Notes under the pieces: generated by a model
Database searches by the model: none
What the model was told of the DNA's origin: nothing
What the model saw: only the letters and a program-made list of their open reading frames with translations
Translations under genes and position numbers: made by a program
NCBI RefSeq assembly: GCF_044324785.1
Contig: NZ_CP172127.1
Reading direction: 5' to 3' (one strand)
Source: Escherichia coli
GTDB lineage: Bacteria > Pseudomonadota > Gammaproteobacteria > Enterobacterales > Enterobacteriaceae
Length of the DNA: 64,000 nucleotides
Part shown: positions 1-64,000 of the stretch, piece by piece
How the letters are laid out: the number at the start of each line of letters is the position of its first letter
How positions within the stretch are numbered: the first letter of the stretch is position 1

Positions 1-221
1 TGCGCCTTTCCGGCATCATCCACTCGCCATACGGGAATACGCTCAATTCCGCGATAAGGACGCAGCAGTGCATATCGCGTTGCCCGTGCTTTACCAAAGC
101 GAATCACCCGATCTTCTCTGGCAACAAGGCGTGAGAACGTCGCCTGACTGATTGCCAGACGCTGGCGCAATTCCGGGGCAGAACGCGGCCCTTGCAGTAA
201 AAGATCGGTCAGTTCGCTCAT
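1..221 (-). CDS. yjjJ: HipA-like family protein YjjJ, N-terminal part (partial, continues beyond window start)
   Basis: Minus-strand ORF starting with ATG at 221..219 and translating MSELTDLLLQGPRSAPELRQRLAISQ... (HTH-like N-terminus); position downstream of deoD matches K-12 synteny as recalled. Confidence 0.55.
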   Translation of the reverse strand, partial: MSELTDLLLQGPRSAPELRQRLAISQATFSRLVAREDRVIRFGKARATRYALLRPYRGIERIPVWRVDDAGKA

Positions 222-323
222 TAATGAATAGATTCGTGAATAGATACTTGAATAGATTTATTAACACATTTCACTGAAAAGTATAGCGAAAATATTCAAG
301 CTGGAGAGAAAAATGAATAAATG

Positions 324-354
324 CTAAAAAGCCGGAGCAGTCTCCCGCTCCGGC
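324..354 (-). terminator. Rho-independent terminator downstream of deoD
   Basis: GC-rich hairpin gccggagc-agtctccc-gctccggc (331..354) followed on the minus strand by a T-run (plus-strand aaaaa 326..330). Confidence 0.7.
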
Positions 355-387
355 TTCACAAGGCAATCGCCTTTCAGCGAAACACAA

Positions 388-1107
388 TTACTCTTTATCA
401 CCCAACAGAACGGATTCCAGTGCGATTTTGATCATGTCGTTGAAGGTGGTCTGACGCTCAGCGGCAGTGGTCTGCTCGTGAGTGCGGATGTGGTCAGATA
501 CGGTGCAGATGGTCAGGGCTTTCGCGCCAAACTCTGCAGCCACGCCGTAGATGCCAGCGGCTTCCATTTCCACGCCGAGGATGCCGTATTTTTCCATCAC
601 GTCGAACATTTCGCCGTCCGGAGAGTAGAACAGGTCAGCGGAGAACAGGTTACCCACGCGAGCATCAACGCCCAGTGCTTTAGCCGCGTCTACCGCGTTA
701 CGCACCATGTCAAAGTCAGCGATAGCGGCAAAGTCATGATCTTTAAAACGGATGCGGTTAACTTTGGAATCGGTGCAGGCACCCATACCGATAACGACGT
801 CGCGCAGTTTTACGTGCGGCAGAACTGCGCCACAGGAACCCACGCGGATAATTTTCTTCACGCCGAAATCGGTGATCAGTTCTTTGGTGTAGATGGAGCA
901 GGACGGGATACCCATACCGTGACCCATTACGGAAATTTTGCGGCCTTTGTAAGTACCGGTGAAGCCCAGCATACCGCGAACGTTGTTCACTTCACGGGCA
1001 TCTTCAAGGAAAGTTTCAGCAATATACTTCGCACGCAGCGGGTCGCCTGGCATCAAAACTACGTCAGCGAAATCGCCCATTTCTGCATTAATGTGTGGGG
1101 TAGCCAT
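388..1107 (-). CDS. deoD: Purine nucleoside phosphorylase DeoD (239 aa)
   Basis: ORF-track protein contains [33 protein letters not shown]...; start chosen at the internal ATG (1107..1105) with AGGA Shine-Dalgarno; the 19-aa N-terminal extension in the track is rejected. Confidence 0.95.
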
Positions 1108-1163
1108 TGTTTTATCCTTTTTGTGACATAACAAAGGCGGAGTCAACGCTCCGCCCAAATCCA

Positions 1164-2408
<1,245 letters not shown>

Positions 2409-2438
2409 TCAAATTTAAATGATCAGATCAGTATACCG

Positions 2439-3761
2439 TTATTCACTGATACGACGATAGACAGTTGGTGTGCTTTCCGGTGCTTTATCGGCAAGTTTAA
2501 TTGCCGCTTTCACCGCTTTAGCCGCTTCCTGCCAGCTGTTTTCGTCTTTCGCGTGGATAACCGCCAGCGGACGCTGACCGTCTACCTGGTCGCCCAGACG
2601 CGCCATATCAGTAAAGCCGACGCTGTAATCGATGGTGTCAGATGCCTGACGGCGTCCGCCGCCCATTGCAACCACTGCCATCCCCAGCGCACGGGTATCC
2701 ATTTCACTGACAAAACCTTCGGTATCAGCATAGACTGCTTTCGTCAGCATCGCTGTCGGCAGATACTTCGCGTAGTTCTCAACGAAGTCGGTCGGGCCTT
2801 TTTGTGCCGCTACCATACGACCAAAGACTTCTGCCGCTTTACCGTTGTCCAGCACCGCCTGCAATTTCGCGCGCGCTTCGGCGTCATCTTTCGCCAGTTT
2901 GCCGGAGATCAGCATCTCCACGCACAGCGCCATCGTGACATCAAACAGACGCGGGTTACGATACTCACCCGTCAGGAACTGCACCGCTTCACGAACTTCA
3001 ACCGCGTTACCTGCACTGGAGGCCAGTACCTGATTCATATCGGTGAGCAGCGCGGTGGTGCGCACGCCCGCGCCGTTAGCTACGCCAACAATCGCTTCGG
3101 CAAGGGCTTCAGAGAGTTCGTAGTTCGGCATAAATGCACCACTACCCACTTTCACGTCCATCACCAGCGCATCCAGACCTTCCGCCAGTTTCTTCGCCAG
3201 GATCGAGGCAGTGATCAGCGGGATGGAGTCCACGGTTGCGGTAATATCACGGGTCGCGTAGAAACGTTTATCCGCCGGAGCCAGTGAGCTGGTCTGGCCG
3301 ATAATCGCCACGCCGACGTCTTTAATAATTTCGCGGAAACGGTTGTCATCCGGGAAAATGTCGAAGCCAGGGATGGATTCCAGTTTGTCGAGCGTACCGC
3401 CAGTATGACCGAGGCCGCGACCAGAGATCATCGGAATATAGCCGCCGCAGGCTGCGACCATCGGCCCCAACATCAGCGAAGTCACATCGCCGACGCCACC
3501 GGTGGAGTGTTTATCAACAATCGGGCCATTCAGATGCAGGCTTTTCCAGTCGAGAACGGTTCCTGAATCTCGCATCGCCATGGTCAGCGAGACACGCTCA
3601 GGCATTGTCATATCGTGGAAGAAAATGGTCATCGCGAGGGCGGCAATCTGCCCTTCGGAGATAGTGTTGTCGCGAATACCGTTGATAAAGAAACGAATTT
3701 CTTCATCGCTCAGCGCATGACCATCACGTTTTTTACGAATAATTTCTTGTGCGAGAAACAA
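2439..3761 (-). CDS. deoA: Thymidine phosphorylase DeoA (440 aa)
   Basis: [35 protein letters not shown]...; apparent TTG start codon preceded by GGGAGG Shine-Dalgarno. Confidence 0.95.
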
Positions 3762-3798
3762 GGTAACCTCCCGTGGAAAAGAGTATGAGGCGGCTTTT

Positions 3799-3874
3799 GC
3801 CGGATGCGTCTACGCCTTATCCGGCCTACGGGTAGATACGTCTCGTAGGCCTGATAAGCGCAGCGCATCAGGCG
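3799..3874. repeat. REP (repetitive extragenic palindromic) element pair between deoC and deoA
   Basis: gccggatgcg...cgccttatccggcctac and gtaggcctgataagcgcagcgcatcaggcg motifs in inverted orientation, typical REP/BIME sequence. Confidence 0.8.
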
Positions 3875-3887
3875 TAAAGCATCTTAC

Positions 3888-4667
3888 TTAGTAGCTGCTG
3901 GCGCTCTTACCGTCGCCGTGACCCAGCGCTTTCAGCAGGCTTGCCAGCAGGCTGGAAGCACCAAAGCGGTAGTGACGCGCATCAGCCCAGTCAGCACCGA
4001 ACAGTTCATCTGCGATGGCGAGATATTTCTGCGCATCTTCCGCAGTACGCACGCCGCCCGCCGGTTTGAAACCAACGGTTTTTTCTACGCCCATATCACG
4101 GATCACTTCCATCATGATGCGCGCGCTTTCCGGCGTCGCGTTCACAGCCACTTTACCGGTAGAGGTTTTGATGAAGTCCGCACCCGCTTTGATGGAGATT
4201 TCAGACGCTTTACGGATCAGCGCTTCGTCTTTCAGTTCGCCGGTTTCGATGATCACTTTCAGCAGTACATTCGCTGCCGCGCAAGCCTCTTTACAGGCTT
4301 TCACAAGGTCAAAACCAACCTGCTCGTTACCCGCCATCAGCGCGCGGTACGGGAACACAACGTCAACTTCATCAGCACCGTAGGCGATTGCCGCACGGGT
4401 TTCTGCCAGCGCGATTTCGATGTCGTCGTTACCGTGTGGGAAGTTGGTTACCGTAGCAATACGGATTTCCGGGGTGCCCTGCTCTTTCAGCGTTTTGCGA
4501 GCAATTGGGATAAAGCGAGGATAGATACAGATAGCGGCGGTATTGCCGACCGGGGTTTTGGCCTGATGACACAGAGCAATTACTTTCTCGTCGGTGTCGT
4601 CGTCATTCAGGGTGGTCAGGTCCATCAATTTCAGTGCACGCAGGCTGCTTGCTTTCAGATCAGTCAT
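3888..4667 (-). CDS. deoC: Deoxyribose-phosphate aldolase DeoC (259 aa)
   Basis: Protein [52 protein letters not shown]...; start at internal ATG 4667..4665 with AGGAG Shine-Dalgarno. Confidence 0.95.
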
Positions 4668-4711
4668 TTCATTCTCCTGGCTTGTCGCCAATAAAATTCA
4701 CCTTGCGAGTT

Positions 4712-4727
4712 TGTTAGTATTCTAACA
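4712..4727. promoter_or_regulatory. DeoR operator (O2-type) at the proximal deo promoter
   Basis: 16-bp palindrome TGTTAGTATTCTAACA (15/16 match to the DeoR operator consensus TGTTAGAATTCTAACA as I recall it), 45 bp upstream of the deoC start codon. Confidence 0.75.
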
Positions 4728-4740
4728 TCTACTCCGCAAC

Positions 4741-4760
4741 ACACTTCGATATACATCACA
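4741..4760. promoter_or_regulatory. Probable CRP/CytR binding site of deoP2
   Basis: Minus-strand sequence TGTGATGTATATCGAAGTGT contains a CRP-like TGTGA half-site just upstream of the O2 operator; the deo P2 promoter is known to be CRP/CytR controlled. Confidence 0.5.
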
Positions 4761-4924
4761 ATTAAGGAAATCTACTTACAAGTTTGCATCACTGTAATGC
4801 GATCTGGTTCAAATAATTCACTTTCAAATGAATGCGTCAGTGGTGGCAAACGCATCAGGATCAAAGTGAACATCACGAAACTTCTTACAATGGCGCATCA
4901 CCTTCGGCATAAAAGGAAAAGAAG

Positions 4925-6475
4925 ATGCCCACTTCTCATGAAAATGCACTGCAACAACGTTGCCAGCAAATTGTCACCAGCCCAGTGCTTAGCCCGGAGC
5001 AGAAGCGCCATTTTCTGGCACTGGAAGCAGAAAACAATCTGCCTTACCCACAGCTTCCTGCCGAAGCCCGCCGCGCGCTGGATGAAGGTGTAATCTGCGA
5101 TATGTTTGAAGGTCATGCGCCGTACAAACCGCGCTATGTCTTACCCGATTACGCCCGTTTTCTGGCGAACGGTTCCGAATGGCTGGAGCTGGAAGGCGCG
5201 AAAGATCTTGATGACGCCCTCTCTCTGCTGACCATTCTTTACCACCACGTACCGTCGGTCACATCGATGCCGGTCTACCTGGGGCAACTGGATGCGTTGT
5301 TGCAACCGTATGTTAGAATTCTAACACAAGACGAGATCGATGTTCGAATAAAACGTTTCTGGCGTTACCTCGACAGAACCCTGCCAGACGCCTTTATGCA
5401 CGCCAATATCGGCCCGTCTGATTCGCCCATTACCCGCGCGATCTTACGTGCAGACGCAGAGTTGAAGCAGGTTTCACCGAACCTGACCTTTATCTACGAT
5501 CCTGAAATCACCCCTGATGACCTGCTGCTGGAAGTGGCGAAGAACATCTGTGAATGTAGCAAACCGCACATCGCCAACGGTCCGGTGCATGATAAAATTT
5601 TCACAAAAGGGGGCTACGGGATTGTGAGCTGTTACAACTCACTGCCGCTGGCGGGTGGTGGCAGCACGCTGGTACGCCTTAACCTGAAAGCCATTGCCGA
5701 GCGCAGCGAATCGCTGGATGACTTCTTTACGCGCACTCTACCGCACTACTGCCAGCAGCAGATCGCCATCATCGATGCGCGGTGTGAATTCCTCTATCAA
5801 CAATCACACTTCTTTGAGAATAGCTTCCTGGTGAAAGAAGGGCTGATTAACCCTGAACGTTTTGTGCCAATGTTTGGCATGTATGGGCTGGCGGAAGCGG
5901 TTAACTTGCTGTGTGAGAAAGAAGGGATTGCCGCGCGCTACGGTAAAGAAGCCGCCGCAAATGAAGTGGGTTATCGCATCAGCGCGCAACTGGCGGAGTT
6001 TGTCGCCAATACCCCCGTGAAATATGGCTGGCAAAAACGCGCCATGTTACACGCACAGTCGGGGATCAGTTCCGATATCGGCACCACGCCGGGCGCGCGT
6101 TTGCCGTATGGCGATGAGCCAGATCCGATCACCCATCTGCAAACTGTCGCCCCGCATCATGCTTATTATTATTCCGGCATCAGCGACATTCTGACGCTCG
6201 ACGAAACCATCAAACGTAACCCGCAGGCACTGGTACAGCTTTGCCTCGGTGCCTTTAAAGCCGGAATGCGTGAATTTACCGCCAATGTCAGCGGTAACGA
6301 TCTGGTTCGCGTTACCGGTTATATGGTGCGTTTGTCGGATTTAGAAAAATATCGCGCCGAAGGTTCACGCACCAACACCACCTGGCTGGGCGAAGAAGCC
6401 GCACGCAACACTCGTATTCTGGAACGCCAGCCGCGCGTGATAAGCCATGAACAGCAGATGCGCTTTAGTCAGTAA
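4925..6475 (+). CDS. yjjI: DUF3029 glycyl-radical-enzyme-like protein YjjI (516 aa)
   Basis: [33 protein letters not shown]...; divergent from deoC, followed by the radical-SAM activase yjjW. Confidence 0.85.
5311..5326. promoter_or_regulatory. DeoR operator (O1-type) at the distal deo promoter
   Basis: Perfect 16-bp palindrome TGTTAGAATTCTAACA; centre-to-centre distance to the 4712..4727 site is 599 bp, matching the reported P1-P2 spacing. It lies inside the annotated yjjI reading frame. Confidence 0.75.
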
Positions 6476-7310
6476 GATTATCCCCTTCTCCTGCGTTGAC
6501 GGGCCAGGCAGTCGTCTGGCTCTGTTTTTGCAGGGCTGCAATCTGCGCTGCAAAAACTGTCACAATCCGTGGACGATGGGACGTTGCAATGACTGTGGGG
6601 AGTGCGTGCCACAGTGTCCGCATCAGGCGTTGCAGATTGTTGACGGCAAAGTGGTGTGGAACGCTGTGGTCTGCGAGCAATGTGATACCTGCCTGAAGAG
6701 GTGTCCGCAACATGCCACGCCAATGGCGCAATCCATGAGCGTGGATGAGGTGCTTAGCCATATCCGCAAAGCGGTGCTGTTTATTGAAGGGATAACGGTA
6801 AGCGGCGGCGAAGCCACGACCCAACTGCCGTTTGTAGTGGCGCTGTTTACTGCTATCAAAAACGATCCGCAACTGCGCCACCTCACCTGCCTGGTAGACA
6901 GTAACGGTATGTTGAGCGAAACCGGCTGGGAAAAATTGCTCCCGGTGTGCGACGGCGCAATGCTCGATCTCAAAGCGTGGGGGAGCGAATGTCATCAACA
7001 ACTCACCGGACGCGATAATCAGCAGATTAAGCGCAGCATCTGTTTGCTGGCAGAGCGCGGCAAGCTGGCGGAACTGCGTTTGCTGGTAATCCCTGGCCAG
7101 GTGGATTATTTGCAACACATCGAAGAACTGGCGGTGTTTATCAAGGGACTTGGCGATGTTCCGGTACGCCTGAACGCGTTTCATGCCCACGGCGTGTATG
7201 GCGAGGCGCAAAGCTGGGCGAGCGCCACGCCGGAAGACGTTGAGCCGTTGGCTGATGCGTTAAAGGTGCGCGGGGTGAGCCGCTTAATATTCCCGGCGCT
7301 GTATTTGTGA
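6447..7310 (+). CDS. yjjW: Glycyl-radical enzyme activating (radical SAM) protein YjjW (287 aa)
   Basis: ORF with CxxxCxxC and additional Cys-rich ferredoxin-like motifs (...[13 protein letters not shown]...[12 protein letters not shown]...); overlaps yjjI end by 29 nt. Confidence 0.85.
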
Positions 7311-7312
7311 CA

Positions 7313-7432
7313 TGCCGGATGCGGCCTACAGTTCGGCACAGACTTGTAGGCATGATAAGACGCGTCAAGCGTCGCATCAGGCATTGTGCGCCAACTGCCG
7401 GATGCGGCGTGAACGCCTTATCCGGCCTACGG
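7313..7432. repeat. REP/BIME cluster between yjjW and yjjV
   Basis: Several gccggatgcggc...cgccttatccggcctac REP units in alternating orientation. Confidence 0.8.
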
Positions 7433-8206
7433 CACGTTAAACAACGTATACGTGTTATTAAGCAACACTTCGGCAATTTCATCTGCGGGTTCCAGGCGTA
7501 ACTCACAAAGCACAGCAAACACCCGCGCGGCCTGTTCCGGGCGGTTAGGCTGCCCCTGAAAACCGTTGAGCGGCATATCCGGCGCGTCGGTTTCCAGCAA
7601 CAACGATGCCAGCGGTAATTTTGCGATGACATCGCGGGTTTTACTGGCGCGTGGATAGGTGATAGTACCGCCTACGCCGATTTTGTAGCCCAGCTGTACA
7701 AACCGCTCGGCCTGTTGGAGGCTGCCGGAAAAACCGTGAACCACGCCAGTGCGCGATAAATCGTGGCGTTTAAGATGCATCGCCAGTTTGTCGTGCGTGC
7801 GTCGTGAATGCAGGATCACCGGCAGATCGTAGCGTTTCGCCAGTTTCAGTTGTTCGTCGAGTAACCACTGCTGCCTCTCAAATTGCGGATCGTCGCCGAA
7901 GAGATCCAGACCGATCTCCCCCACCGCCACCACCTTCGCCGGACGCCTTTCCAGCGCCTGCTGTAGCTGATCAAGAGACACATCGCTATGTTTTTCCAAC
8001 ATACCAGGATGCAAGCCCAATGCGGCATACAGCGGTTGATATTTTTCCGCTAATGCCAACACACGGGCAAAATTTGCCGCCTCGGTTGCCGGAACAATGA
8101 TCTTGCCTACGCCCGCTTGTGCCGCGCGTTGCAGGCTGGCCTCTTCATCACCACTAAAAGGCGGGAAATCAAAATGGCAGTGGGTGTCGATAAAACGGCA
8201 AATCAA
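7427..8206 (-). CDS. yjjV: TatD-family metal-dependent DNase/hydrolase YjjV (259 aa)
   Basis: ORF MICRFIDTHCHFDFPPF... with the HxH start typical of the TatD family. Confidence 0.85.
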   Translation of the reverse strand: MICRFIDTHCHFDFPPFSGDEEASLQRAAQAGVGKIIVPATEAANFARVLALAEKYQPLYAALGLHPGMLEKHSDVSLDQLQQALERRPAKVVAVGEIGLDLFGDDPQFERQQWLLDEQLKLAKRYDLPVILHSRRTHDKLAMHLKRHDLSRTGVVHGFSGSLQQAERFVQLGYKIGVGGTITYPRASKTRDVIAKLPLASLLLETDAPDMPLNGFQGQPNRPEQAARVFAVLCELRLEPADEIAEVLLNNTYTLFNVP

Positions 8207-9276
8207 GCCAGATCCTCATTGTTAAATGTCGGGTCGTTCGCCTGCGGAGCGTCGATCACTTCGGCAACCAGCGTATCGTTGGCGACTGGCGCAGGCGGAA
8301 TAACGATCGACTCCGGCGTCACCACCGGCACCAGATGGCGGGTAAGCGGCGCTTTTTCAGTTAATAGCTTGCCAACCGTGGCGAGGAAATATCGCCCGCA
8401 TAAACGCCCAAGTTTATAGTCTTCACGCAGCGCCGGAATCCGACTGCCAAGCGCGATACTATGTAATGGCTTCGGTGGATAAATTTCGAATATTCGCAGC
8501 TTGCCCGGTGGTTTCTCAATAAATTGCTGGATGTCACGATAGCTGGTTTCATGATGCTGCACCAGATTGACCAGCGGCTGCAGGCTACTGTCACCCAGCC
8601 AGCGTTCCATGCGTTTGAACCACTGCGGCGTGTAGTACATTTGCGACGGCACGGTGCGAATGACGACCAACGTTTTTGCCCCTTGCCTTGCCGCCTCTTT
8701 AACCGGAATCGCATCACTGATCCCACCATCCAGGTAGTTAATGCCTTCCAGCGACACTCCGCTACGATAAAAGCCAGGTATCGCACTGGAGGCGCGAATC
8801 ACATCCAGCCAGTTTTGTTTGGTTGGTAAAAAGTAATTCGGCGCGTAGTCATCCTGACGACAGGCGCACATATAAAACGATTTGCCGCTGTCAAACAACC
8901 GCGCGGCGGTGTCCATTTGCAACGGCATCTGGCTTGCGGTGGCCTCCACCAGCCAGTCGAGATCGATAAGATTTCCTCCACGGACAAAGCGCAATGGATC
9001 GAAAAATTCGCGTTTTGTGGTATAGCGCATGATGACTTTGCGCGCGTAACCGGGCTGATTACAGATATACGCCGAGAGGTTCTGCGCCCCGGCAGATGTG
9101 CCGAGATAAAGATCGAAAGGATTAAACTGCGCGCGCATAAACTCATCCAGCACGCCTGCCGTGAAAATTCCACGCTGCCCGCCGCCTTCGCACACCAGAG
9201 CTATTCGTCCAGGCTGGAACGGCCTTAGCGACAACGGCGCAATATTACCAAGCGTTACAGGTATTCGCTGCCCCAC
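8203..9276 (-). CDS. yjjU: Patatin-like phospholipase YjjU
   Basis: ORF contains GGGQRGIFTAGVLDEF and GTSAGA (patatin G-x-S-x-G). ORF-track start 9312 is a TTG; I place the start about 12 codons downstream (uncertain). Confidence 0.75.
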   Translation of the reverse strand: MGQRIPVTLGNIAPLSLRPFQPGRIALVCEGGGQRGIFTAGVLDEFMRAQFNPFDLYLGTSAGAQNLSAYICNQPGYARKVIMRYTTKREFFDPLRFVRGGNLIDLDWLVEATASQMPLQMDTAARLFDSGKSFYMCACRQDDYAPNYFLPTKQNWLDVIRASSAIPGFYRSGVSLEGINYLDGGISDAIPVKEAARQGAKTLVVIRTVPSQMYYTPQWFKRMERWLGDSSLQPLVNLVQHHETSYRDIQQFIEKPPGKLRIFEIYPPKPLHSIALGSRIPALREDYKLGRLCGRYFLATVGKLLTEKAPLTRHLVPVVTPESIVIPPAPVANDTLVAEVIDAPQANDPTFNNEDLA

Positions 9277-9344
9277 CTCTGCCTTCCTGTTTTTGTTGTG
9301 AAAGAATGACAAAGTAACGCAATTTATTATTCGCTAAAACCGCA

Positions 9345-9369
9345 AAAGCCAGTCCGCTGGACTGGCTTT
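9345..9369 (-). terminator. Rho-independent terminator downstream of ytjA
   Basis: 11-bp stem aaagccagtcc / ggactggcttt with 3-nt loop, U-rich flank on the minus strand. Confidence 0.6.
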
Positions 9370-9397
9370 GGATAAAATTTTCTTAATGGTCTGAAAT

Positions 9398-9559
9398 CTA
9401 GGGTCGTTTTCGGCCCATGAACAAACTCACCAGGAACAGAATAATCCCGACGACAAAGACAATTTTAGCTGCGCCCGCAGCGGTACCGGCCAGACCACCA
9501 AACCCAAGTGCGGCGGCGATTAACGCGATAACCAGAAATATGATGCCCCAACGAAACAT
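9398..9559 (-). CDS. ytjA: DUF1328 small membrane protein YtjA (53 aa)
   Basis: Protein [53 protein letters not shown]; internal start chosen over the 63-aa track ORF. Confidence 0.8.
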
Positions 9560-9685
9560 AAGCGTCTCCTTTACCATAGTTAATGTCACCGCTTGATATG
9601 AGCGTGAAAATCACTCAATGCGATATTTTTAGTGTGGTGCACATCGCGCCTCCCGACAAAGTTCGGGAGGACGAATTACGACGAA

Positions 9686-10291
9686 TTACTTAGTTTTCAG
9701 ATCATTTTTAACGCTTTTCACACCATCTACCGCTTTGGCGATACTTTCAGCACGGTCACTTTGTGCCTGAGAATCTACGGTACCGGAGAGCTGAACCACG
9801 CCATCGGTGGTTTCAACTTTCACATGACGGGAAGGGACGATATCGTCCGCCAGCAGTTTGGCTTTGATTTCACTGGTGGTGGCGGTGTCACCCGCGTAGC
9901 CCTTCACAGAGCCTTCTTTAGCGTCGCGAACGTGCAGTTTGTCGCTGACAGAGGTCACGCCTTCAACGCCTTTGGCCACTTTCACTGCCTCTTCGGCCTG
10001 GGCCTGGCTTTCAACGAAACCGCTCAGGGTCACGACTTTTTGATCGGTTTTGACAGAGATATCGGTGCTCTTGATGTTGTCATGATCCACCAGGGCCGCC
10101 TTCACTTTCGCTGTGATGGCGCTGTCATCCATGAAATTACCGACTTTATTCATAGAGCTATCGACTTTTTGCCCTGCGCTTTCATTGGTAGTCTGTGCGT
10201 TGTTTTCCGCGTAGGCAGAGCCGGTCGCGACGGCAGAGGTCAACATTACAGCCAGCAGAGTTTTCGAAATCTTCAGTCTTGTCATAGTCAT
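9686..10291 (-). CDS. osmY: Osmotically inducible periplasmic protein OsmY (201 aa, two BON domains)
   Basis: Protein [50 protein letters not shown]... with signal peptide; internal start chosen. Confidence 0.95.
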
Positions 10292-10647
10292 CGATTTATT
10301 CCTGTATGTTTGCTCGTAATTTGAGCCTGGCAACACGAGGTTGCATTGCTGAATAGGGAGAGACTTCACCCTCTACAGAAGTCAATGGTCGCCATCACAA
10401 AAGCGATGGGTGATGAATAACGACCATTACAGCCTCTGAATCAGTTATTAATATCGGTAGAATGACAATCGACGGCTTTAGATACTGATATCTACGCATT
10501 GAACGGTATTTAACGCCGTCAGAAATGTCATTACTTTGTTAAATATAGATCACAATTTTGAAACCGCTCGGGATATCAGCTAAAACATAAGCAAAAGTGA
10601 ATGTTTTAAGAACATTCCGTAAGCGGCTAATAAGGAAGGGAAATTGA

Positions 10648-10673
10648 CAGGGCGCAGCGGCTACCGCGCCCTG
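10648..10673 (-). terminator. Probable terminator downstream of prfC
   Basis: Hairpin cagggcgc-(loop)-gcgccctg immediately after the prfC stop codon. Confidence 0.5.
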
Positions 10674-10683
10674 GAGGCAAGAA

Positions 10684-12273
10684 TTAATGCTCGCGGGTCT
10701 GGTGGAACTGAACGTCCGGATAACGTTCCTGCGCCAGGCGCAGATTGACCATGCTGGTAGCGATGTAAGCGAGGTTATCGCCGCCATCAAGCGCCAGTTG
10801 GCTTTCGTTCTTACGCTTGAACTCTTCGAATTTCTTCGCGTCCGCACATTCTACCCAGCGTGCAGTGGCAACGTTGACTGACTCATACACTGCTTCAACG
10901 TTGTATTCGCTCTTCAGGCGCGCTACCACCACATCAAACTGCAGCACACCAACCGCACCAACGATCAGGTCGTTGTTGGAGATCGGACGGAACACCTGCA
11001 CTGCGCCCTCTTCGGAAAGCTGTACCAGCCCTTTGAGCAGCTGTTTTTGCTTCAGTGGATCTTTCAGGCGGATACGACGGAACAGTTCTGGCGCGAAGTT
11101 CGGAATACCGGTGAACTTCATCATCTCACCCTGGGTAAAGGTGTCGCCGATCTGAATGGTGCCGTGGTTGTGCAGACCAAGGATATCGCCAGGATATGCT
11201 TCTTCAACGTGCGAACGGTCACCCGCCATAAAGGTCAGCGCGTCGGAGATCACCACATCTTTCGCAGTACGCACCTGGCGCAGCTTCATGCCTTTTTCAT
11301 ATTTACCGGACACCACACGCATAAACGCCACGCGGTCGCGGTGTTTCGGGTCCATGTTGGCCTGAATTTTAAATACGAAGCCGGTAAATTTGTCTTCGCT
11401 CGCTTCTACGGTACGGGTATCAGTCTGACGCGGCATCGGCGCAGGTGCCCACTCCACCAGGCCATCCAGCATATGATCGACACCGAAGTTACCCAGCGCA
11501 GTACCGAAGAATACCGGAGTGATTTCGCCCGCAAGGAACAATTCTTTGTCGAACTCGTTAGACGCGCCTTTCACCAGTTCCAGTTCATCACGCAGCTGCT
11601 GTGCCAGATCTTCACCAACCGCAGCATCGAGATCCGGGTTATTCAGCCCTTTAACAATGCGGACTTCCTGAATGGTGTGGCCTTTACCGCTCTGATAGAG
11701 ATAGGTTTCGTCTTTATAAAGGTGGTAAACGCCTTTAAACAGCTTGCCGCAGCCAATCGGCCAGGTGATCGGCGCACAGCCGATTTTCAGCTCGTTCTCA
11801 ACTTCATCGAGCAGCTCCATCGGGTCGCGGATATCACGGTCAAGTTTGTTCATAAAGGTGAGGATCGGCGTGTCGCGCAGACGGGTAACTTCCATCAGCT
11901 TACGGGTACGATCTTCAACACCTTTTGCAGCGTCGATAACCATCAGGCAGCAGTCCACCGCCGTCAGAGTACGATAGGTATCTTCCGAGAAGTCTTCGTG
12001 CCCCGGGGTGTCGAGCAGGTTAACCAGGCAGTCGTGATACGGAAACTGCATCACAGACGTGGTAATGGAGATCCCACGCTGCTTTTCCATCTCCATCCAG
12101 TCCGACTTAGCGTGCTGGTTAGAGCCACGGCCTTTTACTGTACCGGCGGTCTGAATGGCCTGTCCGAACAGCAGCACCTTCTCGGTGATGGTTGTTTTAC
12201 CGGCGTCCGGGTGAGAAATAATGGCAAAAGTGCGGCGCTTCGCCACCTCTTGCAAATAAGGAGACAACGTCAT
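10684..12273 (-). CDS. prfC: Peptide chain release factor 3 (RF3, 529 aa)
   Basis: Protein [41 protein letters not shown]... (GTPase P-loop AHPDAGKT); internal start chosen. Confidence 0.95.
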
Positions 12274-12363
12274 AATTCTTTCTTCTTGAGTAAGCGGCAT
12301 CGCGCCGCGCTTGTTGAAAACGAAAAATTGCGGCTATTTTACCCATCAACGGGGGGGAGGCAA

Positions 12364-13041
12364 TCAGTGTTTACACAGGAGCTGCTCCAGTTCGTGCAAC
12401 GAAGAAACGGTCCAGGTGGGCGCGATGCCTTCTGGTTGCTCGCGATTGTGCGTATTCAGCCAGCAGGTCGCAAGCCCGGCGTTGATGCCACCGAGAATAT
12501 CGGACTCGGCAGTGTCGCCAACCATCAGCACGCGTGAACGGTCAGGATTGCCCGCCTGTTCCAGCGCATAATCGAAAATTTTCTTATTCGGTTTGGCAAC
12601 GCCAACTTCTTCGGAAATCACCAGCAAATCGAAGTAATCACGCAGGCCCGTGCGTTCCAGACGCACTTGCTGCAAGGCGCTAAAGCCGTTGGTGATGATG
12701 CCAATTTTAGCATTGCCACGAATGGCGTTAAGCAGAGAAACCGCGCCCGGCAGCGGCGTACAGATTTCCGCCATCGCATTAATAAAGGCTTCGTTGAGTT
12801 TACCCGGCTCGACGTTCAGCCGTTCGGCCCAGCTCTCAAACCGCCCGTGCTGAAGCTGTAATGAAGTGATCGCGCCGTTTTGATAATCCACCCACAGTGG
12901 CTTGTTAACGGCCTGATAGTCCTGAAAATCTTCAGCGGTAAAGGTGACGCTGTAATCAAGAAACATCCGCTGCAGGCCGGTGAATGAGTCAAAGGTAAAC
13001 AGCGTTTCATCGGCATCAAAGAAAATCCAGTCCCACTTCAT
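12364..13041 (-). CDS. yjjG: HAD-family pyrimidine 5'-nucleotidase YjjG (225 aa)
   Basis: [23 protein letters not shown]... (HAD DxDxT motif). Confidence 0.9.
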
Positions 13042-13055
13042 TATTCCACCTTGTC

Positions 13056-13502
13056 TTACATACTGATTGGCAACGCCATGATGATGGCGTCTTCGCGACC
13101 GTCCGTGGTGGGGTAGTAATTGCGGCGAATCGTCGCCTCGTTAAAGCCTAAACTTTCGTACAGGGCAATGGCGGCAGCGTTTGAAGCACGGACTTCCAGC
13201 CATAGTGTCGCCACGCCGCGTTTTTCCAGTTCGTCGATCAGATGTTCCAGCAGCGCCCTTCCCAATCCCTGACGCTGATAGTCAGGATCGACCGCAATAT
13301 TGAACAATGTAGCTTCATCCAGCACCACTTGCGTAATCGCAAACGCCGCCATTTTGCCGTTTTGCGTTAACTGAAAGTTGAGATAACGCTCGCCCTGGTT
13401 GCTGGCAAAGGTTTTTTCACTCCACGGAAAGGCGTGGGCGCGTTGTTCAATGTGGTAAGCCGCTGGTAAATCAGTCGTTTCGAGGGAAGAAATCGTGTTC
13501 AT
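13056..13502 (-). CDS. rimI: Ribosomal protein S18-alanine N-acetyltransferase RimI (148 aa)
   Basis: GNAT-fold [35 protein letters not shown]... Confidence 0.9.
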
Positions 13503-13884
13503 ATGTGCAAATTTGTTGCCATAACGCGGCGCGTGCCGTTGGGTTTGCCCGTAATTCGGTGAGCGCCGGTGATGCCACCTGAGCGCCTTCCAATGATAGC
13601 GGTTCGTCAGTACCCAACCGCCAGCTGTTGCAGCGACTGCCTTGCGGCAGCATCGCGATTTTTTCTGGCGTCAGTTGCAGCACTTGATCGGGGCTGACGG
13701 TTAATGCGCGCAGAACATCGCTCACTAAAGGATCAGTCAGGGCGGGAAGATCGTTTGCCACCATCACCAGACGGACGTGTGCCGGGATCGCAATGGCAAT
13801 CTCCCCCTGCAACGCGCCAGGGCGACGCAGCGACCACTGGGTAATGCCCAGTTGCTGTAACTGCCAGTCTCGTCGGGATGTCAT
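13471..13884 (-). CDS. holD: DNA polymerase III psi subunit HolD (137 aa)
   Basis: ORF MTSRRDWQLQQLGITQWSLRRPGALQGEIAIAIPAHVRLVMVANDLP...; 3' end overlaps rimI start by 32 nt. Confidence 0.9.
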   Translation of the reverse strand: MTSRRDWQLQQLGITQWSLRRPGALQGEIAIAIPAHVRLVMVANDLPALTDPLVSDVLRALTVSPDQVLQLTPEKIAMLPQGSRCNSWRLGTDEPLSLEGAQVASPALTELRANPTARAALWQQICTYEHDFFPRND

Positions 13885-13986
13885 AGCGAATCGCTCCTGT
13901 TGTCAGGGGCGCAAATATAGCAAATTCGTCGATACCGCGCCAACATATGGCTATAATCGCCGCCAGTATCAATTGAGGAGCATTCC

Positions 13987-15018
13987 ATGTCTGCATTTAC
14001 CCCGGCAAGTGAAGTCTTGCTGCGTCACAGTGATGATTTCGAACAAAGCCGTATTCTGTTTGCCGGAGACTTACAGGATGACCTGCCCGCGCGTTTAGAT
14101 ACCGCGGCCAGCCGTGCTCATACCCAGCAATTCCACCACTGGCAGGTGTTAAGCCGCCAGATGGGGGATAACGCCCGTTTTAGTCTGGTCGCCACGGCGA
14201 ATGATGTCGCAGATTGCAATACGCTGATTTACTACTGGCCGAAGAACAAACCGGAAGCCCAGTTCCAGTTGACGAATTTACTTTCTCTACTGCCGGTGGG
14301 CACGGATATTTTTGTCGTTGGCGAGAACCGCAGCGGCGTGCGCAGCGCCGAACAGATGCTGGCAGATTATGCGCCGTTGAATAAAGTCGACAGCGCCCGT
14401 CGCTGTGGCCTCTATTTTGGTCGTCTGGAAAAACAGCCGGTATTTGATGCCGATAAATTCTGGGGCGAATACAGCGTCGATGGCCTGACGGTCAAAACGC
14501 TGCCGGGCGTGTTTAGCCGCGACGGTCTGGATGTCGGTAGCCAGTTACTGCTCTCGACGTTAACTCCGCACACGAAAGGTAAAGTGCTGGATGTCGGCTG
14601 TGGCGCGGGCGTGCTTTCTGTTGCCTTTGCGCGCCATTCACCGAAAATTCGTCTCACTCTGTGCGATGTCTCTGCGCCAGCGGTAGAAGCCAGCCGCGCA
14701 ACACTTGCCGCCAACGGCGTTGAAGGTGAAGTCTTTGCCAGTAACGTCTTTTCCGAGGTGAAAGGTCGTTTTGATATGATCATCTCCAACCCGCCGTTCC
14801 ACGATGGGATGCAAACCAGCCTCGATGCGGCGCAAACGCTGATTCGCGGCGCGGTGCGTCATCTTAATAGCGGCGGCGAGCTGCGAATTGTAGCGAACGC
14901 CTTCCTGCCTTATCCGGACGTGCTGGATGAGACATTTGGCTTCCATGAAGTTATCGCGCAAACCGGGCGCTTCAAGGTGTATCGCGCCATTATGACCCGC
15001 CAGGCGAAGAAAGGTTAA
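13987..15018 (+). CDS. rsmC: 16S rRNA (guanine1207-N2)-methyltransferase RsmC (343 aa)
   Basis: [35 protein letters not shown]... with SAM-binding [12 protein letters not shown] and NPPFH motifs. Confidence 0.9.
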
Positions 15019-15032
15019 GTATCTGGCACCTG

Positions 15033-15080
15033 TCGCCGCATACCGTGTCGGATGCGGCGTACACGCCTTATCTGACCGAC
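15033..15080. repeat. REP-like palindromic unit downstream of rsmC
   Basis: gtcggatgcggcgtacacgccttatctgac resembles a single REP unit. Confidence 0.55.
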
Positions 15081-15148
15081 AAACGAATTATCCACAATTC
15101 GCTGATGGCCATTTTTCCAGCAATTACACCTCTGTCGATAATTAACTA

Positions 15149-15176
15149 TTGACGAAAAGCTGAAAACCACTAGAAT
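15149..15176 (+). promoter_or_regulatory. Sigma70 promoter for tRNA-Leu
   Basis: TTGACG (-35, 15149..15154), 16-bp spacer, TAGAAT (-10, 15171..15176), then a GC-rich discriminator gcgcctcc typical of stringently controlled stable-RNA promoters; about 40 nt upstream of the tRNA. Confidence 0.7.
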
Positions 15177-15217
15177 GCGCCTCCGTGGTAGCAATTCTTT
15201 TTAAGAATTGATGGTAT

Positions 15218-15304
15218 GCGAAGGTGGCGGAATTGGTAGACGCGCTAGCTTCAGGTGTTAGTGTCCTTACGGACGTGGGGGTTCAAGTCCCCCCCCTCGC
15301 ACCA
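15218..15304 (+). tRNA. leuQ: tRNA-Leu (anticodon CAG), 87 nt including CCA
   Basis: gcgaaggtggcggaattggtagacgcgctagcttCAGgtgttagtgtccttacggacgtgggggttcaagtcccccccctcgcacca: long-variable-arm type II tRNA with CAG anticodon and encoded CCA end. Only one copy is present. Confidence 0.95.
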
Positions 15305-15342
15305 ATTATCTTTACTTCCTTTCTTGTTGCTTCCCTGTTTTA

Positions 15343-15579
15343 TCATCCCTGCTTCAAATTCATTATCATCAGCATGATGCCAGCAATAAGCGCCAGGCAC
15401 GATGGCAGCAAAACGTAATGCCGCAACTGTTTGTGATACAGCATCACCGGCGTCAATACTAATCCCATCAGAATGATAATCCGCCATTGATCCGGCGATA
15501 AATCCGCATACATCAGCCCTGCAATCAGCAATCCCGGCAGCAACACTCCCCAGCCACTGCCCAGCGTACGTTGCAACAT
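15343..15579 (-). CDS. yjjZ: DUF1435 small membrane protein YjjZ (78 aa)
   Basis: Protein MLQRTLGSGWGVLLPGLLIAGLMYADLSPDQWRIIILMGLVLTPVMLYHKQLRHYV...; internal ATG chosen; divergent from fhuF across the Fur-box region. Confidence 0.7.
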   Translation of the reverse strand: MLQRTLGSGWGVLLPGLLIAGLMYADLSPDQWRIIILMGLVLTPVMLYHKQLRHYVLLPSCLALIAGIMLMIMNLKQG

Positions 15580-15597
15580 GGTTTCATCTCTTTCATT

Positions 15598-15713
15598 GAT
15601 AATGATAACCAATATCATATGATAATTTTTATCATTTGCAAGCCAGAGAAATCCCTTGCTATCGGGTAAACCTATCGCTAGGATTAGCAATCATTATCAT
15701 TTAGATTACTATC
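15598..15713. promoter_or_regulatory. Fur boxes in the yjjZ-fhuF divergent promoter region
   Basis: gataatgataaccaatatcatatgataatttttatcatt (15598..15636) and gcaatcattatcatttagattactatc (15687..15713) match the Fur consensus GATAATGATAATCATTATC as overlapping hexamers. Confidence 0.8.
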
Positions 15714-15719
15714 ACGATT

Positions 15720-16508
15720 ATGGCCTATCGTTCCGCACCGCTCTATGAAGATGTTATCTGGCGAACGCATCTCCAGCCGCAGGATGCTGGGCTTGCACAA
15801 GCCGTACGGGCGACGATCGCCGAACATCGTGAACATTTGCTGGAGTTTATCCGTCTGGATGAACCCGCACCGCTCCGTGCCATGACGCTGGCGCAATGGT
15901 CATCACCGAATACGCTAAGTTCTCTACTGGCGGTCTATTCCGATCATATCTACCGCAACCAACCCTTGATGATCCGCGAGAACAAACCGCTGATCTCACT
16001 ATGGGCACAATGGTATATCGGCCTGATGGTGCCACCATTAATGCTGGCGCTACTGACGCAGGAAAAAGCATTAGATGTGTCGCCGGAACATTTCCATGCT
16101 GAGTTTCACGAAACCGGACGCGCCGCCTGTTTCTGGGTCGATGTGTGTGAAGATAAAAACGCAACACCACATTCGCCGCAGCAGCGAATGGAAACGTTAA
16201 TCAGCCAGGCGCTGGTTCCGGTTGTGCAGGCACTAGAAGCGACCGGAGAGATCAACGGCAAACTTATCTGGAGTAATACCGGTTATTTGATCAACTGGTA
16301 TCTCACTGAGATGAAGCAACTGCTCGGCGAGGCGACGGTTGAATCGCTGCGCCATGCCCTATTTTTTGAGAAAACGCTCACGACCGGTGAAGATAATCCA
16401 CTCTGGCGTACCGTGGTGCTGCGCGACGGCCTACTGGTGCGCCGCACTTGCTGCCAGCGTTATCGCTTACCGGATGTGCAGCAATGTGGCGATTGTACGC
16501 TGAAATGA
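15720..16508 (+). CDS. fhuF: Ferric-siderophore reductase FhuF (262 aa, 2Fe-2S)
   Basis: ORF MAYRSAPLYEDVIWRTHLQPQDAGLAQAVRA... with C-terminal C-C-x10-C-x2-C cluster motif (RRTCCQRYRLPDVQQCGDCTLK). Confidence 0.9.
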   Translation: MAYRSAPLYEDVIWRTHLQPQDAGLAQAVRATIAEHREHLLEFIRLDEPAPLRAMTLAQWSSPNTLSSLLAVYSDHIYRNQPLMIRENKPLISLWAQWYIGLMVPPLMLALLTQEKALDVSPEHFHAEFHETGRAACFWVDVCEDKNATPHSPQQRMETLISQALVPVVQALEATGEINGKLIWSNTGYLINWYLTEMKQLLGEATVESLRHALFFEKTLTTGEDNPLWRTVVLRDGLLVRRTCCQRYRLPDVQQCGDCTLK

Positions 16509-16544
16509 AGCACTGCCGGGGAAGTAAACCCGGCATCATGTGGA

Positions 16545-17222
16545 TTAATAGGGATGCAACACATTACTTGCTTCGCAATGCCGCATACATAACAGAATAT
16601 CTGCGGCCTCCAACAACCCTGCATCAGAACTGACGCCCAGTTTCGACATCACATTAAATTTATGTGCACGGATCGTTTTGATATTGCGTTTAAGCTGCTC
16701 GGCAATTTGTGTCATTGAGTAGCCACGCGACATAAAGCGCAATATTTCTCTCTCCGTCGGGCTTAGCGTTCGGCTTTGATTAATGTACCACTGATTGTTC
16801 AGTCGGTCGGTCGCCTGACGTACACCATTTAATGACAAAAAGAGTTCCTGATGAAAAATCTCCAGCGTTGACGCTTTACTTAATACACCGTCCAGCGGTG
16901 ATGGCGACAATGAACCGATCAGCCGAGCTTCAATATCATCATCCGCAATAACTAAACGTCGGGTACGCGGAAACTTAATCGCCAGTTCAGTCAGGCAAGA
17001 TAATCCCTCTCTGCGTTCACTTCTCATGGCAGAAAAAGAAAAAATGACCGCCGCAAACGAGATCCGCGACATGGCATCCTGAAATGACTCCTGACTGGTA
17101 TAGGTATGGAGCTTATAAGGGTTACCTGCAAACTTTCTGAATAAACTCTCAATACCGATACTGCTCATGACGCATTTTTCTATGAGTGCGACATTTCTCT
17201 TCTTAATTCGGCTGTGTTCCAT
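16545..17222 (-). CDS. bglJ: LuxR-family transcriptional regulator BglJ (225 aa)
   Basis: [34 protein letters not shown]... with C-terminal LuxR-type HTH ([25 protein letters not shown]). Confidence 0.85.
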
Positions 17223-17905
17223 TCTGCGGCATCTCCATAAACAGAAGGCAAGTTAAGTTCTCTTGCACCCTGCGCGCTATTTATCCATGCATACATTTCA
17301 GCGTTGCTGTGAATTGCCAGTCGACGCATCGCACTGTTTTTTTGGGCGCTGATAGTTTTATTACTTTTCTTAAGCAATGAAGCTATCTGGTTGATGCCCC
17401 ATCCTTTACCTAATAGCCGCAGTACCTTGCGCTCTGAAAGAGTGAGAATGACGGAGCGATAGCTAAAATCATGAGTTTCAGTCATTGCCGGAGAGGTCAG
17501 CATGGCGCTGATACGCTCTGCGTGCGTATTGCCGGAACGTACGGTCTTGACCAGATTCTCAATAGGTTCAACATCAGACAATAACGTCGCCGTAGGGCAC
17601 ATGAGCAATTCTACTGCCTGGGAATACCAGGAGCGTGACACCATGAAAACCCAGTGAATTTCCCGATATTGTGAGATTAAAGAATAATAATGTTCACAAA
17701 CAGAACGTGGATCTTCACTTTCACCGGCTAAATCAGCAATAACTAATCCGGAACGACGTAATTGTAATAAGGTAAGGTCCTCCGCAGAGGCGCTGGATAT
17801 TATTTCATATTCAGGGAAGTGAGTCCTCATGACCTCTTTTAACCCTGCTTGCATAACAGGTATTTTACTGATAACAATTCCATTTTTGCAGCATCCTGGC
17901 AACAT
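17180..17905 (-). CDS. yjjQ: LuxR-family transcriptional regulator YjjQ (241 aa)
   Basis: ORF with C-terminal LuxR HTH ([23 protein letters not shown]); overlaps bglJ by 43 nt (operon). Confidence 0.85.
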
Positions 17906-18523
17906 ATTTCCTCCACATCCACTGTCTAAAAATCATGATGGTTTATTCAGGATATTCATTCCTTAAATGTTTCCAGCAAATTAATAGATTAAGCGAATAA
18001 ATTATCCTTAGCATTCACTTTCATATCAGCATACTCCTGCTGCACAACAACTCCACTGCATGTGTCAGAAGGTTAGCATCAAATGATAACCTGGTGAAAT
18101 AGCCTGGAGACATTTAAAATATCTACATTAAGTTGTTAGAAATACTTAATGAAAAACAGAATTCTCATTCATTTAATTTATAATTAACTGATATCCCTTC
18201 CCGCAGAATGCAAAATCACACAATCAATATTTATTCAATAAAATCTGATAGTTTTAACTTGTAAAAATTAAAAAACGCGCCCAGTTATCTTTTATCCTGA
18301 TTCGTAAAGGCTAAACAATAAATTCATTATAGTGATAATATTCATGCGATAATTTGTTTGCGGCGAGAGATAATTCGCTTTTTAACACCGAGCTTCTCCC
18401 GATAACCAGGATTAATCAGCGCAATTTTGATCTTAACCTACCGCAAAACAACCGTGCTTCATGATACAAATGGATTCTCATTATCTGAACAATACGCAGC
18501 ACGTCTATGACAAAGGGCGAGTT
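17906..18523. promoter_or_regulatory. AT-rich divergent regulatory region between yjjQ and yjjP
   Basis: About 600 bp of strongly AT-rich, non-coding sequence with curved-DNA-like A/T tracts; in E. coli this yjjQ-bglJ/yjjP region is known to be H-NS-silenced and LeuO-activated. Individual sites not resolved. Confidence 0.5.
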
Positions 18524-19294
18524 ATGCAAACTGAGCAACAGCGAGCCGTAACACGGCTTTGTATCCAGTGTGGATTATTTCTTTTGCAACATGGTGCGGA
18601 AAGCGCGTTGGTTGATGAGCTTTCCTCACGACTGGGTCGGGCGTTGGGAATGGACAGCGTCGAAAGTTCTATCTCTTCGAACGCCATAGTGCTGACAACC
18701 ATCAAAGATGGACAATGCCTGACATCGACACGTAAAAATCACGATCGCGGCATTAATATGCATGTGGTGACTGAAGTCCAGCACATTGTGATTCTGGCGG
18801 AGCATCATCTGCTGGATTACAAAGGTGTAGAGAAACGATTTAGCCAAATTCAGCCATTACGTTACCCGAGATGGCTGGTAGCCTTAATGGTCGGCCTTTC
18901 TTGCGCCTGTTTCTGTAAACTCAATAAAGGTGGCTGGGATGGTGCCGTCATCACCTTCTTTGCCAGTACGGTCGCGATGTATATCCGCCAGCTGCTGGCA
19001 CAACGTCATCTTCATCCACAGATCAACTTTTGCCTCACCGCTTTCGCCGCCACCACCATTTCCGGTTTGCTTTTGCAACTTCCCACTTTCAGCAATACAC
19101 CCACTATCGCGATGGCCGCCAGCGTTCTGCTGCTGGTGCCGGGTTTTCCGTTGATTAATGCCGTCGCCGATATGTTTAAAGGCCACATCAATACCGGACT
19201 GGCACGCTGGGCGATCGCCAGTCTGCTGACACTGGCTACCTGCGTCGGCGTGGTGATGGCACTGACGATTTGGGGGCTACGCGGATGGGTGTGA
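18524..19294 (+). CDS. yjjP: Inner membrane protein YjjP (putative succinate exporter subunit, 256 aa)
   Basis: Protein [42 protein letters not shown]...; internal start chosen over the 277-aa track ORF. Confidence 0.85.
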
Positions 19295-19758
19295 TCGAAT
19301 TTCTGTTCGCGTTGGCGCAGGATATGATCCTCGCCGCCATTCCAGCGGTCGGCTTTGCGATGGTGTTCAACGTTCCCGTTCGGGCGTTACGCTGGTGTGC
19401 GCTGCTTGGCGCGATTGGTCATGGTTCACGAATGATCTTAATGACCAGCGGGCTGAATATTGAGTGGTCAACCTTTATGGCCTCCATGCTGGTCGGCACC
19501 ATTGGTATTCAATGGTCGCGCTGGTATCTTGCGCATCCGAAAGTGTTTACCGTGGCGGCTGTTATCCCCATGTTCCCTGGCATATCGGCTTATACCGCAA
19601 TGATTTCGGCGGTAAAAATCAGCCAGTTAGGTTACAGCGAGTCATTGATGATTACCCTATTAACCAACTTTCTTACAGCTTCATCGATTGTTGGTGCATT
19701 ATCCATCGGTCTTTCCATTCCTGGATTATGGTTGTACCGCAAGCGCCCTCGCGTATAA
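19285..19758 (+). CDS. yjjB: Inner membrane protein YjjB (157 aa)
   Basis: Protein [31 protein letters not shown]...; start overlaps yjjP stop (translational coupling). Confidence 0.85.
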
Positions 19759-19865
19759 AATTGCCTCGCTTAAAGCACACGGATGAGAGACAGCCTCCTC
19801 TCCTCCGTGTGTTACTATAAAAGTTATCTCCCTTCTCGTTCATCGTTCCATATTTGAGAAACAGT

Positions 19866-20405
19866 ATGTCTTCCAGAGTTTTGACCCCGGACGTCGTTGG
19901 TATTGACGCCCTGGTACACGATCACCAAACCGTTCTGGCAAAAGCTGAAGGCGGTGTGGTTGCCGTATTTGCTAACAATGCCCCGGCGTTTTATGCCGTC
20001 ACGCCTGCACGCCTGGCTGAACTGCTGGCGCTGGAAGAAAAGCTGGCGCGTCCGGGAAGCGATGTCGCTCTGGACGATCAACTCTATCAGGAACCGCAAG
20101 CCGCTCCCGTTGCTGTACCCATGGGGAAATTCGCCATGTATCCGGACTGGCAACCCGATGCCGACTTTATCCGCCTGGCGGCGCTATGGGGCGTGGCGCT
20201 AAGAGAGCCGGTGACCACCGAAGAACTGGCCTCATTCATTGCCTACTGGCAGGCGGAAGGTAAAGTCTTTCACCATGTGCAGTGGCAACAAAAACTGGCG
20301 CGCAGCCTGCAAATCGGCCGTGCCAGCAACGGCGGACTGCCGAAACGAGATGTGAATACGGTCAGCGAACCTGACAGCCAAATTCCACCAGGATTCAGAG
20401 GGTAA
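19866..20405 (+). CDS. dnaT: Primosomal protein DnaT (179 aa)
   Basis: Protein [45 protein letters not shown]... Confidence 0.9.
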
Positions 20406-20407
20406 CG

Positions 20408-21145
20408 ATGAAAAACGTTGGCGACCTGATGCAACGCCTGCAAAAAATGATGCCTGCCCATATCAAACCTGCGTTCAAAACGGGTGAAGAACTACTGGCC
20501 TGGCAGAAAGAACAAGGGGCGATCCGCTCCGCCGCTCTCGAACGTGAAAATCGGGCGATGAAAATGCAGCGCACCTTTAACCGCTCCGGTATTCGTCCAC
20601 TGCATCAGAACTGCTCCTTTGAGAACTATCGCGTTGAGTGTGAAGGGCAAATGAATGCGTTAAGCAAAGCGCGCCAGTATGTCGAAGAGTTTGACGGCAA
20701 CATCGCCAGCTTCATCTTTTCTGGTAAGCCAGGAACCGGCAAAAACCATCTGGCGGCAGCAATCTGCAACGAGCTGCTGCTACGCGGTAAATCCGTATTG
20801 ATCATCACCGTGGCCGATATTATGTCGGCGATGAAAGATACCTTCAGGAATAGCGGTACCAGCGAAGAACAACTGCTTAACGATCTGAGCAACGTTGATC
20901 TGCTGGTGATCGATGAGATCGGCGTGCAGACCGAATCGAAATACGAAAAAGTGATCATCAACCAGATCGTCGATCGCCGCTCTTCTTCCAAACGCCCAAC
21001 CGGGATGCTGACCAACAGTAATATGGAAGAGATGACCAAGTTGCTGGGCGAACGCGTGATGGACCGTATGCGCCTGGGTAACAGTTTGTGGGTGATCTTC
21101 AACTGGGATAGCTACCGTAGCCGGGTAACGGGTAAAGAGTATTAA
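20408..21145 (+). CDS. dnaC: Replicative helicase loader DnaC (245 aa)
   Basis: ORF MKNVGDLMQRLQKMMPAHIKPAF... with AAA+ Walker A GKPGTGKNHLAAA and Walker B LLVIDEIG. Confidence 0.95.
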   Translation: MKNVGDLMQRLQKMMPAHIKPAFKTGEELLAWQKEQGAIRSAALERENRAMKMQRTFNRSGIRPLHQNCSFENYRVECEGQMNALSKARQYVEEFDGNIASFIFSGKPGTGKNHLAAAICNELLLRGKSVLIITVADIMSAMKDTFRNSGTSEEQLLNDLSNVDLLVIDEIGVQTESKYEKVIINQIVDRRSSSKRPTGMLTNSNMEEMTKLLGERVMDRMRLGNSLWVIFNWDSYRSRVTGKEY

Positions 21146-21190
21146 TCCCCGTTTCTGGCGGTATACTGCGACACAATTCCACCTTGAGTA

Positions 21191-21688
21191 ATGATGATGA
21201 AAACTGTTAAACATCTTCTGTGCTGTGCCATTGCCGCCAGCGCATTAATTTCCACCGGGGCACATGCTGCGTCATGGAAAGATGCGCTCTCCAGCGCCGC
21301 CAGCGAACTTGGCAACCAAAACAACACGACACAGGAAGGCGGTTGGTCGCTCGCGTCATTAACTAACTTGCTTAGCAGCGGGAACCAGGCCTTAAGCGCA
21401 GATAACATGAACAATGCCGCAGGCATTCTGCAATACTGCGCGAAGCAAAAGCTGGCTTCGGTAACCGATGCCGAAAACATCAAGAATCAGGTACTGGAAA
21501 AACTGGGCCTGAACAGTGAAGAGCAAAAAGAAGACACCAACTACCTAGATGGCATTCAGGGTTTGCTGAAAACCAAAGATGGTCAGCAACTCAATCTGGA
21601 TAACATCGGAACGACTCCGCTGGCAGAAAAGGTGAAAACCAAAGCCTGCGATCTGGTGTTAAAGCAGGGGCTGAACTTCATTTCCTGA
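21191..21688 (+). CDS. yjjA: DUF2501 secreted protein YjjA
   Basis: ORF with signal peptide MMMKTVKHLLCCAIAASALISTGAHAASW... Confidence 0.8.
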   Translation: MMMKTVKHLLCCAIAASALISTGAHAASWKDALSSAASELGNQNNTTQEGGWSLASLTNLLSSGNQALSADNMNNAAGILQYCAKQKLASVTDAENIKNQVLEKLGLNSEEQKEDTNYLDGIQGLLKTKDGQQLNLDNIGTTPLAEKVKTKACDLVLKQGLNFIS

Positions 21689-21941
21689 ACCGCGAAACGC
21701 CGCGTTTTAGCTGTTACCCGGCTGACGCGGCTCTCTCCTGCCCTTTTCCCTGCCCCTGGACGGTTTTCCCCCTGTTACACGGGAAGCGACCGTAATCAAA
21801 AAAGTCTGTTTATAAACTAATTCCTAACAACATCGCATTTTTTTGACACTAGAATTGCAGCAATATGGCGACGCCATTACATTGTGCTTCTCAAAAAGCT
21901 TAAACGTTGGCTAAACGGCCCGGTTTAGTGAGGATCGCCCG

Positions 21942-24233
21942 TTGTCAGAACTACTCTCTTTCGCCCTTTTTCTCGCCTCTGTGCTGATTTACGCATGGAA
22001 AGCGGGACGTAACACCTGGTGGTTTGCAGCCACGTTAACGGTGCTGGGGCTATTTGTCGTTTTAAATATCACCCTGTTTGCCAGCGACTATTTTACTGGT
22101 GATGGTATTAACGACGCGGTTCTCTATACCTTAACCAACAGCCTGACCGGTGCTGGCGTCAGCAAATACATTCTTCCGGGTATCGGCATTGTGCTGGGGC
22201 TGACGGCGGTGTTCGGTGCGCTGGGCTGGATCCTGCGCCGTCGTCGTCATCATCCGCACCATTTTGGTTACAGCCTGCTGGCACTCTTACTGGCGTTGGG
22301 TTCAGTGGATGCCAGCCCGGCATTTCGTCAGATAACGGAACTGGTGAAATCCCAGTCACGCGATGGCGACCCGGACTTTGCGGCTTATTATAAAGAGCCG
22401 TCGAAAACTATCCCTGACCCGAAACTCAACCTGGTTTATATCTACGGCGAAAGTCTCGAGCGGACCTATTTTGATAACGAAGCTTTCCCGGATCTCACGC
22501 CTGAACTGGGCGCGTTGAAAAATGAAGGCCTGGATTTCAGCCACACGCAGCAGCTGCCAGGAACGGATTACACGATTGCGGGCATGGTGGCTTCTCAGTG
22601 CGGCATACCGCTGTTTGCCCCCTTTGAAGGCAACGCCTCCGCCTCTGTCTCCAGCTTCTTCCCGCAGAACATCTGTCTGGGCGATATCCTGAAAAACTCG
22701 GGTTATCAGAACTATTTCGTGCAGGGCGCGAATCTGCGTTTTGCCGGTAAAGATGTGTTCCTGAAGTCGCACGGCTTCGACCACTTATACGGCTCAGAAG
22801 AGCTGAAAAGCGTGGTGGCCGACCCGCACTATCGCAACGACTGGGGATTCTACGACGATACCGTTCTCGATGAAGCGTGGAAAAAGTTTGAAGAGCTTTC
22901 CCGCTCAGGTCAGCGATTCTCACTGTTTACCCTGACAGTCGATACCCATCACCCGGATGGTTTTATCTCGCGTACCTGTAACCGCAAAAAATATGATTTT
23001 GACGGTAAGCCGAATCAGTCATTCAGCGCGGTAAGTTGCAGCCAGGAGAATATCGCGACGTTTATCAACAAAATCAAAGCGTCACCGTGGTTTAAAGATA
23101 CCGTCATCGTCGTCTCTTCTGACCATTTAGCGATGAACAACACGGCGTGGAAATACCTCAATAAACAGGATCGCAATAACCTGTTTTTTGTCATCCGTGG
23201 CGACAAGCCGCAGCAAGAGACGCTGGCGGTGAAGCGTAACACGATGGATAACGGCGCGACGGTGCTGGACATTCTCGGTGGCGATAACTATCTCGGACTT
23301 GGTCGTAGCAGTTTATCCGGGCAGTCGATGTCGGAAATCTTCCTCAATATCAAAGAGAAAACATTGGCGTGGAAGCCGGATATCATCCGCCTGTGGAAAT
23401 TCCCTAAAGAGATGAAAGAGTTCACCATCGACCAGCAGAAAAACACGATTGCCTTCTCGGGTAGCCATTTCCGTTTGCCGCTGCTGTTGCGGGTTTCAGA
23501 CAAGCGCGTAGAACCGCTGCCGGAAAGTGAATACTCAGCACCGCTGCGTTTCCAGCTGGCCGATTTCGCTCCACGCGACAATTTCGTCTGGGTTGACCGT
23601 TGCTACAAGATGGCACAACTCTGGGCTCCGGAACTGGCACTCTCCACCGACTGGTGTGTCTCGCAGGGGCAGCTTGGCGGTCAGCAAATTGTTCAGCATG
23701 TTGACAAAACAACATGGAAGGGCAAAACGGCATTTAAAGATTCGGTCATCGACATGGCGCGTTACAAAGGCAATGTCGATACGCTGAAGATTGTTGATAA
23801 CGATATCCGCTACAAAGCCGACAGTTTCATCTTTAACGTCGCCGGTGCGCCGGAAGAGGTGAAACAGTTTAGCGGGATTTCTCGTCCGGAGTCGTGGGGC
23901 CGCTGGTCCAACGCACAGCTGGGCGACGAAGTAAAAATCGAGTACAAGCATCCGCTGCCGAAGAAATTTGACCTGGTGATTACCGCCAAAGCATACGGCA
24001 ATAACGCCAGCCGTCCTATTCCGGTACGCGTAGGCAATGAAGAACAAACTCTTGTGCTGGGCAATGAAGTGACCACCACCACGCTGCATTTCGATAACCC
24101 AACCGATGCCGACACGCTGGTAATTGTGCCGCCGGAACCTGTCTCAACCAACGAAGGGAATATCCTCGGACACTCGCCGCGTAAGCTCGGGATCGGCATG
24201 GTGGAAATTAAAGTGGTAGAACGTGAAGGGTAA
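21942..24233 (+). CDS. opgB: Phosphoglycerol transferase I OpgB/MdoB (763 aa, sulfatase-like)
   Basis: [39 protein letters not shown]...; apparent TTG start. Confidence 0.9.
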
Positions 24234-24247
24234 TTCCTGACTGATGT

Positions 24248-24274
24248 GTAGGTCGCATAAGGTGCGACCTACAC
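24248..24274. repeat. Palindromic unit (REP-like hairpin) downstream of opgB
   Basis: gtaggtcgcataaggtgcgacctac perfect hairpin followed by gccttctccggc. Confidence 0.5.
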
Positions 24275-24370
24275 GCCTTCTCCGGCTTACAACACACTAT
24301 TAAGAAACAAAAAAAACAGCGCCCAACACTTCCCCGGACGCTGCATGGCAACTTTAATAATCTCGCCTTA

Positions 24371-25393
24371 TCAGAAAGTAATTACACCCTTAATCAACTC
24401 ACGATTGTTAATCACATCGCGCTCGTAGGTTTCTGCCAGCGTGGCGAACGGATAGCGATGGGTTAACATCATGTCAGCAGTGATTTTTCCTTCCGCCATC
24501 AGTCGACCGACTTTAGCAAAATCTTCCGGCGTGGCGTTGCGGCTGCCCATCATCGTCGTTTCTTTTTTATGGAATTCCGGATCGGAGAACTGCAACTCAC
24601 CTTTAAACAGGCCGACAAATACCACCGTGCCGCCGTGACGAATCAGATTCACGGTGTTATTCATCGCATGTTGATTACCTGTCGCGTCGATCACTTTCTG
24701 CGCCAGCGAACCACCAAACTGCGCCCGCAGCTGCGCGTCAAAATCTTCGGCTGACGGGTCCAGCACGGGCAACTCCAGACGCGTTGCCACATGTTCACGG
24801 CGCGCCGGACTGGTATCCGCCACCACTACCTGTGCGCCATCGGCTTTAGCGATTGCCGCCGCGCCCAGACCGATTGGCCCCGCCCCGACCACCAGCACCT
24901 GCTCGCCGGGAGCAATGGCTGCGCGACGCACCGCATGAGCGCTAATCGCGAAAGGTTCAATCAATGCTGCCGCCTGCGGGTCAATACCGTCTGCGGGCAA
25001 AATGTTCGCCACCGGCACGCTCAAATACTCACTAAAACCGCCATCCTGATGCACGCCAATGACTGAAATTTTTTCACAGCAATTGGTACGCCCGCTTTTA
25101 CACGCCGGGCATTGCTGACAAGAAATATACGGAATTACCGCAACTTGCTGTCCGATATTAAAATTGTGAATGTTTTTTCCTGATTCAATAATCTCCCCAC
25201 ATATTTCATGGCCTAAAACGCGTGGATAACTAAAAAATGGTTGATTGCCCGCCCAGGCATGAATATCTGTACCGCAAATCCCGACGGTTTTAATTTTAAT
25301 TAATGCTTCGTTATCGCCTGGCACCGGTCTTTCCCGGACTGTCCATACTAAATTCTTTATTTCCTGACAAATTAATACTTTCATTGTGGACAT
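24371..25393 (-). CDS. lgoD: Zn-dependent L-galactonate 5-dehydrogenase LgoD/YjjN (340 aa)
   Basis: MDR-family ORF MSTMKVLICQEIKNLVWTVRERPVPGDNEALIKIKTVGICGTDIHAW... Confidence 0.85.
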   Translation of the reverse strand: MSTMKVLICQEIKNLVWTVRERPVPGDNEALIKIKTVGICGTDIHAWAGNQPFFSYPRVLGHEICGEIIESGKNIHNFNIGQQVAVIPYISCQQCPACKSGRTNCCEKISVIGVHQDGGFSEYLSVPVANILPADGIDPQAAALIEPFAISAHAVRRAAIAPGEQVLVVGAGPIGLGAAAIAKADGAQVVVADTSPARREHVATRLELPVLDPSAEDFDAQLRAQFGGSLAQKVIDATGNQHAMNNTVNLIRHGGTVVFVGLFKGELQFSDPEFHKKETTMMGSRNATPEDFAKVGRLMAEGKITADMMLTHRYPFATLAETYERDVINNRELIKGVITF

Positions 25394-25531
25394 GATTCAC
25401 CGCTCCTTTTATTTTATGACTTTCAGATATCGTCGAATTTATAAGAGCGCCTGAATTTACCCATAAAATATGCGGATGATCACGCATAAAAATGTTTTAA
25501 ATCGGTTTTTAATGCCGGACTGGAGGGAAGA

Positions 25532-26437
25532 ATGAGTCGTTCGCAGAATTTACGTCATAACGTCATAAATCAGGTGATTGAAGATATGGCGAGGGGCAAT
25601 ATTCCTTCTCCGCTGCCTTCACAAAGTGGGCTGGCAGAAATGTATAACATCAGTCGCACTACGGTACGCCACATACTCCAGCATTTAAGCGCATGTGGCG
25701 TGCTCACCCTGGTGGGGAAAAATTATGTTATCGCCCGCAAACCCGAACAGAACGATGGATTTGATTGCATCACGGCCTCGCTGAAAGAGCAAAACCGTCT
25801 TTTCGAGCAGGCATTTTTCACCATGATTAACCTGCGCCAGTTACGCGCGGGAGAAAGCTTTTCCGAACTTCAGCTGGCGCGAGCGGCAGGCGTCAGTCCG
25901 GTAGTAGTACGAGAATATCTTTTGAAATTCGGTCGTTATAATCTTATTCAAAGCGAAAAGCGCGGCCAGTGGAGCATGAAGCAGTTCGATCAATCCTACG
26001 CCGAGCAACTGTTTGAGCTACGCGAAATGCTCGAAACACATTCCCTGCAACACTTTCTCAACCTTCCCGATGACGATCCCCGCTGGTTGCAGGCGAAAAC
26101 CATGCTCGAACGTCACAGGACATTGCGCGACAGCATTGGCAGCAACTTTCGGATGTTTTCTCAATTAGACCGTGATTTTCATGCCATGCTGTTATCCGCT
26201 GCTGACAACATCTTTTTTAATCAATCACTTGAAATTATCTCGGTGATCTTTCATTTTCACTATCAATGGGATGAAAGCGATCTCAAGCAGCGCAATATCA
26301 TTGCTGTTGATGAGCATATGACCATTCTCAGCGCCCTGATTTGCCGTAGCGATTTAGATGCAATAACGGCATTGCGAAACCATCTGGATACCGCCAAACA
26401 ATCAATGATTCGTTCCATCAGGCAACATCACCGATAA
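25532..26437 (+). CDS. lgoR: GntR-family transcriptional regulator LgoR/YjjM
   Basis: ORF with N-terminal GntR-type HTH (GLAEMYNISRTTVRHILQHLSACGVL). Confidence 0.8.
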   Translation: MSRSQNLRHNVINQVIEDMARGNIPSPLPSQSGLAEMYNISRTTVRHILQHLSACGVLTLVGKNYVIARKPEQNDGFDCITASLKEQNRLFEQAFFTMINLRQLRAGESFSELQLARAAGVSPVVVREYLLKFGRYNLIQSEKRGQWSMKQFDQSYAEQLFELREMLETHSLQHFLNLPDDDPRWLQAKTMLERHRTLRDSIGSNFRMFSQLDRDFHAMLLSAADNIFFNQSLEIISVIFHFHYQWDESDLKQRNIIAVDEHMTILSALICRSDLDAITALRNHLDTAKQSMIRSIRQHHR

Positions 26438-26607
26438 ATTAAGTACAGATTAAAAACATTGATTCTTGGTTTATATCACTATGTTGTATTAATGCAGTAT
26501 TAATCCAGGCGATTGTTCTGCCTATAAGGAAATACATAGGGAATAAACGATGCTGGAAGTATTACTCTCAGCCATCATTTAACTCCCTATTACTGGTAGC
26601 GATAAAA

Positions 26608-28281
26608 TTATCGGCTATCCATGATTAACGTTTCCAGCACATCTAATTCACTGACTATTTTTGCCAGTGTTTCATCACTGACTTCTTGCCGTGCACGCAT
26701 CTGGTAAATAGCCGCACGCCTGGCATTTAACGCTGCCAGATTAAATGTTCTTTCCAGCTTCGCGCGCTGCATATGTAAAGAATTATCATTTTCCGACATA
26801 TCATCTTCGCTACGCCGCATATAACCGATAACTCTGGCCCCTGTTTCCATAATCAACTCGTTGTCGAGGTTTTCTGTACTGGTGCGTAGCAAACGTTGCT
26901 CAGTCTTTTGCACACTGAGTATGGCCATTTTGGCCATAAACAGATCGGCAGCTTCCTCTTCTTTTTGCCGGTTATCGCTGAAAATGCCCACATTTTTCCC
27001 CAGTAGTAACGGCAGAATAATAATGCCGCAAACCAGCGAAAAGAGGATCACACCTGTGGCGAGAAATACCAGTAAGTAACGCCCGGGAAAAGATGTGCCA
27101 TCCGGCAGCAATAACGGGATAGAAAGCACCCCCGCAAGCGTGATGGCTCCGCGCACCCCCGCAAAGGTCGCCAGCAGCATATGACGCGTTTTATATCCAG
27201 CAAACAGCATCGGATGTTTGCCGGGTCGTTTACGGCTATACAGACGCATCAGCCAAAGCCAGCCCAAGCGCACAACCATTAACGCCAGGTAGATCCAAAT
27301 GACATCAAGGAGCAGCGATCCGGTGTCTACCAGTGGATCGTTTTCTGCACGGATCAGTGATTCCGTAATAATGCCCGGCAGTTGTAAGCCTAAAATCAGA
27401 AACACCATGCCGTTAAAGACATATTCAAGCATCGACCAGCTACTTTTAGCTTTAATTCTCAGGCGAATAGGCGCGTGGTGGACTACGCCAATGCGACTGG
27501 TTGTTAACCCCGCGGCGACAGCGGCAAGAATGCCAGATAAGCCAAAATGTTCCGCAACCAGATAAACAATAAACGGCAACAGAAGCATCAATACAATCTG
27601 AATGGAAGGTTCATCGTGAGCATATCGACTGATCAACAGCAGCCCTTTGCCATATAACCAGGTAACAGCGATCCCCACGGCAATACCGCCCAACGCAACG
27701 ACAAAAAACGCAATGGTTGCGCCATGAACGCTGAATTCCATCGTTCCCATCGTCACTGCAACAGCAAATTTCAACGCCACCAAGCCGGAAGCATCATTCA
27801 TCAACGCTTCGCCTTCGAGCACTTCCTGGATGTTTTTGCTGATACGCCCTTTCCCGACAATCCCCAGCAACGCCACGGCATCGGTAGGCGACAACACGGC
27901 GGCTAATGCGAAAGCAGCGATGAGCGGCACATTCGGTAAGAGTAAATGAATCACATAGCCGACACCAAAAATAGTGATTAGCACCAACACAAGCGCCAGG
28001 CTGACAATTTCCCGACTGTGCTTGATCAATTCTTTAGGTTGTATTTTTGAGCTTTCAGCAAACAACAAGGGGGGTATAAACAATAAGAGAAAAAGTTCAG
28101 GATTGAATTCCACATGCAGACCAAATATGGGCTGGGCCAGTATAGCGCCAGCGGCAATCTGGATTAAAGGAAGTGGTATCTGAACAGGAGACAGACGCGT
28201 AAGCACGCTGGTTAATGATACTACCAACGTAAGAATTAAAATTGTTAAAAGTATTTCCATATAATAAACAGGCTTCCTCAT
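26608..28281 (-). CDS. CPA1-family Na+/H+ (cation/proton) antiporter
   Basis: 557-aa polytopic ORF with Na_H_exchanger-like motifs (...AAVLSPTDAVALLGIV...EGEALMNDASGLVALKF...) and a soluble C-terminal domain; true start may be the internal MEILLT. Not expected at this position from K-12 synteny. Confidence 0.75.
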   Translation of the reverse strand: MRKPVYYMEILLTILILTLVVSLTSVLTRLSPVQIPLPLIQIAAGAILAQPIFGLHVEFNPELFLLLFIPPLLFAESSKIQPKELIKHSREIVSLALVLVLITIFGVGYVIHLLLPNVPLIAAFALAAVLSPTDAVALLGIVGKGRISKNIQEVLEGEALMNDASGLVALKFAVAVTMGTMEFSVHGATIAFFVVALGGIAVGIAVTWLYGKGLLLISRYAHDEPSIQIVLMLLLPFIVYLVAEHFGLSGILAAVAAGLTTSRIGVVHHAPIRLRIKAKSSWSMLEYVFNGMVFLILGLQLPGIITESLIRAENDPLVDTGSLLLDVIWIYLALMVVRLGWLWLMRLYSRKRPGKHPMLFAGYKTRHMLLATFAGVRGAITLAGVLSIPLLLPDGTSFPGRYLLVFLATGVILFSLVCGIIILPLLLGKNVGIFSDNRQKEEEAADLFMAKMAILSVQKTEQRLLRTSTENLDNELIMETGARVIGYMRRSEDDMSENDNSLHMQRAKLERTFNLAALNARRAAIYQMRARQEVSDETLAKIVSELDVLETLIMDSR

Positions 28282-28940
28282 TCATAAATAATGGATATTA
28301 TTAATTTAACTTCATAAAAAGCGCCCTGGTTAGCACTTAACGTTAATCATTAATCACAGCGTTCACTCACATGCTCAGGAGGAAACCAGTGAGATGAGTT
28401 TTCCCGTTGATAACAAATTCACCATGTGAATATTTACTACCTTTAACCGTTGTAACGAATCATCCGTTACTCTTTGATCTCCTTGCCGAACAAGTTGTTT
28501 AGTGAATGATGGCTTTCTTTTAACGTCAGCATGAATTATACGTTCAGCAAATGTATTAAATCAGCACTAAATAAATTTAATGGATACCACCATTCTGCGT
28601 CAACACTTAGTTTTTATCTGTAAAAATAGCCGCAGCCAAATTAATGCTTTTATTTTTAATAAATCATCAACCGAATAAGAGATCTTATCAGCGGTAACTA
28701 AACTCATCAGTGGGTGTTCCTTGTAACGTCATACATTACATAACTTTAAGATATACAATCAAAAAATGCATTAAAAACCGATTAAAAGCAGCAAAGTATT
28801 ACCCGGTGCACGAATTTATGACACATTTGCAGCCATTCCGCTATTCACTGACTACTTTTCAGTAATGACTGCTTTTTCATAAGGTTTCACTCCCGACAAC
28901 AATGTTGGAGTTTTATTTCCTTAGCATGGAGTAAGTAAAG

Positions 28941-29912
28941 ATGAGCAAAATAATAGCGATGCTAATTACTGTCAGTACCCTTTTTTTACCGTCAATAATC
29001 CAGGCAAAACCTATTTCGATAAAAGTTGCCTATGAAAATAACCCTGGAGAACCCCTGGATGTGGTCATGCGTTACTGGGCAGACCTATTAAATAAAAAAA
29101 GTAATGGCGAAATAACACTTGCGCTCTATCCAAGTTCCCAATTGGGCTCAAAACAGGATGTCACCGAGCAAGCCATGATGGGCATGAATGTCATAACCTT
29201 GAGTGATGTGGCCTTTCTTGCCGATTATGAACCCGATTTGGGTATTTTGTTTGGACCGTATCTGACTGACGATCCGCAAAAACTGTTCAAAATATATGAA
29301 AGCGACTGGTTTAAACAAAAAAATGAAAGTCTGAAGAAAAAGGGAATTCATGTGGTAATGAATAATTATCTCTATGGCACTCGACAGATTATTTCGAAAA
29401 AACCCATTCGCACTGTTGACGATCTCGCAGGCTTAAAAATTCGTGTTCCTAATAACGTCATGCAAATAAAAGCCATTCAGGCGATGGGGGCAACACCAAC
29501 TCCCATGCCATTAGGCGAAGTTTATCCCGCATTAACCCAGGGCGTTATTGACGGCGTAGAAAACCCAATTTCAGTGCTGCAAGGGCAAAAACTGTATGAG
29601 CAGGCAAGATATCTGACAATGGTTAACTACCTGACAAATACCTCAGTATGGATAGGTGGTGAAGCCTTCTTTAGCACCCTTTCACCAGAACAACTGGAGA
29701 TGATCCACCAGACCGGCTATGAAGCGGGTGTCTATAGCCAGAAACTCACTCTTGAACGTGATGCCGAAATGTTGAAAACCATGCAGGCAGCGGGCGTCGA
29801 AGTGATCTATCCCGATACTGGACCATTCCAGAAGAAAGCACGCGAAGTTTACTCTCAATTCCCGGAATGGACACCAGGTCTGTACGAAACCATTCAACAG
29901 CAACTGCAATAA
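28941..29912 (+). CDS. TRAP transporter solute-binding protein (DctP family)
   Basis: 323-aa ORF with signal peptide and DctP-like organisation; followed by small and large TRAP permease genes. Confidence 0.8.
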   Translation: MSKIIAMLITVSTLFLPSIIQAKPISIKVAYENNPGEPLDVVMRYWADLLNKKSNGEITLALYPSSQLGSKQDVTEQAMMGMNVITLSDVAFLADYEPDLGILFGPYLTDDPQKLFKIYESDWFKQKNESLKKKGIHVVMNNYLYGTRQIISKKPIRTVDDLAGLKIRVPNNVMQIKAIQAMGATPTPMPLGEVYPALTQGVIDGVENPISVLQGQKLYEQARYLTMVNYLTNTSVWIGGEAFFSTLSPEQLEMIHQTGYEAGVYSQKLTLERDAEMLKTMQAAGVEVIYPDTGPFQKKAREVYSQFPEWTPGLYETIQQQLQ

Positions 29913-29975
29913 GCATTAATGCTCAGCGTCCTGCCTCATCTCTCTTAGGCAGGACACGCACTAACAGGAGGTTTC

Positions 29976-30449
29976 ATGCGTCTTTTTGGCAAAGTGGCAG
30001 AATTTAGTGCTGCCTTTGCGCTATTCGTTCTGGTTGTGATGACAATTGGAGCGGTATTTATGCGTTATTTCATCGGCCAACCGCTTCAATGGACAGAAGA
30101 AATGTCGGGAATGCTGATGATTTGGGTGGTGATGTTAGGTGGAGTAGTGGCGGAACGTGACAGGGCGCACCTGACCATTCCCTTCCTGATGGAGATGCTT
30201 CCAGGCAAGCTCAGGCGTGTTATTGCAGTACTGGTCGCCGTTCTCTCCATCGCACTGCTGCTGTATATGGCCTGGCTGGGCTACCGACTAGCCGAAATGG
30301 CGCAGTTTAAAGTGACACAAATTCTGAAGGTTTCCTGGTTCTGGATCGATCTGGCGGTCCCTGTCGGTGCACTGGCAACGGCTATTTATACCCTCTACTG
30401 GTTAATACACGATATAAAACAATCCGATAGCGGAGACAAAATGCAATGA
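29976..30449 (+). CDS. TRAP transporter small permease (DctQ family)
   Basis: 157-aa four-TM ORF; stop overlaps the start of the large permease. Confidence 0.8.
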   Translation: MRLFGKVAEFSAAFALFVLVVMTIGAVFMRYFIGQPLQWTEEMSGMLMIWVVMLGGVVAERDRAHLTIPFLMEMLPGKLRRVIAVLVAVLSIALLLYMAWLGYRLAEMAQFKVTQILKVSWFWIDLAVPVGALATAIYTLYWLIHDIKQSDSGDKMQ

Positions 30450-31717
30450 GTTGGTTATTGATTATTCCGCTAATGATCGTCTGTTTGTTTCTCAACATTC
30501 GGGTCTATCTGGCGATGTTTATTGGCATCATCGCTTACTTTTTATTCTTCTCCAGCGTACCGATTGAAATTGCCGTGCAAAGACTGATCGCGCCAACGCA
30601 AAGCCCATCATTGCTGGCAATTCCGTTTTTTATCTTGCTCGGCACACTAATGAGCTACACCGGCATTGCCGAACGCATCCTGCACATTGCCAATGTTCTG
30701 GTGGGGAAAATGCGCGGCGGACTGGGCGTGGCAAACATTCTCGTCAGCACCATGATGGGCGGCGTCAGCGCCTCTAACCTTGCTGACGCGGCGATGCTGT
30801 CGCGCATGATGGTGCCGGAGATGGAGCGTAAAGGCTACAATCGCGCGTTTGCCGCCGCCATTACCGCTGGTGGCTCGTTAGTCACCCCGATCATACCGCC
30901 GGGAATAGCCCTGATTATTTACGGTCTGGTTGCCGACGTCTCTATCGGAAAAATGTTTATCGCCGGACTGGTACCTGGTTTGCTATGCGCAGTCGTATTG
31001 ATGTTTACCGTCTACCTGGTCGCCCGCAAAACTAACGCCAAACCCTCGCGTGAAAGCTGGCCTACGGGCAAAGAGGTGGTGTTCTCGCTGGGACAGGCCT
31101 GGCCTGCGCTGTTCCTCATTTTTGCTGTGGTGGGTGGTATTCGCGCTAACATTTTCACCCCAACAGAAGCAGGCGCAGCAGCGGTGTTAATCGTGCTGGC
31201 GATTGGCTTTTTTATCTATCGTGAAATGCGGATTTCTCATGTCGTCAAAGCATTGGGCGAAACGGCACGCGCTACCGCATCGGTGATGCTGGTAATCATG
31301 GCCAGCGCCGCGTTGGGATGGATTTTCTCAATGGAACATGCTGGTGTCGCAGTGGCGAATTTTGTGACTTCGCTGACCGAAAATAAATATATGTTCCTGT
31401 TGATTATCAACATATTGCTGCTGACGCTGGGGATGTTTCTTGAAGGAAACGCCATTTTGCTGATCCTGGTACCACTATTAAAACCGGTGGTCGAACACTT
31501 TGGCATCGATCCGGTGCATTTTGGCATCATCATGATCTTCAACCTGTCGATTGGCGCATTCACGCCACCGGTAGGTACCGTGATGCTGCTGGTATGTAAC
31601 ATCACGCAAGTTTCGGTGGGAAATTTCTTTAAACAATCCCTACCCCTACTGGCGGCTCTCCTGTTAATGCTAATGCTGGTGACATATATCCCGGCGATTT
31701 CACTGTTCCTGGTTTAA
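30446..31717 (+). CDS. TRAP transporter large permease (DctM family)
   Basis: 423-aa polytopic ORF typical of DctM; ATGA overlap with the DctQ gene. Confidence 0.8.
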   Translation: MSWLLIIPLMIVCLFLNIRVYLAMFIGIIAYFLFFSSVPIEIAVQRLIAPTQSPSLLAIPFFILLGTLMSYTGIAERILHIANVLVGKMRGGLGVANILVSTMMGGVSASNLADAAMLSRMMVPEMERKGYNRAFAAAITAGGSLVTPIIPPGIALIIYGLVADVSIGKMFIAGLVPGLLCAVVLMFTVYLVARKTNAKPSRESWPTGKEVVFSLGQAWPALFLIFAVVGGIRANIFTPTEAGAAAVLIVLAIGFFIYREMRISHVVKALGETARATASVMLVIMASAALGWIFSMEHAGVAVANFVTSLTENKYMFLLIINILLLTLGMFLEGNAILLILVPLLKPVVEHFGIDPVHFGIIMIFNLSIGAFTPPVGTVMLLVCNITQVSVGNFFKQSLPLLAALLLMLMLVTYIPAISLFLV

Positions 31718-31725
31718 TAATAAAA

Positions 31726-31752
31726 ACGCCGGATGAAATACTCATCCGGCGT
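31726..31752 (-). terminator. Terminator shared by tsr and the convergent TRAP operon
   Basis: 11-bp stem acgccggatga / tcatccggcgt with 5-nt loop between the convergent stop codons; U-rich flank on the minus (tsr) strand. Confidence 0.65.
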
Positions 31753-31759
31753 CATTGCG

Positions 31760-33415
31760 TTAAAACGTTTCCCAGTTCTCCTCGCTATCTGCCACAGCCA
31801 TTTTACGCGGCGTAGCTGGCGTCACGGTTTTTACCACAGCCGATGTTTCACGCTGATGTTGCTGAATCCGGAACACTGCCACAGCTTCGGTCAGGCGACT
31901 GGCCTGCTCTTCCAGCGCGGCGGCGGCGGCGGCAGATTCTTCCACCAGCGCGGCGTTCTGTTGAGTTACCCGGTCCATCTCAGCAACCGCTAAGCCAACC
32001 TGATCGATACCACGGCTCTGCTCATCAGAAGCAGAAGCAATTTCGCCCATAATGTCCGTCACGCGGGTCACTGCGCTGACAATCTCCGCCATTGTTTCCC
32101 CGGCGCTTTCGACCAGCGTAGAGCCAACATCCACTTTCCCCACCGAGTCTTCAATCAGGCTTTTAATTTCACGAGCCGCCTGGGCGCTGCGCTGGGCCAG
32201 ATTACGCACTTCTCCCGCGACCACCGCAAAACCGCGCCCTTGCTCACCCGCACGCGCAGCCTCAACCGCGGCGTTCAAAGCCAGAATATTGGTCTGGAAG
32301 GCAATGCCGTCAATTACGCTGATAATATCGGCGATTTTCTGCGAGCTGGTGGAGATATCGCGCATAGTCTGCACCACGTTATCTACCACTTTGCCGCCAC
32401 GTTGCGCCGTTTCAGAAGCACTTAACGCCAGGTGGCTGGCCTGGCGCGCATTCTCGGCGTTCTGTTTCACCGTTGCGGTCAGTTGCTCCATGCTGGCTGC
32501 CGTCTCTTCCAGCGAAGCGGCCTGTTGCTCGGTGCGCGAAGAGAGATCGTTATTGCCGGTGGCGATTTCGCTGGCACCGCTATAGATGGCATTGGCCCCG
32601 TTGCGCACATCACCGACGGTACGCATTAGCTCTCCCTGCATATGGCGCAAACTCTCTGCCAGTTGCCCCATCTCATTAGAGCCATCCACCTCAATCGGTT
32701 TCACCAGATCGCCGCCTGCAATATGACGAATGCTGTCAATCAGGCGATTCATTGGCGCTACCAACGAGGCTTTAATACCGAACCAGACGGCGAAGATGAC
32801 CGCCAGTACGACGATCATCACGCCCACCAGGATCCACATCGCCTGGCTGTAGGAGGCATTATTATCGCTGACGGCGATATCATAGAGCCGATCGTTTTGC
32901 TCCATGTAAGCCACATACTGCTTCTCGAAACCGTCCTGATATCCCTGGGTCGGCTGATCAAAGAACTCGTTGATTTTGCCTGCACCTAACAGTTGGATCA
33001 GCTCCGCCAGCGCATTGTGATAAATATCGTAATTACGTTTGATCTCTGCCGCTGCGGCGGTGCTCTGACGCGGGTCACGCGGCAACGCTTCGTAATCCGC
33101 CCAGTTTTTTTCCGCCTGTTTCAGCGAAATACTGGCACTCTGCATCAGCTCAGCAACGGTTGAACCGCTACCAATATTATTCTGATCCATCATGTAGCGG
33201 ATACCCGCGCGGTTGAGGGTGTTACGCGTCTGCAACAACGCGACCCAGCTGCCATTCAGCGTGGATTGCTGCTGGCGAATGGTTTGTAAAACAGTGAAAT
33301 TTTCTTTGTCATTCTTTAAGGCATTAAAGAACAGACCGCCTGATGTCAGTTGTAAAAGGCCAAAAACGGCCAAAACCAGCAGTAAGCTGGTCACAATTTT
33401 GATACGTTTTAACAT
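31760..33415 (-). CDS. tsr: Methyl-accepting chemotaxis protein I (serine chemoreceptor Tsr, 551 aa)
   Basis: [43 protein letters not shown]... with highly conserved MCP signalling domain and C-terminal NWETF pentapeptide. Confidence 0.95.
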
Positions 33416-33644
33416 GGTTTCTCTTTCCTGTGGACCGATGCAAGATTTTCGGCCTGGAAAGGAAAAACTTTATAGTCAACGTCATTATCACCGTCGAACA
33501 TAATTCGTTTTGTTTCATTTTTGTACAAAGCTAAGAGCGTCATGAATAAAAAAATTAATCTTGTTTATTTATTTCACGCTATTTATCGCAATTTTGCACA
33601 ATGATGCATCGTATGATGCGCGTTTTAAAGAAAGGATATCTGAT

Positions 33645-34187
33645 ATGTTAAACCGTGATTTTGATCATCTATCAACCCTGCTCCATCTTTTTTTTGAGCG
33701 TGACGATATTTGCCAAAAGCTTAATATTATTGATCAAAACGAGATCACCGGCTGGGAAGTTTGGTTCCAGGTGGAGTTTGCTAATATGCTTTGCTCAACA
33801 GACCATGAATGGTGGCGTGAACAAACACTATCCTGTGATATGCGCAAAAAGCCCGAGCGCCCCACCCTACGTACAGATTTTTTATTACGCAAAAAAGGCT
33901 GGGCACAAGATAGCTATATTGCGCTTGAAATTAAACAGAACAGAGATGCGACAAGTTGTGTTAAAAATATGATCGCAGACTTAGAGAAAAGCGCCAAAAT
34001 TAAACGTTCTGAGCTTGATTTGCGTAGTTTCTGGACTTTAGGTATTACTCCGATGATCGACAGAGAAAGACTGAACTCTCTCATCGACAGTTATTTAGAT
34101 GAGAAATTCTATCTTACTAAATCTCGTAAAAAACACGTTTTACTTAAAGAAATAAAAAATACACCATATTGCTATATTGTTATTTAA
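33645..34187 (+). CDS. Hypothetical protein, possible PD-(D/E)XK nuclease fold (180 aa)
   Basis: ORF in an AT-rich islet; start chosen at ATG 33645 with AAAGGA Shine-Dalgarno 9 nt upstream (track ORF begins 33561). Contains E...D-x14-E-x-K pattern (WEVWFQVEF ... RTDFLLRKKGWAQDSYIALEIK). No recognised K-12 counterpart. Confidence 0.5.
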   Translation: MLNRDFDHLSTLLHLFFERDDICQKLNIIDQNEITGWEVWFQVEFANMLCSTDHEWWREQTLSCDMRKKPERPTLRTDFLLRKKGWAQDSYIALEIKQNRDATSCVKNMIADLEKSAKIKRSELDLRSFWTLGITPMIDRERLNSLIDSYLDEKFYLTKSRKKHVLLKEIKNTPYCYIVI

Positions 34188-34479
34188 CATTTACGGCATG
34201 AATATAATTTTTAGATGAGTAACACAACTGAGGGCTAAAACTCGCCTTGGTTGTGATCATCATCACATAAATAGCCTTCATAAACCTTGCTCAATACCGC
34301 TCAACCGCAAAACTGACCGCTTACATCCCTAAAATAACCACTCAGTTATTTACCTTACTTTACGCGCGCGTAACTCTGGCAACATCACTGCAGGATAGCG
34401 GTCAATTTACCTCCTCAAACGCAACGCAAACCTAGAACGGCTTCGGCCAACTATTAATCAATACATGCCAGGTTTTACT

Positions 34480-36630
34480 ATGGATACTAAAAAGATATTC
34501 AAGCACATACCCTGGGTGATTCTCGGAATCATCGGTGCATTCTGCCTCGCGGTAGTTGCATTACGTCGGGGGGAGCACGTCAGCGCCCTGTGGATCGTGG
34601 TCGCCTCTGTGTCGGTGTATCTGGTGGCGTATCGCTACTACAGTCTGTACATCGCCCAGAAGGTAATGAAACTCGACCCCACGCGCGCGACGCCTGCGGT
34701 TATTAACAACGACGGTCTGAACTACGTTCCGACCAACCGTTACGTGTTGTTTGGTCACCACTTCGCCGCTATCGCCGGTGCCGGTCCGCTGGTTGGTCCG
34801 GTGCTCGCCGCGCAGATGGGCTACCTGCCTGGCACGCTGTGGCTGCTGGCGGGGGTCGTGCTGGCCGGTGCGGTACAGGACTTTATGGTGCTGTTTATCT
34901 CCTCTCGCCGTAACGGCGCATCTCTCGGTGAGATGATCAAAGAAGAGATGGGACCAGTACCGGGGACTATCGCGCTGTTTGGCTGTTTCTTAATCATGAT
35001 CATCATCCTCGCCGTCCTGGCGCTGATTGTGGTTAAAGCCCTGGCCGAAAGTCCGTGGGGTGTCTTCACCGTTTGCTCAACCGTACCGATTGCGCTGTTT
35101 ATGGGTATCTACATGCGCTTTATCCGTCCGGGGCGTGTGGGTGAAGTCTCTGTCATTGGTATCGTGCTGCTGGTTGCCTCTATCTACTTCGGTGGCGTGA
35201 TTGCACACGATCCGTACTGGGGTCCGGCACTGACCTTTAAAGACACCACCATTACCTTCGCGCTGATTGGCTATGCGTTTGTTTCCGCACTGCTGCCAGT
35301 GTGGCTGATCCTCGCACCGCGCGACTATCTGGCAACCTTCCTGAAAATCGGTGTTATCGTCGGCCTGGCGCTGGGTATCGTGGTGCTCAACCCGGAACTG
35401 AAAATGCCTGCGATGACTCAGTACATTGACGGTACTGGCCCGCTGTGGAAAGGCGCTCTGTTCCCGTTCCTGTTCATCACCATCGCCTGTGGTGCGGTAT
35501 CTGGCTTCCACGCGCTGATCTCTTCCGGTACGACGCCGAAACTGCTGGCTAATGAAACCGACGCGCGTTTCATCGGTTATGGCGCAATGCTGATGGAGTC
35601 CTTCGTGGCGATTATGGCGCTGGTTGCAGCGTCCATCATCGAACCGGGTCTTTACTTCGCGATGAACACCCCGCCTGCGGGCCTTGGCATCACCATGCCT
35701 AACCTGCATGAAATGGGTGGCGAGAACGCGCCGATCATCATGGCGCAGTTGAAAGACGTTACCGCACACGCGGCGGCGACCGTCAGCTCCTGGGGCTTCG
35801 TGATTTCGCCAGAGCAGATCCTGCAAACCGCGAAAGACATTGGTGAGCCTTCTGTCCTGAACCGTGCAGGTGGTGCGCCGACACTGGCGGTAGGTATCGC
35901 TCACGTGTTCCATAAAGTGCTGCCAATGGCTGACATGGGCTTCTGGTATCACTTCGGTATTCTGTTCGAAGCCCTGTTCATCCTGACCGCGCTGGATGCC
36001 GGTACCCGTTCTGGCCGCTTTATGCTGCAAGACCTGCTGGGTAACTTCATCCCGTTCCTGAAAAAAACCGACTCTCTGGTTGCTGGTATCATCGGTACTG
36101 CGGGTTGTGTGGGTCTGTGGGGCTACCTGCTGTATCAGGGCGTGGTCGATCCGCTGGGCGGCGTTAAGAGCCTGTGGCCGCTGTTCGGTATCTCCAACCA
36201 GATGCTGGCAGCCGTGGCGCTGGTACTGGGTACCGTTGTGCTGATTAAGATGAAGCGCACCCAATACATCTGGGTAACTGTTGTTCCGGCTGTATGGCTG
36301 CTTATCTGCACCACCTGGGCGCTGGGCCTGAAACTGTTCAGCACCAACCCGCAGATGGAAGGCTTCTTCTACATGGCAAGCCAGTACAAAGAGAAGATTG
36401 CTAACGGTACTGACCTGACGGCGCAGCAGATTGCCAACATGAACCACATCGTTGTGAACAACTACACCAACGCAGGCCTGAGTATTCTGTTCCTGATTGT
36501 GGTGTACAGCATCATCTTCTACGGTTTCAAAACCTGGCTGAAGGTGCGTAACAGCGACAAACGTACTGACAAAGAAACACCGTACGTTCCAATCCCGGAA
36601 GGCGGCGTGAAGATCTCTTCGCACCACTAA
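34480..36630 (+). CDS. btsT: CstA-family pyruvate/H+ symporter BtsT (YjiY, 716 aa)
   Basis: Protein MDTKKIFKHIPWVILGIIGAFCLAVVALRRGEHVSALWIVVASVSVYLVAYRYYSLYIAQKV...; internal start chosen. Confidence 0.9.
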   Translation: MDTKKIFKHIPWVILGIIGAFCLAVVALRRGEHVSALWIVVASVSVYLVAYRYYSLYIAQKVMKLDPTRATPAVINNDGLNYVPTNRYVLFGHHFAAIAGAGPLVGPVLAAQMGYLPGTLWLLAGVVLAGAVQDFMVLFISSRRNGASLGEMIKEEMGPVPGTIALFGCFLIMIIILAVLALIVVKALAESPWGVFTVCSTVPIALFMGIYMRFIRPGRVGEVSVIGIVLLVASIYFGGVIAHDPYWGPALTFKDTTITFALIGYAFVSALLPVWLILAPRDYLATFLKIGVIVGLALGIVVLNPELKMPAMTQYIDGTGPLWKGALFPFLFITIACGAVSGFHALISSGTTPKLLANETDARFIGYGAMLMESFVAIMALVAASIIEPGLYFAMNTPPAGLGITMPNLHEMGGENAPIIMAQLKDVTAHAAATVSSWGFVISPEQILQTAKDIGEPSVLNRAGGAPTLAVGIAHVFHKVLPMADMGFWYHFGILFEALFILTALDAGTRSGRFMLQDLLGNFIPFLKKTDSLVAGIIGTAGCVGLWGYLLYQGVVDPLGGVKSLWPLFGISNQMLAAVALVLGTVVLIKMKRTQYIWVTVVPAVWLLICTTWALGLKLFSTNPQMEGFFYMASQYKEKIANGTDLTAQQIANMNHIVVNNYTNAGLSILFLIVVYSIIFYGFKTWLKVRNSDKRTDKETPYVPIPEGGVKISSHH

Positions 36631-36679
36631 CCGTGTTTAGCCCCGCTTCGGCGGGGCTTTGTTCTTATCAGAGTGAACT

Positions 36680-36883
36680 ATGTTTGGTAACTTAGGACAG
36701 GCAAAAAAATATCTCGGCCAGGCGGCGAAGATGTTGATTGGCATTCCAGACTACGACAACTACGTCGAGCATATGAAGACCAACCATCCCGACAAGCCGT
36801 ACATGAGCTATGAAGAATTCTTCCGCGAACGCCAGAACGCGCGCTACGGCGGCGATGGTAAAGGCGGTATGCGCTGTTGTTAA
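36680..36883 (+). CDS. yjiX: DUF466 small protein YjiX (67 aa)
   Basis: [70 protein letters not shown], immediately downstream of the CstA-family transporter gene. Confidence 0.85.
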
Positions 36884-36893
36884 TGGAGAGAGC

Positions 36894-37850
36894 ATGAACC
36901 CGATTGCAGTTACCCTACTCACCGGTTTTTTAGGCGCGGGCAAAACCACCCTGCTGCGCCATATTCTTAACGAACAACACGGCTACAAGATTGCCGTGAT
37001 TGAAAACGAATTCGGCGAAGTCTCCGTTGATGATCAATTGATTGGCGACCGCGCCACGCAGATCAAAACGCTGACCAACGGCTGCATCTGCTGTTCGCGC
37101 TCCAACGAGCTGGAAGACGCACTACTCGACCTGCTGGATAATCTCGACAAGGGCAATATTCAGTTCGACCGTCTGGTCATTGAATGCACCGGCATGGCCG
37201 ATCCCGGCCCGATTATTCAGACCTTTTTCTCCCATGAGATTTTATGCCAGCGCTACCTGCTGGACGGCGTGATTGCGCTGGTGGACGCGGTACATGCCGA
37301 TGAGCAGATGAACCAGTTCACCATCGCCCAGTCACAAGTGGGCTACGCCGACCGTATTCTGCTGACTAAAACCGACGTCGTAGGCGAAGCAGAAAAACTG
37401 CGCGAACGCCTGGCGCGCATCAACGCCCGCGCACCGGTCTACACCGTCACCCACGGCGACATCGACCTGGGCCTGCTGTTCAACACCAACGGTTTTATGC
37501 TGGAAGAAAACGTCGTCAGCACCAAACCGCGTTTCCACTTTATCGCGGATAAACAAAACGATATTTCGTCGATTGTGGTGGAACTGGATTACCCGGTAGA
37601 TATCAGCGAAGTTTCCCGGGTGATGGAAAACCTGCTGCTGGAATCGGCGGATAAACTGCTGCGTTACAAAGGGATGCTGTGGATTGACGGCGAACCTAAC
37701 CGTCTGCTATTCCAGGGCGTCCAGCGCCTCTACAGCGCCGACTGGGACCGCCCGTGGGGCGATGAAAAACCGCATAGCACGATGGTGTTTATCGGGATTC
37801 AGCTGCCGGAGGATGAGATTCGGGCGGCGTTTGCGGGGTTGAGGAAGTAA
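36894..37850 (+). CDS. yjiA: COG0523-family P-loop GTPase YjiA (318 aa)
   Basis: Protein MNPIAVTLLTGFLGAGKTTLLRHILNEQHGYKIAVIENEFGEVSVDDQLIG... with GCICCS motif; internal start chosen. Confidence 0.9.
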   Translation: MNPIAVTLLTGFLGAGKTTLLRHILNEQHGYKIAVIENEFGEVSVDDQLIGDRATQIKTLTNGCICCSRSNELEDALLDLLDNLDKGNIQFDRLVIECTGMADPGPIIQTFFSHEILCQRYLLDGVIALVDAVHADEQMNQFTIAQSQVGYADRILLTKTDVVGEAEKLRERLARINARAPVYTVTHGDIDLGLLFNTNGFMLEENVVSTKPRFHFIADKQNDISSIVVELDYPVDISEVSRVMENLLLESADKLLRYKGMLWIDGEPNRLLFQGVQRLYSADWDRPWGDEKPHSTMVFIGIQLPEDEIRAAFAGLRK

Positions 37851-37861
37851 TTTTGGATGAT

Positions 37862-37892
37862 GGCCGCCATGTGGCGGCCTGAATTATTTTTT
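37862..37892 (+). terminator. Rho-independent terminator of yjiA
   Basis: ggccgcca-tg-tggcggcc hairpin followed by tgaattatttttt; its T-tract overlaps the stop codon of the convergent BrnA-like ORF. Confidence 0.8.
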
Positions 37893-38186
37893 GTTCTGAT
37901 CGCGCAGCATCGCTTCACGTAAAATTGCGTTCAGGCGAGTTTGATAGCCTTTACCTGGTCGCTTCAACCATTCCATCACATCAGCATCAATACGCACCGA
38001 AGCCTGAGTTTTCAATGGCCGATAAAACTTACCGCGTTCTGCGTTAGACCATTGCTCATCGCTGGAAGGTGGGATATCACTGTAATCAATCTCTTCGTCG
38101 GATTTATTCGCCAGAGCCTTCAGTTCGGCCTCATGCTGCACATCGAGTGTAGAGGAGGTCCCTCGTTTATGTTTAACCATGCTCAT
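37884..38186 (-). CDS. BrnA-like (DUF4415/CopG-type) putative antitoxin, about 100 aa
   Basis: C-terminal ...SVRIDADVMEWLKRPGKGYQTRLNAILREAM resembles the ribbon-helix-helix tail of BrnA-family antitoxins; start chosen at ATG 38186 with GAGAGGA Shine-Dalgarno (track ORF extends to a GTG at 38252). Confidence 0.6.
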   Translation of the reverse strand: MSMVKHKRGTSSTLDVQHEAELKALANKSDEEIDYSDIPPSSDEQWSNAERGKFYRPLKTQASVRIDADVMEWLKRPGKGYQTRLNAILREAMLRDQNKK

Positions 38187-38324
38187 AGCGATTCCTCTCT
38201 TTACGATCTGCTTTTCGTGCACTGATGATTCGAATGTTGGAAATAGCATCACGTTTTAGGAAAAGATAGGGAAGTTGATATGAAGGGGCTGGATGGCAGC
38301 ATTGGGACACCATCCAGCATTTAT

Positions 38325-39059
38325 TCAAACCTGATAGCAATCCACCAAAAATGCCATCATTTCACTGGCATCTTTGCTGTGATAAAAGCGCACCATTTTG
38401 CTGTTGAACTCCAGCGCACGAGCTGCGGGTACACTAATGGGATTGTAACCGTGGCGCATTAACCAGCCGTTCATCATATGGCGACTGGTACGCTTGTTGC
38501 CATCAAAGAAAAACTGAAAATAAGTACCAAATAAAAACATTGCCAGCGCCCCTTCGAATGGTGGCATCTCTTTTATTTGTGCCACACCTGCGGCGAATAT
38601 TCGATTCAGTTCAGGTGCACCTGCTTCAGTGGCTGGTGGAAAATGAGTGCCCAGTTCACCGAGATGAACGCGCGCATTGTAATGTAACTCTTCACCTTCG
38701 CCGCGAAAAACGCCCCACTCCAGCGCCTCATTACGCGCAATAATGCCGTTAAGTAACGTGAACGTTTTCTTATCAAGGTCAAAACGCCCGAATTGCACAA
38801 GTTCAATCAGTTTTTTTGCGCTATCTGCCAGGTTCAACACCTGCTCAGTATCACTGACCTTATGCCCGCCAACAGTGACGCCATCGAGCAACGTTTTAAC
38901 TTCAACAAAGGTATAGGGGTTATTTTCCAGTTGCGCGGCATCCCAGACAAACCCAGCCATATGCGTTTTGAAGGTAAATAAGGCTGCGCGCGTACCGACA
39001 ATTTGCATCGCCGGGATGGCATTTGCATTCCAGCTCAGGTCCAGTAGTTTGGTTGTCAT
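38325..39059 (-). CDS. Divergent Fic/Doc-family-like protein (244 aa), catalytic-motif His replaced by Gln
   Basis: Motif QFFFDGNKRTSR (aa 181-192; DNA 38484..38519) aligns with the Doc motif HIFNDANKRTA and the Fic core HPFx[DE]GNGRxxR; AAGGA Shine-Dalgarno 8 nt upstream of the ATG. Confidence 0.5.
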   Translation of the reverse strand: MTTKLLDLSWNANAIPAMQIVGTRAALFTFKTHMAGFVWDAAQLENNPYTFVEVKTLLDGVTVGGHKVSDTEQVLNLADSAKKLIELVQFGRFDLDKKTFTLLNGIIARNEALEWGVFRGEGEELHYNARVHLGELGTHFPPATEAGAPELNRIFAAGVAQIKEMPPFEGALAMFLFGTYFQFFFDGNKRTSRHMMNGWLMRHGYNPISVPAARALEFNSKMVRFYHSKDASEMMAFLVDCYQV

Positions 39060-39102
39060 TAGAGGATCCTTGATTGCATGGTAAAGAGGATATTATTCCA
39101 TA

Positions 39103-41202
39103 TTAAACCATCGCGTTATCCATCTGCTTTTCAAATGCCTGACGAATTAATCCCATCACATAAGGAAGCTCAGAAAGATCGCTGAAACCTATTTCAACAT
39201 CGCCATTGCCCCAACGGCCTATATCTGTGACATCTTTAGCCATACATTTTGGGTCAACCAGTTCATGGAATGGCATATTTAGTGATAAACGTAAGCGGCT
39301 TTTTTGCGGCACCACATCAACAAAATTCGTCTCCGCTTTGAAGGCAACATAGAGCTTCAATATTTCTCGCGTAACCCCAGCGTCCAGCGTCATAACGGCA
39401 TCAGAAAGGCTGTCAAAAAGTACGCGGATGTGCGTACCTTCTTCAAGTTGCGGGAAATCAGCAAGGACATATCCCGTTCCTCGTTCAACGACAGTGCGAT
39501 AACGAGCCAACACGTCTTCCGAAAGTTTGGGGATCGCCCAGACGTCTATTGCCAGCTCGGACAGACGTTCCGCTCTCTTTTGTATCGCTGCACGATCCCA
39601 TATTTCACATTGCCCTAACCCCGTGTTCAGGCGTAATGGACTTTCCTTAAAGCCACCTTTTATATCTCGTTTCTTCGCAAATGGACGGTCGCTGTAGCTT
39701 GAGTTATAGCCAGTTAACGTTAAATTACCCAACGTATGGAGCCACTTTTTATGGATACGCTTCCATTCCGGACCAAGGTCATCGCGCCACTTCACCGATA
39801 AATTAGGGTTCTGCGGCATGATATGTTCAATCGTATAAGTGTCAACATAGACCCGTTCTTTACGATCGTGGTTTTCAAATCTGCGTAGCCAATAGCTGCG
39901 ATTACGGAAGTTGTAGAGATCGCGAGTTTTCAGTTCACGTTGAAATTCATCATCATCCGGGAAACGACGGTAGGAAGGCAGATCCAGCAAATGCGCCGCA
40001 ATGCTCTCCAGATAACGCTCTTTATCCAGCACTTTGTAAAACGTAGCGAAGGTTTTAGTAAATGAGTTGGTGGGAATTGCACAGACTGCGCGCCGGAAGA
40101 TATACGACTCAATTAAACGCGTGGCACCTAAAAAATCCACAGCAGAAAGGATCCCCTGTTTATAGTCGTGATAAAGCACCAACAGGAACGGCCATGCAGC
40201 ATCAACTTTCAGTTCCCGCAGATCCTGAAACGCCATCTTTAAGGTTTTATCCTTTTCGCTATCCAGCGCCATCGCACAAAAATAGTCAGCAAACGTACGA
40301 ATATCCGCAACCAGCGCCTCCATCCCGCTATCTATTACACCAGGTTTTCGCGCATAGCGTTTAAAGGCTTCATAGACATCACCAATTCGCGGAATCTCAC
40401 CTGTTTTTACCGTCAGGTAATTACGCATAAAACTGTCGAAATAGTCAGTGTATCCCTTCTGACCAAACGCCAGCTCCATGGGCCGCCAGTAATCGTCGTA
40501 CAGTTGGCTTTGATGTTCTGGCTCCAGCCCCATCAGAACATAGTTGCGTACTAGATCCGCCTGACTCAGCGCTTTTCCTGTTGAGTTCATGCTTTCAAAG
40601 ATTAGTTGCGGATTATCCTGACCGCGATTCAAGGCGACATCCACAATCAGCAGTTTGGAAAGTCCCTGACATAACGCGGTGAAATTGCCGTGGAGTTTGC
40701 CTATTTGCTCATGGAAAAACTCAAAATTCTCTTTCACGCGTAGAGAGCAATTTTCTGCCAGCGGTTTTTGTCTAATCAATGCCAGCAGGCTCTCTCTGTC
40801 CGTTTGCGTAAGCAGTAACTTAAATCCACGCTTGCCCGATTCATACGGATTGAGCAGATAATAGTTTCGTAATTTCATGGCGGAGAAACCATCCATCACC
40901 TCGTCATCGCCAAGGTGTCTGGACAACGCTTCCAGCAATAACATCGCCGTTGTCAGGCGTTGCTGACCGTCAATCATCAGTAAGGGAGAGATCCCCGAAA
41001 CCTGATATAGGCCCTGTTCGATATACACCACCGAGCCGATAAAATGCGCCGGGATATCATCACGCTGCCCGGCACGTATTACATCGTCCCAGAGCTGGCG
41101 GCACTGTTCCTCTGACCATGAATAAGTACGCTGATAAATGGGAATAACGAATTGCTGAGAGCGTTTTAGAAAATCGAGTAATCGGGCTTCGGTGGCTTTC
41201 AT
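39103..41202 (-). CDS. GmrSD/SspE-like type IV restriction protein (DUF262 N-terminal NTPase domain + DUF1524 HNH-like nuclease domain), 699 aa
   Basis: N-terminal FVIPIYQRTYSW and DGQQRLTT (DUF262/ParB-like signatures); C-terminal TYTIEHIMPQN...LHTLGNLTL (His-Me/HNH-like of DUF1524); AGGAG Shine-Dalgarno; additional C-terminal extension of about 130 aa. Confidence 0.75.
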   Translation of the reverse strand: MKATEARLLDFLKRSQQFVIPIYQRTYSWSEEQCRQLWDDVIRAGQRDDIPAHFIGSVVYIEQGLYQVSGISPLLMIDGQQRLTTAMLLLEALSRHLGDDEVMDGFSAMKLRNYYLLNPYESGKRGFKLLLTQTDRESLLALIRQKPLAENCSLRVKENFEFFHEQIGKLHGNFTALCQGLSKLLIVDVALNRGQDNPQLIFESMNSTGKALSQADLVRNYVLMGLEPEHQSQLYDDYWRPMELAFGQKGYTDYFDSFMRNYLTVKTGEIPRIGDVYEAFKRYARKPGVIDSGMEALVADIRTFADYFCAMALDSEKDKTLKMAFQDLRELKVDAAWPFLLVLYHDYKQGILSAVDFLGATRLIESYIFRRAVCAIPTNSFTKTFATFYKVLDKERYLESIAAHLLDLPSYRRFPDDDEFQRELKTRDLYNFRNRSYWLRRFENHDRKERVYVDTYTIEHIMPQNPNLSVKWRDDLGPEWKRIHKKWLHTLGNLTLTGYNSSYSDRPFAKKRDIKGGFKESPLRLNTGLGQCEIWDRAAIQKRAERLSELAIDVWAIPKLSEDVLARYRTVVERGTGYVLADFPQLEEGTHIRVLFDSLSDAVMTLDAGVTREILKLYVAFKAETNFVDVVPQKSRLRLSLNMPFHELVDPKCMAKDVTDIGRWGNGDVEIGFSDLSELPYVMGLIRQAFEKQMDNAMV

Positions 41203-41486
41203 GAATGACTCCTGTCAAATTGCACTGGCAAACGGCGTCATTATGCTGCGAATAAAAAATAAAAGTTAGCGTCTTTGTTTCTGCAAAAATACCATTCTAG
41301 GATAAATCAAAATATATTAAGAAACACCTCAACACGCATTCATTAGAACAATTAATATTTCCAATTCATATTTATAACGTATTGAAAATGATCGTGTTTT
41401 TGATCATCACAGCAATAGTTTGATATAACAAAGCATTCACTTCACATTGAATATCCCCCTCTTTTTCAGGGCAAGGAATGCTTTTT

Positions 41487-43832
41487 ATGTCATCAACTAA
41501 TTTCAGCCAGATTGCAGCCTTCCTGTGGTCTGTCGCCGACCTGTTACGCGGCGATTTTAAACAATCACAATATGGACGAATTATTCTTCCTTTTACCCTT
41601 TTGCGTCGTCTGGAATGCGTACTCGAAACAACGAAAGACGCGGTCATTACCGAGGCGCAAAAAGTAAAAGCCATGAAACTGCCGGAGGAAGCCCAGGAGA
41701 AAATGATCCTGCGGGCGACTAATGGCCTCACGTTCTTCAATGCCTCAGCGATGGATCTCAGCAAAATGGGGCAAAATGGCATACAGGACAACCTGGAAAA
41801 CTACATCCAGTCGTTCTCTTCGGATGCCCGCGAAATTTTCGAACACTTCAAGTTCAGCGAGTTTGTCGGACAGCTGGCGGATGCAAACTTACTGTTCAAA
41901 GTGGTGCAAATATTCGCTAAAGCAGATTTATACCCGGAGCACGTCACCAACCACGATATGGGGCTGGTATTTGAGGAGCTGATCCGACGTTTTGCCGAGA
42001 GTTCTAACGAAACCGCCGGGGAGCACTTTACCCCGCGTGATATCGTCAATCTGACCACCTCGCTGGTGTTTTTCGATGATGATGATGCACTCAATAAAGA
42101 CGGCATCATCCGCACCATTTACGACCCAACAGCAGGAACCGGCGGCTTTCTCTCTTCCGGCATGGAGTACGTCCACAAACAAAACCCCAATGCCGTGATG
42201 CGCGCGTTTGGTCAGGAGTTAAACCCGGAATCCTACGCCATCTGCAAAGCCGACATGCTGATTAAGGGCCAGGACGTCAGCCTTATCAAACTCGGCAACA
42301 CCCTTTCCAACGATCAACTCCCCGCAGAAAAATTCGATTACATGCTCTCTAACCCACCTTTCGGCGTGGACTGGAAAAAGATCGAATGCGACATCAACGA
42401 CGAGCACAAACTCCAAGGTGCTGATGGCCGCTTTGGCCCCGGCCTGCCCCGCGTCTCCGACGGTTCGTTGCTGTTTCTGCTGCACCTGATCAGCAAAATG
42501 CGCGATGCCAAAAGCGGTGGTGGGCGGATCGGCATCATTCTTAATGGCTCTCCGTTATTCACCGGCGGCGCGGGCAGCGGTGAAAGCGAGATCCGCCGCT
42601 ACATTCTGGAAGCGGATTTGCTGGAAGGCATTATCGCCCTGCCCACCGACATGTTTTACAACACCGGTATCGCTACCTATGTGTGGATTTTGTCGAATAA
42701 AAAAGCGCCTGAGCGCAAGGGCAAAGTCCAGCTTATCGACGCTAGCAACCTGTGCGGCAAGATGCGTAAATCGCTGGGGTCAAAACGCAATATTCTCGGG
42801 GAGGAGGATATTGGTTTAATCACCCGCACGTTTGGCGATTTCGAACCCGTTGCCACCACTACGCTTGCGGCGTTAGGCCTGGAGAAAGCACCCGAACAAA
42901 AATCCAGCCGGGGACGCCAGCCCGCAACAACCAAAACCGAGGCGGCAAAAACTTTTGCCAGCAAAGTCTTTCACAGCACCGAGTTTGGCTATCGTCGCAT
43001 CACCGTTGAGCGCCCGTTGCGCCTGTCGGCTCAGATAAGTGATGACGCCATTGCCACATTGCGCTTTGCGCCGAAGCCGTTTATCGCTCCGATGGCGCAA
43101 CTGTATGACGCCTTTGCTTTCCAGTGGCAGGACGGTCATTACGGCGACTTAACAGCGGTAGAAAGTGAAGCCCGCGCCATTCTTAAAGCCGATTTTAGCG
43201 AGCTGAAAGAGAAGCAAATTAAAGATCTGCTCAACAGCAAATTATGGCTGGCCCAGCGCGGGTTAATGGAAAAAGCGCGGCGTATTCAGGCGGCGATGGG
43301 TATGCAGGCGGGCGGCAAAGACACCGTTAGCAATGACTTTAATCAGTTCCAGTTGACGCTGAAAGAGGCGTTCAAAACCGCAGGCGTGAAGCTGGATGCG
43401 AAAGAGAACAAGCAGTTTATTGATGCCATTACCTGCAAAAACCCGGATGCCGAACCAGTTATCAGCAAGGTACTGAAAGAAGCAGCCCAACCGTTGTACG
43501 GCGCGTTTGAGTACCACGGAAAGGTTGTGGAGTTTGAGCCGGATGGCGACCTGCGTGATAACGAGAATGTGCCGTTAAATCCGGCGGTATCTACCAGCGA
43601 GTTGATCGAGGGTTACTTCAAAGCAGAAGTATTGCCGCACGTCGCGGATGCGTGGATTAACGCCGATAAGCGCGATGCGAAAGATGGGGATATCGGGATT
43701 GTGGGGTATGAAATTCCGTTTAATCGCCATTTTTATGTTTATCAACCGCCAAGGCCGCTGGAGGAGATTGATGCGGATCTGGATGCGGTAAGTGCTGAAA
43801 TTATGAAACTGTTGCAGGAGGTACATTCCTGA
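41487..43832 (+). CDS. hsdM: Type I restriction-modification N6-adenine DNA methyltransferase subunit HsdM (about 781 aa, with long C-terminal extension)
   Basis: SAM-binding motif [11 protein letters not shown] and catalytic motif IV NPPFG; start placed at second ATG (41487), which has AAGGA 9 nt upstream; stop overlaps hsdS start. Confidence 0.85.
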
Positions 43833-45115
43833 TGGCTACATACAAAAACTATCAACAAACCAATTTGTTAGGATTAGAAATACTTCCATCTCATTGGGAA
43901 GTAAAAAAAATTAAGCATCTATTTTCAATTGGTCGAGGTAGAGTCATATCTCAAGCGGAATTAGAAGATGAAGGTATGTATCCAGTATACTCATCGCAAA
44001 CACATAATGATGGATGCTTAGGTTATATTAATAGCTATGACTTCAATTGTGAGCAAATTACATGGACTACGGATGGTGCAAATGCTGGAACTGTTTTTCT
44101 TCGGAAAGGCAAATATAACTGCACAAATGTATGTGGAACATTACAACCAATAAATAAAGAAAACTTTTTACAATTTCATTTATATTGCTTGCAGTACATC
44201 AATCAATTTCATAAGCGCCCTGATACTAATGGGGCGAAGATAATGAATAATGAGATGGCCGAAGTATATATTCCACTACCTTCTAACCAAGAGCAATTAC
44301 GAATCACCACCTTCCTCGACCACGAAACCGCAAAAATCGATAACCTAATCGAGAAACAACAACAATTTATTGAACTATTGAAAGAAAAACGTCAGGCCGT
44401 GATTAGCCATGCGGTGACAAAAGGGCTAAATCCTGACGTGCCGATGAAAGATTCTGGAGTTGAGTGGTTGGGAGAAATGCCTGAACATTGGCATTTTACT
44501 CGAGCTAAATTTGTTTCAAACATATTTGTTCCGCAACGAAATAAGCCAGAGTTAAATGATGACATTGGTATTTTTTGGATAACAATGGAAAACATGAGTC
44601 AACCATATATAACATCTTCCTTTCAATATGTTTCTGACGTTGCAGCACTAAAATCAGGCTCAAAGATATTACCAAAAGGAGCCGTAATAGCCAGCTGCGT
44701 TGGTAATTTTGGAATTGCTGCAATCAATGAGGTCGATGTTATTATCAATCAACAATTGCAAGCATTTCAGACCTTAAGTATAAAGGCCGATTTTCTCATG
44801 GCTTTAGTTTCTATTTCTAAAAAGTATTTTGAAATCATTGGCACCGCTGCAACCCTTGCATATGTAAATAAAGAAGGTTTTGAAAATCTTCCTGTTGTTA
44901 TTCCATCGGAAAATGAACAAATTAATATTTGTAAATACATTAGAGATAAAAATAAAAAGTTTGAAATATTGATTGAGCGTTCCATGCACCAAATTGAGTT
45001 ACTCCAGGAACGCCGCACCGCCCTTATCTCCGCCGCCGTCACCGGCAAAATAGATCTCCGCAACTGGACCGCCCCCATCGCCAAAACGGAAGCACCCACG
45101 GAGGCCAGCGCATGA
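43832..45115 (+). CDS. hsdS: Type I restriction-modification specificity subunit HsdS (427 aa)
   Basis: Two AT-rich target-recognition domains separated by a conserved helical spacer (...LIEKQQQFIELLKEKRQAVISHAVTKGL...) and a matching C-terminal repeat (...ELLQERRTALISAAVTGKIDL...); translationally coupled to hsdM and hsdR. Confidence 0.85.
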   Translation: MATYKNYQQTNLLGLEILPSHWEVKKIKHLFSIGRGRVISQAELEDEGMYPVYSSQTHNDGCLGYINSYDFNCEQITWTTDGANAGTVFLRKGKYNCTNVCGTLQPINKENFLQFHLYCLQYINQFHKRPDTNGAKIMNNEMAEVYIPLPSNQEQLRITTFLDHETAKIDNLIEKQQQFIELLKEKRQAVISHAVTKGLNPDVPMKDSGVEWLGEMPEHWHFTRAKFVSNIFVPQRNKPELNDDIGIFWITMENMSQPYITSSFQYVSDVAALKSGSKILPKGAVIASCVGNFGIAAINEVDVIINQQLQAFQTLSIKADFLMALVSISKKYFEIIGTAATLAYVNKEGFENLPVVIPSENEQINICKYIRDKNKKFEILIERSMHQIELLQERRTALISAAVTGKIDLRNWTAPIAKTEAPTEASA

Positions 45116-48100
45116 ACAACGACATTACAAAAGAGCTCAACCTGCAAAACGACATCATCGCCCAGATGGTGGAAAAAGGCTGGATTGTCGGCAAAGGTGA
45201 CGGCTACGACCGGGAACGTGCGCTATACGCACAAGACGTTCTGCACTTTGTGCAAACCACCCAACCGCAAGAGTGGGAGAAATTCGCCCGCGTTTACCCC
45301 AACGACAACGAACGCCATTTCCTCGACGCGCTGGTTGCGCAGTTAAAAAAAGCCGACAGCAACGCCACCGACATCCAGTCGCGCACCTGGGGTACGCTCG
45401 GCGTACTTCGCCACGGACTGAAAATCCGCAATGCCCGTTTTTCGCTGTGTCAGTTTAAACCGGAACATAATCTCAACCCGGAAACGCTGGCGCGCTATCA
45501 GCAAAATATCTGCCGTATCGTGCCGGAACTGGTCTACAGCCCGTATGCCTCAAATAGCGTCTTTGCAGAAACGGGCGTGAAAGCCAAAAAATGGCGTATC
45601 GATCTGGTGCTGTTTATCAACGGCCTGCCGATTGCCACGCTGGAGCTGAAATCCGAATTTAAACAGGCGGTGCAGAACGCCATTGCCCAGTACAAAAAGA
45701 CCCGCCTGCCGAAGGATCCCGCGACCAATAAACCCGAACCGCTGCTGACCTTTAAGCGCGGCGCGCTGGTGCATTTTGCCGTCAGCCAGTATGACGTCTT
45801 TATGACCACCAAACTCGCGGGTGACAGCACCTTCTTCCTGCCGTTTAACAAAGGCACCAAAGACGGCGGCGCAGGCAACGAGATCCCCGAAGATACCCAC
45901 CGCTACGCCACAGATTATCTGTGGAATGAAGTGCTGCTGCCGGACAACTTATTAAAAATCCTCGCCAGTTTTGTCCATTTGCATATTGAAGAAAAAGAGG
46001 AGTGGAACGGGCTGAAAGCGAAGAAAGAGAGCCTGATTTTCCCGCGTTATCATCAGTGGGATGTGGTCAACAAACTGCTGGAGGCCGCGACGATTGAAGG
46101 AACCGGCCATAAATACCTGATCCAGCACAGCGCCGGTTCCGGTAAATCGAACTCCATTGCCTGGACCGCCCACCAGCTTTCTCGTCTGTACGACGTGAAC
46201 GGGGAAAAACAGTTCCACTCCATTATCGTGGTGACGGACCGCACGGTGCTGGACGACCAGCTTCAGGACACCATCTGGCAGTTCGAACATGCCGACGGCG
46301 TGGTCGGGCGCATCAATAACAGAGAGGGCGACGGCTCTAAATCGGAAAAGCTCGCCAACGCGCTGGAAAACTCGCAGCCGATAATCATCGTCACCATCCA
46401 GACATTCCCGTTCGTGCTGAAAGCCATCGAAAACAGCGTCAGCCTGAAGCAGCGTAAATACGCGGTGATTGCCGACGAAGCACACTCCTCGCAGAGCGGT
46501 TCTACCGCCCGTCAGCTTAAAGAAGTGCTGATGAGCGAAGAAATGGATGATGACTTGGTACTGTCGTCAGAAGATATCCTGGATGCGACCATTGCCGCCC
46601 GGAAAGGCAGCAGTAACCTGAACTACTACGCCTTTACCGCCACGCCAAAATCCAAAACCCTCGAACTTTTTGGTCGCCGTCCACGTCCCGATGAACCGGC
46701 GTCAAAAACCAATAAACCTGAGGCCTTCCACGTCTACTCCATGCGCCAGGCAATCGAAGAAGGCTTTATCCTCGATGTGCTGAAAAACTACACCAACTAC
46801 AAAGTGGCGTATCAGTTGCTGCAAAAGCTGGTAGACAAGGACCGCGAAGTCGACAGCAAGAAGGCAAAGATAAAGCTCAACCTGTGGGTGACACTGCACG
46901 ACCACAATATTTCGCAGAAGGTGAAGGTGATTGTGGAGCACTTCCGCAAACATGTGATGCATCTGCTTGGTGGCCAGGCCAAAGCGATGGTGGTCACCAG
47001 TTCGCGTAAAGCCGCCGTGCGCTATAAGCTGGCATTTGATAAATACATTAGCGAGAACAATTACCAGAAAATCAGCGCGATGGTGGCGTTTTCCGGGGAA
47101 GTTGAATTCCGGGAAGGCGACCATAACAGCCTGGCATTGTTAAACCAGAAATTTACTGAAATAAACATGAACCCCGGCCTAAAAGGGCGGGATATGCGCA
47201 AAGCCTTCGACAGCGATGATTATCAGGTCATGCTGGTTGCCAATAAATTCCAGACCGGTTTTGACCAGCCGAAGCTGTGCGCGATGTACGTGGATAAAGC
47301 CCTCGGCGGCGTCGAGTGCGTGCAGACGCTCTCCCGCCTGAACCGCACCTATCCGGGCAAAGCGGAATCAGGCACTTTTGTCCTCGATTTTTATAACGAT
47401 CCGGGCGAGATCCTCGGCGCATTCCAGCCCTATTTCCAGACGGCGGAACTGACCGATGTCAGCGATCCGCAGCAGGTATTCGATCTGTTTGAAAAACTGC
47501 GCGCCACGCAGATTTTTCAGTGGCATGAAGTCGAGCAGTTCTGCGAGGCGTACTTCATCAAAAATAAATCGAATGCGGCGATCAGTAATATCTGTAAACC
47601 GGCGGTCGAACGCTGGAAAAAGCGTTATCTGATGGCAATAGACGCCTATTTGACCGCCAAAGAGATGTTCGAGCGCACTAAAAAAACGGGCGATACGGTG
47701 TTAATAACCAATGCGGAAAACAGTTTTAAAGCCTGTAAGCAGGAGAAAGATCGTCTGGAGATTTTCAAGAAAGATCTCGGCAGCTTTGTTCGCTTTTATG
47801 AGTTTATGTCGCAAATCGTTGAGTACGATGACAAGGATCTGGAAAAGCTAAGCCTGTTTGCGCGCCATTTACGCCCACTGCTGCATGAGCAACGTCTGGA
47901 AGAGGATGAAATTGATCTCAGTAATGTGGAGATGAGTCACTATCGTTTATCGAAAATCCATGAGCAAGATTTACGCTTACAGGAAGAAACGTCTGACTAT
48001 ACGCTGGATGCAAGTAATGATATTGGTACGGCAAAAGCGAAAGATAAAAAAGAGGAGTTTTTATCGCAGGTGCTTTCTCGGATGAATGAATTATTCATTA

Positions 48101-48375
48101 GCGACCATTTGACCGACAAAGATATGATCAGCAATGCTTTTGCGGTGTATAACAAAATAACTGAAAATGAAAATGTTATGACACAAATTAAAAACAATCC
48201 GCCAGAACAAGCGATTCTTGGTGACTTCCTCCAGGCAGTTGATAATGCTGTAATGGACAGTAATGACGCTCGGCAAGAATTTATGTTGCAATATTTATCC
48301 GATCCAGCTCGGGCAAAGGGCTTTGCTTATCTGATGTTTGATATGCTAACGGGGAAAATTGCTTTGCCAACATAA
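45112..48375 (+). CDS. hsdR: Type I restriction endonuclease subunit HsdR (1087 aa)
   Basis: N-terminal PD-(D/E)XK-like nuclease region (IDLVLFINGLPIATLELK), SF2 helicase motif I SAGSGKSNSIAW and motif II VIADEAHSS (DEAH); ATGA overlap with hsdS. Confidence 0.85.
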   Translation: MNNDITKELNLQNDIIAQMVEKGWIVGKGDGYDRERALYAQDVLHFVQTTQPQEWEKFARVYPNDNERHFLDALVAQLKKADSNATDIQSRTWGTLGVLRHGLKIRNARFSLCQFKPEHNLNPETLARYQQNICRIVPELVYSPYASNSVFAETGVKAKKWRIDLVLFINGLPIATLELKSEFKQAVQNAIAQYKKTRLPKDPATNKPEPLLTFKRGALVHFAVSQYDVFMTTKLAGDSTFFLPFNKGTKDGGAGNEIPEDTHRYATDYLWNEVLLPDNLLKILASFVHLHIEEKEEWNGLKAKKESLIFPRYHQWDVVNKLLEAATIEGTGHKYLIQHSAGSGKSNSIAWTAHQLSRLYDVNGEKQFHSIIVVTDRTVLDDQLQDTIWQFEHADGVVGRINNREGDGSKSEKLANALENSQPIIIVTIQTFPFVLKAIENSVSLKQRKYAVIADEAHSSQSGSTARQLKEVLMSEEMDDDLVLSSEDILDATIAARKGSSNLNYYAFTATPKSKTLELFGRRPRPDEPASKTNKPEAFHVYSMRQAIEEGFILDVLKNYTNYKVAYQLLQKLVDKDREVDSKKAKIKLNLWVTLHDHNISQKVKVIVEHFRKHVMHLLGGQAKAMVVTSSRKAAVRYKLAFDKYISENNYQKISAMVAFSGEVEFREGDHNSLALLNQKFTEINMNPGLKGRDMRKAFDSDDYQVMLVANKFQTGFDQPKLCAMYVDKALGGVECVQTLSRLNRTYPGKAESGTFVLDFYNDPGEILGAFQPYFQTAELTDVSDPQQVFDLFEKLRATQIFQWHEVEQFCEAYFIKNKSNAAISNICKPAVERWKKRYLMAIDAYLTAKEMFERTKKTGDTVLITNAENSFKACKQEKDRLEIFKKDLGSFVRFYEFMSQIVEYDDKDLEKLSLFARHLRPLLHEQRLEEDEIDLSNVEMSHYRLSKIHEQDLRLQEETSDYTLDASNDIGTAKAKDKKEEFLSQVLSRMNELFISDHLTDKDMISNAFAVYNKITENENVMTQIKNNPPEQAILGDFLQAVDNAVMDSNDARQEFMLQYLSDPARAKGFAYLMFDMLTGKIALPT

Positions 48376-48440
48376 AAATACGTTAATAGCCGGGGTCGTA
48401 CTTTCTACCCCGGCCATATTATTTACAATAAGGAATAGCT

Positions 48441-49154
48441 ATGCTGAAGATGATTAAAGATTTTAAATTCAAAAAATACATTAAAAAATTACGTGAAGAA
48501 GGTTTGTTATTTTATGTTTCTTTCGGGTTTATATTTACATTGTTAATGGAAGTTGATGATCGATTACCGTACTATCTTCAACAAGACTTCTTTTTTGATA
48601 CACTTATAGGATTTATGCCAATCAATATATTCTTTGTTTTGATTTGCACATATATATTTTTCAATGCCGTCCATGCGCTTATTTCACCCTATAAATTTCA
48701 AAGAATTGGTGAGAAATTCCTCTCTGAACTTGATAAAAGAACACAACAAATTGGCTTTATTATTTCATTCATATGTTTTGGCATGACTTTGTTTTGTGCA
48801 CTGGTGTGGTTGCTGTTTTTTGAGATGAATACTGAAAGTTACTACGCAAAATATACATTAATTTTTTTGGCTGTTTTTATCATTATGATTATGTTTTCTT
48901 CAGCAGTTAATCCAGTAATGAACAGAATATCACAAAAAATTAAGGAATCGGACTCACATGGAAATTCAAAAATAATTCTTATAATTATAATCATTACATT
49001 ATCGCTATTATTACCAATTGCGTGCATTATCAATAAAAATAAAACAATTGAAATCAATATCAAGAAAGAAACTTATCAGCAAATAAAAGAAAAAACAAAA
49101 ATGAAACCAGAGGATTATATCAAAAAATTGATTACTGATATTAAATTCAACTAA
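48441..49154 (+). CDS. Hypothetical multi-pass membrane protein (237 aa), strongly AT-rich
   Basis: ORF 66 bp downstream of hsdR on the same strand; several hydrophobic segments; Lys/Ile-rich composition, much lower GC than its neighbours. Confidence 0.55.
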   Translation: MLKMIKDFKFKKYIKKLREEGLLFYVSFGFIFTLLMEVDDRLPYYLQQDFFFDTLIGFMPINIFFVLICTYIFFNAVHALISPYKFQRIGEKFLSELDKRTQQIGFIISFICFGMTLFCALVWLLFFEMNTESYYAKYTLIFLAVFIIMIMFSSAVNPVMNRISQKIKESDSHGNSKIILIIIIITLSLLLPIACIINKNKTIEINIKKETYQQIKEKTKMKPEDYIKKLITDIKFN

Positions 49155-49158
49155 TATC

Positions 49159-49192
49159 TATATGTACCCTGGTTTCTTCCAGGGTACATATA
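49159..49192. repeat. Perfect 14-bp inverted repeat (hairpin) at the right edge of the variable cassette
   Basis: tatatgtaccctgg-tttctt-ccagggtacatata; lies between the convergent membrane-protein gene and yjiS. Confidence 0.7.
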
Positions 49193-49229
49193 AAAAGTTA
49201 ATATCCTGATTTATTCTCAACATCCTCTA

Positions 49230-49394
49230 TCACTCCACATCCTCCCTGCGTAACCCAATATCCCTCAACCGCTCATCACTCATCTGCTGTAACACCCGCC
49301 GGGCCTGCATTTGCCGCCGCCAACGCCTCACTGCCTGCCAGAGTTGCACAAGTCCAATAAACGGTGCTTTAGCTTTGTTTTCGTGAAATTCCAT
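49230..49394 (-). CDS. yjiS: DUF1127 small protein YjiS (54 aa)
   Basis: Hand-translated minus-strand ORF MEFHENKAKAPFIGLVQLWQAVRRWRRQMQARRVLQQMSDERLRDIGLRREDVE with the DUF1127 LSDxxLRDIGL motif; AGGAGG Shine-Dalgarno; too short for the ORF track. Confidence 0.75.
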   Translation of the reverse strand: MEFHENKAKAPFIGLVQLWQAVRRWRRQMQARRVLQQMSDERLRDIGLRREDVE

Positions 49395-49570
49395 CTGCTG
49401 CCTCCTCATCTTTCAGAGGCTTCATCATCCGCCTTCTGGCAGTTCACAATACAGATGCAAATATTAGTTTTATTTAACATACAGACAGGTTAAAACAGCA
49501 TCTGCATCCGGTTTTTTAGCCTCATCTGTACCGGTTTTTCTTTCTGTATGGTCCAAATAAGGAATACAGC

Positions 49571-50983
49571 ATGACGCGTTATCAACATCTGGCAACTCTG
49601 CTTGCCGAGCGGATTGAGCAAGGGCTGTATCGTCACGGGGAGAAATTGCCGTCGGTGCGCAGCTTAAGTCAGGAGCACGGCGTCAGCATCAGCACCGTGC
49701 AGCAGGCGTATCAGACGCTGGAGACGATGAAGCTCATCACCCCACAGCCGCGTTCGGGTTATTTTGTCGCACAACGTAAAGCCCAGCCGCCAGTACCGCC
49801 GATGACGCGTCCGGTGCAGCGCCCGGTGGAAATTACCCAGTGGGATCAGGTGCTGGATATGCTGGAGGCGCATAGCGACAGTTCCATTGTTCCGTTAAGC
49901 AAAAGCACGCCGGATGTCGAAACGCCCAGCCTGAAACCGCTCTGGCGGGAGCTAAGCCGGGTGGTACAGCATAATCTGCAAACCGTTCTCGGTTATGACT
50001 TGCTAGCCGGTCAGCGAGTGTTGCGAGAGCAGATTGCCCGCCTGATGCTCGACAGCGGCTCGGTGGTCACCGCCGATGACATCATCATTACCAGCGGCTG
50101 CCATAACTCGATGTCTCTGGCGTTAATGGCGGTGTGTAAACCGGGCGATATTGTCGCGGTCGAATCCCCCTGTTATTACGGTTCGATGCAGATGCTGCGC
50201 GGCATGGGCGTGAAAGTGATTGAAATCCCCACCGATCCAGAAACAGGCATCAGCGTTGAAGCGCTGGAACTGGCGCTGGAACAGTGGCCGATTAAAGGCA
50301 TCATTCTGGTGCCAAACTGTAATAATCCGCTGGGATTTATTATGCCGGACGCGCGCAAACGGGCCGTTCTCTCTCTCGCTCAGCGTCATGATATTGTGAT
50401 TTTTGAAGATGATGTCTACGGCGAACTGGCAACGGAGTATCCGCGCCCGCGGACCATTCATTCCTGGGATATCGACGGGCGAGTGCTGTTGTGCAGCTCG
50501 TTCAGTAAAAGTATTGCTCCAGGCCTGCGCGTGGGTTGGGTCGCACCGGGGCGTTATCACGATAAACTGATGCATATGAAATACGCCATCAGCAGCTTTA
50601 ATGTGCCGTCCACGCAAATGGCGGCGGCAACGTTTGTGCTGGAAGGTCACTATCATCGCCATATCCGGCGGATGCGGCAGATCTATCAGCGCAATTTGGC
50701 GCTTTATACCTGCTGGATACGGGAATATTTTCCCTGCGAAATCTGTATTACGCGCCCGAAAGGCGGATTTTTACTGTGGATCGAATTGCCTGAACAGGTC
50801 GATATGGTCTGCGTCGCGCGGCAGCTGTACCGCATGAAAATCCAGGTGGCGGCAGGCTCGATTTTCTCGGCTTCCGGTAAATACCGTAATTGTCTGCGCA
50901 TCAACTGCGCTTTGCCGCTCAGCGAAACCTATCGCGAAGCACTGAAGCAAATTGGCGAAGCCGTGTATCGGGCAATGGAATGA
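49571..50983 (+). CDS. yjiR: MocR-family (GntR HTH + PLP aminotransferase-like domain) transcriptional regulator YjiR (470 aa)
   Basis: N-terminal GntR-type HTH (LPSVRSLSQEHGVSISTVQQAYQTLE) fused to an aminotransferase class I/II-like domain with SFSKSIAPGLRVGW (PLP-lysine region). Confidence 0.85.
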   Translation: MTRYQHLATLLAERIEQGLYRHGEKLPSVRSLSQEHGVSISTVQQAYQTLETMKLITPQPRSGYFVAQRKAQPPVPPMTRPVQRPVEITQWDQVLDMLEAHSDSSIVPLSKSTPDVETPSLKPLWRELSRVVQHNLQTVLGYDLLAGQRVLREQIARLMLDSGSVVTADDIIITSGCHNSMSLALMAVCKPGDIVAVESPCYYGSMQMLRGMGVKVIEIPTDPETGISVEALELALEQWPIKGIILVPNCNNPLGFIMPDARKRAVLSLAQRHDIVIFEDDVYGELATEYPRPRTIHSWDIDGRVLLCSSFSKSIAPGLRVGWVAPGRYHDKLMHMKYAISSFNVPSTQMAAATFVLEGHYHRHIRRMRQIYQRNLALYTCWIREYFPCEICITRPKGGFLLWIELPEQVDMVCVARQLYRMKIQVAAGSIFSASGKYRNCLRINCALPLSETYREALKQIGEAVYRAME

Positions 50984-51080
50984 ATTCAAAATAGTGGCGA
51001 GCCCCCTGATTTCCTCTCACGAATAGCGTGTGACTCGTTTTATCTTTGCAGGGTCATCTCCACGTTCCAGCATGGCTTAG

Positions 51081-51210
51081 GCAAAATGCGCTTTGTTCAT
51101 GCCGGATGCCATGTGAACGCCTTACCAGGTCTACAAAATTTTTAAAGTTCAATATATTGAATGGGTTATGTAGACCTGATAAGCGTAGCGCATCAGGCTG
51201 CTTTGCGTTT
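51081..51210. repeat. REP element pair downstream of yjiR
   Basis: tgccggatgccatgtgaacgccttaccaggtctac and gtagacctgataagcgtagcgcatcaggc in inverted orientation. Confidence 0.75.
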
Positions 51211-51225
51211 GTCATCAGTCTCTGA

Positions 51226-52182
51226 TTAGTACTCGATCCATGGATCGCGCTTGCTTTCAGGCAAGGGCTGCTCTAATGCCTGCATTTGCTCTGCCGAAAG
51301 TCCGGTATATCGTTGTATCCATTCAGGATCCGCCCCATTCTGCAACAACAATCGGAGGAGGCTCCGTTCCCCTTCTACTTTCCCTTCTTTCCTCCCCCTC
51401 TCCCTTCCCAACAGCCATCCATCATTATGAATTCGCTCTGCAATCGTCATTATTCGCTCCCTTTGTTGTGGCATTCGACTGGTTAGTTCGCTGATAAACT
51501 CTTTAAAACGCGCTTCATCGCCAGTCAGTAAAATGTAATTTAACAGCGCAGTTATCTGGCTGTCATTAGCACACTCTGTAACCAGTAATATTACCAGTTG
51601 ATCGATAAGCCCCATCAGATCGCGCTGGCGAATATGCTTTTGGATCAACTCCAACAGGGCGACTCTGCGGTGCTGCACAATCTCGTCGTCTGGCACGACA
51701 GTGACATCCACCAGCGGGAACGCTGCAGTATAAAGCTTCCGTGCAGTAGTCGGGTCGGCAAATTCGTCCAGCCAGCACAGGGACCAGGGATAAGGACTAC
51801 GGCTACCGTGATAAAACAGCATCGGGATGACCAGCGGTAGCGGCCGGCGTTTATCATGTTCGATATGGCGCTGCATCACCGCCATGGAATATCGCATCAG
51901 GCGAAAGGCCATATGGATATCCTCGCGGCTCTGATGTTCAATCACTACGTAAATATAACCATCACCTTCACGGGTCTTTACCGACCACAGAATATCGGAG
52001 TGTAGCGCCCGCAATTTTTCATCGACGAAGCTGGCGGATTCCAGTTTTAAGCTGTCGAGATCGCACAATTCACGTAAATCTATTGGTAAGTGGATCTCCA
52101 TAAAATCCCGCGCGGTGTCAGGGTGGGTGAGAAAGGATTTAAATAATGCGTCATGCGGCGTACTGGTCGTGAAGTTTGTCAT
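51226..52182 (-). CDS. rpnD: Rpn-family recombination-promoting nuclease (PD-(D/E)XK, transposase_31-like), intact 318-aa ORF
   Basis: N-terminus [33 protein letters not shown]... is the Rpn/YhgA-like signature; the rpnD symbol is assigned from position next to mdtM, as recalled. Confidence 0.7.
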
Positions 52183-52648
52183 GGCGATCCGTCACCTGTT
52201 GATAAGATGGCCCGACTTTAGCGACTAACAAAACCATTCTCACCCGGCAATTTCCCATTCCCCGAGGTGCTTTCCAGGCTATTTTTATTCTTCTGCAAAC
52301 GTTACATTTTTCCGGAAACAGGCTCGCATTTTACATTTCCTGTACCCGGCAGATATTCCCCTTTCCACCGCACTCTTTTGATTAACCGCAAATTTTAATT
52401 ACACTTAAGGTGTATATTTTCTATGCAACCCATCAATTCAAGAGGTGTAATGTGCTGATGACTATTTGTAATCGTTATACATTCTGACCCGAAGTCAGAA
52501 GGTATTTCTCTGTCTGTGTGTTCACAGGCAGTGTGGTTGATTACATGAAATTCAGTACATTTGTCCTTCTCGCCTGCCTTTCGTCATTACCGACGGTATT
52601 GAATTTCGTTTTCCCCATTGGGGTTCTCCGGACAAGGAGTTGTTTGTT

Positions 52649-53881
52649 ATGCCACGTTTTTTTGCCCGCCATGCCGCCACGCTGTTTTTCCCGATGGCGT
52701 TGATTTTGTATGACTTTGCTGCGTATCTGTCGACGGACCTGATCCAGCCAGGGATCATTAATGTGGTCCGTGATTTTAATGCCGATGTCAGTCTGGCCCC
52801 TGCTGCCGTCAGTCTCTATCTTGCTGGCGGTATGGCGTTACAGTGGCTGCTGGGGCCGCTTTCCGACAGAATTGGCCGCAGGCCGGTGCTGATTACCGGG
52901 GCGTTAATTTTTACCCTTGCCTGCGCCGCGACAATGTTCACCACGTCAATGACACAATTTCTTATCGCGCGTGCAATTCAGGGCACCAGTATCTGTTTTA
53001 TTGCCACCGTTGGTTATGTCACGGTGCAGGAGGCGTTCGGACAGACAAAAGGGATCAGGTTGATGGCGATTATCACCTCCATCGTACTGATTGCGCCGAT
53101 TATCGGCCCGCTTTCCGGCGCAGCTCTGATGCACTTTGTACACTGGAAAGTCCTTTTTGCCATCATTGCGATTATGGGTTTTATCTCATTTGTTGGCTTA
53201 CTGCTGGCGATGCCAGAGACGGTGAAGCGCGGCGCGGTTCCATTTAGCGCCAAAAGCGTCTTGCGCGATTTTCGTAATGTCTTTTGCAATCGGCTGTTCC
53301 TCTTTGGCGCAGCAACCATTTCTTTAAGCTATATCCCGATGATGAGTTGGGTGGCTGTCTCGCCGGTGATCCTTATCGATGCAGGCGGCTTAACAACTTC
53401 GCAGTTCGCCTGGACACAGGTTCCGGTGTTCGGCGCGGTGATTGTCGCGAATGCCATCGTGGCGCGTTTCGTTAAAGATCCGACCGAACCGCGCTTTATC
53501 TGGCGTGCTGTACCCATTCAACTGGTCGGCCTCGCGCTGTTGATTATCGGCAATCTGCTGTCACCGCACGTCTGGCTGTGGTCGGTGCTGGGCACCAGTC
53601 TGTATGCTTTCGGGATTGGTTTGATCTTCCCGACCTTATTCCGCTTTACGCTGTTTTCCAATAACTTACCGAAAGGGACCGTCTCCGCATCGCTGAATAT
53701 GGTGATCCTGATGGTGATGTCTGTCTCGGTCGAAATCGGCCGCTGGCTGTGGTTTAACGGCGGTCGCTTGCCGTTTCATCTGTTAGCCGTTGTGGCAGGC
53801 GTTATCGTCGTTTTCACCCTGGCCGGATTGCTTAATCGCGTGCGCCAACATCAGGCTGCCGAGCTGGCGGAGGAGCGGTGA
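52649..53881 (+). CDS. mdtM: MFS multidrug efflux transporter MdtM (YjiO, 410 aa)
   Basis: 12-[44 protein letters not shown]... with [13 protein letters not shown] motif; internal start chosen. Confidence 0.85.
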
Positions 53882-53921
53882 TTTTTGCGCGATCCTGCCG
53901 TCAGGCTCTATTCTTAACGTT

Positions 53922-64000: not shown

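Follow-up and report, generated by a model that had tools for sequence, protein, structure and literature searches.

The window analysed here is a stretch of 64,000 nucleotides of Escherichia coli DNA. The part of the window that concerns us contains deoC (3888..4667, minus strand), the 259-aa first gene of deoCABD, with deoA (2439-3761, minus strand) downstream of it, and the divergently transcribed gene yjjI (4925..6475, plus strand), which encodes a YjjI-family glycyl radical enzyme of 516 aa. The two divergent genes are separated by an intergenic gap of 257 bp. deoC was identified from the list of open reading frames and has K-12 and PGAP annotations at the matching position, and the start of yjjI in K-12 (b4380) and in the PGAP annotation is identical to that of the open reading frame at 4925-6475. 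The 3′ end of yjjI overlaps by 29 nt with yjjW (6447..7310, plus strand), the radical-SAM activase of YjjI by annotation, and the longest conserved run in yjjI (6455-6465) falls within this overlap. Thousands of E. coli chromosomes were 99.7-99.8% identical to the window over the 2.8 kb around these features, with deoC, yjjI and yjjW annotated there.

The YjjI protein matched the family model TIGR04040 (YjjI family glycine radical enzyme) with 787 bits against a cutoff of 498, where residues 11-504 aligned with the complete model (1-497 of 497), and it matched PF11230 (Pfam) with 732 bits over residues 22-504. The C-terminal glycyl-radical motif (RVxG[FWY]) is present as VRVTGY, and its residues R462 and G465 are invariant in the family alignment. 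Judged by family model and motif, the product is a YjjI-family glycyl radical enzyme, and the pairing of yjjI with yjjW was also found at the loci of distant homologues. The protein has been seen by proteomics (PMC6561319). An FNR ChIP peak is located ~93 bp upstream of the yjjI ATG, and the anaerobic activation of the gene is FNR-dependent (PMC3688515). A scan of the deoC-yjjI intergenic region for the FNR consensus returned best matches with 2-3 mismatches only, and did not locate the site.

Two DeoR operators were found between the start of deoC and the 5′ third of yjjI. The proximal operator O2 (4712..4727; TGTTAGTATTCTAACA) has one mismatch to the palindrome and lies in the intergenic gap, 45 bp from the deoC ATG (4667). 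On the minus strand, from which deo is transcribed, it reads TGTTAGAATACTAACA and holds the -10 hexamer of deoP2, TAGAAT (4724-4719), with a TG before the hexamer. The distal operator O1 (5311..5326; TGTTAGAATTCTAACA) is a perfect palindrome with 0 mismatches. On the plus strand O1 falls at codons 129-134 of yjjI (TAT GTT AGA ATT CTA ACA, encoding YVRILT), and on the deo strand it provides an extended -10 element, TGtTAGAAT, for deoP1 (hexamer at 5323-5318). The spacing of O1 and O2, from start to start, is 599 bp. By chance, 0.19 sites with at most three mismatches would be expected in the 64 kb, and two such sites were obtained in none of 100 shuffles. The sequences of O1 and O2 are equal to the published DeoR palindromes, TGTTAGAA-TTCTAACA for O1 and TGTTAGAA-TACTAACA for O2 on the deo strand (PMC5326754), and the distance between deoP1 and deoP2 has likewise been published as 599 bp (PMC3334521). 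The preliminary description had reported two DeoR palindromes at these coordinates and with this spacing, the proximal one intergenic and the distal one at about codons 129-134 of yjjI, and had assigned them to deoP2 and deoP1 by their classical geometry. All of these statements were confirmed, and the codon range turned out to be exact.

The same description had found no convincing third operator at the expected distance of roughly 278 bp further upstream. A scan of the 64 kb that allowed up to five mismatches leads to a different result. It returned a site at 5590..5605 (TGATAAAATTTTCACA; 12/16 match), which is the sole site besides O1 and O2 with at most four mismatches. This site is located 279 bp beyond O1 and 878 bp from O2, at codons 222-227 of yjjI (CAT GAT AAA ATT TTC ACA, encoding HDKIFT). 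Valentin-Hansen et al. reportedly placed the operator OE 279 bp from O1 in 1986. A third deo operator has been described about 300 bp further upstream of O1 (PMC8053113), and natural DeoR looping extends up to 900 bp (PMC4217526). On the strength of its position, its 12/16 match, its conservation across species and the literature, we identify the sequence at 5590-5605 as OE. Two of the three operators, together with the whole of deoP1, are located inside the yjjI reading frame.

The promoters show further elements. A pattern scan detected tandem CRP sites upstream of deoC at deoP2. Site 1 (4745..4760) reads TGTGATGTATATCGAA on the deo strand, whereas site 2 (4798..4813; TGCGATCTGGTTCAAA), 53 bp from site 1, has two mismatches to the CRP core and is taken by us to be the second of the tandem CRP sites of deoP2. 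The sequence of site 1 is that of the CRP ChIP-seq motif for yjjI/deoC in enterotoxigenic E. coli, or ETEC (PMC4287617). At deoP1, a block at 5348..5355 (ATAAAACG; CGTTTTAT on the deo strand, minus) forms an 8-nt run that is at least 95% conserved. It lies at about -37 to -44 from the predicted P1 start, carries the rare yjjI codons CGA141 and ATA142, and is probably the -35/UP region of deoP1. Judging by where the -10 hexamer lies, the transcript of deoP1 is predicted to have a leader of ~644 nt (4668..5311, minus strand), which would be antisense to the yjjI promoter region, to its ribosome-binding site and to codons 1-129. A simple sigma-70 scan of 4600-5700 called neither deoP1 nor deoP2, because both are without a good -35 hexamer. 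The only promoter-like match in that scan overlaps OE on the plus strand, and two terminator-like hairpins were found at chance level. A search of 4400-5900 on both strands for RNA families of the Rfam type gave no known family at E <= 1. We also considered a 72-aa antisense open reading frame (5116-4898, minus strand) within the predicted deoP1 leader as a leader peptide, but it was rejected as spurious, since it contains in-frame stops in 52 of 61 species.

The location of O1 within coding sequence depends on where translation of yjjI begins. If the 5′ end of yjjI were mis-annotated and translation began downstream of 5326, for example at the methionine of MHANIGPSD, then O1 and deoP1 would be situated in an untranslated leader; the preliminary description had named such a start as the observation that would refute it. 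The first ten codons of yjjI are indeed poorly conserved, its start codon moves by a few codons between genera, and the searchable literature yielded no N-terminal peptide or ribosome-profiling data for the gene. The family models, however, cover the protein from residues 11 (TIGR04040) and 22 (PF11230) onwards. Full-length homologues (33-57% identity, ~490-530 aa), retrieved by a search among 1.8 billion representative proteins, align from their own N-termini, with their first 5-13 residues on residues 7-23 of YjjI. Between positions 62 and 123 the alignment of these homologues contains the invariant residues E62, R70, Y71, P74, G83, L102, Y106, G120 and D123. Codons 11-128 are conserved in a manner typical of coding sequence: across 77 species the majority base accounts for a fraction of 0.92 at the first codon position, 0.94 at the second and 0.62 at the third, a signature shared by the rest of the gene. 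Residues 1-134 are confidently folded in an AlphaFold2 model. Furthermore, no start codon occurs between the upstream stop and 4925, and a Shine-Dalgarno-like AAGGA precedes the ATG there. In 34 species loci, the ATG corresponding to E. coli codon 1 likewise has no other start codon between it and the preceding stop, and in other loci the yjjI start has likely moved by a few codons. OE, at codons 222-227, would remain coding even with the proposed later start. Sequence comparison thus supports the annotated start at 4925. The later start is contradicted by the family models, the distant homologues, the codon-position conservation and the structure model, and we give mis-annotation of the 5′ end almost no credence.

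We compared yjjI loci from the genomes of species representatives (n = 80). The set of 77 sequences used for most comparisons consists of 74 loci that reach deoC, two that end short on that side, and the window itself. deoC was divergent from and adjacent to yjjI in all 74 loci long enough to show deoC, in genera that include Escherichia, Salmonella, Citrobacter, Enterobacter, Kosakonia and Kluyvera and extend out to Hafnia and Edwardsiella. O1 was present at the same codon position (+386 from yjjI codon 1) in 77 of 77 sequences, with 0-2 mismatches: 55 copies were perfect, 14 read TGTTAAAATTCTAACA, and the remainder had one or two changes. OE was present at +665 in all 77 sequences, of which 65 were identical to E. 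coli and the others differed by one or two bases. Most of the 74 loci have O2 35-59 bp away from the deoC ATG, and in Hafnia and Edwardsiella this distance is 185-219 bp; the operator had 1-5 mismatches across the loci, and 1-4 if the two Edwardsiella loci are excepted. The distance between O1 and OE was constant at 279 bp, because the reading frame locks it. The distance between O1 and O2, which spans the intergenic region, ranged from 567 to 675 bp across species. The O1-O2 spacings clustered at 567-568, 589-592, 596-604 and 612 bp, with a moderate helical-phase resultant length of about 0.5.

Synonymous variation in yjjI was strongly reduced at the operators. Among 398 degenerate codons with a conserved amino acid, only 14 were without any synonymous variation in the 77 sequences, and nine of these 14 fall among the 12 operator codons (hypergeometric P = 7e-13, with the rest of yjjI on the same tree as background, since the species compared are related and their conservation counts are not independent). 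Entropy at third positions, calculated in windows of six codons, was lowest at codons 129-134 (0.046 bit) and second lowest at codons 222-227 (0.11 bit); the mean over the gene was 1.146 bit. Next in rank came codons 508-513, which overlap the start of yjjW, followed by codons 141-146 at the block 5348-5355, the fourth-lowest independent region. The median third-position identity to E. coli was 0.56, and hence synonymous sites are otherwise well diverged. Loci at which yjjI is not adjacent to deoC served as the outgroup, which comprised one genus with nucleotide data (Proteus) and two distant loci. No deoC occurs within 3 kb of yjjI in the four Proteus loci, and neither O1 nor OE is present in them. 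At the corresponding places, Proteus YjjI reads YVG[ENS]LT and QDAVFGK, and its synonymous codons vary freely there (GTG/GTC/GTT, CTC/TTG/CTT, ACC/ACG). The earlier suggestion that operator and coding function constrain each other is in line with these data, as no other stretches of synonymous sites in yjjI are as conserved as O1 and OE (n = 77), and Proteus has neither. These comparative results support a double constraint on the deo operators within yjjI.

The constraint is visible in the codons and in the protein, whose amino acids at these sites depart from those of the wider family. AGA, CTA, CGA and ATA are among the rarest codons of E. coli. The codons AGA131, CTA133, CGA141 and ATA142 cluster at the core of P1, while these four codon types occur only seven times in the whole of yjjI; they cluster there because the core sequence of deoP1 forces them. 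Residue 131 follows positions 5-6 of the operator and is Arg with AGA, Lys with AAA, Gly with GGA and Ile with ATA. Residue 132 is fixed as Ile (ATT) in enterics and is E, N or S in Proteus, and at OE the enterics have K/N-I-F-T in place of A-V-F-G. Columns 130-134 and 222-229 of the family alignment are variable, with gaps in or beside both. In the AlphaFold2 model of YjjI (mean pLDDT 92), a loop of residues 130-134 connects helices 122-129 and 135-152, and residues 222-227 comprise the end of helix 219-226 and the start of the next loop. By alignment and model, most of both O1 and OE maps to variable loops, where YjjI is least constrained.

Taken together, the region 4712-5605 is very probably the classical control region of deoCABD, with deoP1, O1 and OE embedded in the divergent gene yjjI. 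The region would comprise two tandem promoters, deoP2 in the deoC-yjjI gap and deoP1 599 bp further upstream. The DeoR palindrome of each promoter would contain that promoter's own -10 element (TGtTAGAAT), and a third, weaker operator, OE, would lie 279 bp beyond O1. As the -10 element is inside the operator, DeoR bound at a palindrome would exclude RNA polymerase. As a multimer, DeoR can occupy two or three of the sites simultaneously and fold the intervening DNA into loops (O1-O2, O1-OE, O2-OE), which shuts both promoters. Deoxyribose-5-phosphate releases DeoR, and deoP2 is additionally controlled by CRP and CytR. Bridging of O1, O2 and OE by DeoR in single or double loops, and the opening of these loops by deoxyribose-5-phosphate, have been described (PMC8053113, PMC5326754, PMC4217526), and O1-O2 looping by DeoR has been measured in vivo (PMC8053113). 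For the present DNA, DeoR binding and looping at these sites are predicted from that literature. deoP1, O1 and OE are located inside the yjjI frame because yjjI starts only 257 bp from deoC. At O1, the same 16 bases would thereby serve as a DeoR operator, as a sigma-70 -10 element and as six codons of YjjI.

The distant homologues offer a view on the origin of this arrangement. At the loci of yjjI homologues with 57% and 51% identity (the latter 50% in the multiple alignment), yjjW is kept, and the neighbours are unrelated genes and not deoC. By this comparison, YjjI as a family greatly exceeds the deo arrangement in age and distribution. Since the family is old and its distant members are not beside deoC, O1, OE and P1 most likely arose where they now stand, through substitutions in two tolerant stretches of YjjI, in an ancestor of Enterobacteriaceae, Hafnia and Edwardsiella. 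Selection acting on the DNA itself would since have maintained the sites, and the price would be rare codons and a few amino-acid replacements.

A different explanation is that the palindromes are conserved for the sake of yjjI itself, through its protein sequence, an mRNA structure or a codon-usage quirk, and that they are not working deo operators, OE being a chance match. OE does match at only 12 of 16 positions, and codons for K, I, F, D and N are A/T-rich by nature. Such a cause would not readily account for the fact that synonymous positions are frozen only at the operator sites, or that the frozen codons include rare, disfavoured ones (AGA, CTA). Moreover, Proteus YjjI has similar amino acids with a free choice of codons and no palindrome. 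The spacings of 599 and 279 bp agree with the published map, OE is the single site outside O1 and O2 with at most four mismatches in 64 kb, and DeoR looping between O1 and O2 has been measured in vivo (PMC8053113). We therefore consider a purely yjjI-internal cause very improbable, and prefer the reading as deo operators under selection within a foreign reading frame.

This reading could be extended to yjjI itself. DeoR bound and looped at O1 and OE might block or trap yjjI transcription and, after its release, strong convergent transcription from deoP1 might lower yjjI expression. The loop between O2 and O1 encloses the yjjI promoter region, and an FNR ChIP peak lies ~93 bp upstream of the ATG; O1 and OE are inside the yjjI transcription unit and are potential roadblocks; the predicted P1 leader would run across the 5′ third of yjjI; and the arrangement is kept in 77 species. 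However, our literature search found no expression data tying deoR or deoxynucleosides to yjjI, including in the two papers found to mention both yjjI and deoC, regulation of deo alone fully explains the conservation of the operators, and distant yjjI homologues are not beside deoC, which suggests no functional link. An effect of DeoR or of P1 transcription on yjjI expression is thus conceivable but rather unlikely. The broader idea is that the embedding amounts to regulatory coupling, in which expression of the anaerobic enzyme YjjI would depend on the availability of deoxyribonucleosides, through DeoR loops and roadblocks in the repressed state or head-on antisense transcription from P1 in the induced state, while the frame also locks the O1-OE distance at 279 bp across Enterobacteriaceae. 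It seems to us somewhat more doubtful still. A functional link between yjjI and deo through gene neighbourhood was also considered; it was found to be unsupported, as the homologues with 57% and 51% identity are situated among unrelated genes.

The system in the window is the three-operator looping system of E. coli deoCABD, with the same palindromes, the same 599 bp, a third site and tandem CRP sites, and with no difference in the DNA. This looping system reportedly goes back to work by Dandanell and Hammer in 1985, Valentin-Hansen et al. in 1986, Dandanell et al. in 1987 and Amouyal et al. in 1989. The three deo operators have been known since 1986-89, and when the classical papers appeared yjjI had yet to be annotated. 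According to one review of looping, operators of this kind are 'outside of the genes' (PMC4217526), and a paper of 2019 places a deoCABD promoter 'in an upstream gene, yjjI' (PMC6389913). Hence, the overlap with yjjI is already known, and neither the operators nor their geometry are new. The overlap of the deo promoter with yjjI is also evident from any genome browser. The additions made here are the assignment of OE to codons 222-227 and the comparative evidence for a double constraint, which are a modest refinement and not a discovery.

Looping sites within a reading frame, with a constraint on both operator and codons, are likewise represented by lac O2 in lacZ, gal OI in galE, and the operators in galS and deoR. 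In these cases the operator follows the promoter and belongs to a gene of the same operon, read from the same strand. In contrast, at deo the promoter, a primary operator and an auxiliary operator are situated in a neighbour on the opposite strand, and the P1 transcript would be antisense to the 5′ third of that neighbour. Internal operators in galS and deoR have been reported (PMC3334521). deoP1 also resembles intragenic and antisense promoters in general, in that it combines a sigma-70 promoter within a gene, antisense transcription and a footprint at synonymous sites. Most intragenic promoters mapped genome-wide are weakly conserved and of doubtful function, whereas deoP1 is strong, classically characterised and kept in 77 species.

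The region offers a textbook case in which one 16-bp sequence has three roles, as an operator, as a -10 element and as six codons on the opposite strand. It also illustrates that selection on operator DNA leaves a measurable footprint in the host gene: synonymous sites cease to vary, rare codons appear, and a tolerant loop has taken up a few amino-acid replacements. In practical terms, deletion or recoding of yjjI will disturb deo regulation, and expression cassettes based on deoP1-P2 carry a fragment of yjjI.

Across the deoC-adjacent yjjI loci L003-L078, the distance between the DeoR operators O1 (5311-5326, within yjjI) and O2 (4712-4727) fell into four main classes of 567-568, 589-592, 596-604 and 612 bp, which were separated by roughly one or two helical turns. 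Spacings outside these classes were found in Hafnia (626 bp) and Edwardsiella (675 bp). The helical phase of the spacings over the same loci was only moderately concentrated, with a resultant length of ~0.5. One contig, CACSKA010000015.1 (L065), is labelled 'Chryseobacterium sp. 18061', and bears an enterobacterial deoC-yjjI locus with a YjjI of 84% identity, in which both O1 and the third operator, OE, are present. Its O2 variant and 568-bp spacing are those of L071 ('Citrobacter sp. 18056') and of the Pluralibacter locus L062. The L065 assembly looks mislabelled or contaminated.

ChIP-seq of CRP in ETEC revealed one peak within yjjI, at 544 bp from the CRP peak of deoP2, and the MEME motif assigned to this internal peak is CGTACCGTCGGTCACA, located at 5248-5263 in the window (PMC4287617). 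The peak itself maps to ~5297, about 22 bp off the centre of O1. In a pattern scan, O1 and OE (5590-5605) each differed from the CRP core TGTGA-N6-TCACA by just two mismatches. Hence, the internal peak could reflect either CRP bound at an operator-like site or cross-linking via a DeoR/CytR loop. At the outer edge of OE, yjjI codon 222 (5588-5590) reads CAT (His) in E. coli, as in a small number of other genera, and AAT (Asn) in most Enterobacteriaceae; its third base, T, is the first base of OE and is invariant.

The 257-bp intergenic region is common to the yjjI promoter and to deoP2 with its CRP and CytR sites. Because an FNR ChIP peak was reported ~93 bp upstream of the yjjI ATG (PMC3688515), the yjjI promoter should lie within the deoC-yjjI intergenic region, at 4728-4924. 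A pattern scan of this interval for the FNR consensus gave no good match; the best candidates had two to three mismatches, and one of these overlaps CRP site 1 of deoP2 (4745-4760). On the deo strand, a 72-aa ORF (4898-5116, minus strand) runs antisense to yjjI within the inferred deoP1 leader (4668-5311). We rejected it as a gene, as stop codons interrupt it in 52 of the 61 species.

Conserved stretches of yjjI were also found away from the operators. Codons 181-182 (AAG CAG) showed zero synonymous variation across the 77 loci and give rise to the conserved run AGCAGG at 5466-5471. A simple scan detected a terminator-like hairpin on the plus strand (5468-5485), with a T-rich tail behind it, and the 5' stem of this hairpin overlaps the AGCAGG run. 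Since only two codons are involved, chance is a plausible explanation. The longest near-invariant nucleotide run of yjjI, CAGATGCGCTT at 6455-6465, is located in the 29-nt overlap (6447-6475) where yjjW starts within the 3' end of yjjI, as are the low-entropy codons 508-513. The yjjI/yjjW overlap is a second zone of dual constraint in yjjI.

Follow-up and report, generated by a model that had tools for sequence, protein, structure and literature searches.

A single-gene allele of the leuQPV tRNA-Leu(CAG) array in Escherichia coli

The evolution of tRNA genes in E. coli has reportedly been studied before (Withers et al. 2006), and the leuV operon of strain K-12 is reported to be under growth-rate and stringent control and to be activated by Fis (Pokholok et al. 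1999 and Opel et al. 2004, as referenced in PMC5137449). In K-12 MG1655, this operon comprises three annotated genes, leuQ, leuP, and leuV (b4370-b4368), separated by spacers of 28 nt (leuQ-leuP) and 34 nt (leuP-leuV); the spacer sequences of the array are AAAACCACGTTGATATTGCTCGCACTGG and AACGAGGCGATATCAAAAAAAGTAAGATGACTGT. The leuQ and leuV genes are perfect 87-bp direct repeats, lying 236 bp apart from start to start, with a third repeat between them that is one base off. Direct repeats of this kind are deleted by RecA-dependent unequal exchange or, at short spacing, by RecA-independent replication slippage. Transcription of the K-12 array ends in a Rho-dependent manner, and the transcript is processed by RNase P, PNPase, and RNase II (PMC2190699).

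The number of genes for this tRNA differs among published E. coli genomes. For CTG-Leu, McDonald et al. 2015 (PMC4539685, Table S1) list four tRNA genes in MG1655, two in EDL933, and three in Sakai. The effect of removing such genes was described by Raval et al. 2023 (eLife, PMC9981150), in whose work deletions of redundant tRNA genes in MG1655, including leuVPQ, slowed growth in rich media. The same deletions were often beneficial in poor media, and the remaining gene copies did not compensate for the loss.

The tRNA-Leu gene and its surroundings

The DNA analyzed here, referred to as the window, is a 64-kb stretch of an E. coli genome. ARAGORN, applied to the whole window, detected a sole tRNA gene, an 87-nt tRNA-Leu with the anticodon CAG, and the tRNA fold, with its long variable arm, was accepted by both ARAGORN and Rfam (RF00005, 48.5 bits compared to a gathering score of 29). 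The gene encodes its own CCA end (...CACCA). It is identical to leuQ and leuV of K-12 at 87 of 87 positions and differs from leuP only at position 48, which is C in the window gene, leuQ, and leuV and T in leuP. The features of the locus are listed in Table 1.

Table 1. Features of the rsmC-fhuF region in the window, with coordinates, strand, and basis of assignment.
Feature	Coordinates	Strand	Basis
rsmC, 16S rRNA m2G1207 methyltransferase, upstream neighbor	13987..15018	+	343-aa ORF; annotated rsmC in colinear E. coli loci
Single degenerate REP-like element, rsmC-leu intergenic region	15033..15082	.	Alignment with K-12 and 22AR0750
Upstream promoter region of leuQPV type, presumed to hold a UP element / Fis sites	15102..15148	+	Identity to K-12 save 15109; function inferred from leuV-promoter literature
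Sigma-70 core promoter, TTGACG/16 nt/TAGAAT	15149..15176	+	Promoter scan, 10/12; 100% identical to K-12
Discriminator GCGCCTCC and leuQ-type 5' leader of pre-tRNA	15177..15217	+	Identical to K-12 leuQ leader
tRNA-Leu(CAG), leuQ/leuV type (C48)	15218..15304	+	ARAGORN, RF00005, K-12 alignment
leuV-type 3' trailer, starting ATTATCTTTACTTCC	15305..15342	+	Matches K-12 leuV trailer
yjjZ, DUF1435 small membrane protein, convergent downstream neighbor	15343..15579	-	78-aa ORF; same offset in relatives
fhuF, siderophore-iron reductase, marking synteny beyond yjjZ	15720..16508	+	262-aa ORF; annotated fhuF in relatives

In the promoter scan, the core promoter was the top promoter-like site of the region. 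All sequence features of a stringent-type promoter are present, namely near-consensus -35 and -10 hexamers, a 16-nt spacer, and a GC-rich discriminator placed directly after the -10 hexamer. The whole segment from 15102 to 15217 matches the K-12 leuQ upstream region base for base, the only exception being position 15109. The sequence-only reading had proposed a single tRNA-Leu copy between rsmC and yjjZ behind a stringent-type promoter; the first point was borne out by ARAGORN, Rfam, and the matching synteny, and the second agrees with the promoter and discriminator sequences. The start coordinate given in that reading, 15149, falls on the first base of the -35 hexamer.

On the basis of this identity to K-12, the promoter would be expected to be inhibited by ppGpp/DksA and activated by Fis. 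The transcription start site and RNase P cleavage at 15217/15218 are likewise predicted by carrying over the K-12 work (PMC2190699). Downstream of the gene, the trailer is identical to that of K-12 leuV over the first 24 nt following CCA. A trailer variant, ...CTTGTTGCTTCC, is common to the window, to WB61 and LH85-a (one copy each), to WP4-S17 (two copies), and to N3 (three copies). A search for an intrinsic terminator 3' of the tRNA gene gave no terminator-like site on the + strand, in agreement with the account of the K-12 operon (PMC2190699), and the single-gene transcript is presumed to be terminated by Rho.

Alignment with K-12 identified the locus as the leuQPV site: rsmC lies upstream, yjjZ and fhuF lie downstream, and the promoter and leader are those of leuQ. 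The three-cistron architecture with its ~28- and ~34-nt spacers is absent, the window locus consisting of the leuQ leader, one tRNA gene, and the leuV trailer in a contiguous arrangement. A search of the full window for the two K-12 spacers, tolerating three mismatches, detected neither of them, and no remnants or relocated copies of the lost tRNA-Leu genes were detected elsewhere in the 64 kb by ARAGORN or by the same spacer search. Since a leuQ leader is joined to a leuV trailer and both spacers are gone, the locus is the exact remainder after removal of 236 bp between leuQ and leuV. The three tandem copies in K-12 to which the sequence-only reading referred were confirmed from the MG1655 annotation.

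The intergenic region between rsmC and the tRNA gene also varies. The element listed in Table 1 (GTCGGATGCGGCG...GCCTTATC) is one that, from its sequence and from general knowledge, we take to be a REP. In the alignment, K-12 carries ~77 nt more REP/BIME sequence at this place than the window, and according to the alignment spans, other strains differ from the window by +68, +77, or +101 nt. Further upstream, a match to the Rfam family naRNA4, a nucleoid-associated, REP-derived sRNA, was noted on the minus strand at 7349-7427 (76.6 bits).

The window does not derive from any of the 5,426 complete E. coli genomes searched; around the locus, the most similar of them was 22AR0750, with 98.3% identity over 16 kb. 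Of the loci compared with the window, only 22AR0750 exceeded ~97% identity, and E. whittamii, likewise single-copy, is thereby ruled out as its source. For positions 39001-64000, coverage of at least 80% was reached in only 28 of these genomes, the best being N3 with 99.2% identity over 25 kb; N3 carries three tRNA-Leu copies at the locus. This distal part contains an hsd "immigration control" region with a type I restriction-modification system, DUF262/GmrSD, a pentapeptide-repeat protein, and iatD. The flanks of the tRNA gene (14418-16184) vary across E. coli strains: the upstream 800 nt, comprising the 3' end of rsmC and the intergenic region, diverge by 2.5-5.6%, and the downstream 880 nt, comprising yjjZ and the 5' end of fhuF, by 0.8-4.9%. 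This unusual polymorphism fits a location beside the immigration-control region.

Between yjjZ and fhuF, the AT-rich intergenic sequence at 15596-15641 contains overlapping promoter-like sites on both strands, and its GATAATGATAA/TATCATT repeats resemble Fur boxes; expression of fhuF is iron-regulated.

Copy number in E. coli and related species

The frequency of the single-copy state was determined with a 207-nt query (window 15158-15364) composed of 60 nt of leader, the tRNA gene, and 60 nt of trailer. Full-length matches to this query were obtained in 424 of the 5,426 complete genomes (7.8%); in multi-copy genomes, the alignment covers only 71% of it. Queries spanning the leuQ-leuP and leuP-leuV junctions both gave 4,999 genomes. 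A local BLAST control showed that megablast bridges the unrelated 28- and 34-nt spacers at ~82% identity, and the junction queries therefore count only genomes with at least two tandem copies, irrespective of spacer type.

Queries consisting of a spacer only were found in 4,739 and 4,944 genomes. The corresponding shortfalls of 260 and 55 are only upper bounds for two-copy genomes, because spacer SNPs can destroy the 28-mer seed. With longer queries, 508 genomes showed at least 80% coverage in one place, and the 84 genomes exceeding the 424 are mostly two-copy loci with joined alignment pieces, some three-copy loci being included as well. Queries specific to two-copy loci were also bridged, and their identity bands gave only approximate numbers, ~75 genomes of the P-V type and ~25 of the Q-P type, which roughly fits the figure of 84. 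Two-copy loci were seen directly in at least 23 cases among the matches listed.

Overall, three (or more) copies are present in ~90% of complete E. coli genomes, two copies in ~1.5-2%, and one copy in 7.8%. The single gene was confirmed in the RefSeq annotation of 22AR0750, ST648, WB61, O157:H7 NE122, TUM9803, and LH85-a. All O157:H7 loci inspected were single-copy except that of TR01, which has two copies, and O157:H7 Sakai RIMD 0509939 and other O157:H7 genomes behaved as single-copy in the searches. The single-copy allele is an already known, common, and annotated polymorphism.

Some O157:H7 genomes contained three to five places matching the tRNA-Leu query, compared to two in other single-copy strains. 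It is possible that extra tRNA-Leu copies are located elsewhere in these genomes; the published counts for EDL933 (two) and Sakai (three) differ as well. The two-copy locus of TR01 (NZ_CP033605.1, 5535533-5535966) represents either an early-branching intermediate or a re-expansion. In E. coli N3, the second and third copies (3948-4033 and 4068-4153) are 86 nt long, with seven C residues instead of eight, probably a homopolymer sequencing error of the assembly.

For the outgroup survey, the RsmC protein of the window was used to fetch the loci of 80 Enterobacteriaceae species representatives, each of which was scanned for tRNA genes. Informative contigs, reaching at least 200 nt beyond the array, were obtained in 69 cases; the other 11 end in or at the array, a site at which draft assemblies break repeatedly. 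Three copies downstream of rsmC were found at 65 of the 69 informative loci, in species and genera including E. albertii, Citrobacter, Klebsiella, Kluyvera, Raoultella, Enterobacter, Lelliottia, and Kosakonia, with a first spacer of ~28 nt and a second of ~30-34 nt. Two copies were present in K. pneumoniae ATCC 13883 and in a Pluralibacter MAG (2/69), and one copy in E. whittamii and Enterobacter sichuanensis (2/69).

The T48 variant of the middle copy is common to K-12, other E. coli, Escherichia sp. MOD1-EC7003, and E. albertii. Together with the conserved three-copy arrays of the outgroups, this places the origin of the array before that of E. coli. Three copies are the ancestral state, and with three-copy outgroups the single copy of the window is a loss, not a failed expansion.

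Two records of the survey deserve mention for other reasons. In Kosakonia oryziphila, the middle copy (4315-4400) was called by ARAGORN as "tRNA-???" with a defective anticodon loop; either a pseudogene or a sequencing error could account for this. A record titled "Chryseobacterium sp. 18061" contains an Enterobacter-like rsmC-leuQPV locus, its RsmC being 85% identical to that of the window, and contamination or mislabeling is likely.

Origin and persistence of the single-copy allele

The best explanation, to which a probability of about 0.9 is assigned, is that the window carries a real one-gene form of leuQPV, derived from an ancestral three-gene array by deletion between direct repeats. According to this explanation, an array of three 87-bp tRNA-Leu(CAG) genes would have lost 236 bp internally, corresponding to two gene-lengths and both spacers, by homologous recombination or replication slippage between the repeats. 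The remaining gene would thereby have kept the promoter and leader of leuQ and acquired the trailer of leuV. The deletion may have been a single event (leuQ with leuV) or a pair of events with a two-copy allele in between, and it may have arisen in the lineage of the window or have been imported with flanking DNA from another single-copy strain. Base C48 of the surviving gene fits a direct leuQ-leuV event, and it is also compatible with two successive events such as those to which the two-copy alleles attest. Loss through recombination between tandem copies had already been suggested by the sequence-only reading; the joined leader and trailer, C48, and the three-copy outgroups are all consistent with that suggestion.

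Two-copy alleles occur in both possible forms, the P-V spacer being retained in strain 167 and the Q-P spacer in WP4-S17-ESBL-08. The two-copy strain WP4-S17-ESBL-08 and the one-copy strain LH85-a have identical protein accessions for RsmC, HolD, YjjZ, and FhuF, which indicates that copy number changed inside one haplotype. In neighbor-joining trees built from the two flanks of the tRNA-Leu gene (upstream, 800 nt; downstream, 880 nt), single-copy alleles occupied at least three separate positions among three-copy haplotypes. ST648 and TUM9803 clustered with K-12 and O111:H8, and in the upstream-flank tree, O157:H7 and WB61 were placed near N3, with the window, 22AR0750, and LH85-a near O25b:H4. 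The occurrence of single-copy alleles on several flank haplotypes suggests that the deletion recurs, that the allele spreads between lineages by recombination, or both.

Two alternative explanations concern the reality and the direction of the change. Tandem repeats are a known hazard for genome assembly, and the 11 of 80 draft or species-representative contigs that end in or at the array show that it is troublesome for short-read assemblers; the strain could accordingly possess three (or two) copies, with the 87-bp repeat collapsed and the spacers dropped. This is very improbable. The problematic assemblies break at the array and do not silently skip it, and a collapse would have required that two unique spacers were lost and that the outcome coincided exactly with the allele of 424 complete genomes, many of them closed. 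The same allele is present in the closed genome of 22AR0750 (99.1% identity over 321 nt) and in LH85-a, which is colinear over 16 kb, and within the window, uninterrupted sequence extends from the gene for 15 kb upstream and 48 kb downstream. It could also be proposed that the single copy is ancestral and that the three genes of K-12-like strains arose from it by tandem duplication. Bacterial tRNA genes do duplicate in tandem (PMC7661048, PMC10954465), and E. whittamii is likewise single-copy. However, conserved spacer lengths in the three-copy arrays of 65 of 69 informative species from many genera, as well as the middle-copy T48 in E. coli strains, Escherichia sp. MOD1-EC7003, and E. albertii, leave this proposal with almost no credibility.

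A third alternative accepts the deletion described above and concerns its persistence. The deletion need not be neutral or mildly harmful and simply carried along by drift in clonal lineages; the low copy number might be kept by selection, the halved tRNA-Leu(CAG) dosage being favored in nutrient-poor or slow-growth niches. Losses have occurred repeatedly, affecting E. whittamii, Enterobacter sichuanensis, and several flank haplotypes within E. coli. Nearly all O157:H7 loci seen are fixed for the allele (TR01 having two copies), and tRNA deletions in MG1655 including leuVPQ slow growth in rich media and tend to raise it in poor media (PMC9981150). On the other hand, a few clones dominate the counts, and the value of 7.8% therefore reflects few events; moreover, all three copies are retained in ~90% of E. 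coli and in 94% of related species, a pattern indicative of purifying selection for the complete array. Maintenance of the low copy number by selection is considered unlikely. The more specific proposal that the recurrent change from three copies to one serves as an adaptive dosage switch, as opposed to neutral decay, is regarded as quite doubtful. If it were true, nutrient-limited lineages would gain from making less of the cell's most abundant tRNA, and the tandem repeats would make such a switch frequent and possibly reversible, in view of the two-copy state of O157:H7 TR01.

Gene dosage and comparison with known arrays

For the deletion allele, transcription would proceed from the unchanged growth-rate- and stringent-controlled promoter and give a monocistronic precursor. 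Rho would terminate this precursor, RNase P would cleave its 5' end, and exonucleases would trim its 3' end, with a yield of one tRNA per transcript compared to three. With no change in promoter, discriminator, or leader, the gene should be regulated like the K-12 leuV operon. These expectations regarding expression, processing, and dosage are derived by analogy with K-12.

If leuT is present elsewhere in the genome, as it is in relatives, the strain would have two genes for the CUG reader compared to four. In single-copy relatives, only two matching places per genome were found (three to five in some O157:H7), namely the locus and one other, the latter presumably being leuT. With only two such places, no compensating copy is evident in these relatives. 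By analogy, a lower supply of tRNA-Leu(CAG) at high growth rate is likely.

The feature is real yet ordinary, being a known, common, and recurrent deletion allele of a tandem tRNA array. Hundreds of RefSeq genomes already have it annotated, and published tables show how it affects the number of tRNA-Leu(CAG) genes. The reduction from four to two genes for the CUG reader concerns ~8% of complete E. coli genomes, and for tAI and for predictors of codon adaptation or growth rate, the tRNA copy numbers of K-12 should not be assumed for all E. coli. The locus also provides a clean natural case of repeat-mediated tRNA gene loss, with three-, two-, and one-copy states on related haplotypes. As the array often breaks draft contigs, copy number at this site should be read only from closed or long-read assemblies.

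When compared to known systems, the window shares with the K-12 leuQ-leuP-leuV array (leuV operon) the chromosomal site, the core promoter, the discriminator, the leader, the leuQ/leuV-type tRNA, and the leuV trailer. It differs from that array, which has three cistrons, 28- and 34-nt spacers, T48 in leuP, and ~77 nt of additional upstream REP sequence. The two-copy strains (167, WP4-S17-ESBL-08, O157:H7 TR01, and others) are products of this repeat-mediated type of deletion and carry it at the leuQPV site as well, with the difference that two genes and one spacer are kept.

The ΔleuVPQ derivative of MG1655 (PMC9981150) resembles the window in its lowered tRNA-Leu(CAG) gene dosage at the locus and offers the only experimental read-out of such a loss. 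In that derivative, however, all three genes are gone and only leuT is left, whereas the window keeps one gene together with its promoter.

The single-copy alleles of O157:H7, ST648, WB61, 22AR0750, and LH85-a have the same structure as that of the window, with the leader, one tRNA gene, and the leuV trailer between rsmC and yjjZ. Over the 207-nt core, the window is 100% identical to WB61 and 98.6% identical to O157:H7. The flanks of these single-copy strains differ from those of the window by 2.5-5.6% in the 800 nt upstream and by 0.8-3.5% in the 880 nt downstream.

Follow-up and report, generated by a model that had tools for sequence, protein, structure and literature searches.

Organization of the lgo locus

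The window, a stretch of 64,000 nucleotides of Escherichia coli DNA (NZ_CP172127.1), contains opgB, lgoD, lgoR, a leftwards transcribed CPA1 antiporter gene, the rightwards transcribed dctPQM genes, and tsr, in that order. An LgoD dehydrogenase gene and a divergent lgoR are present between opgB and tsr in the positions and orientations seen in K-12, and mark this as the lgo locus. The first, lgoD (24371–25393, minus strand; top NCBIfam match PRK10083), encodes L-galactonate 5-dehydrogenase, and lgoR (25532–26437, plus strand) encodes a GntR/FCD-family regulator with matches to PF00392 and PF07729. The interval between lgoR and tsr is occupied by lgoT in K-12, as a sequence-only reading of this DNA had it and comparison with MG1655 bears out. 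Using blastn against MG1655, 5,293 bp (26459–31751) are seen to stand in place of the 1,599 bp with lgoT.

All four genes that the sequence-only reading placed in this interval are there. A CPA1-family Na+(K+)/H+ antiporter gene occupies 26608–28260 on the minus strand (550 amino acids from the annotated start; the longest open reading frame is 26608–28281), followed on the plus strand by dctP (28941–29912), dctQ (29976–30449) and dctM (30446–31717), which encode the periplasmic solute-binding protein, small membrane subunit and large membrane subunit of a TRAP transporter. The AT-rich divergent spacer noted in the same reading lies between the antiporter gene and dctP, extending from 28261 (28282 with the longer reading frame) to 28940, with 33–34% G+C. 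A GC-rich hairpin read from the sequence (31727–31751; CGCCGGATGA-N5-TCATCCGGCG) separates the convergent dctM and tsr genes and is probably a bidirectional terminator; K-12 carries a different hairpin at that position. Alignment of the window finds no homology to K-12 across 26459–31751, and none to the K-12 lgoT segment in the aligned region; K-12 homology picks up again at 31752.

A divergent lgoD–lgoR allele and a shared box motif

More has been replaced than the sequence-only reading had seen. The block extends from about codon 100 of lgoD (25121) to the hairpin at its right end (31751), some 6.6 kb, and includes the lgoD 5′ end, the promoter region, lgoR, the CPA1 gene, the spacer and dctPQM. 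Leftwards of 25121 the sequence is 98–99% identical to K-12, and the flanks as a whole are 97–100% identical; the homologous part of the block has about 80% nucleotide identity to K-12, compared with 98% for the flanks, with sliding values of 66–92% over 25100–26458. The two lgo genes had been described as conserved, which holds for their presence but not for their sequence, as 25121–26458 is only 66–92% identical to K-12; lgoR and the common promoter region lie inside the swapped block, a point that the description had missed.

The lgoD gene is chimeric, with codons 1 to about 100 from the divergent block and codons from about 101 to 340 of the ordinary E. coli type. LgoD has 93.8% amino acid identity to its K-12 counterpart, with 20 of the 21 differences within the first 100 residues, such that this part is about 80% identical and the remainder almost fully identical. 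The lgoR gene (86.5% amino acid and 81% nucleotide identity to K-12) is a divergent allele that accompanies the TRAP cassette.

The lgoD/lgoR divergent promoter region contains a 32-nucleotide box, CGCATAAAAATGTTTTAAATCGGTTTTTAATG (25483–25514, plus strand), that is a candidate operator. Both E. coli alleles carry it almost unchanged, as do E. albertii, Escherichia sp. and C. amalonaticus, whereas the spacer outside it is about 66% identical in the same comparison. An inverted copy is located at 28768–28790 (plus-strand coordinates), about 150 bp upstream of dctP, and is a candidate site for co-regulation; it forms a 23-nucleotide pair with the lgoD/lgoR box (91% complementary), is identical in CFT073, and is the second-best match of the position weight matrix in the 64-kb window, although its 12.8 bits are only slightly higher than the best background score of 9.8. 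The exact 15-mer CATTAAAAACCGATT occurs in the 64 kb only at 25500–25514 and in this dctP-upstream box, with 0.27 expected. A weaker copy (26438–26460, plus strand; inverted match I2, 83%), the third-best match in the window, immediately follows the lgoR stop codon; it lies in the last stretch homologous to K-12 and C. amalonaticus, and both alignments stop at 26458.

The TRAP transporter and its probable substrate

The TRAP genes have the order P-Q-M, dctQ and dctM overlap by 4 bp, and the operon contains no ATPase gene. DctP belongs to the DctP family (family 7), matching PF03480 (E 1e-65), TIGR00787 (179.5 bits, cut-off 175.05) and NF037995 (177.7 bits, cut-off 50); DctQ matches PF04290 (E 2e-30), and DctM matches PF06808 (E 3e-109) and TIGR00786 (397 bits, cut-off 268). 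In the characterised SiaPQM systems, TRAP transport is coupled to Na+ and driven by an ion gradient without ATP, and Arg147 of SiaP is the conserved binding-protein arginine that clamps the substrate carboxylate. DctP R168, invariant in an alignment of 35 sequences, would correspond to about residue 146–147 of SiaP by the offset of the HMMER alignments.

The closest solved relative of DctP is PDB 4OVT (70–73% identity, E 6e-147), followed by 4O8M (42%, E 9e-81). The predicted DctP model (pLDDT 90) has a TM score of 0.90 to 4ovt_A, and in a Foldseek search with this model the 4OVT/4O8M structures take ranks 1 to 4 (TM 0.88–0.90). These two proteins, Oant_3902 (4OVT) and Asuc_0158 (4O8M), reportedly come from the Enzyme Function Initiative screen of Vetting et al. 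2015, with L-fuconate and L-galactonate as ligands.

Genes for L-galactonate catabolism are common near DctP relatives. Among 65 loci from alpha-, beta- and gamma-proteobacteria, LgoD-like genes are present in 57, UxaA-like genes in 42 and UxaB-like genes in 32, although the loci are not independent because many are from closely related Brucella species. In the Brucella/Ochrobactrum cluster dctPQM comes after UxaB-like, GntR, UxaA-like and LgoD-like genes (locus L016 was annotated with NCBIfam); the zinc-dehydrogenases beside such distant orthologues are only 33–36% identical to LgoD. Closer to E. coli, the order in C. amalonaticus is opgB–lgoD–lgoR–dctPQM–tsr, with 185 bp from lgoR to dctP. 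A TRAP transporter with dual L-fuconate/L-galactonate specificity, encoded at an lgoD–uxaA–uxaB locus, is mentioned in PMC5507952, which credits it to Vetting et al. 2015.

Uptake of L-galactonate, perhaps also of L-fuconate, by dctPQM is well supported by sequence comparison, because of the identity to 4OVT, the LgoD, UxaB and UxaA neighbours, and the lgoR–dctPQM order in C. amalonaticus. The proposal of the sequence-only reading that the TRAP system is an alternative L-galactonate route thus gains from these relatives and neighbours, as well as from its position in the LgoT slot and its mutual exclusion with lgoT (see below). We found no experiments on the E. coli TRAP/CPA1 lgo system in the literature; growth data on L-galactonic acid lactone were found only for strains DSM 30083T and Nissle 1917, both of which carry lgoT.

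We favour the reading, to which we give a probability of about 70%, that the E. coli lgo locus has an alternative allele, seen here, in which a TRAP transporter takes the place of the H+-coupled MFS permease LgoT. In the periplasm, DctP would capture L-galactonate and probably also its 6-deoxy analogue L-fuconate; DctQM would import the bound acid, and LgoD would oxidise L-galactonate to D-tagaturonate for the core UxaB/UxaA pathway. The transporter would bring LgoR along with it, together with the promoter region shared by lgoD and lgoR and the first 100 lgoD codons, as a single block of about 6.6 kb. Through the box copy ahead of dctP, the TRAP operon probably stays under lgoD/lgoR control even now that the opposite-facing CPA1 gene parts it from lgoR.

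The CPA1 antiporter and a possible Na+ cycle

The antiporter matches TIGR00831 (a_cpa1; 526 bits, cut-off 279.6) and, over residues 14–419, PF00999 (E 2e-63). Its translation contains SPTDAVA and ALMNDASG, presumably the TD (TM4) and ND (TM5) ion-site motifs. It is a paralogue of YjcE, with about 59% identity to YjcE-type proteins, and its nearest relatives (77–78%) are in Edaphovirga, Klebsiella sp. I138 and Limnobaculum; with intact reading frames and a dN/dS of 0.09 against CFT073, it is predicted to be functional. The spacer (28261–28940) shows 94–100% conservation from one E. coli haplotype to the other and is about 87% identical in a metagenome contig (L073); no Rfam match and no open reading frame longer than 51 amino acids was found in it. 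CPA1 genes are absent from the C. amalonaticus lgo locus and from within 10 kb of the DctP relatives at all 65 loci. By comparison, the CPA1 gene and AT-rich spacer are a separate, later insertion of 2.5 kb between lgoR and dctP, and the antiporter is not a necessary companion of dctPQM.

It is possible, if doubtful, that the antiporter and dctPQM form a Na+-cycle module, in which the TRAP transporter imports a sugar acid together with Na+ and the antiporter expels Na+ in exchange for H+, with both divergent units sharing the 680-bp control region; this is compatible with the alternative-allele reading. Several observations are consistent with it. First, the divergent layout with a single spacer is kept in both E. 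coli haplotypes, with the low CPA1 dN/dS and the presumed ion-site motifs given above, and SiaPQM offers a precedent for Na+ coupling. Secondly, Klebsiella sp. I138 and Limnobaculum each have a 77%-identical CPA1 gene divergent from a neighbouring TRAP operon that is unrelated (DctM 27% identical) and comes with a GntR regulator. Thirdly, a 78%-identical relative adjoins a DASS-family (Na_sulph_symp) transporter and another adjoins MATE genes. However, C. amalonaticus has lgoR–dctPQM without CPA1, the 65 DctP loci hold no CPA1 gene within 10 kb, E. coli already has NhaA, NhaB, ChaA and YjcE, and adjacency of transporters is common; just two of the arrangement types are independent, which makes for a very small sample. 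The earlier suggestion that the antiporter serves the Na+ gradient of the TRAP transporter is thus weakly favoured by the divergent relatives beside other TRAP genes, and its absence from the C. amalonaticus locus counts against it.

Alternative substrates

A different acid as the TRAP substrate, e.g. L-fuconate alone, a tetronate (such as D-threonate), L-gulonate or a hexuronate, is unlikely; strains with the TRAP allele would then have lost dedicated L-galactonate uptake. In Edaphovirga cremea the neighbours of an 83%-identical DctP are genes for an acid-sugar kinase of the DUF1537 type, a class II aldolase and a DeoR regulator rather than lgo genes, and specificity may therefore drift within the DctP clade. 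E. albertii and some E. coli also have a second TRAP system, 72–73% identical, flanked by different enzymes (an RraA-like aldolase, an SDR, a dehydratase and a zinc-dehydrogenase), and PGAP names the LgoD of the window only as a "zinc-binding alcohol dehydrogenase family protein". Against this, lgoD and lgoR are intact and under strong purifying selection beside the TRAP genes, the 240 C-terminal residues of LgoD are of the same type as the K-12 enzyme, lgoR directly adjoins dctPQM in C. amalonaticus, and LgoD/UxaB/UxaA is the dominant neighbourhood of the orthologues.

Distribution and exclusion of lgoT

Other genomes have the cassette too: it is present in 856–864 of 5,426 complete E. coli genomes, about one in six, and lgoT in 4,520; the replacement of lgoT by TRAP and antiporter genes is already annotated and partly described. 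Across the enterobacteria, the slot downstream of lgoR holds lgoT, dctPQM, CPA1 with dctPQM, or an enolase-superfamily dehydratase with an MFS permease. A 2023 PNAS pangenome paper (PMC10769857) reports that lgoT and the cassette never co-occur and suggests that they may avoid each other because of redundancy, toxicity or competition. Redundancy is plausible if both import L-galactonate, but we consider negative epistasis of this kind, in which having both systems is harmful or redundant, an improbable cause. The two systems fill the same lgoR–tsr interval and never occur together because they are allelic; one homologous replacement removes the other system, and no selection against co-occurrence is therefore needed. 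Furthermore mdtM, which is associated with lgoT in PMC10769857, is some 25 kb distant on the same side, such that linkage explains this association too, and closely related ST73 strains differ (TRAP in CFT073, lgoT in Nissle), which fits allele swapping.

Origin and maintenance of the block

The K-12 lgo allele is evidently the native Escherichia allele. In the 5′ part of lgoD, E. albertii and Escherichia sp. match the K-12 allele at 89.7% identity, whereas the window allele has 75–80% identity to these two and to K-12. The window and CFT073 haplotypes have their first dense mismatch at the same position, 25121, and the TRAP block looks to have introgressed into E. coli once and then been kept under purifying selection. 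Between these haplotypes dN/dS is 0.02–0.09 (lgoR 0.024, dctP 0.019, dctM 0.021), with dctQ at 0.24, at a dS of 0.05–0.12, like the flanks, and it is 0.02–0.06 against C. amalonaticus. With these values, and with all reading frames intact in the window, N3 and CFT073, it is scarcely credible that the cassette is a non-functional hitch-hiking remnant. Sequence comparison indicates that the block entered once by homologous replacement with a related enterobacterium as source, and was later maintained and shuffled among lineages via recombination in the flanking core genes.

A bolder and rather unlikely extension is that the CPA1 and TRAP genes are a co-regulated Na+-cycle unit and that lgoT and TRAP are a long-lived balanced polymorphism. 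If so, an H+-coupled low-cost permease would alternate with a Na+-coupled high-affinity scavenger with its own Na+ extrusion, the alleles would be favoured in different host niches (e.g. ExPEC such as CFT073, or Shiga-toxin-producing O26/O145), and a textbook "gene avoidance" of the E. coli pangenome would be allelism at the transporter slot downstream of lgoR.

Comparison with known systems

To our knowledge, YiaMNO is the only TRAP transporter of K-12. This 2,3-diketo-L-gulonate system is likewise a sugar-acid importer in a catabolic locus, but is only distantly related to the TRAP transporter here (DctM reaches 238 bits with the YiaN model, cut-off 800, and DctQ 38 bits with that of YiaM, cut-off 260) and differs in locus and substrate. 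E. coli also has a resident CPA1 antiporter, YjcE, which matches that of the window in family and length; the latter is a distinct, rare paralogue at a different locus beside a TRAP operon. The two genes are similar enough that hybrids of them (yjcE::CPA1) appear in some draft assemblies.

The 4OVT and 4O8M proteins share fold and family with the E. coli DctP; a CPA1 gene accompanies the E. coli operon, whereas the 4OVT/4O8M-type systems lack one within the fetched flanks. Finally, LgoT (YjjL), the L-galactonate:H+ symporter of K-12, occupies the same slot, probably serves the same substrate and pathway, and is mutually exclusive with the cassette. It is a single MFS polypeptide, whereas the window has a three-component, binding-protein-dependent TRAP system of an unrelated family, which is predicted to capture its substrate in the periplasm with high affinity and probably to be coupled to Na+ instead of H+. 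The TRAP allele also brings its own lgoR allele and promoter region.

Gene order and extent of the divergent block

Gene order was derived by listing the ORFs, by scanning against NCBIfam and Pfam, and from the way RefSeq annotates strain N3, a near-identical genome; these confirm the earlier gene calls. From left to right the genes are opgB (21942–24233, plus strand), lgoD (24371–25393, minus), lgoR (25532–26437, plus), a CPA1-type Na+/H+ antiporter gene (26608–28260, minus), dctP (28941–29912, plus), dctQ (29976–30449, plus), dctM (30446–31717, plus), tsr (31760–33415, minus) and btsT (34465–36630, plus). K-12 MG1655 has the order opgB-lgoD-lgoR-lgoT-tsr-btsT, as the sequence-only reading had stated, and its observation as a whole, that antiporter and TRAP genes stand at the place of lgoT, is borne out by the gene calls and the K-12 comparison. 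A blastn alignment with K-12 places the 5,293 bp at 26459–31751 in the position of 1,599 bp containing lgoT.

The departure from K-12 is not confined to this interval. The segment at 25121–26458, which takes in ~100 codons at the start of lgoD, the promoter region between lgoD and lgoR and the whole of lgoR, has only 66–92% identity to K-12, compared to 97–100% in the flanks. The LgoR proteins share 86.5% identity, and LgoD is chimeric, with 20 of its 21 differences from K-12 falling within the first 100 residues. Because the divergence begins at 25121, before the lgoT slot, the differing unit is a block of ~6.6 kb comprising the regulator, promoter region, antiporter and TRAP operon, and not a transporter gene alone.

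Several other differences from K-12 are seen further to the right. The tsr/btsT gap contains a second indel (33474–34296), with ~820 bp of AT-rich DNA (36–40% G+C) compared to 137 bp in K-12; it includes a 208-codon ORF (33561–34187) with no Pfam match, and its counterpart in N3 is annotated as a frameshifted hypothetical protein. The segment at 37851–49229 has no megablast match to the K-12 restriction region (mrr, hsdRMS, symE, mcrBC, yjiT-yjiS), and homology to K-12 picks up again beyond it at yjiS/yjiR. The yjiK/yjiJ region (60169–62197) is 81.6% identical to K-12, compared to ~96% in the adjacent mdtM-yjiL stretch, and may be another divergent-allele block like that at lgoR.

Distribution and mutual exclusion with lgoT

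Of 5,426 complete E. coli genomes, 864 contain the cassette (the antiporter gene, an AT-rich spacer and dctPQM) at a minimum of 95% identity, and 4,520 contain lgoT. The cassette carriers form two haplotype groups: 231 genomes, O26, O103 and O145 STEC among them, match the window at 99% identity or above, and 633 genomes, CFT073 among them, match it at ~97.5%. In a pangenome study (PMC10769857), lgoT and a gene set named nhaK/siaP/siaT are reported never to co-occur, redundancy or toxicity are weighed as causes, and mdtM is reported as associated with lgoT; the passages of that study dealing with these genes make no mention of a single locus common to them. Since lgoT and the cassette both fill one interval, from lgoR to tsr, allelism explains their exclusion, and selection against co-occurrence is not needed. 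The mdtM gene lies ~25 kb from the locus (at 51–57 kb in the window), and therefore linkage accounts for its association with lgoT too.

The cassette is not a B2-specific island, as it is also found in O26, O103 and O145 STEC and other non-B2 strains, and lgoT is found in some B2 strains. Even close relatives differ in which allele they carry: CFT073 (NZ_CP158446.1) has the cassette, and Nissle 1917, also ST73, has lgoT (allele taken from NZ_CP022686.1, the assembly CP007799 being scrambled). The B2 type strain DSM 30083T likewise has lgoT, and its LgoD, LgoR, LgoT, Tsr and BtsT proteins are identical to those of K-12. Together, these proteins and the contrast between CFT073 and Nissle 1917 indicate recent recombinational exchange of the region between phylogroups.

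Origin of the allele and variation of the slot

Over the 5′ part of lgoD, K-12 shares 89.7% identity with E. albertii and Escherichia sp., in agreement with their opgB values of 88–90%; the window allele is 75–80% identical to K-12, E. albertii, Escherichia sp. and C. amalonaticus alike. Both E. albertii and Escherichia sp. carry lgoT, and LgoT orthologues are widespread across the Enterobacterales. The window and CFT073 haplotypes have a common left junction (in both, dense mismatches begin at 25121), and dS between them is 0.05–0.12 inside the block, equal to that of flanking genes. We infer from these comparisons that the block was acquired once, long ago, by homologous replacement from an enterobacterial donor not yet sampled, and that it then probably persisted for a long time and was shuffled through recombination in the flanks. 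A recent transfer from C. amalonaticus is rejected, as its dctPQM genes, at 78% identity, are no more similar than the core genes on either side, and its lgoR is equidistant from both E. coli lgoR alleles.

A metagenome contig (L088; ENA ERZ772887 NODE_2969, coverage 3.3x) has flanks that are not those of E. coli, with opgB at 82% identity, lgoD and the 5′ part of lgoR at 70–82%, and an extra uxaB-like gene adjoining lgoD. Within lgoR it switches abruptly to 99–100% identity with the window (26124–30400, where the match reaches the contig end), covering the 3′ end of lgoR, the antiporter gene, the spacer and dctP. This is either a very recent interspecies transfer of the cassette or a chimeric low-coverage assembly.

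A third way of filling the slot is seen in a Citrobacter-like organism (L089; ENA ERZ28659802 scaffold_1577, 9001–14602; ~78% nucleotide identity), in which lgoR is followed by an MR_MLE enolase-superfamily dehydratase gene, an MFS permease gene and tsr. Contig L073 has dctP, the spacer and the N-terminal part of CPA1 at 85–87% identity, followed by a LysR-LrgAB-actP-yjcH context. In L071 (GCA_015160575.1, JADDTD010000016.1, 8001–9653; proteins P0069–P0074) a hybrid antiporter gene links uvrA-ssb-soxSR-ghxP straight to lgoR-lgoD-opgB; its product is YjcE-like over the N-terminal ~300 residues (56–72% identity to the window CPA1) and matches that CPA1 at 96–100% over the C-terminal ~250. The hybrid results from deletion-type recombination joining yjcE to the cassette CPA1 gene, the two lying ~310 kb apart in direct orientation. 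Such hybrids occur in several draft and metagenome assemblies, and the junction is found in none of the 5,426 complete E. coli genomes. The arrangements in L088, L089, L073 and the hybrid gene suggest that the interval after lgoR is a slot filled differently among enterobacteria.

The TRAP system and its probable substrate

The TRAP system probably carries L-galactonate, a reading well supported by comparison along four lines: position, closest solved structures, orthologue context and literature. First, C. amalonaticus has the order opgB-lgoD-lgoR-dctPQM-tsr, with 185 bp from lgoR to dctP and no antiporter gene, and its nucleotide identity to E. coli is similar over all genes of the locus (75–80%). 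Secondly, DctP is closest to 4OVT (Ochrobactrum anthropi Oant_3902; E 6e-147, 70–73% identity) and next to 4O8M (Actinobacillus succinogenes), and its AlphaFold model (pLDDT 90) aligns to 4ovt_A with a TM score of 0.90; we take the ligands in 4OVT and 4O8M to be L-fuconate and L-galactonate. Thirdly, upstream of the Brucella thiophenivorans TRAP operon lie genes encoding a tagaturonate-reductase-like protein, a GntR regulator, an altronate/galactarate-dehydratase-family protein and a Zn-dehydrogenase whose best NCBIfam match, PRK10083, is the same as that of LgoD. Among 65 loci with DctP relatives (including Pseudomonas, Lampropedia, Azospirillum and Accumulibacter, many of the 65 being from closely related Brucella species) an LgoD-like dehydrogenase gene is present in 57, a UxaA-like dehydratase gene in 42 and a UxaB-like reductase gene in 32. 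Fourthly, a dual L-fuconate/L-galactonate TRAP system in a lgoD-uxaA-uxaB-type locus is described in PMC5507952, citing Vetting et al. 2015.

The dctP, dctQ, dctM, lgoD and lgoR genes are all under strong purifying selection. Specificity may vary within the DctP clade, because the context in Edaphovirga differs, its DctP gene (83% identical product) adjoining those for a DUF1537 acid-sugar kinase, a class II aldolase and a DeoR regulator. DSM 30083T and Nissle 1917 are positive for growth on L-galactonic acid lactone; both carry lgoT.

A second accessory TRAP operon is found in E. coli SCPM-O-B-8794, E. albertii, where it adjoins gltA and sdh, and E. whittamii, and in 106 complete E. coli genomes (e.g. 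NZ_AP017620.1, ~755 kb). It is related to that of the window at 72–73% (DctP) and ~72.5% (dctM) identity, and genes for a GntR regulator, an RraA-like aldolase, a Zn-dehydrogenase, an SDR and a UxaA-like dehydratase lie upstream; it may belong to a non-phosphorylative pathway for a 6-deoxy or other sugar acid.

The antiporter and the AT-rich spacer

The CPA1 protein is full-length with a dN/dS of 0.09, and contains SPTDAVA and ALMNDASG, presumably the TD and ND ion-site motifs of CPA1 proteins. Its gene and the spacer separating it from dctP (33–34% G+C) form a 2,469-bp segment (26459–28927) that C. amalonaticus lacks, and no CPA1 gene is present in the flanks of the 65 loci with DctP relatives; on this comparative evidence, therefore, the antiporter is not an obligatory partner of this TRAP family. 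The CPA1 clade is rare, with ~59% identity to YjcE-type proteins. In Klebsiella sp. I138 and Limnobaculum, genes for relatives (77%) lie in divergent orientation next to an unrelated TRAP operon accompanied by a GntR regulator gene; another clade member adjoins a DASS-family transporter gene and another, on a plasmid-like stretch, MATE genes. Recurrence next to such transporters, in a tiny sample, hints at an association with Na+-coupled transport; that the antiporter and the TRAP system form a Na+-cycle unit is nevertheless doubtful. The spacer has no Rfam match to a structured RNA, and a plasmid origin is rejected, as it matches no plasmid bar one chromosome filed as such.

Significance

The genes themselves were already annotated in RefSeq, the exclusion pattern has been published, and the binding-protein family was characterized structurally in 2014–2015. 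Added here are the allelic explanation, which gives a published 'avoiding' gene pair a simple positional basis, the true extent of the block, with regulator and promoter swapped along with the transporter, a probable single introgressed origin, and the separateness of the antiporter from the TRAP operon. If the TRAP reading is true, about one-sixth of E. coli strains import a gut and plant sugar acid by another energetic mechanism, which we infer to be periplasmic capture, probably with Na+ coupling. Metabolic models with lgoT as the sole L-galactonate uptake route would then miss this one, and the different mode of uptake could influence competition over a scarce nutrient. In practice the consequences are modest, and a new mechanism is implied only if the antiporter coupling is real.

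Regulation

A 32-nt box just 5′ of lgoR (25483–25514) is near-invariant in both E. coli alleles, E. albertii, Escherichia sp. and C. amalonaticus, unlike the remainder of the lgoD/lgoR spacer, which diverges. Its 3′ half is repeated in inverted orientation ~150 bp 5′ of dctP; the exact 15-mer CATTAAAAACCGATT occurs at just these two sites in the 64 kb (0.27 expected) and is part of a 23-nt pair with 91% complementarity. A third, weaker copy directly follows the lgoR stop codon. A PWM scan of the window ranks the dctP-upstream and post-lgoR copies second and third (12.8 and 10.7 bits, little above the background of 9.8), which weakly backs the dctP-upstream site; the same kind of scan gave no second site in C. 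amalonaticus. We regard the copies as a candidate LgoR operator. Directly 5′ of the box there is also a perfect inverted repeat, TATGCG-N8-CGCATA (25469–25488), present with one change in CFT073 and absent from the K-12, E. albertii and C. amalonaticus spacers, which may serve as a regulatory site specific to this allele or form a small hairpin resembling a terminator.

In K-12, lgoR and lgoT are reported to form one operon, divergent from lgoD (PMC5934670). In the window, by contrast, the oppositely oriented CPA1 gene separates dctPQM from lgoR, and the candidate operator 5′ of dctP would restore co-regulation of the TRAP genes with lgoD and lgoR.

Follow-up and report, generated by a model that had tools for sequence, protein, structure and literature searches.

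One major front in the arms race between bacteria and T-even-like phages is formed by the GmrSD enzymes. EcoCT596 GmrSD and Eco94GmrSD are single-chain type IV restriction enzymes that have glc-hmC as substrate and are subject to inhibition by IPI*. The characterised GmrSD enzymes function without a DUF5655 domain, and to our knowledge such a tail is absent from all the characterised members, i.e. GmrSD, BrxU, HEC-06, SspE, DndI and TgvAB. HEC-06, a GmrSD-like protein with experimentally validated antiphage activity, lost its defence when the equivalent Q, R and E, H were mutated, and it occurs embedded in Hma systems (Payne et al. 2024 preprint, 10.1101/2024.01.29.577857). TgvAB, from VPI-2 of Vibrio cholerae, includes a DUF262/DUF1524 nuclease located inside an hsd operon (PMC11411939). 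The window, which is the whole stretch of 64,000 nucleotides of Escherichia coli DNA analysed here, carries a gene in which this core is followed by DUF5655 (Table 1). A full-text literature search for DUF5655 found no reported activity, substrate or phenotype for members bearing it. What is this additional domain, and what may it do in a type IV nuclease?

Table 1. Features of the GmrSD-DUF5655 locus (positions in the window; aa, residues of the gene product)
Feature	Positions	Strand	Evidence or remark
BrnA antitoxin gene	37884-38252, or about 37887-38186	minus	Pfam; downstream of the GmrSD gene
brnT remnant, 24 codons	38176-38247	minus	tblastn
Fic-like gene	38325-39059	minus	Pfam; downstream of the GmrSD gene
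GmrSD-family gene with C-terminal DUF5655, complete	39103-41202	minus	ORF list, translation, Pfam, PADLOC, RefSeq name of a copy
DUF5655, aa 593-692, YdhG/YjbR/CyaY-like alpha-beta4-loop-beta-alpha fold	39127-39426	minus	
Variable connector from nuclease to tail, aa 557-590	39433-39534	minus	Lowest conservation in the protein; pLDDT <50 at residues 571-576
DUF1524 / GmrSD_C His-Me finger (HNH-type) nuclease domain, aa 414-549	39556-39963	minus	Pfam 1.1e-26
All-helical linker / middle domain, aa 228-410	39973-40521	minus	Full-length AF2 model, pLDDT mostly 85-96, helices only
DUF262 / GmrSD_N (ParB-like NTPase/sensor), aa 9-222	40537-41178	minus	Pfam 4.4e-33
AT-rich divergent intergenic region, GmrSD gene to hsdM	41203-41477	.	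Includes the GmrSD ribosome-binding site, AGGAG
Type I R-M operon: hsdM 41478-43832, hsdS 43832-45115, hsdR 45112-48375	41478-48375	plus	ORFs, RefSeq annotation of the syntenic locus, context census

The initial annotation had marked this span as a candidate GmrSD/SspE-like enzyme with an extra C-terminal domain. According to the ORF list it is indeed one single ORF on the minus strand, with the ATG at 41202 and the stop codon at 39103-39105, and the translated product has 699 aa. A copy of 98.7% identity is labelled 'GmrSD restriction endonuclease domain-containing protein' in RefSeq; NCBIfam assigned no family to this protein or to the Fic-like and BrnA proteins, and PHROGs gave unknown-function families only. 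The Shine-Dalgarno sequence lies 6 nt 5' of the ATG. A simple scan of the intergenic region found no sigma-70 consensus promoter, and the promoter/terminator scan gave fewer matches than were found in shuffled sequence, none of them interpretable. All the motifs quoted in the initial annotation were located in the translation, namely IPIYQRTYSW at aa 20-29, DGQQRLTT at aa 78-85, EHIMPQN at aa 459-465 and LGNLTL at aa 491-496, and its landmark for the tail, AIPKLSEDVLARYRTVVERG, was found at aa 556-575. In an alignment of 31 family sequences, the residues of the DUF262 motifs QR (Q24 R25), DGQQR (78-82) and FxxxN (F202..N206) are invariant, as is N493 of DUF1524, where E459, H460 and N500 are near-invariant. 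The AF2 model also has the beta-beta-alpha elements in its DUF1524 part. As read from the sequence, the catalytic motifs are all intact.

Sequence profiles and structure both uphold the assignment to the GmrSD family. Besides the Pfam matches, the best PADLOC core model is 'Orf5' (PDLC02693, 6e-214), which ends at residue 555, and the PADLOC HEC-06 model also matches residues 8-557 (9e-58). A literature search found no source system for the name 'Orf5'. The comparison with solved enzymes of the family that the initial annotation had suggested was carried out with the full-length AF2 model (pLDDT 88), which matched DndI, SspE and BrxU with probability 1.00 in Foldseek. Like the solved members, the model consists of two domains bridged by a large helical linker, and this middle domain aligns to those of the same three proteins. 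At 13-18% in the structural alignment, its identity to solved enzymes of the GmrSD family is low. The label SspE-like is right for the DUF262 part only. Among solved structures DndI (9jfl) is the nearest relative, SspE comes second and BrxU third.

Could the gene be a decaying relic that has no present function in this strain? Some E. coli genomes do have related alleles that are broken, either by a split into two CDSs or by IS4. But here the ORF has the full length that is the norm of the family, together with intact catalytic residues and a good ribosome-binding site, and the cluster of 99%-identical proteins has 595 member sequences. We find decay scarcely credible.

There is a further question of whether the tail is a domain of its own or a part of the nuclease domain. 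The domain search of the C-terminus proposed in the initial annotation was run, and the tail did not fall inside the canonical DUF1524. Pfam reports DUF5655 (PF18899, 1.5e-10, model positions 13-108 of 109) separately from GmrSD_C, and residues 590-690 match a separate PADLOC model, PDC-S18 (6e-23). The predicted extension is thus real, but its length is about 143 aa and not 130. DUF5655 is a separate domain: no core profile reaches beyond 549-556, the variable connector is modelled with low confidence, and the module occurs elsewhere. The all-pairs identity of the connector is 0.33, versus 0.51-0.58 in the rest of the protein; for DUF5655 it is 0.58, versus 0.55 for the catalytic domains. The tail is therefore conserved as strongly as the catalytic domains, and it is under selection. 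Conserved in it are the motif YxAxK..TNFVD, an invariant D650, a near-invariant P651, the loop G662-x-W-G-N-G-D, and Q688.

The tail is modelled at a pLDDT of 92.6 with a YdhG/YjbR/CyaY-like alpha-beta fold. The structure closest to it is that of a YdhG protein of frataxin type, and its identity to all neighbours is 7-15%. A further resemblance is to the 'double-wing' domain at the C-terminus of T4 MotA, which binds DNA, and the topology of the model, alpha / antiparallel beta-sheet / alpha, superposes on solved members of the YjbR/YdhG/CyaY-like double-wing superfamily. Sequence similarity to YjbR/MmcQ (DUF419), YdhG (DUF1801), CyaY/frataxin and T4 MotA is not detectable, and Pfam gives DUF5655 only. 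Within the DUF5655 sequences compared, the long conserved D-P...G-x-W-G-N-G-D loop appears to be a signature of the domain. DUF5655 also differs from the YjbR/YdhG/CyaY/MotA-like group in its overall acidic charge: the core is mildly acidic, with a pI of ~5.0 (family median 5.24, median net charge -3). It has conserved basic residues, K616, K622, R636, R638, K652, K656 and R663, and the conserved Lys/Arg are placed on the sheet and the loop. The conserved exposed polar residues are K616, K622, N626 and Q688.

DUF5655 is also found alone, as tandem repeats, and behind a putative PD-(D/E)xK nuclease in the PDC-S18 family; relatives of such odd architecture matched Pfam DUF5655 in 22/22 cases. 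PDC-S18 is a PADLOC phage-defence candidate of about 305 aa. Profile positions 200-301 of 302 correspond to the C-terminal DUF5655 that it shares with this protein, and the N-terminal half holds another domain, the putative nuclease with a D..EYK motif, for which Pfam gives weak matches to HSDR_N_2 (0.018) and NucS_C (0.45). Unlike GmrSD-DUF5655, PDC-S18 is mostly stand-alone in the sampled contexts, and linkage to R-M was absent in 3/3 of them; DUF5655 itself as a marker of R-M embedding was dropped for this reason. Apparent fusions of DUF5655 to HsdS, HsdM, the HsdR C-terminus and radical-SAM were rejected as well, because they either retained GmrSD_C sequence or looked like junctions with genes nearby. 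These cases (P0297, P0307, P0358, P0354 and P0265) are regarded as deletion derivatives or assembly chimeras. Nearly all matches to the tail alone were short fragments; these were taken as partial genes or tool bias and not as stand-alone proteins. In the phage database the tail occurs in just 3 of the 50,697 records, so that DUF5655 is not a phage-borne domain.

One explanation for the tail is that it is a structural module with no ligand of its own, which would steady the active dimer or cap the nuclease until an NTP-driven rearrangement. According to the BrxU and SspE structures, GmrSD relatives act as intertwined dimers. The tandem repeats, found in P0243, P0248, P0299 and P0340, where the GmrSD dimer scaffold is absent, suggest that the unit works as a pair; of these, P0299 and P0340 lie on contigs too short to show much of their surroundings. 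The flexible tether, and the negative charge of DUF5655 next to a basic DUF1524 (pI 5.0 vs 9.4), would suit either a brace or a cap. But the conserved surface loop (D650-P651, G-x-W-G-N-G-D), together with the conserved exposed polar residues, looks like a site for a ligand or partner rather than simple packing. A purely structural role is possible, if unlikely.

How is this architecture distributed, and does the gene keep constant company? The related loci were searched with a subset of 15 sequences of the alignment. At least 553 species-representative genomes encode the DUF5655-bearing form of GmrSD, plasmids carry it too, and across many phyla this three-domain form keeps an identity of 58-86%. 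A member is present in about 26% of complete E. coli genomes and this allele in 2%. Among the best loci of species-representative genomes, DUF5655 forms the C-terminal end of a GmrSD in 80/80. Context was counted in the 40 loci having at least 4 kb of flank on both sides. Genes of hsd type are present in 29 of them, a same-strand hsd gene lies within 300 bp in 21, and the other class is stand-alone, with no type I genes within 10 kb (11/40). The gene occupies four different positions in hsd operons, and its called overlaps with operon neighbours range from 4 nt to 14 nt. In this window it is not embedded in the operon and adjoins hsdM divergently, as the initial annotation had observed. The three-domain form thus has a wide bacterial distribution, as a rule within or next to a type I R-M operon, which is the partner conserved across phyla. 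Note that between loci the GmrSD proteins are 68-76% identical, while their HsdM/HsdR are just 21-41% identical. This difference indicates that the gene is an independent cassette. As far as sequences can tell, the stand-alone loci and the divergent Hsd partners argue against an obligate dependence on the host R-M complex.

Might DUF5655 then be a module for protein-protein interaction, or a guard, which docks the nuclease on the type I complex or senses the inhibition of that complex by phage anti-restriction proteins and so licenses the nuclease? There is a precedent in PrrC, which resides in EcoprrI and which the T4 Stp peptide sets free. But a co-evolved interface is hard to reconcile with a cassette that keeps its identity across operons with such different Hsd proteins, takes four positions in them and also stands alone. 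The same domain behind an unrelated putative nuclease in PDC-S18, away from R-M in the sampled contexts, speaks against docking too, and sensors in an arms race usually diversify, whereas DUF5655 is the most conserved part of the protein. A guard of this kind is distinctly unlikely. We also give little credence to DUF5655 as a new kind of licensing sensor through which the type IV nuclease would be coupled to the resident type I R-M system, either to its state or to its epigenetic mark. Its inputs might be m6A-methylated DNA, translocation-stalled DNA, or an Hsd complex blocked by phage anti-restriction proteins. If it were true, an hsd operon with an embedded GmrSD-DUF5655 would be one integrated two-tier immune machine, and not two co-located systems.

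Another scenario concerns the substrate. The enzyme may read a host-made mark, either m6A from the neighbouring HsdMS or phosphorothioate, for self-discrimination or activation, and not phage hypermodification. Its closest solved relatives, DndI and SspE, are PT-sensing, and in many phyla the gene is tightly co-transcribed with a methyltransferase. But no dnd/ssp genes are present within 9 kb on each side of the syntenic RefSeq locus, and none was seen in 7 distant contexts (Pfam-annotated gene calls); besides, the protein shares just 18% identity with DndI. The cassette passes between type I systems whose HsdS specificities are unrelated, it is also found by itself, and the tested embedded relatives, BrxU and TgvAB, target cytosine modifications of phages. 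A host-made mark as the signal is very improbable. BREX genes were not found adjacent to the gene either, in the syntenic RefSeq locus or in the distant contexts.

Do the downstream genes belong to the system? The initial annotation had placed the gene at the head of a same-strand block with Fic-like and BrnA-like genes. The shared strand and the order are right, but the locus census showed that the block is not a conserved unit, and Fic beside GmrSD-DUF5655 was seen there only in E. coli and Pseudocitrobacter. The block is a local enterobacterial arrangement. BrnA is an orphan antitoxin beside the brnT remnant. Outside enterics the GmrSD gene does not keep Fic and BrnA as neighbours, so they are probably not parts of the system.

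The explanation we favour, with moderate confidence, is that the protein is a modification-dependent type IV nuclease which complements the adjacent type I R-M system, and that DUF5655 is an accessory module for nucleic-acid binding, target recognition or regulation, the whole being a mobile cassette. From the observed domain architecture, intact motifs, fold, conservation, distribution and genomic association, we infer a nuclease activity, its dependence on modification and a role for DUF5655. By analogy with the relatives, DUF262, as a ParB-like NTPase, would be the sensor of DNA or its modification and the nucleotide-driven switch, the middle domain of helices would relay the signal and mediate dimer formation, and the His-Me finger of DUF1524 would cleave invading DNA. 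DUF5655, on its variable connector of 35 residues, may bind nucleic acid or recognise the target as an accessory, possibly paired in the enzyme dimer, and help to position or license the nuclease. The gene behaves as a self-contained, horizontally mobile cassette inserting preferentially in or beside type I R-M operons. There it most plausibly supplies a complementary arm of defence, directed at phage DNA whose modification lets it evade the type I enzyme; BrxU plays such a part for BREX, and TgvAB for a Vibrio type I system. Because the specificity of the GmrSD family spans from glc-hmC to phosphorothioate, the term modification-dependent is not narrowed by the sequence.

Some observations count against this explanation. 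One is that an acidic DUF5655 is unlike a generic DNA binder, a point that the conserved Lys/Arg qualify. Another is that the best structural neighbour, of the frataxin-type, is not a proven DNA binder. A third is that about a quarter of the well-flanked loci are without type I genes, and a fourth that the characterised GmrSD enzymes do without this tail.

Why does the tail matter? Once the role of this YjbR-like module in a type IV nuclease is known, Pfam DUF5655 would be assigned a function, be it in setting the range of substrates, in self-control or in cross-talk with the type I system. The reason why type I operons frequently host a second nuclease would become clearer too. What is more, GmrSD-DUF5655 could explain differences in susceptibility to phages and plasmids among E. 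coli lineages at the immigration-control locus.

Compared with the known systems, the core is familiar and the tail sets the protein apart. EcoCT596 GmrSD and Eco94GmrSD have the same order of DUF262, helical linker and DUF1524, the same QR, DGQQR and FxxxN motifs and the same H...N...N of the His-Me finger, and like this comparison set the present gene is chromosomal, in an E. coli defence locus; they have no DUF5655 tail. HEC-06 is the best experimentally validated relative by profile, with the EH nuclease and DGQQR motifs common to both. Like the GmrSD-DUF5655 family it is embedded in a larger modification-based system, but its host is Hma instead of type I R-M, and its profile of 562 positions stops where the DUF5655 connector starts. 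BrxU (7P9K), likewise a nuclease of the GmrSD family, sits inside a methylation-based defence operon and adds complementary protection from modified phages. Its structural match is 3e-5 and weak overall (TMq 0.28), it is without DUF5655, and its nucleotide motif RLFDS is a string absent from the DUF262 of this protein. The closest solved structures are DndI (9JFL) and SspE (6JIV, 7DRR), with Foldseek values of 6e-16 and 4e-14 and, for DndI, a phmmer match of 9e-12. They are 15-18% identical to this protein (DndI 18%), lack DUF5655, and are phosphorothioate-sensing DUF262-DUF1524 nucleases that work with dnd/ssp PT-modification genes, which are absent here. TgvAB and RloF of C. jejuni are GmrSD-like genes embedded in type I R-M and follow the same genomic logic as the GmrSD-DUF5655 family. 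However, TgvAB, for which no DUF5655 is described, needs two proteins, one with DUF262 only and one with DUF262-DUF1524, while GmrSD-DUF5655 is a single chain, and its family is far more conserved across phyla.

The GmrSD-DUF5655 gene is a single ORF of 699 codons on the minus strand, with its ATG at 41202 and its stop codon at 39103-39105 according to the ORF list and the translation, and a ribosome-binding site AGGAG lies 6 nt 5' of the ATG. Is it a genuine member of the GmrSD family? The motifs quoted in the initial annotation, which had called it a GmrSD/SspE-like candidate, were all located in the ORF. Pfam assigns GmrSD_N and GmrSD_C, and the strongest PADLOC core model, 'Orf5' (PDLC02693), covers residues 10-555 with its entire 543-position profile used (E = 6e-214). 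In a 31-sequence family alignment Q24, R25, D78-G79-Q80-Q81-R82, F202, N206 and N493 are invariant, and E459, H460 and N500 are near-invariant. They belong to the QR, DGQQR, FxxxN and His-Me-finger motifs, and mutation of their equivalents abolishes defence in TgvB (TgvAB: PMC11411939) and in HEC-06 and BrxU (10.1101/2024.01.29.577857). The GmrSD core is thus intact, with every catalytic residue kept. The full-length AlphaFold model (pLDDT 88, pTM 0.71) also matches the solved structures of DndI, SspE and BrxU, and on all this evidence the protein almost certainly belongs to the GmrSD family, as had been proposed. The label 'SspE-like' holds only loosely: the sequence match to SspE is confined to the DUF262 N-terminus, while DndI is the closer match and also the best PDB match by sequence (9e-12). 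The syntenic annotated RefSeq locus shows no dnd, ssp or BREX genes near this gene.

Features of the GmrSD-DUF5655 protein, its structural matches, and neighbouring ORFs in the window and in loci retrieved from other genomes (L-numbers, own coordinates)
Feature	Context or entry	Position	E or other value
IPIYQRTYSW	protein	aa 20-29	
DGQQRLTT	protein	aa 78-85	
EHIMPQN	protein	aa 459-465	
LGNLTL	protein	aa 491-496	
AIPKLSEDVL... (start of 'extra' segment)	protein	aa 556	
GmrSD_N/DUF262	Pfam	aa 9-222	E = 4e-33
GmrSD_C/DUF1524	Pfam	aa 414-549	E = 1e-26
DUF5655	Pfam	aa 593-692	E = 1.5e-10
DndI	full-length model, 9jfl		E = 6e-16
SspE	full-length model		E = 4e-14
BrxU	full-length model, 7p9k		E = 3e-5
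Helix	tail model	aa 591-604	
Four beta-strands	tail model	aa 611-641	
Long conserved loop	tail model	between fourth and fifth strands	
Fifth strand	tail model	aa 669-673	
Long C-terminal helix	tail model	aa 676-698	
YdhG-like protein	tail neighbour, 9t2w		10.1
DR2400/DUF419	tail neighbour, 2a1v		8.9
E. coli YjbR	tail neighbour, 2fki		8.9
T4 MotA C-terminal 'double-wing' domain, DNA-bound	tail neighbour, 5jlt		7.0
Frataxins (CyaY)	tail neighbours, several		6.0-6.5
Type III secretion chaperones	tail neighbours, several		about 5
208-aa ORF, TTG start	window, plus	33561-34187	
brnT remnant, 24 codons	window, minus	38176-38247	
Fic-like gene	window, minus	38325-39059	
hsdS	window	43832-45115	
237-aa membrane ORF	window, plus	48441-49154	
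DUF262 + GmrSD CDSs	L097	8997-11089	
Second pair	L097	737-2388	
DarT-Macro pair + IS	L003	13711-15004	
Second DUF262 ORF	L037	18262-20391	
Second DUF262 ORF	L044	18073-20160	
hsdR remnant	L022, L024, L027	about 7943-8299	
WYL regulator	L006	1-346	
PDDEXK_4 gene	L006	10093-10863	

The extra C-terminal domain of the initial annotation was confirmed by a domain search, although the extension measures about 143 residues, against the roughly 130 claimed. Pfam places DUF5655 apart from DUF1524, which ends at aa 549, and residues 590-690 match the C-terminus of another candidate-defence family of PADLOC, PDC-S18 (E = 6e-23). Since the core profile stops at 555 and the tail matches PDC-S18, the tail is ruled out as part of the canonical DUF1524 domain, and the extension is a genuine module in its own right. 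Modelled on its own from a 58-sequence alignment, the tail adopts a confidently predicted structure (pLDDT 92.6). Its predicted likeness to YjbR, YdhG, MotA and CyaY is structural only, and Pfam detects no sequence relationship to the YjbR/YdhG/MotA/frataxin families. YjbR/MmcQ domains are regarded as double-wing DNA binders, and nuclease-YjbR-EVE fusions have been noted (PMC7641849).

This extra YjbR-like domain folds independently and is strongly conserved. The all-pairs identity is 0.58 for DUF5655, 0.55 for DUF262, 0.55 for DUF1524 and 0.51 for the linker, so that its conservation equals that of the catalytic domains; the connector (aa 557-590) varies (0.33), and part of it has low model confidence. 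Conserved tail positions are K616, Y618, A620, K622, N626-F627, D629, L637, N642, D657, L685 and Q688, together with the invariant D650, the near-invariant P651 and the loop G662-x-W664-G665-N-G667-D. The domain is mildly acidic (pI 5.0 here, family median 5.24), which tempers a simple DNA-binding reading, and such a role is tentatively put forward here.

Where else does DUF5655 occur? A search of 1.84 billion cluster representatives gave 1,328 relatives of the tail at E <= 1e-3. Among the best 150 of these, every long member is a GmrSD fusion of about 690-710 aa, and pieces of GmrSD-DUF5655 genes account for many of the short ones. Neighbours of the tail model in AFDB50 are likewise mostly DUF262/DUF1524 proteins of ~700 aa, from sources including Helicobacter, Proteus, Moraxella, Eubacterium and Methanobrevibacter. 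The PDC-S18 family (~305 aa, more than 5,000 clusters at 90% identity) carries DUF5655 C-terminal to another domain, which is probably a PD-(D/E)xK nuclease, given its D..EYK motif and weak Pfam matches to HSDR_N_2 (0.018) and NucS_C (0.45). Two or three DUF5655 units stand in tandem in the relatives P0243, P0248, P0299 and P0340, the last being a PDC-S18-type protein with three copies. Apparent fusions to HsdS, HsdM, HsdR and radical-SAM were discounted, as they resemble deletion derivatives or neighbour-gene chimeras; in the metagenomic ORFs P0297, P0307, P0358 and P0354, HsdS, HsdM or HsdR-C is fused straight to the GmrSD_C end plus DUF5655, and these would have arisen either by deletion within embedded loci or through chimeric assembly. 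From the fold, the nuclease-only partners, the conservation and the tandem repeats, DUF5655 may be an accessory nucleic-acid-binding or licensing module. One alternative is that the tail is purely structural, serving dimerisation or autoinhibition; another is that, like SspE and DndI, it senses a host mark.

The three-domain form is widespread. Each of the 120 best full-length homologues (67-99% identity), found in Gammaproteobacteria, Kiritimatiella, Chloroflexota, Desulfobulbus, Binatia and others, has the complete set of three Pfam domains. With one genome per GTDB species, at least 553 species genomes encode the tail. The best 80 of these loci span Planctomycetota, Cyanobacteria, Actinomycetota, Acidobacteriota, Verrucomicrobiota, Saccharibacteria and a Methanosaeta archaeon, and in all 80 the tail forms the C-terminal end of a GmrSD ORF. 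Plasmids of Nostoc, Planktothrix, Sulfitobacter, Picosynechococcus and others carry copies, and the tail is nearly missing from phage genomes (3 of 50,697 records). In E. coli, the 3.7-kb block is present in 114 of 5,426 complete genomes, another allele of ~72% nucleotide identity in a further ~1,370, and at least 80% of the gene in 1,401 (26%). Syntenic copies are named 'GmrSD restriction endonuclease domain-containing protein' in RefSeq. Some copies are interrupted or split: strain N3 (NZ_CP031609.1) has a copy 99.9% identical to the window gene that is interrupted by IS4, and in strain MA11 (L097, NZ_CP040314.1) the ~72% allele at the yjiA-yjiR locus is annotated as two CDSs, one for DUF262 (293 aa) and one for GmrSD (387 aa). 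Beside yjiA there lies a second pair, in which a DUF262 fragment is joined by an 'HNH endonuclease family protein'; the pairs suggest decay or a genuine split form.

Is the gene bound to type I systems? Among 40 loci flanked by 4 kb or more on either side, hsdM, hsdS or hsdR is present in 29 (72%), a same-strand hsd gene lies within 300 bp in 21 (52%), and about a quarter, e.g. in Desulfobulbus and Nitrincola, have no hsd gene within 10 kb. The gene [G] recurs at four insertion points, hsdM-[G]-hsdS-hsdR, hsdM-hsdS-[G]-hsdR, hsdM-hsdS-x-hsdR-[G] and [G]-hsdM-hsdS-hsdR. In Kiritimatiella, Litorilinea and Oceanimonas the called genes overlap their neighbours by 4-14 nt, and in enterics (the window; Citrobacter) the gene adjoins the operon, divergent or convergent. 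It prefers type I operons and behaves as a mobile cassette: the proteins of five type I loci share 68-76% mutual identity, whereas the flanking HsdM/HsdR are only 21-41% identical, the E. coli/Citrobacter pair excepted. This indicates that the gene moves independently of the R-M lineage, as a horizontally mobile cassette with a strong type I operon preference, and is not a co-evolving subunit of one lineage. A further alternative for the tail is a PrrC-like guard or docking function towards the type I complex. The stand-alone loci weaken this explanation, as does the promiscuity of the cassette, which associates with unrelated Hsd families.

Several loci carry further genes. In Litorilinea (L003) a DarT-Macro (DarTG-like) pair and an IS (rve) lie between genes of the cassette-hosting operon, so that one hsd operon holds several embedded cargoes. 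A distant second DUF262 ORF (27% identical to aa 5-248) stands 3' of [GmrSD]-hsdM-hsdS in L037 and L044. Directly 5' of the gene in L022, L024 and L027 is an hsdR remnant, its last ~120 codons; in these loci the type I system was deleted and the cassette retained. Oceanimonas (L006) has a BrxR-type WYL regulator 5' of the cassette-bearing operon and a PDDEXK_4 gene overlapping the 3' end of the cassette gene.

The window covers the E. coli region tsr-btsT-yjiX-yjiA ... yjiS-yjiR, which we take to be the 'immigration control' locus that in K-12 carries mrr-hsdRMS-mcrBC. The order is yjiA, BrnA, Fic-like and GmrSD-DUF5655 (the last three on the minus strand), the divergent hsdM-hsdS-hsdR, a low-GC membrane ORF and yjiR. 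The divergence from hsdM and the same-strand block with Fic-like and BrnA genes are therefore as first described, but the block is not a conserved functional unit: in the locus census, Fic stands beside the gene only in E. coli and one Pseudocitrobacter MAG. A brnT remnant just 5' of brnA is 87.5% identical to the C-terminus of Citrobacter BrnT, while in Citrobacter and E. albertii the homologous type I system still has a complete brnT-brnA pair next to it; thus BrnA here is an orphan antitoxin left by rearrangement. The Fic-like protein has a marginal Pfam Fic match (E 9e-4, aa 146-197), a strong PHROG 11900 match (4e-42) and a weak match to the PADLOC model PDC-S24. Its motif, QFFFDGNKRTSR, has a Doc-like NKR and Gln or Phe at the catalytic His position; by our reading it would lack that His, and the protein may be a Fic that is divergent or has no catalytic activity. 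GC falls to 35% in hsdS (44000-44999), whereas most of hsdM and hsdR is at ~54%; such a dip is typical when a specificity subunit has been swapped. Immediately 3' of hsdR, the multi-pass membrane ORF (GC ~33%), which the syntenic RefSeq locus lists as a 'hypothetical protein', matches no family significantly and could be a further island cargo gene. The 208-aa ORF between tsr and btsT lies in a low-GC stretch (43%).

How would the protein act? By homology to BrxU, HEC-06, GmrSD and TgvAB, it would be an NTP-regulated, probably dimeric, modification-dependent His-Me nuclease, and its target would be phage DNA whose modifications evade the neighbouring type I enzyme. That it is an active defence nuclease seems very likely; modification dependence is somewhat favoured.

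GmrSD-like genes embedded in type I loci were already documented by Machnicka 2015, as cited in PMC11411939, and further cases are RloF, TgvAB and those of Payne 2024 (PMC11411939; 10.1101/2024.01.29.577857). The extra domains of GmrSD homologues listed by Machnicka et al. are DUF4268, DUF4357 and DNA_binding_1, a list without DUF5655. In the searchable literature we found no description of the DUF5655 fold assignment, its predominant GmrSD pairing, the exceptional degree to which the three-domain form is conserved across phyla or the four-way insertion of the cassette into unrelated type I operons. DUF5655 itself is already a Pfam entry, and the architecture is annotated in RefSeq and UniProt. 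As a restriction gene GmrSD-DUF5655 is ordinary, yet it offers a clean and abundant handle on the DUF5655 domain.

Follow-up and report, generated by a model that had tools for sequence, protein, structure and literature searches.

Two restriction systems diverge from one short spacer in the chromosome of Escherichia coli, and a palindrome with two Dam sites (GATC) in this spacer raises the question of whether it is an operator or a methylation-sensitive switch coordinating the expression of both, as a sequence-only reading of the locus had proposed. The 64,000-nucleotide stretch of DNA analysed here (the window) carries the locus between yjiA and yjiS/yjiR, that is, in the immigration control region. 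The locus is 99.8% identical to that of strain N3 and was found in 114 of 5426 complete E. coli genomes. On the plus strand, hsdM (41487..43832; 781 aa, Pfam HsdM_N and N6_Mtase) is the first gene of hsdM-hsdS-hsdR; hsdS (43832-45115, plus strand) lies 3' of hsdM and hsdR (45112-48375, plus strand) lies 3' of hsdS, the ends of the three genes overlapping. The minus strand carries a GmrSD-family type IV restriction gene (39103..41202; 699 aa, Pfam GmrSD_N, GmrSD_C and DUF5655), whose protein has DUF262 proteins and SspE as its closest solved relatives. DUF5655 is an extra C-terminal domain of this protein (residues 593-692). The gene is intact in the window, split by IS4 in strain N3 (the closest genome) and truncated in strain GF130.

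The 781-residue HsdM is matched by Pfam and by all type I M subunits in the PDB only over residues 1 to ~457. The remaining ~320-residue C-terminus (residues ~460-781, window positions 42866-43832) has no Pfam match at E<=0.001 and none among solved structures, and the long form of the protein (780-789 aa) is kept across many Enterobacterales. Directly 3' of hsdR lies a 237-aa ORF (48441-49154, plus strand), which is 'hypothetical' in RefSeq and shows a sub-threshold match to DUF898 (E=4e-4, 20 bits vs a cutoff of 28). An accessory function in the restriction-modification (R-M) operon is conceivable.

The spacer between the GmrSD-family gene and hsdM is 284 bp long (41203-41486), given an hsdM start at 41487, and has a G+C content of ~33%. 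This start is the one annotated by RefSeq in near-identical E. coli genomes, as opposed to an in-frame upstream ATG at 41478, which reads ATA in one natural allele. Domains and coordinates agree with the earlier placement of the palindrome in an AT-rich spacer between these two divergent genes. The palindrome itself, TGATCGTGTTTTTGATCA (41389..41406), is read directly in the sequence, with GATC at 41390-41393 (the distal site, 97 bp 5' of the hsdM ATG) and at 41402-41405 (the proximal site, 85 bp 5' of the ATG), a start-to-start distance of 12 bp. The full inverted repeat, ATGATC-N8-GATCAT, spans 41388-41407. Two sites are present, as had been described, but their 'inverted orientation' is meaningless, GATC being self-complementary. 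The palindrome is trivial for the same reason, because an inverted repeat around two copies of GATC needs just one or two extra base pairs.

The window contains 273 GATC sites, with 17 neighbouring pairs spaced at <=12 bp and four TGATC-N(0-20)-GATCA arrangements, as well as 83 inverted repeats with five-bp arms and an 8-nt spacer, vs ~62 expected. Dinucleotide shuffles of this spacer alone gave P=0.21 for at least two GATC sites, P=0.019 for a pair within 12 bp and P=0.008 for a TGATC..GATCA arrangement. The GATC pair is mildly unusual locally, and about one such case is expected over the many intergenic regions of the 64-kb window. These numbers bear on one alternative, namely that both GATCs are mere AT-rich spacer DNA and that a GATC shared between lineages reflects common ancestry. 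Closely spaced GATCs are frequent in the window, and a local P of ~0.01-0.02 is not significant over a 64-kb scan, both of which speak for pure coincidence.

Formation of a cruciform or hairpin at the palindrome was rejected, as the DNA fold of 41380-41415 (-3.2 kcal/mol, z=-0.48) is no better than that of shuffled sequences. A 12-bp duplication was considered as the source of the second GATC; it is plausible from the sequence, TGATCAT being repeated in the majority allele, and is not demonstrable. A similar palindrome, TGATCAAAACGAGATCA, is present at 33731-33747 in a region of 40% G+C 5' of btsT, where it sits inside a gene annotated by RefSeq as a frameshifted hypothetical in strain N3. This second case illustrates how such GATC palindromes arise repeatedly by chance.

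Variation among E. coli-type alleles was analysed in seven genomes (93-99.8% spacer identity) and 18 metagenomic contigs of the same type, which together represent 16 distinct haplotypes. The contigs were found through a DNA pattern in the 5' coding region of hsdM, and this search was not conditioned on the upstream DNA. The distal GATC is present in all 16 haplotypes and both GATCs in 15 of them. The latter count says little because nearly every other base is also kept, and such near-total conservation of the spacer, which makes the GATCs uninformative within E. coli, again counts in favour of pure coincidence. The majority allele reads TGATCATGTTTTTGATCA, in which the distal GATC forms the centre of ATGATCAT. 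Haplotype L094 reads cGATC and has lost the outer T-A pair of the palindrome, and in L102 TTTTTGATCATCACAAC is replaced by TTTTTTATTGTGTTGCC (TTTATT), so that the proximal GATC is absent. The segment 41415-41452, which includes the extended -10 candidate described below, is invariant in 16 of 16 haplotypes and mostly kept in the diverged L113.

The change in L102 (metagenome contig ERZ808041.4355) is a patch of 12-13 bp, GATCATCACAAC to TATTGTGTTGCC, aligned to window positions 41401-41413; apart from it the spacer of this contig is E. coli-type. The patch loosely resembles the reverse complement of the original sequence and may be a micro-inversion or a recombination scar. Part of it (TTGTTG) is also present in L113. 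The GmrSD protein of L102 is just 86% identical to that of the window, which indicates that the contig is a mosaic.

Across genera, a protein-guided scan with one genome per species yielded 80 loci in which HsdM is 68-97% identical. Most of them have unrelated upstream DNA, many of them having a tgTATAAT promoter at ~40 bp from the ATG and lacking a GATC close by. Homology to the last ~150 bp of the spacer was found only in L007 (Pseudocitrobacter, with a divergent GmrSD gene) and in L008 and L025 (both Citrobacter). From alignments, upstream sequences and neighbour identities, we define this part (41337..41486, plus strand) as the hsdM-proximal promoter module. Between lineages the module is only ~60-68% identical, yet TGATC is its longest invariant run 5' of the ribosome-binding site in MAFFT alignments, and in an alignment-free comparison of five lineage representatives TGATC at -86 is the sole 5-mer found at the same position (within 6 nt). 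This retention speaks against pure coincidence. Such sharing was seen in 0.1% of mononucleotide shuffles, a figure that has to be read with the homology, and hence the non-independence, of the compared sequences in mind.

A further protein search with contig look-ups added seven lineages, which were tested against the predicted TGATC at ~-86. Universality of this pentamer was refuted by L113/L114, which have GATA at that place and GATC at -96, and by L115, which has no GATC. The failed prediction led us to revise the claim to a conserved AAAAnGATC at -82 to -97. Among the added lineages, (t/a)aaatGATC(n2)ctta is found between -82 and -88 in L116, L117/118 (Salmonella enterica subsp. salamae), L119-121, L122/123 and L124. 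L113/114, in which HsdM is 95% identical and the module is a diverged E. coli-type one, have GATA at the proximal site and gaaaaaGATC at -96. In L115 (87% identical), no GATC occurs over 180 bp, and the place of the motif is taken by AATCgctta. In an anchored comparison of 14 lineage representatives, AAAAnGATC is found 82-97 bp upstream of hsdM in 13, L115 (AATC) being the exception; its E. coli version is GAAAATGATC (41384..41393, plus strand). The hosts of the conserved GATC are named as Escherichia, Citrobacter, Pseudocitrobacter and Salmonella, taken here to be Dam-positive Enterobacteriaceae. The absence of the site from L115 fits pure coincidence, which on the whole of this evidence we regard as quite unlikely.

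None of the lineages outside the E. coli type has a second GATC at 12 bp. It is ambiguous from the alignments which of the two E. coli sites is homologous to the site of the relatives. Flank identity and survival in L102 and L113 point to the distal GATC as the motif homologue, whereas position, MAFFT and most pairwise alignments place the GATC of the relatives on the proximal site instead. With either assignment, the compared sequences indicate that conservation does not extend to both GATCs together. At the proximal site the conserved feature appears to be TTGAT, which is -35-like, and not the Dam site, which would be specific to part of the E. coli lineage.

Modules of the Citrobacter type (L008, L096, L104, L119-L121) contain three (a/t)aaa(t/c)GATC copies within 55 bp, at ~-134, -117 and -84. 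The array is present without its middle copy in L122 and without its first copy in L116, and AACAATTA occupies the position homologous to the first copy in the alleles of E. coli. By a rough hand estimate, the GATC count in the Citrobacter-type modules, with the shared site discounted, is not above the expectation from composition. GATCs flanked by A-tracts have been reported to be poorly methylated by Dam (PMC4417163); the sole exact fit to this description is AAAAAGATC of L113, while the window has AAAATGATC and TTTTTGATC. Plasmid-borne relatives of HsdM were rejected, being <=72% identical among the best matches listed (with one record at 80-90%) and having no homologous upstream DNA. The hsdM relative of E. 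coli strain KL53 was also rejected; it belongs to a different system, located on an integrative element.

The neighbours of the module indicate which gene it serves. It lies beside a divergent GmrSD gene in E. coli, L007 and L099, beside divergent brnT-brnA in L025, L116, L119-121 and L124, and beside a same-strand gene for a NERD-UvrD helicase in L008, where the helicase gene is followed by what we take, by eye, to be a REP element. In L117 and L122, yjiA is directly upstream of the module. Because there are four kinds of upstream neighbour, the module belongs to hsdM and travels with this gene instead of with GmrSD. A coordinating role for both operons, as had been envisaged, is not supported, given the presence of the homologous module where the neighbour is brnTA, the NERD-UvrD helicase or yjiA.

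A 122-aa ORF (37884-38252, minus strand) is located between yjiA and the Fic gene, at a place where the annotation of strain N3 shows BrnA and a truncated BrnT. The Citrobacter-type relatives (L025, L116, L119-L121) have the order yjiA, brnA-brnT and divergent hsdM, and comparison with window positions 36810-39059 suggests that Fic and GmrSD were inserted as a cassette beside an existing brnTA/hsdM arrangement in the immigration control region. The spacer would then unite two promoter regions rather than act as one control region for both genes.

Promoters were searched for with our own sigma-70 PWM scan and with a stricter promoter scan. In the PWM scan the top-ranked plus-strand candidate of the spacer is TTGATC-18-TGaTATAAC. 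It consists of the -35-like hexamer TTGATC (41400..41405, plus strand), which belongs to the best sigma-70 candidate for hsdM (PWM score 9.2-11.3), and the extended -10 candidate TGaTATAAC (41421..41429, plus strand), with a predicted transcription start near 41436. The proximal GATC (41402-41405) forms positions 3-6 of the TTGATC hexamer. By our own scan, the Dam sites lie within or adjacent to the top-scoring candidate promoter of hsdM, and the coincidence of the top candidate with the proximal site is a further argument against pure chance. The -10 candidate is without the canonical final T, and a minus-strand candidate, TTGTTA-17-TGtGATGAT (41431-41403), which overlaps the same proximal GATC, scores almost equally. 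The stricter sigma-70 scan reported no promoter within the 284-bp spacer. Promoter calls of this kind are unreliable in DNA of 33% G+C and constitute weak evidence. L113/L114 retain a TTGATA-18-TGaTATAAC geometry without the proximal Dam site.

A perfect IHF core, WATCAANNNNTTR (present as TATCAAACTATTG), is located between the candidate -35 and -10 elements, on the minus strand (41413-41425). A match of this quality has P ~0.06 in shuffles; the majority E. coli allele matches at 8/9 positions, and no match was seen by eye in the aligned sequence of L007. Further downstream, a possible 5'-UTR hairpin (41430..41484, plus strand) is formed by AAAGCAUUC pairing with GGAAUGCUUU (fold -13.9 kcal/mol, z=-2.09), and it would enclose the Shine-Dalgarno sequence AAGGAA (41473-41478, plus strand). 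Alleles of the E. coli type, the diverged L113 among them, retain both arms, and no similar pairing was seen in the upstream sequences of other lineages, which were inspected by eye only. With a transcription start near 41436, the transcript would lack part of the 5' arm. The predicted hairpin may be a translational control element or may have arisen by chance. A search of Rfam returned only an Enterococcus sRNA model at a sub-threshold score (21.9 bits vs a gathering score of 44.3), which was rejected.

With these features in place, the proposed operator or switch can be evaluated. In its strongest form, it would be a palindromic operator or a Dam-dependent epigenetic switch of the pap/agn43/gtr/opvAB type, coordinating GmrSD and hsdMSR, in which a regulator spanning both GATCs blocks their methylation. 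Two GATCs 12 bp apart in a divergent regulatory region do call such systems to mind, since the known switches use 2-4 GATCs clustered within binding sites of OxyR, Lrp, Fur or CRP (PMC7708049), and the distal site of the majority E. coli allele is the centre of the longer palindrome mentioned above. However, a consensus-based test for CRP, Fur, OxyR, Lrp, Fis and DnaA across the spacer found no match above shuffles, the best being OxyR 12/20, Lrp 12/15, CRP 12/22 and Fur 13/19 (for Fur, 19% of shuffles were as good or better); a regulator with another binding sequence would escape such a test. A Pfam scan covered the eight larger ORFs between 34465 and 49154, leaving out small ones such as 37884-38252, and matched CstA, CobW, Fic (weak), GmrSD, HsdM, HsdS, HsdR and a weak DUF898; no regulator or C-protein-like domain was matched among these eight. 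Moreover, the pair is not conserved as a pair, the outer bases of the palindrome vary and the module occurs without GmrSD. The prior is also low, as only 16 undermethylated regulatory GATC loci were found in a whole Salmonella genome (PMC7708049). The operator is not supported by this comparison, with the outer pair lost in L094, the proximal site absent from L102 and L113/L114, none of the six consensus sequences matched above shuffles and no regulator domain recognised in the eight ORFs. Of the methylation-sensitive switch, what is left is weaker, namely one GATC conserved across genera within AAAAnGATC, at which an effect of Dam is possible. Overall, we consider an operator or epigenetic switch acting on both systems to be highly improbable.

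A more modest role for Dam is easier to accommodate. Methylation of GATC might alter the binding of RNA polymerase and thereby have a graded or transient effect on hsdMSR, with no heritable switch; expression would then differ between fully methylated DNA, hemimethylated DNA (possibly bound by SeqA) and the unmethylated DNA of a newly acquired system. Retention of a GATC between -82 and -97 by 13 of the 14 lineage variants is consistent with such a Dam-sensitive promoter, and core-promoter candidates overlap a GATC in both promoter models, that is, the -35-like TTGATC and the alternative in which GATC abuts a -10-like hexamer. SeqA binds cooperatively to hemimethylated pairs of GATCs that are within about three helical turns of each other and roughly on the same face of the DNA, and a spacing of 12 bp is within this range. 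The pair here has the required spacing, which is generic, there being 17 such pairs in the window. Precedents exist in sulA, trpR, glnS and IS10. Against this proposal, a stretch of 180 bp is free of GATC in L115, the -35 GATC is absent from L113/L114 and L102, and a burst of expression from one operon for three genes would not order M before R. Genome-wide, promoter GATCs and Dam-dependent expression correlate little (PMC4417163). We regard a Dam-sensitive hsdM promoter as possible, though unlikely.

The explanation that we favour, and consider somewhat probable as a whole, is that the palindrome is not a functional unit: two Dam sites of the hsdM promoter module happen to lie close together in this lineage. 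TTGATC, the 18-bp spacer and TGaTATAAC would be the most likely sigma-70 promoter of hsdM-hsdS-hsdR in E. coli-type alleles, and the distal GATC would be the E. coli copy of the older AAAAnGATC motif. In lineages outside E. coli, where the motif reads TAAAAT directly followed by GATC, it may be a present or former -10 element with its discriminator, or a protein-binding site. The hsdM promoter is probably constitutive in essence. Methylation of both sites is likely, given that E. coli is Dam-positive. This modification, or transient binding of SeqA to the hemimethylated pair after replication, could at most tune the strength of the promoter, and a bistable switch is not expected.

On present evidence, the element is most likely an ordinary AT-rich promoter region carrying Dam sites. 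Conservation of the exact GATC across genera, and not of mere A-rich DNA, hints that the Dam site itself may matter, in which case 'ordinary promoter DNA' underestimates the element. In a bolder version, which we consider very unlikely, AAAAnGATC is a Dam-methylation sensor that sets the transcription of the type I R-M operon, the second GATC of E. coli adding a SeqA pair. If this were true, the state of the promoter, unmethylated or hemimethylated when just acquired or replicated vs fully methylated, would set transcription of the operon, and a Dam-based establishment control or a replication-coupled control would operate in systems thought to be regulated almost only post-translationally. 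A functional Dam site in the hsdM promoter would link the methylation state of the host to the expression of a defence system. In practical terms, the analysis defines an hsdM promoter module of ~150 bp with candidate -35 and -10 elements, and the natural alleles (GATA, AATC and the L102 patch) are ready-made point mutants.

How does this locus compare with known systems? According to a recent review, little is known about the transcription of type I systems (PMC12707154). Two published data sets were considered and rejected. In the methylome of the ST131 strain EC958 (PMC4659465), the system of the immigration control region, EcoMII, has a 539-aa HsdM and an Mrr-like neighbour; it is a different system, and its expression and methylation data are therefore not applicable here. 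In the list of undermethylated GATCs of Salmonella (PMC7708049), the candidate STM5308 is a sugar transporter and not an R-M gene.

EcoKI hsd occupies the same chromosomal site, between yjiA and yjiS/yjiR. The hsd promoters at that site are described as weak and constitutive, with mainly post-translational control (PMC12707154). However, the system described here has another gene order (hsdM-S-R, in one apparent operon), a longer and different HsdM (781 aa) and unrelated upstream DNA. Control of R-M genes by a C protein bound to its C-box offers another parallel, in that a palindrome 5' of R-M genes was proposed as the operator. Such control is typical of type II systems, the cited type I example being Mycoplasma gallisepticum (PMC12707154). 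In contrast, no C-protein-like domain was recognised among the eight ORFs scanned here, and the palindrome is just GATC with one or two additional base pairs.

The phase-variation switches pap-Lrp, agn43-OxyR, gtr/opvAB-OxyR and sci1-Fur share with the present locus the clustering of GATCs in an AT-rich regulatory region of horizontally acquired genes. They differ in that there is no recognisable Lrp, OxyR or Fur site here, and in that one GATC is conserved across relatives with no alternative pairs of binding sites. A further resemblance is to sigma-70 promoters such as those of sulA, trpR, trpS, tyrR and glnS and IS10 pIN, with which the locus shares a Dam site overlapping a -35-like hexamer (TTGATC) in a Dam-positive host. 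GATC in the -10 or -35 hexamers of sulA, trpR, trpS, tyrR and glnS is associated with higher expression in dam mutants (PMC4921776); in sulA it lies in the -35 (PMC4417163), and IS10 provides a precedent for a Dam-sensitive promoter (PMC4659465). In the alternative model for our locus, GATC abuts a -10-like hexamer, as in the TAAAAT-GATC of relatives. Unlike in the sulA-type promoters, natural alleles here exchange the -35 GATC for GATA or lose it while the operon is retained. If the hsdM promoter were nevertheless Dam-dependent in the manner of sulA, it would provide the first example among type I R-M operons.

Follow-up and report, generated by a model that had tools for sequence, protein, structure and literature searches.

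Modular, AT-rich target-recognition domains of a Type I hsdS gene and signs of their exchange in the Escherichia coli immigration control region

EcoKI and StySPI (Type IA) as well as EcoR124 and EcoDXXI (Type IC) have the same modular HsdS layout as the system described here, and their specificity changes by recombination in the conserved regions. [quoted passage not shown] One of them, EcoMII of E. coli EC958, recognises AAC N4 CTTT, and its HsdR is 92% identical to that of StySBLI (PMC4659465). It resembles the locus studied here in that it occupies the slot between yjiA and yjiS/yjiR, has the gene order hsdM-hsdS-hsdR and encodes an HsdR of 1087 aa (PMC4659465). The hsdM and hsdS genes of EcoKI share a single base (PMC3510504).

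An hsdMSR operon between yjiA and yjiR

The stretch of DNA analysed here (64,000 nucleotides, hereafter "the window") carries a chromosomal hsdM-hsdS-hsdR operon between yjiA and yjiS/yjiR, that is, in the E. coli immigration control region, with GmrSD as its neighbour:

41478..43832, + strand: hsdM, methyltransferase subunit, 784 aa; Pfam HsdM_N and N6_Mtase
43832..45115, + strand: hsdS, specificity subunit, 427 aa, GC 0.377; two Pfam Methylase_S stretches
45112..48375, + strand: hsdR, translocase/nuclease subunit, 1087 aa; Pfam HSDR_N, ResIII/SWI2_SNF2 and T1R_D3-like

Read directly in the sequence, the TGA stop of hsdM and the ATG of hsdS have one base in common (TGATG), as in EcoKI (PMC3510504), while the hsdS stop and the hsdR start overlap by 4 nt (ATGA); through these overlaps, translation of the three genes is probably coupled. 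The region from yjiA to yjiR is 99.1-99.5% identical to that of E. coli N3 (CP031609), whose gene, annotated as restriction endonuclease subunit S, is 100% identical to the window hsdS. The exact HsdS protein was found on 281 contigs, and the hsdMSR family of the window in 116 of 5426 complete genomes; a literature search found no paper citing the protein, strain or assembly accessions.

The open reading frame at 43832-45115 is a real gene of an ordinary, known kind, the specificity subunit of a Type I restriction-modification system. PF01420 (Methylase_S) matches its product in two stretches of one polypeptide (E=1.1e-40), and the protein aligns to the M. jannaschii S subunit 1YF2 across both target-recognition domains (TRDs) and both conserved helices. 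It combines structural features of a Type I S subunit, namely two TRDs, conserved helical regions and an operon with hsdM and hsdR, and would be expected to direct m6A methylation and restriction at a bipartite target. HsdM has a C-terminal extension of about 320 aa without annotation.

The operon was compared with families IA, IC and ID. Type IA was rejected, as EcoKI M matches only residues 157-406 of HsdM, the catalytic core (E=1.4e-11), and the NCBIfam models score far below their cut-offs (TIGR00497 for hsdM, 89.6 bits against 242.75; NF007278 for HsdS, 40 against 662). Type IC was rejected as well, since EcoR124II M again matches the catalytic core only (E=8.2e-26) and EcoR124II S gives E=3.2e-5. 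Type ID (StySBLI and EC958 EcoMII) was rejected because amino acid identity to the EC958 proteins is 24% for HsdR, 27% for HsdM and 24% for HsdS, which makes the two systems unrelated (24-27%). Judged from the length of HsdM and the NCBIfam scores, membership of Type IB (EcoAI) is unlikely. By these comparisons, the operon belongs to a Type I family of the immigration control region that is not IA, IC or ID and to which no prototype was assigned. Type ID had been favoured at first, since presumed ST131 strains occurred among the backbone matches and the ST131 paper describes a StySBLI-like hsdM-S-R operon.

Module map and exchange of target-recognition domains

To delimit the modules of hsdS, we set their boundaries where homology to seven further alleles of this backbone breaks off:

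43837..44311, + strand: variable module 1 (aa 3-160; TRD1 together with an N-terminus that is not canonical), GC 0.341, GC3 0.266
44312..44491, + strand: central conserved region (aa 161-220, coiled-coil helix and linker), GC 0.433, GC3 0.433
44492..44989, + strand: variable module 2 (TRD2, aa 221-386), GC 0.329, GC3 0.247
44990..45115, + strand: C-terminal conserved region (aa 387-427), GC 0.611; homology resumes at 44988-45002
43800..44457, + strand: exchanged TRD1 cassette, 658 bp, with 100% DNA identity to allele L010 of E. coli (GCA_019587845.1)

Homology to the seven alleles ends at 43836 and restarts at 44312, and the N-terminus of the window HsdS lacks the "MAGLNKYQAYPEYRDSGVEW" motif that other alleles carry. 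DNA homology among alleles within hsdS is limited to 44312-44491, where identity is 91-94%, and 44990-45115, which agrees with a protein alignment of nine alleles in which conserved central and C-terminal helical regions flank hypervariable TRDs. The layout is the canonical one of TRD1, central helix, TRD2 and C-terminal helix. From the Type I literature and the alignment to 1YF2, each TRD would read one half of a bipartite target, while the two conserved helices would pair with each other, determine the spacing and bind two HsdM subunits. New specificities arise when a TRD is swapped as a cassette through homologous recombination in the conserved stretches on either side of it. In this operon these stretches are the final ~35 bp of hsdM, the central region of hsdS, and its C-terminal region together with the start of hsdR.

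Such exchange is borne out by the distribution of TRDs among alleles. Alleles on the window's backbone share 95-97% DNA identity in hsdM and hsdR and have unalignable TRDs, and hybrid alleles have one TRD in common. The eleven E. coli alleles in the comparison include at least five TRD1 types and at least seven TRD2 types. Overall, TRDs assort combinatorially, in the pairings A1B1, A1B6, A1B7, A1B8, A6B1, A7B1, A2B2, A3B2, A5B2, A2B3, A3B5 and A4B4. The TRD1 of the window recurs, 99-100% identical at the amino acid level, in other E. coli HsdS proteins with unrelated TRD2s; the L010 and L014 alleles are of this kind. The TRD2 of the window is unalignable with the remaining E. coli alleles of the backbone, and in Klebsiella, Morganella, Lelliottia, Cronobacter and Pantoea relatives of it (75-80% amino acid identity) are paired with unrelated TRD1s. 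Sequence comparison shows cassette replacement for both TRDs of the window allele.

One such case is L010. Between its DNA and that of the window, the last upstream difference lies at 43799 and the first downstream one at 44458, with nothing different over 43800-44457, placing the crossover inside the central region at 44457/44458. The flanks of this tract are 3-6% diverged. Directly upstream, 20 of 400 hsdM positions differ; in the distal central region 9 of 34 do so, and TRD2 cannot be aligned. At about 3% divergence, the probability of finding no difference in 658 bp is ~3e-9. Either allele could have been the donor in this exchange. Recombination has also left its mark outside hsdS, as hsdM is a fine patchwork in which the differences per 200 bp against eight alleles range from 0-1 to 15-19, and strain N3 differs from the window at 36 sites in hsdM, none in hsdS and one in hsdR. 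Taken together, the L010 tract, the hsdM patchwork and the N3 comparison bear out the recent recombination at this locus that the initial annotation had proposed. Its other proposal, TRD shuffling, is also correct, although the proof is comparative, and base composition, which had been offered as the footprint, does not provide it.

As to the origin of the TRDs, relatives were taken from a search with full-length HsdS, since protein searches with the TRDs alone gave only matches shorter than 290 aa. No near donor was found, the closest relatives of each TRD outside E. coli being at most 80% identical (amino acids), and among plasmids the closest match reached 48% for TRD1 and 39% for TRD2; with no plasmid relative above 48%, no recent donor is visible. 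The expectation that the specificity differs from that of a donor backbone holds only weakly, in that alleles on the same hsdM/hsdR backbone have different TRDs, and no donor was found to anchor it. Searching the TRDs for characterised relatives, as had been suggested, did yield relatives, but none of the names of the matched sequences gives a recognition sequence, and a PDB search with HsdS returned only distant S subunits.

Base composition and age of the TRD pair

The two AT-rich stretches that had drawn attention to the gene are real: GC is 0.335 over 43860-44250 and 0.332 over 44500-44990, compared with 0.377 for the whole of hsdS, 0.518 for hsdM, 0.501 for hsdR and 0.494 for the 64-kb window. 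Chance was rejected as their source by the composition tests (both TRDs against hsdM and hsdR, Fisher p=7.5e-24). Of equal-length segments across the 64 kb, about 3-4% are as AT-rich as the TRDs, because the window holds ten other low-GC tracts. The conserved repeats had been called GC-normal, which neither of them is. The central region is intermediate in GC (0.433; p=0.014 against the TRDs, p=0.049 against hsdM and hsdR), forming part of a GC3 gradient that runs from 0.25-0.27 in the TRDs through 0.43 to about 0.61-0.62 in hsdM and hsdR, and the C-terminal region, at 0.611, lies above normal. As the initial annotation had predicted, the profile across hsdS is not flat, but the BIC-optimal change-point segmentation of 42500-46500 returned a single AT-rich block (43796-45001, GC 0.352, with flanks of 0.53 and 0.55) and not two separate troughs. 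Its edges at 43796 and 45002 are sharp and match the homology breakpoints, the left one coinciding with the left edge of the tract identical to L010.

Does this composition record a recent change of specificity, with the TRDs as unameliorated foreign DNA in a GC-normal backbone? The sharp edges at the homology breakpoints, the distance between a GC3 of 0.25 and the flanking 0.61-0.62, and the demonstrably recent recombination at the locus are what such a history would leave. Nevertheless, we consider it improbable. Equally AT-rich TRDs occur in all seven other alleles on the backbone, and the AT-rich hsdS profile is also present in genes of two other E. coli Type I families, EC958 EcoMII (0.375 against 0.515 for its hsdM) and L009, where HsdM is shorter and DNA identity to the window in the central region is no more than ~70%, as well as in a Klebsiella relative (L018). 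The argument that largely refutes it comes from L012, a colinear hsdMSR operon of another member of the Enterobacterales that carries both TRDs (~79% amino acid identity). It is 77.5% identical to the window in DNA (HsdM, HsdS and HsdR, 81, 79 and 83% in amino acids), and dS has reached 1.2-2.2, which is synonymous saturation, with a TRD dN of 0.10-0.125, the same as in hsdM and hsdR; yet the GC3 of its TRDs is still 0.24. Nor is a recent donor visible, and the allele is widespread. Since AT-richness is common to all alleles examined and was kept in L012 at dS >1, it provides no clock for exchange, and the initial step from AT-richness to recency has to be given up.

A different possibility is that the AT-richness is a by-product of the amino acids that TRDs use (Asn, Lys, Ile, Phe, Tyr) and has no history at the nucleotide level. 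The FYMINK fraction is indeed 0.34-0.40 in the TRDs against 0.28-0.30 in hsdM and hsdR, with slightly lower GC1 and GC2. If the TRD proteins are written in the codon usage of hsdM and hsdR, however, the predicted GC is 0.47-0.49 where 0.33-0.34 is seen, and the predicted GC3 is 0.63-0.65 where 0.25-0.27 is seen, so that amino acid composition explains no more than roughly one quarter of the GC deficit. This refutes it as the main cause and leaves it very unlikely; what makes the TRDs AT-rich is chiefly the composition of their synonymous sites. We give practically no weight to the notion that a phase-variable shufflon, with site-specific inversion among several hsdS copies, generates the mosaic. 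Such systems are known in Streptococcus pneumoniae and mycoplasmas (PMC4948785, PMC7557576), but there is one hsdS, with no silent hsdS fragments and no recombinase between yjiA and yjiR, and a search of 41000-49500 found no meaningful inverted or direct repeats; repeat search and gene content led us to reject it.

The recurrence of AT-richness across alleles and the comparison with L012 indicate that the AT-rich mosaic is long-lived and the pairing of TRD1 with TRD2 old. With a dN/dS of about 0.09, the pair appears to be an old combination under purifying selection, a standing E. coli allele that was not newly assembled, as judged from a single lineage comparison (L012 and L013, one contig each from a pair of related samples). 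A similar picture would result if hsdS had been transferred as a whole at a later time and had then diverged. P0185 and P0186, at 51-59%, are candidates for further operons with both TRDs. AT-richness itself is a lasting feature of TRD cassettes that extends over alleles, families and hosts, and it shows where the modules begin and end without dating any exchange. It is no fixed constant and partly tracks the host, since in a Pseudomonas relative (L017) hsdS lies only mildly below hsdM (about 0.40-0.50 against 0.53).

It is tempting to speculate that the persistent AT-richness is actively maintained, a reading we regard as possible, if on the doubtful side. TRD interiors, which cannot pair with other alleles, might escape GC-biased gene conversion and drift to an AT-biased mutational equilibrium while the flanks recombine often; alternatively, selection might favour AT-rich, rare-codon TRDs, for example through H-NS silencing or throttled HsdS synthesis. 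GC-biased gene conversion in bacteria is debated. In favour of this, the flanks are demonstrably recombination-hot while TRD exchange is confined to whole cassettes, GC3 rises from the TRDs through the central region to hsdM and hsdR, and the pattern is stable over dS >1 and recurrent across families. On the other hand, the 3' end of hsdR (47800-48372) has a low GC3 too (0.41) though it is conserved among alleles, and a low-GC cassette pool with turnover explains the data equally well. The stronger statement, that the mosaic is an actively maintained equilibrium and no passive relic, with TRD interiors held near a GC3 of 0.25 past one synonymous substitution per site next to conserved sequence near 0.6, seems to us rather unlikely. 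Were the equilibrium real, hsdS would be a small, naturally occurring model for studying how recombination drives GC evolution in bacteria.

As a whole, we hold it to be very probable that this is an hsdS of an immigration control region Type I system with a predicted role in specificity, shaped by cassette exchange, with stable AT-richness and an old TRD pair.

Comparison with described Type I systems

The practical weight of the locus is small. It represents a textbook modular hsdS that RefSeq has already annotated. It does offer a clean case from nature in which a TRD cassette was exchanged, its breakpoints mapped to ~43800 and 44457, and a caution that low GC in a TRD is no evidence for recent transfer but a standing property of the cassettes. 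The hsdMSR operon of the window represents a fourth family in the E. coli immigration control region, beside IA, IB and ID, and with its five or more TRD1 and seven or more TRD2 types it would contribute to barriers to DNA exchange between strains.

Among described systems, IA and IC differ from it in that the window HsdM has 784 aa, the gene order is M-S-R and the reading frames fully overlap. EC958 EcoMII, whose hsdS is equally AT-rich, has an HsdM of 539 aa and an Mrr-type enzyme as its neighbour in place of GmrSD. KpnBI (Type IE, Klebsiella pneumoniae), whose target is CAAA N6 RTCA, reportedly has an unusually long hsdM (about 876 aa), a single base common to hsdM and hsdS, and no more than 25-33% identity with families IA-ID (Chin et al. 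2004); that length differs from the 784-786 aa of the window's family. Klebsiella HsdS proteins of 437-445 aa match the central region of this family at 90-97%. Finally, in the hsdS inversion shufflon of S. pneumoniae the TRDs are likewise the exchanged unit and the conserved repeats the crossover sites, whereas exchange of the kind seen in the window takes place between the alleles of different strains, by homologous recombination and on an evolutionary timescale.

The hsdS locus and its surroundings

The hsdS gene is flanked by hsdM and hsdR. Its start codon has one base in common with the stop of hsdM (TGATG), and its own stop overlaps the hsdR start by 4 nt (ATGA).

Genes of the operon
41478-43832: hsdM, 784 aa, Pfam HsdM_N and N6_Mtase, adjoining hsdS
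43832-45115, plus strand: hsdS, 427 aa, two Pfam Methylase_S stretches
45112-48375: hsdR, 1087 aa, HsdR-type helicase/nuclease, adjoining hsdS

In E. coli N3, which is 99.1-99.5% identical to the window over ~30 kb (30845-60395), the counterpart genes carry the annotation of Type I subunits M, S, and R and lie within the immigration control region, between yjiA and yjiS/yjiR, with a GmrSD-family enzyme adjoining. HsdS is alignable with 1YF2, the M. jannaschii S subunit, across the two recognition domains and the two conserved helices. The Pfam domains of HsdM stop at residue 458, and its ~320 C-terminal residues (~460-784) have no family match; this long form (777-786 aa) also occurs in Klebsiella, Pseudomonas, and other Enterobacterales relatives.

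Upstream of hsdM lies an intact GmrSD-family Type IV restriction gene (39103-41202, minus strand; 699 aa, GmrSD_N + GmrSD_C + DUF5655), whose N3 counterpart is interrupted by an IS4 insertion; Pseudomonas relatives of this hsdMS family likewise adjoin GmrSD-type genes. Between yjiA and GmrSD (37884-39059) are a Fic-family gene (38325-39059, minus strand) and a BrnT/BrnA toxin-antitoxin remnant, with BrnT truncated in N3. Immediately 3' of hsdR, a very AT-rich ORF of 237 aa (48441-49154, plus strand; GC 0.23-0.33), annotated as "hypothetical protein," keeps its position in all E. coli loci with this hsdM/hsdR backbone; its DUF898 match is sub-threshold only, and it matches no NCBIfam model.

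Composition of hsdS and its modules

The initial annotation had described hsdS as a mosaic of two AT-rich target-recognition domains (TRD1 and TRD2) and GC-normal conserved repeats. The GC of hsdS is 0.377, versus 0.518 in hsdM, 0.501 in hsdR, and 0.494 in the window, and the two stretches singled out at that time have values of 0.335 and 0.332. We set the module limits independently of composition, at the points where the DNA alignment with seven further E. coli alleles of the same hsdM/hsdR backbone breaks off and resumes.

Modules of hsdS (C-terminal GC3 comes to 0.69 or 0.71 according to how the stop codon is treated)
43837-44311: variable 1 (TRD1), GC 0.341, GC3 0.266
44312-44491: central conserved, GC 0.433, GC3 0.433
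44492-44989: variable 2 (TRD2), GC 0.329, GC3 0.247
44990-45115: C-terminal conserved, GC 0.611, GC3 ~0.70

The TRDs differ in composition from hsdM and hsdR combined (p=7.5e-24). The central region falls between the two, differing from the TRDs at p=0.014 and from hsdM/R at p=0.049. The mosaic thus holds as regards the AT-rich TRDs and the high GC of the C terminus, whereas calling the central repeat GC-normal was an overstatement. BIC-optimal segmentation of 42500-46500 returned a single AT-rich block (43796-45001), not two, with edges falling at the homology breakpoints. When the TRD proteins were recoded with hsdM/hsdR codon usage, the expected GC was 0.47-0.49 and the expected GC3 0.63-0.65, compared with observed values of 0.33-0.34 and 0.25-0.27; about three quarters of the TRD GC deficit is therefore synonymous, with amino acid composition contributing little.

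At its 3' end, hsdR also has low GC over ~570 bp (47800-48375; GC 0.41, GC3 0.41), yet this stretch is 96-97% conserved among alleles, so that AT-richness at the locus extends beyond hypervariable sequence. Elsewhere in the window, GC also drops below 0.40 (over 400 bp) at 17601-18600, 25101-25600, 26151-26800, 27951-29400, 33251-34500, 57401-60000, and 62201-62650.

Cassette exchange and the age of the TRD pair

Comparison of alleles shows that TRD shuffling at this hsdS is real, for TRD1 and TRD2 alike. Of 5426 complete E. coli genomes, 116 have the backbone, and in 114 of these at least 80% of the query is covered; N3 excepted, all align as three separate stretches that leave out the TRDs, and N3 is the only complete E. 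coli genome with the window's hsdS allele. In the set of eight alleles retrieved, TRD1 types combine with TRD2 types independently. In a full-length HsdS protein search scored segment by segment, TRD1 was found at 94-100% amino acid identity beside unrelated TRD2 in other enterobacterial proteins, mostly from E. coli, and TRD2 at 75-80% beside unrelated TRD1 in proteins of Morganella, Lelliottia, Klebsiella, Cronobacter, and Pantoea. One allele, L010 (E. coli GCA_019587845.1), shows zero DNA differences from the window over 43800-44457, flanked by 20 differences in the 400 bp of hsdM before 43800 and 9 in the 34 bp after 44457; its TRD2 is unalignable and its hsdR diverges by 3.8%. Another, L014, has one difference over 43800-44280. 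These shared tracts are recent cassette exchanges, each bounded by one crossover at the 3' end of hsdM and by another that falls within the central region or where that region begins. The hsdM gene is itself a patchwork, differences per 200 bp from any one allele ranging from 0-1 to 15-19; between the window and N3, there are 36 differing sites at 41.5-43.5 kb (in hsdM), 0 in hsdS, and 1 in hsdR. These comparisons bear out the earlier proposal of TRD shuffling and recent recombination at the locus, where we saw no indication of a phase-variable shufflon.

The C-terminal region of hsdS together with the opening ~190 bp of hsdR (44990-45300) carries 27-32 differences in ~300 bp versus L010 and L014, the rest of hsdR being much less diverged; this suggests that TRD2 exchanges carry this flank with them. 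The MAGLNKYQAYPEYRDSGVEW motif, in the other alleles a repeat of the central MKDSGVEWLGE motif, is missing from the HsdS N terminus of the window allele (43832-43900). Its variant N terminus, MATYKNYQQ..., accompanies the TRD1 lineage in distant relatives (the HsdS proteins P0001 and P0015, and the locus L012).

Composition had also been read as the footprint of shuffling and a sign of recency, which fails because the TRDs are AT-rich in all alleles sampled and persist as such in L012. TRD GC is 0.32-0.41 in all seven other alleles, and the two-trough profile recurs in the hsdS of two further E. coli Type I systems, the unrelated EC958 EcoMII and L009 (shorter HsdM; central region only ~70% identical at the DNA level). 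A Klebsiella relative of TRD2 has a GC3 of 0.30 versus 0.66 in its own hsdM. L012 settles the question. On this contig, from another member of the Enterobacterales, HsdR clusters at ≥90% with those of Obesumbacterium, Serratia, Pectobacterium, and Buttiauxella. The L012 hsdMSR is colinear with the window operon (77.5% DNA identity, hsdS unbroken; protein identity 81% for HsdM, 79% for HsdS, and 83% for HsdR), with a dS of 1.2-2.2 in every segment. In spite of this synonymous turnover, the L012 TRDs have a GC3 of 0.24 (flanks, 0.55-0.59), so that the mosaic is a long-lived state and AT-richness does not indicate recency. dN is 0.125 for TRD1 and 0.102 for TRD2, next to 0.119 for hsdM and 0.109 for hsdR; the TRD pair appears to have codiverged with its own operon under purifying selection, which argues for an old combination rather than a new assembly. 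The exact HsdS protein occurs on 281 contigs, and we found no near-identical TRD donor in the protein collection (next-best relatives, ≤80% identical) or on plasmids.

Taken together, hsdS is a modular gene with cassette exchange via conserved flanks and stable synonymous AT-richness. The TRDs might be kept AT-rich by a low-GC cassette pool, by escape from GC-biased conversion, or by selection. Going by established Type I biology, each TRD would read one half-site, and the conserved helices would determine the spacing and bind a pair of HsdM subunits; the window allele would then have one half-site in common with L010 and L014 and a target distinct from those of alleles with other TRDs. The mosaic is a real but ordinary feature, and the original observation was largely right.

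Relation to known Type I systems

With the window system, none of the NCBIfam models for hsdM, hsdR, and hsdS reaches its cut-off. Type IE (KpnBI) is a candidate family. L009 (E. coli 1585m1, NZ_CP086391.1 4455021-4463204; HsdM, 660 aa) represents a second, related hsdMSR family; matches to its hsdS central region, at 60-80%, are present in 81 complete E. coli genomes, and its operon adjoins a recombinase and a RelB/DinJ antitoxin. Type ID, assumed at first, is ruled out: EC958 EcoMII, reported to be StySBLI-like (PMC4659465), occupies the same chromosomal slot as the window system but is only 24-27% identical to it. With EcoKI (IA) and EcoR124 (IC), the match is limited to the catalytic core.
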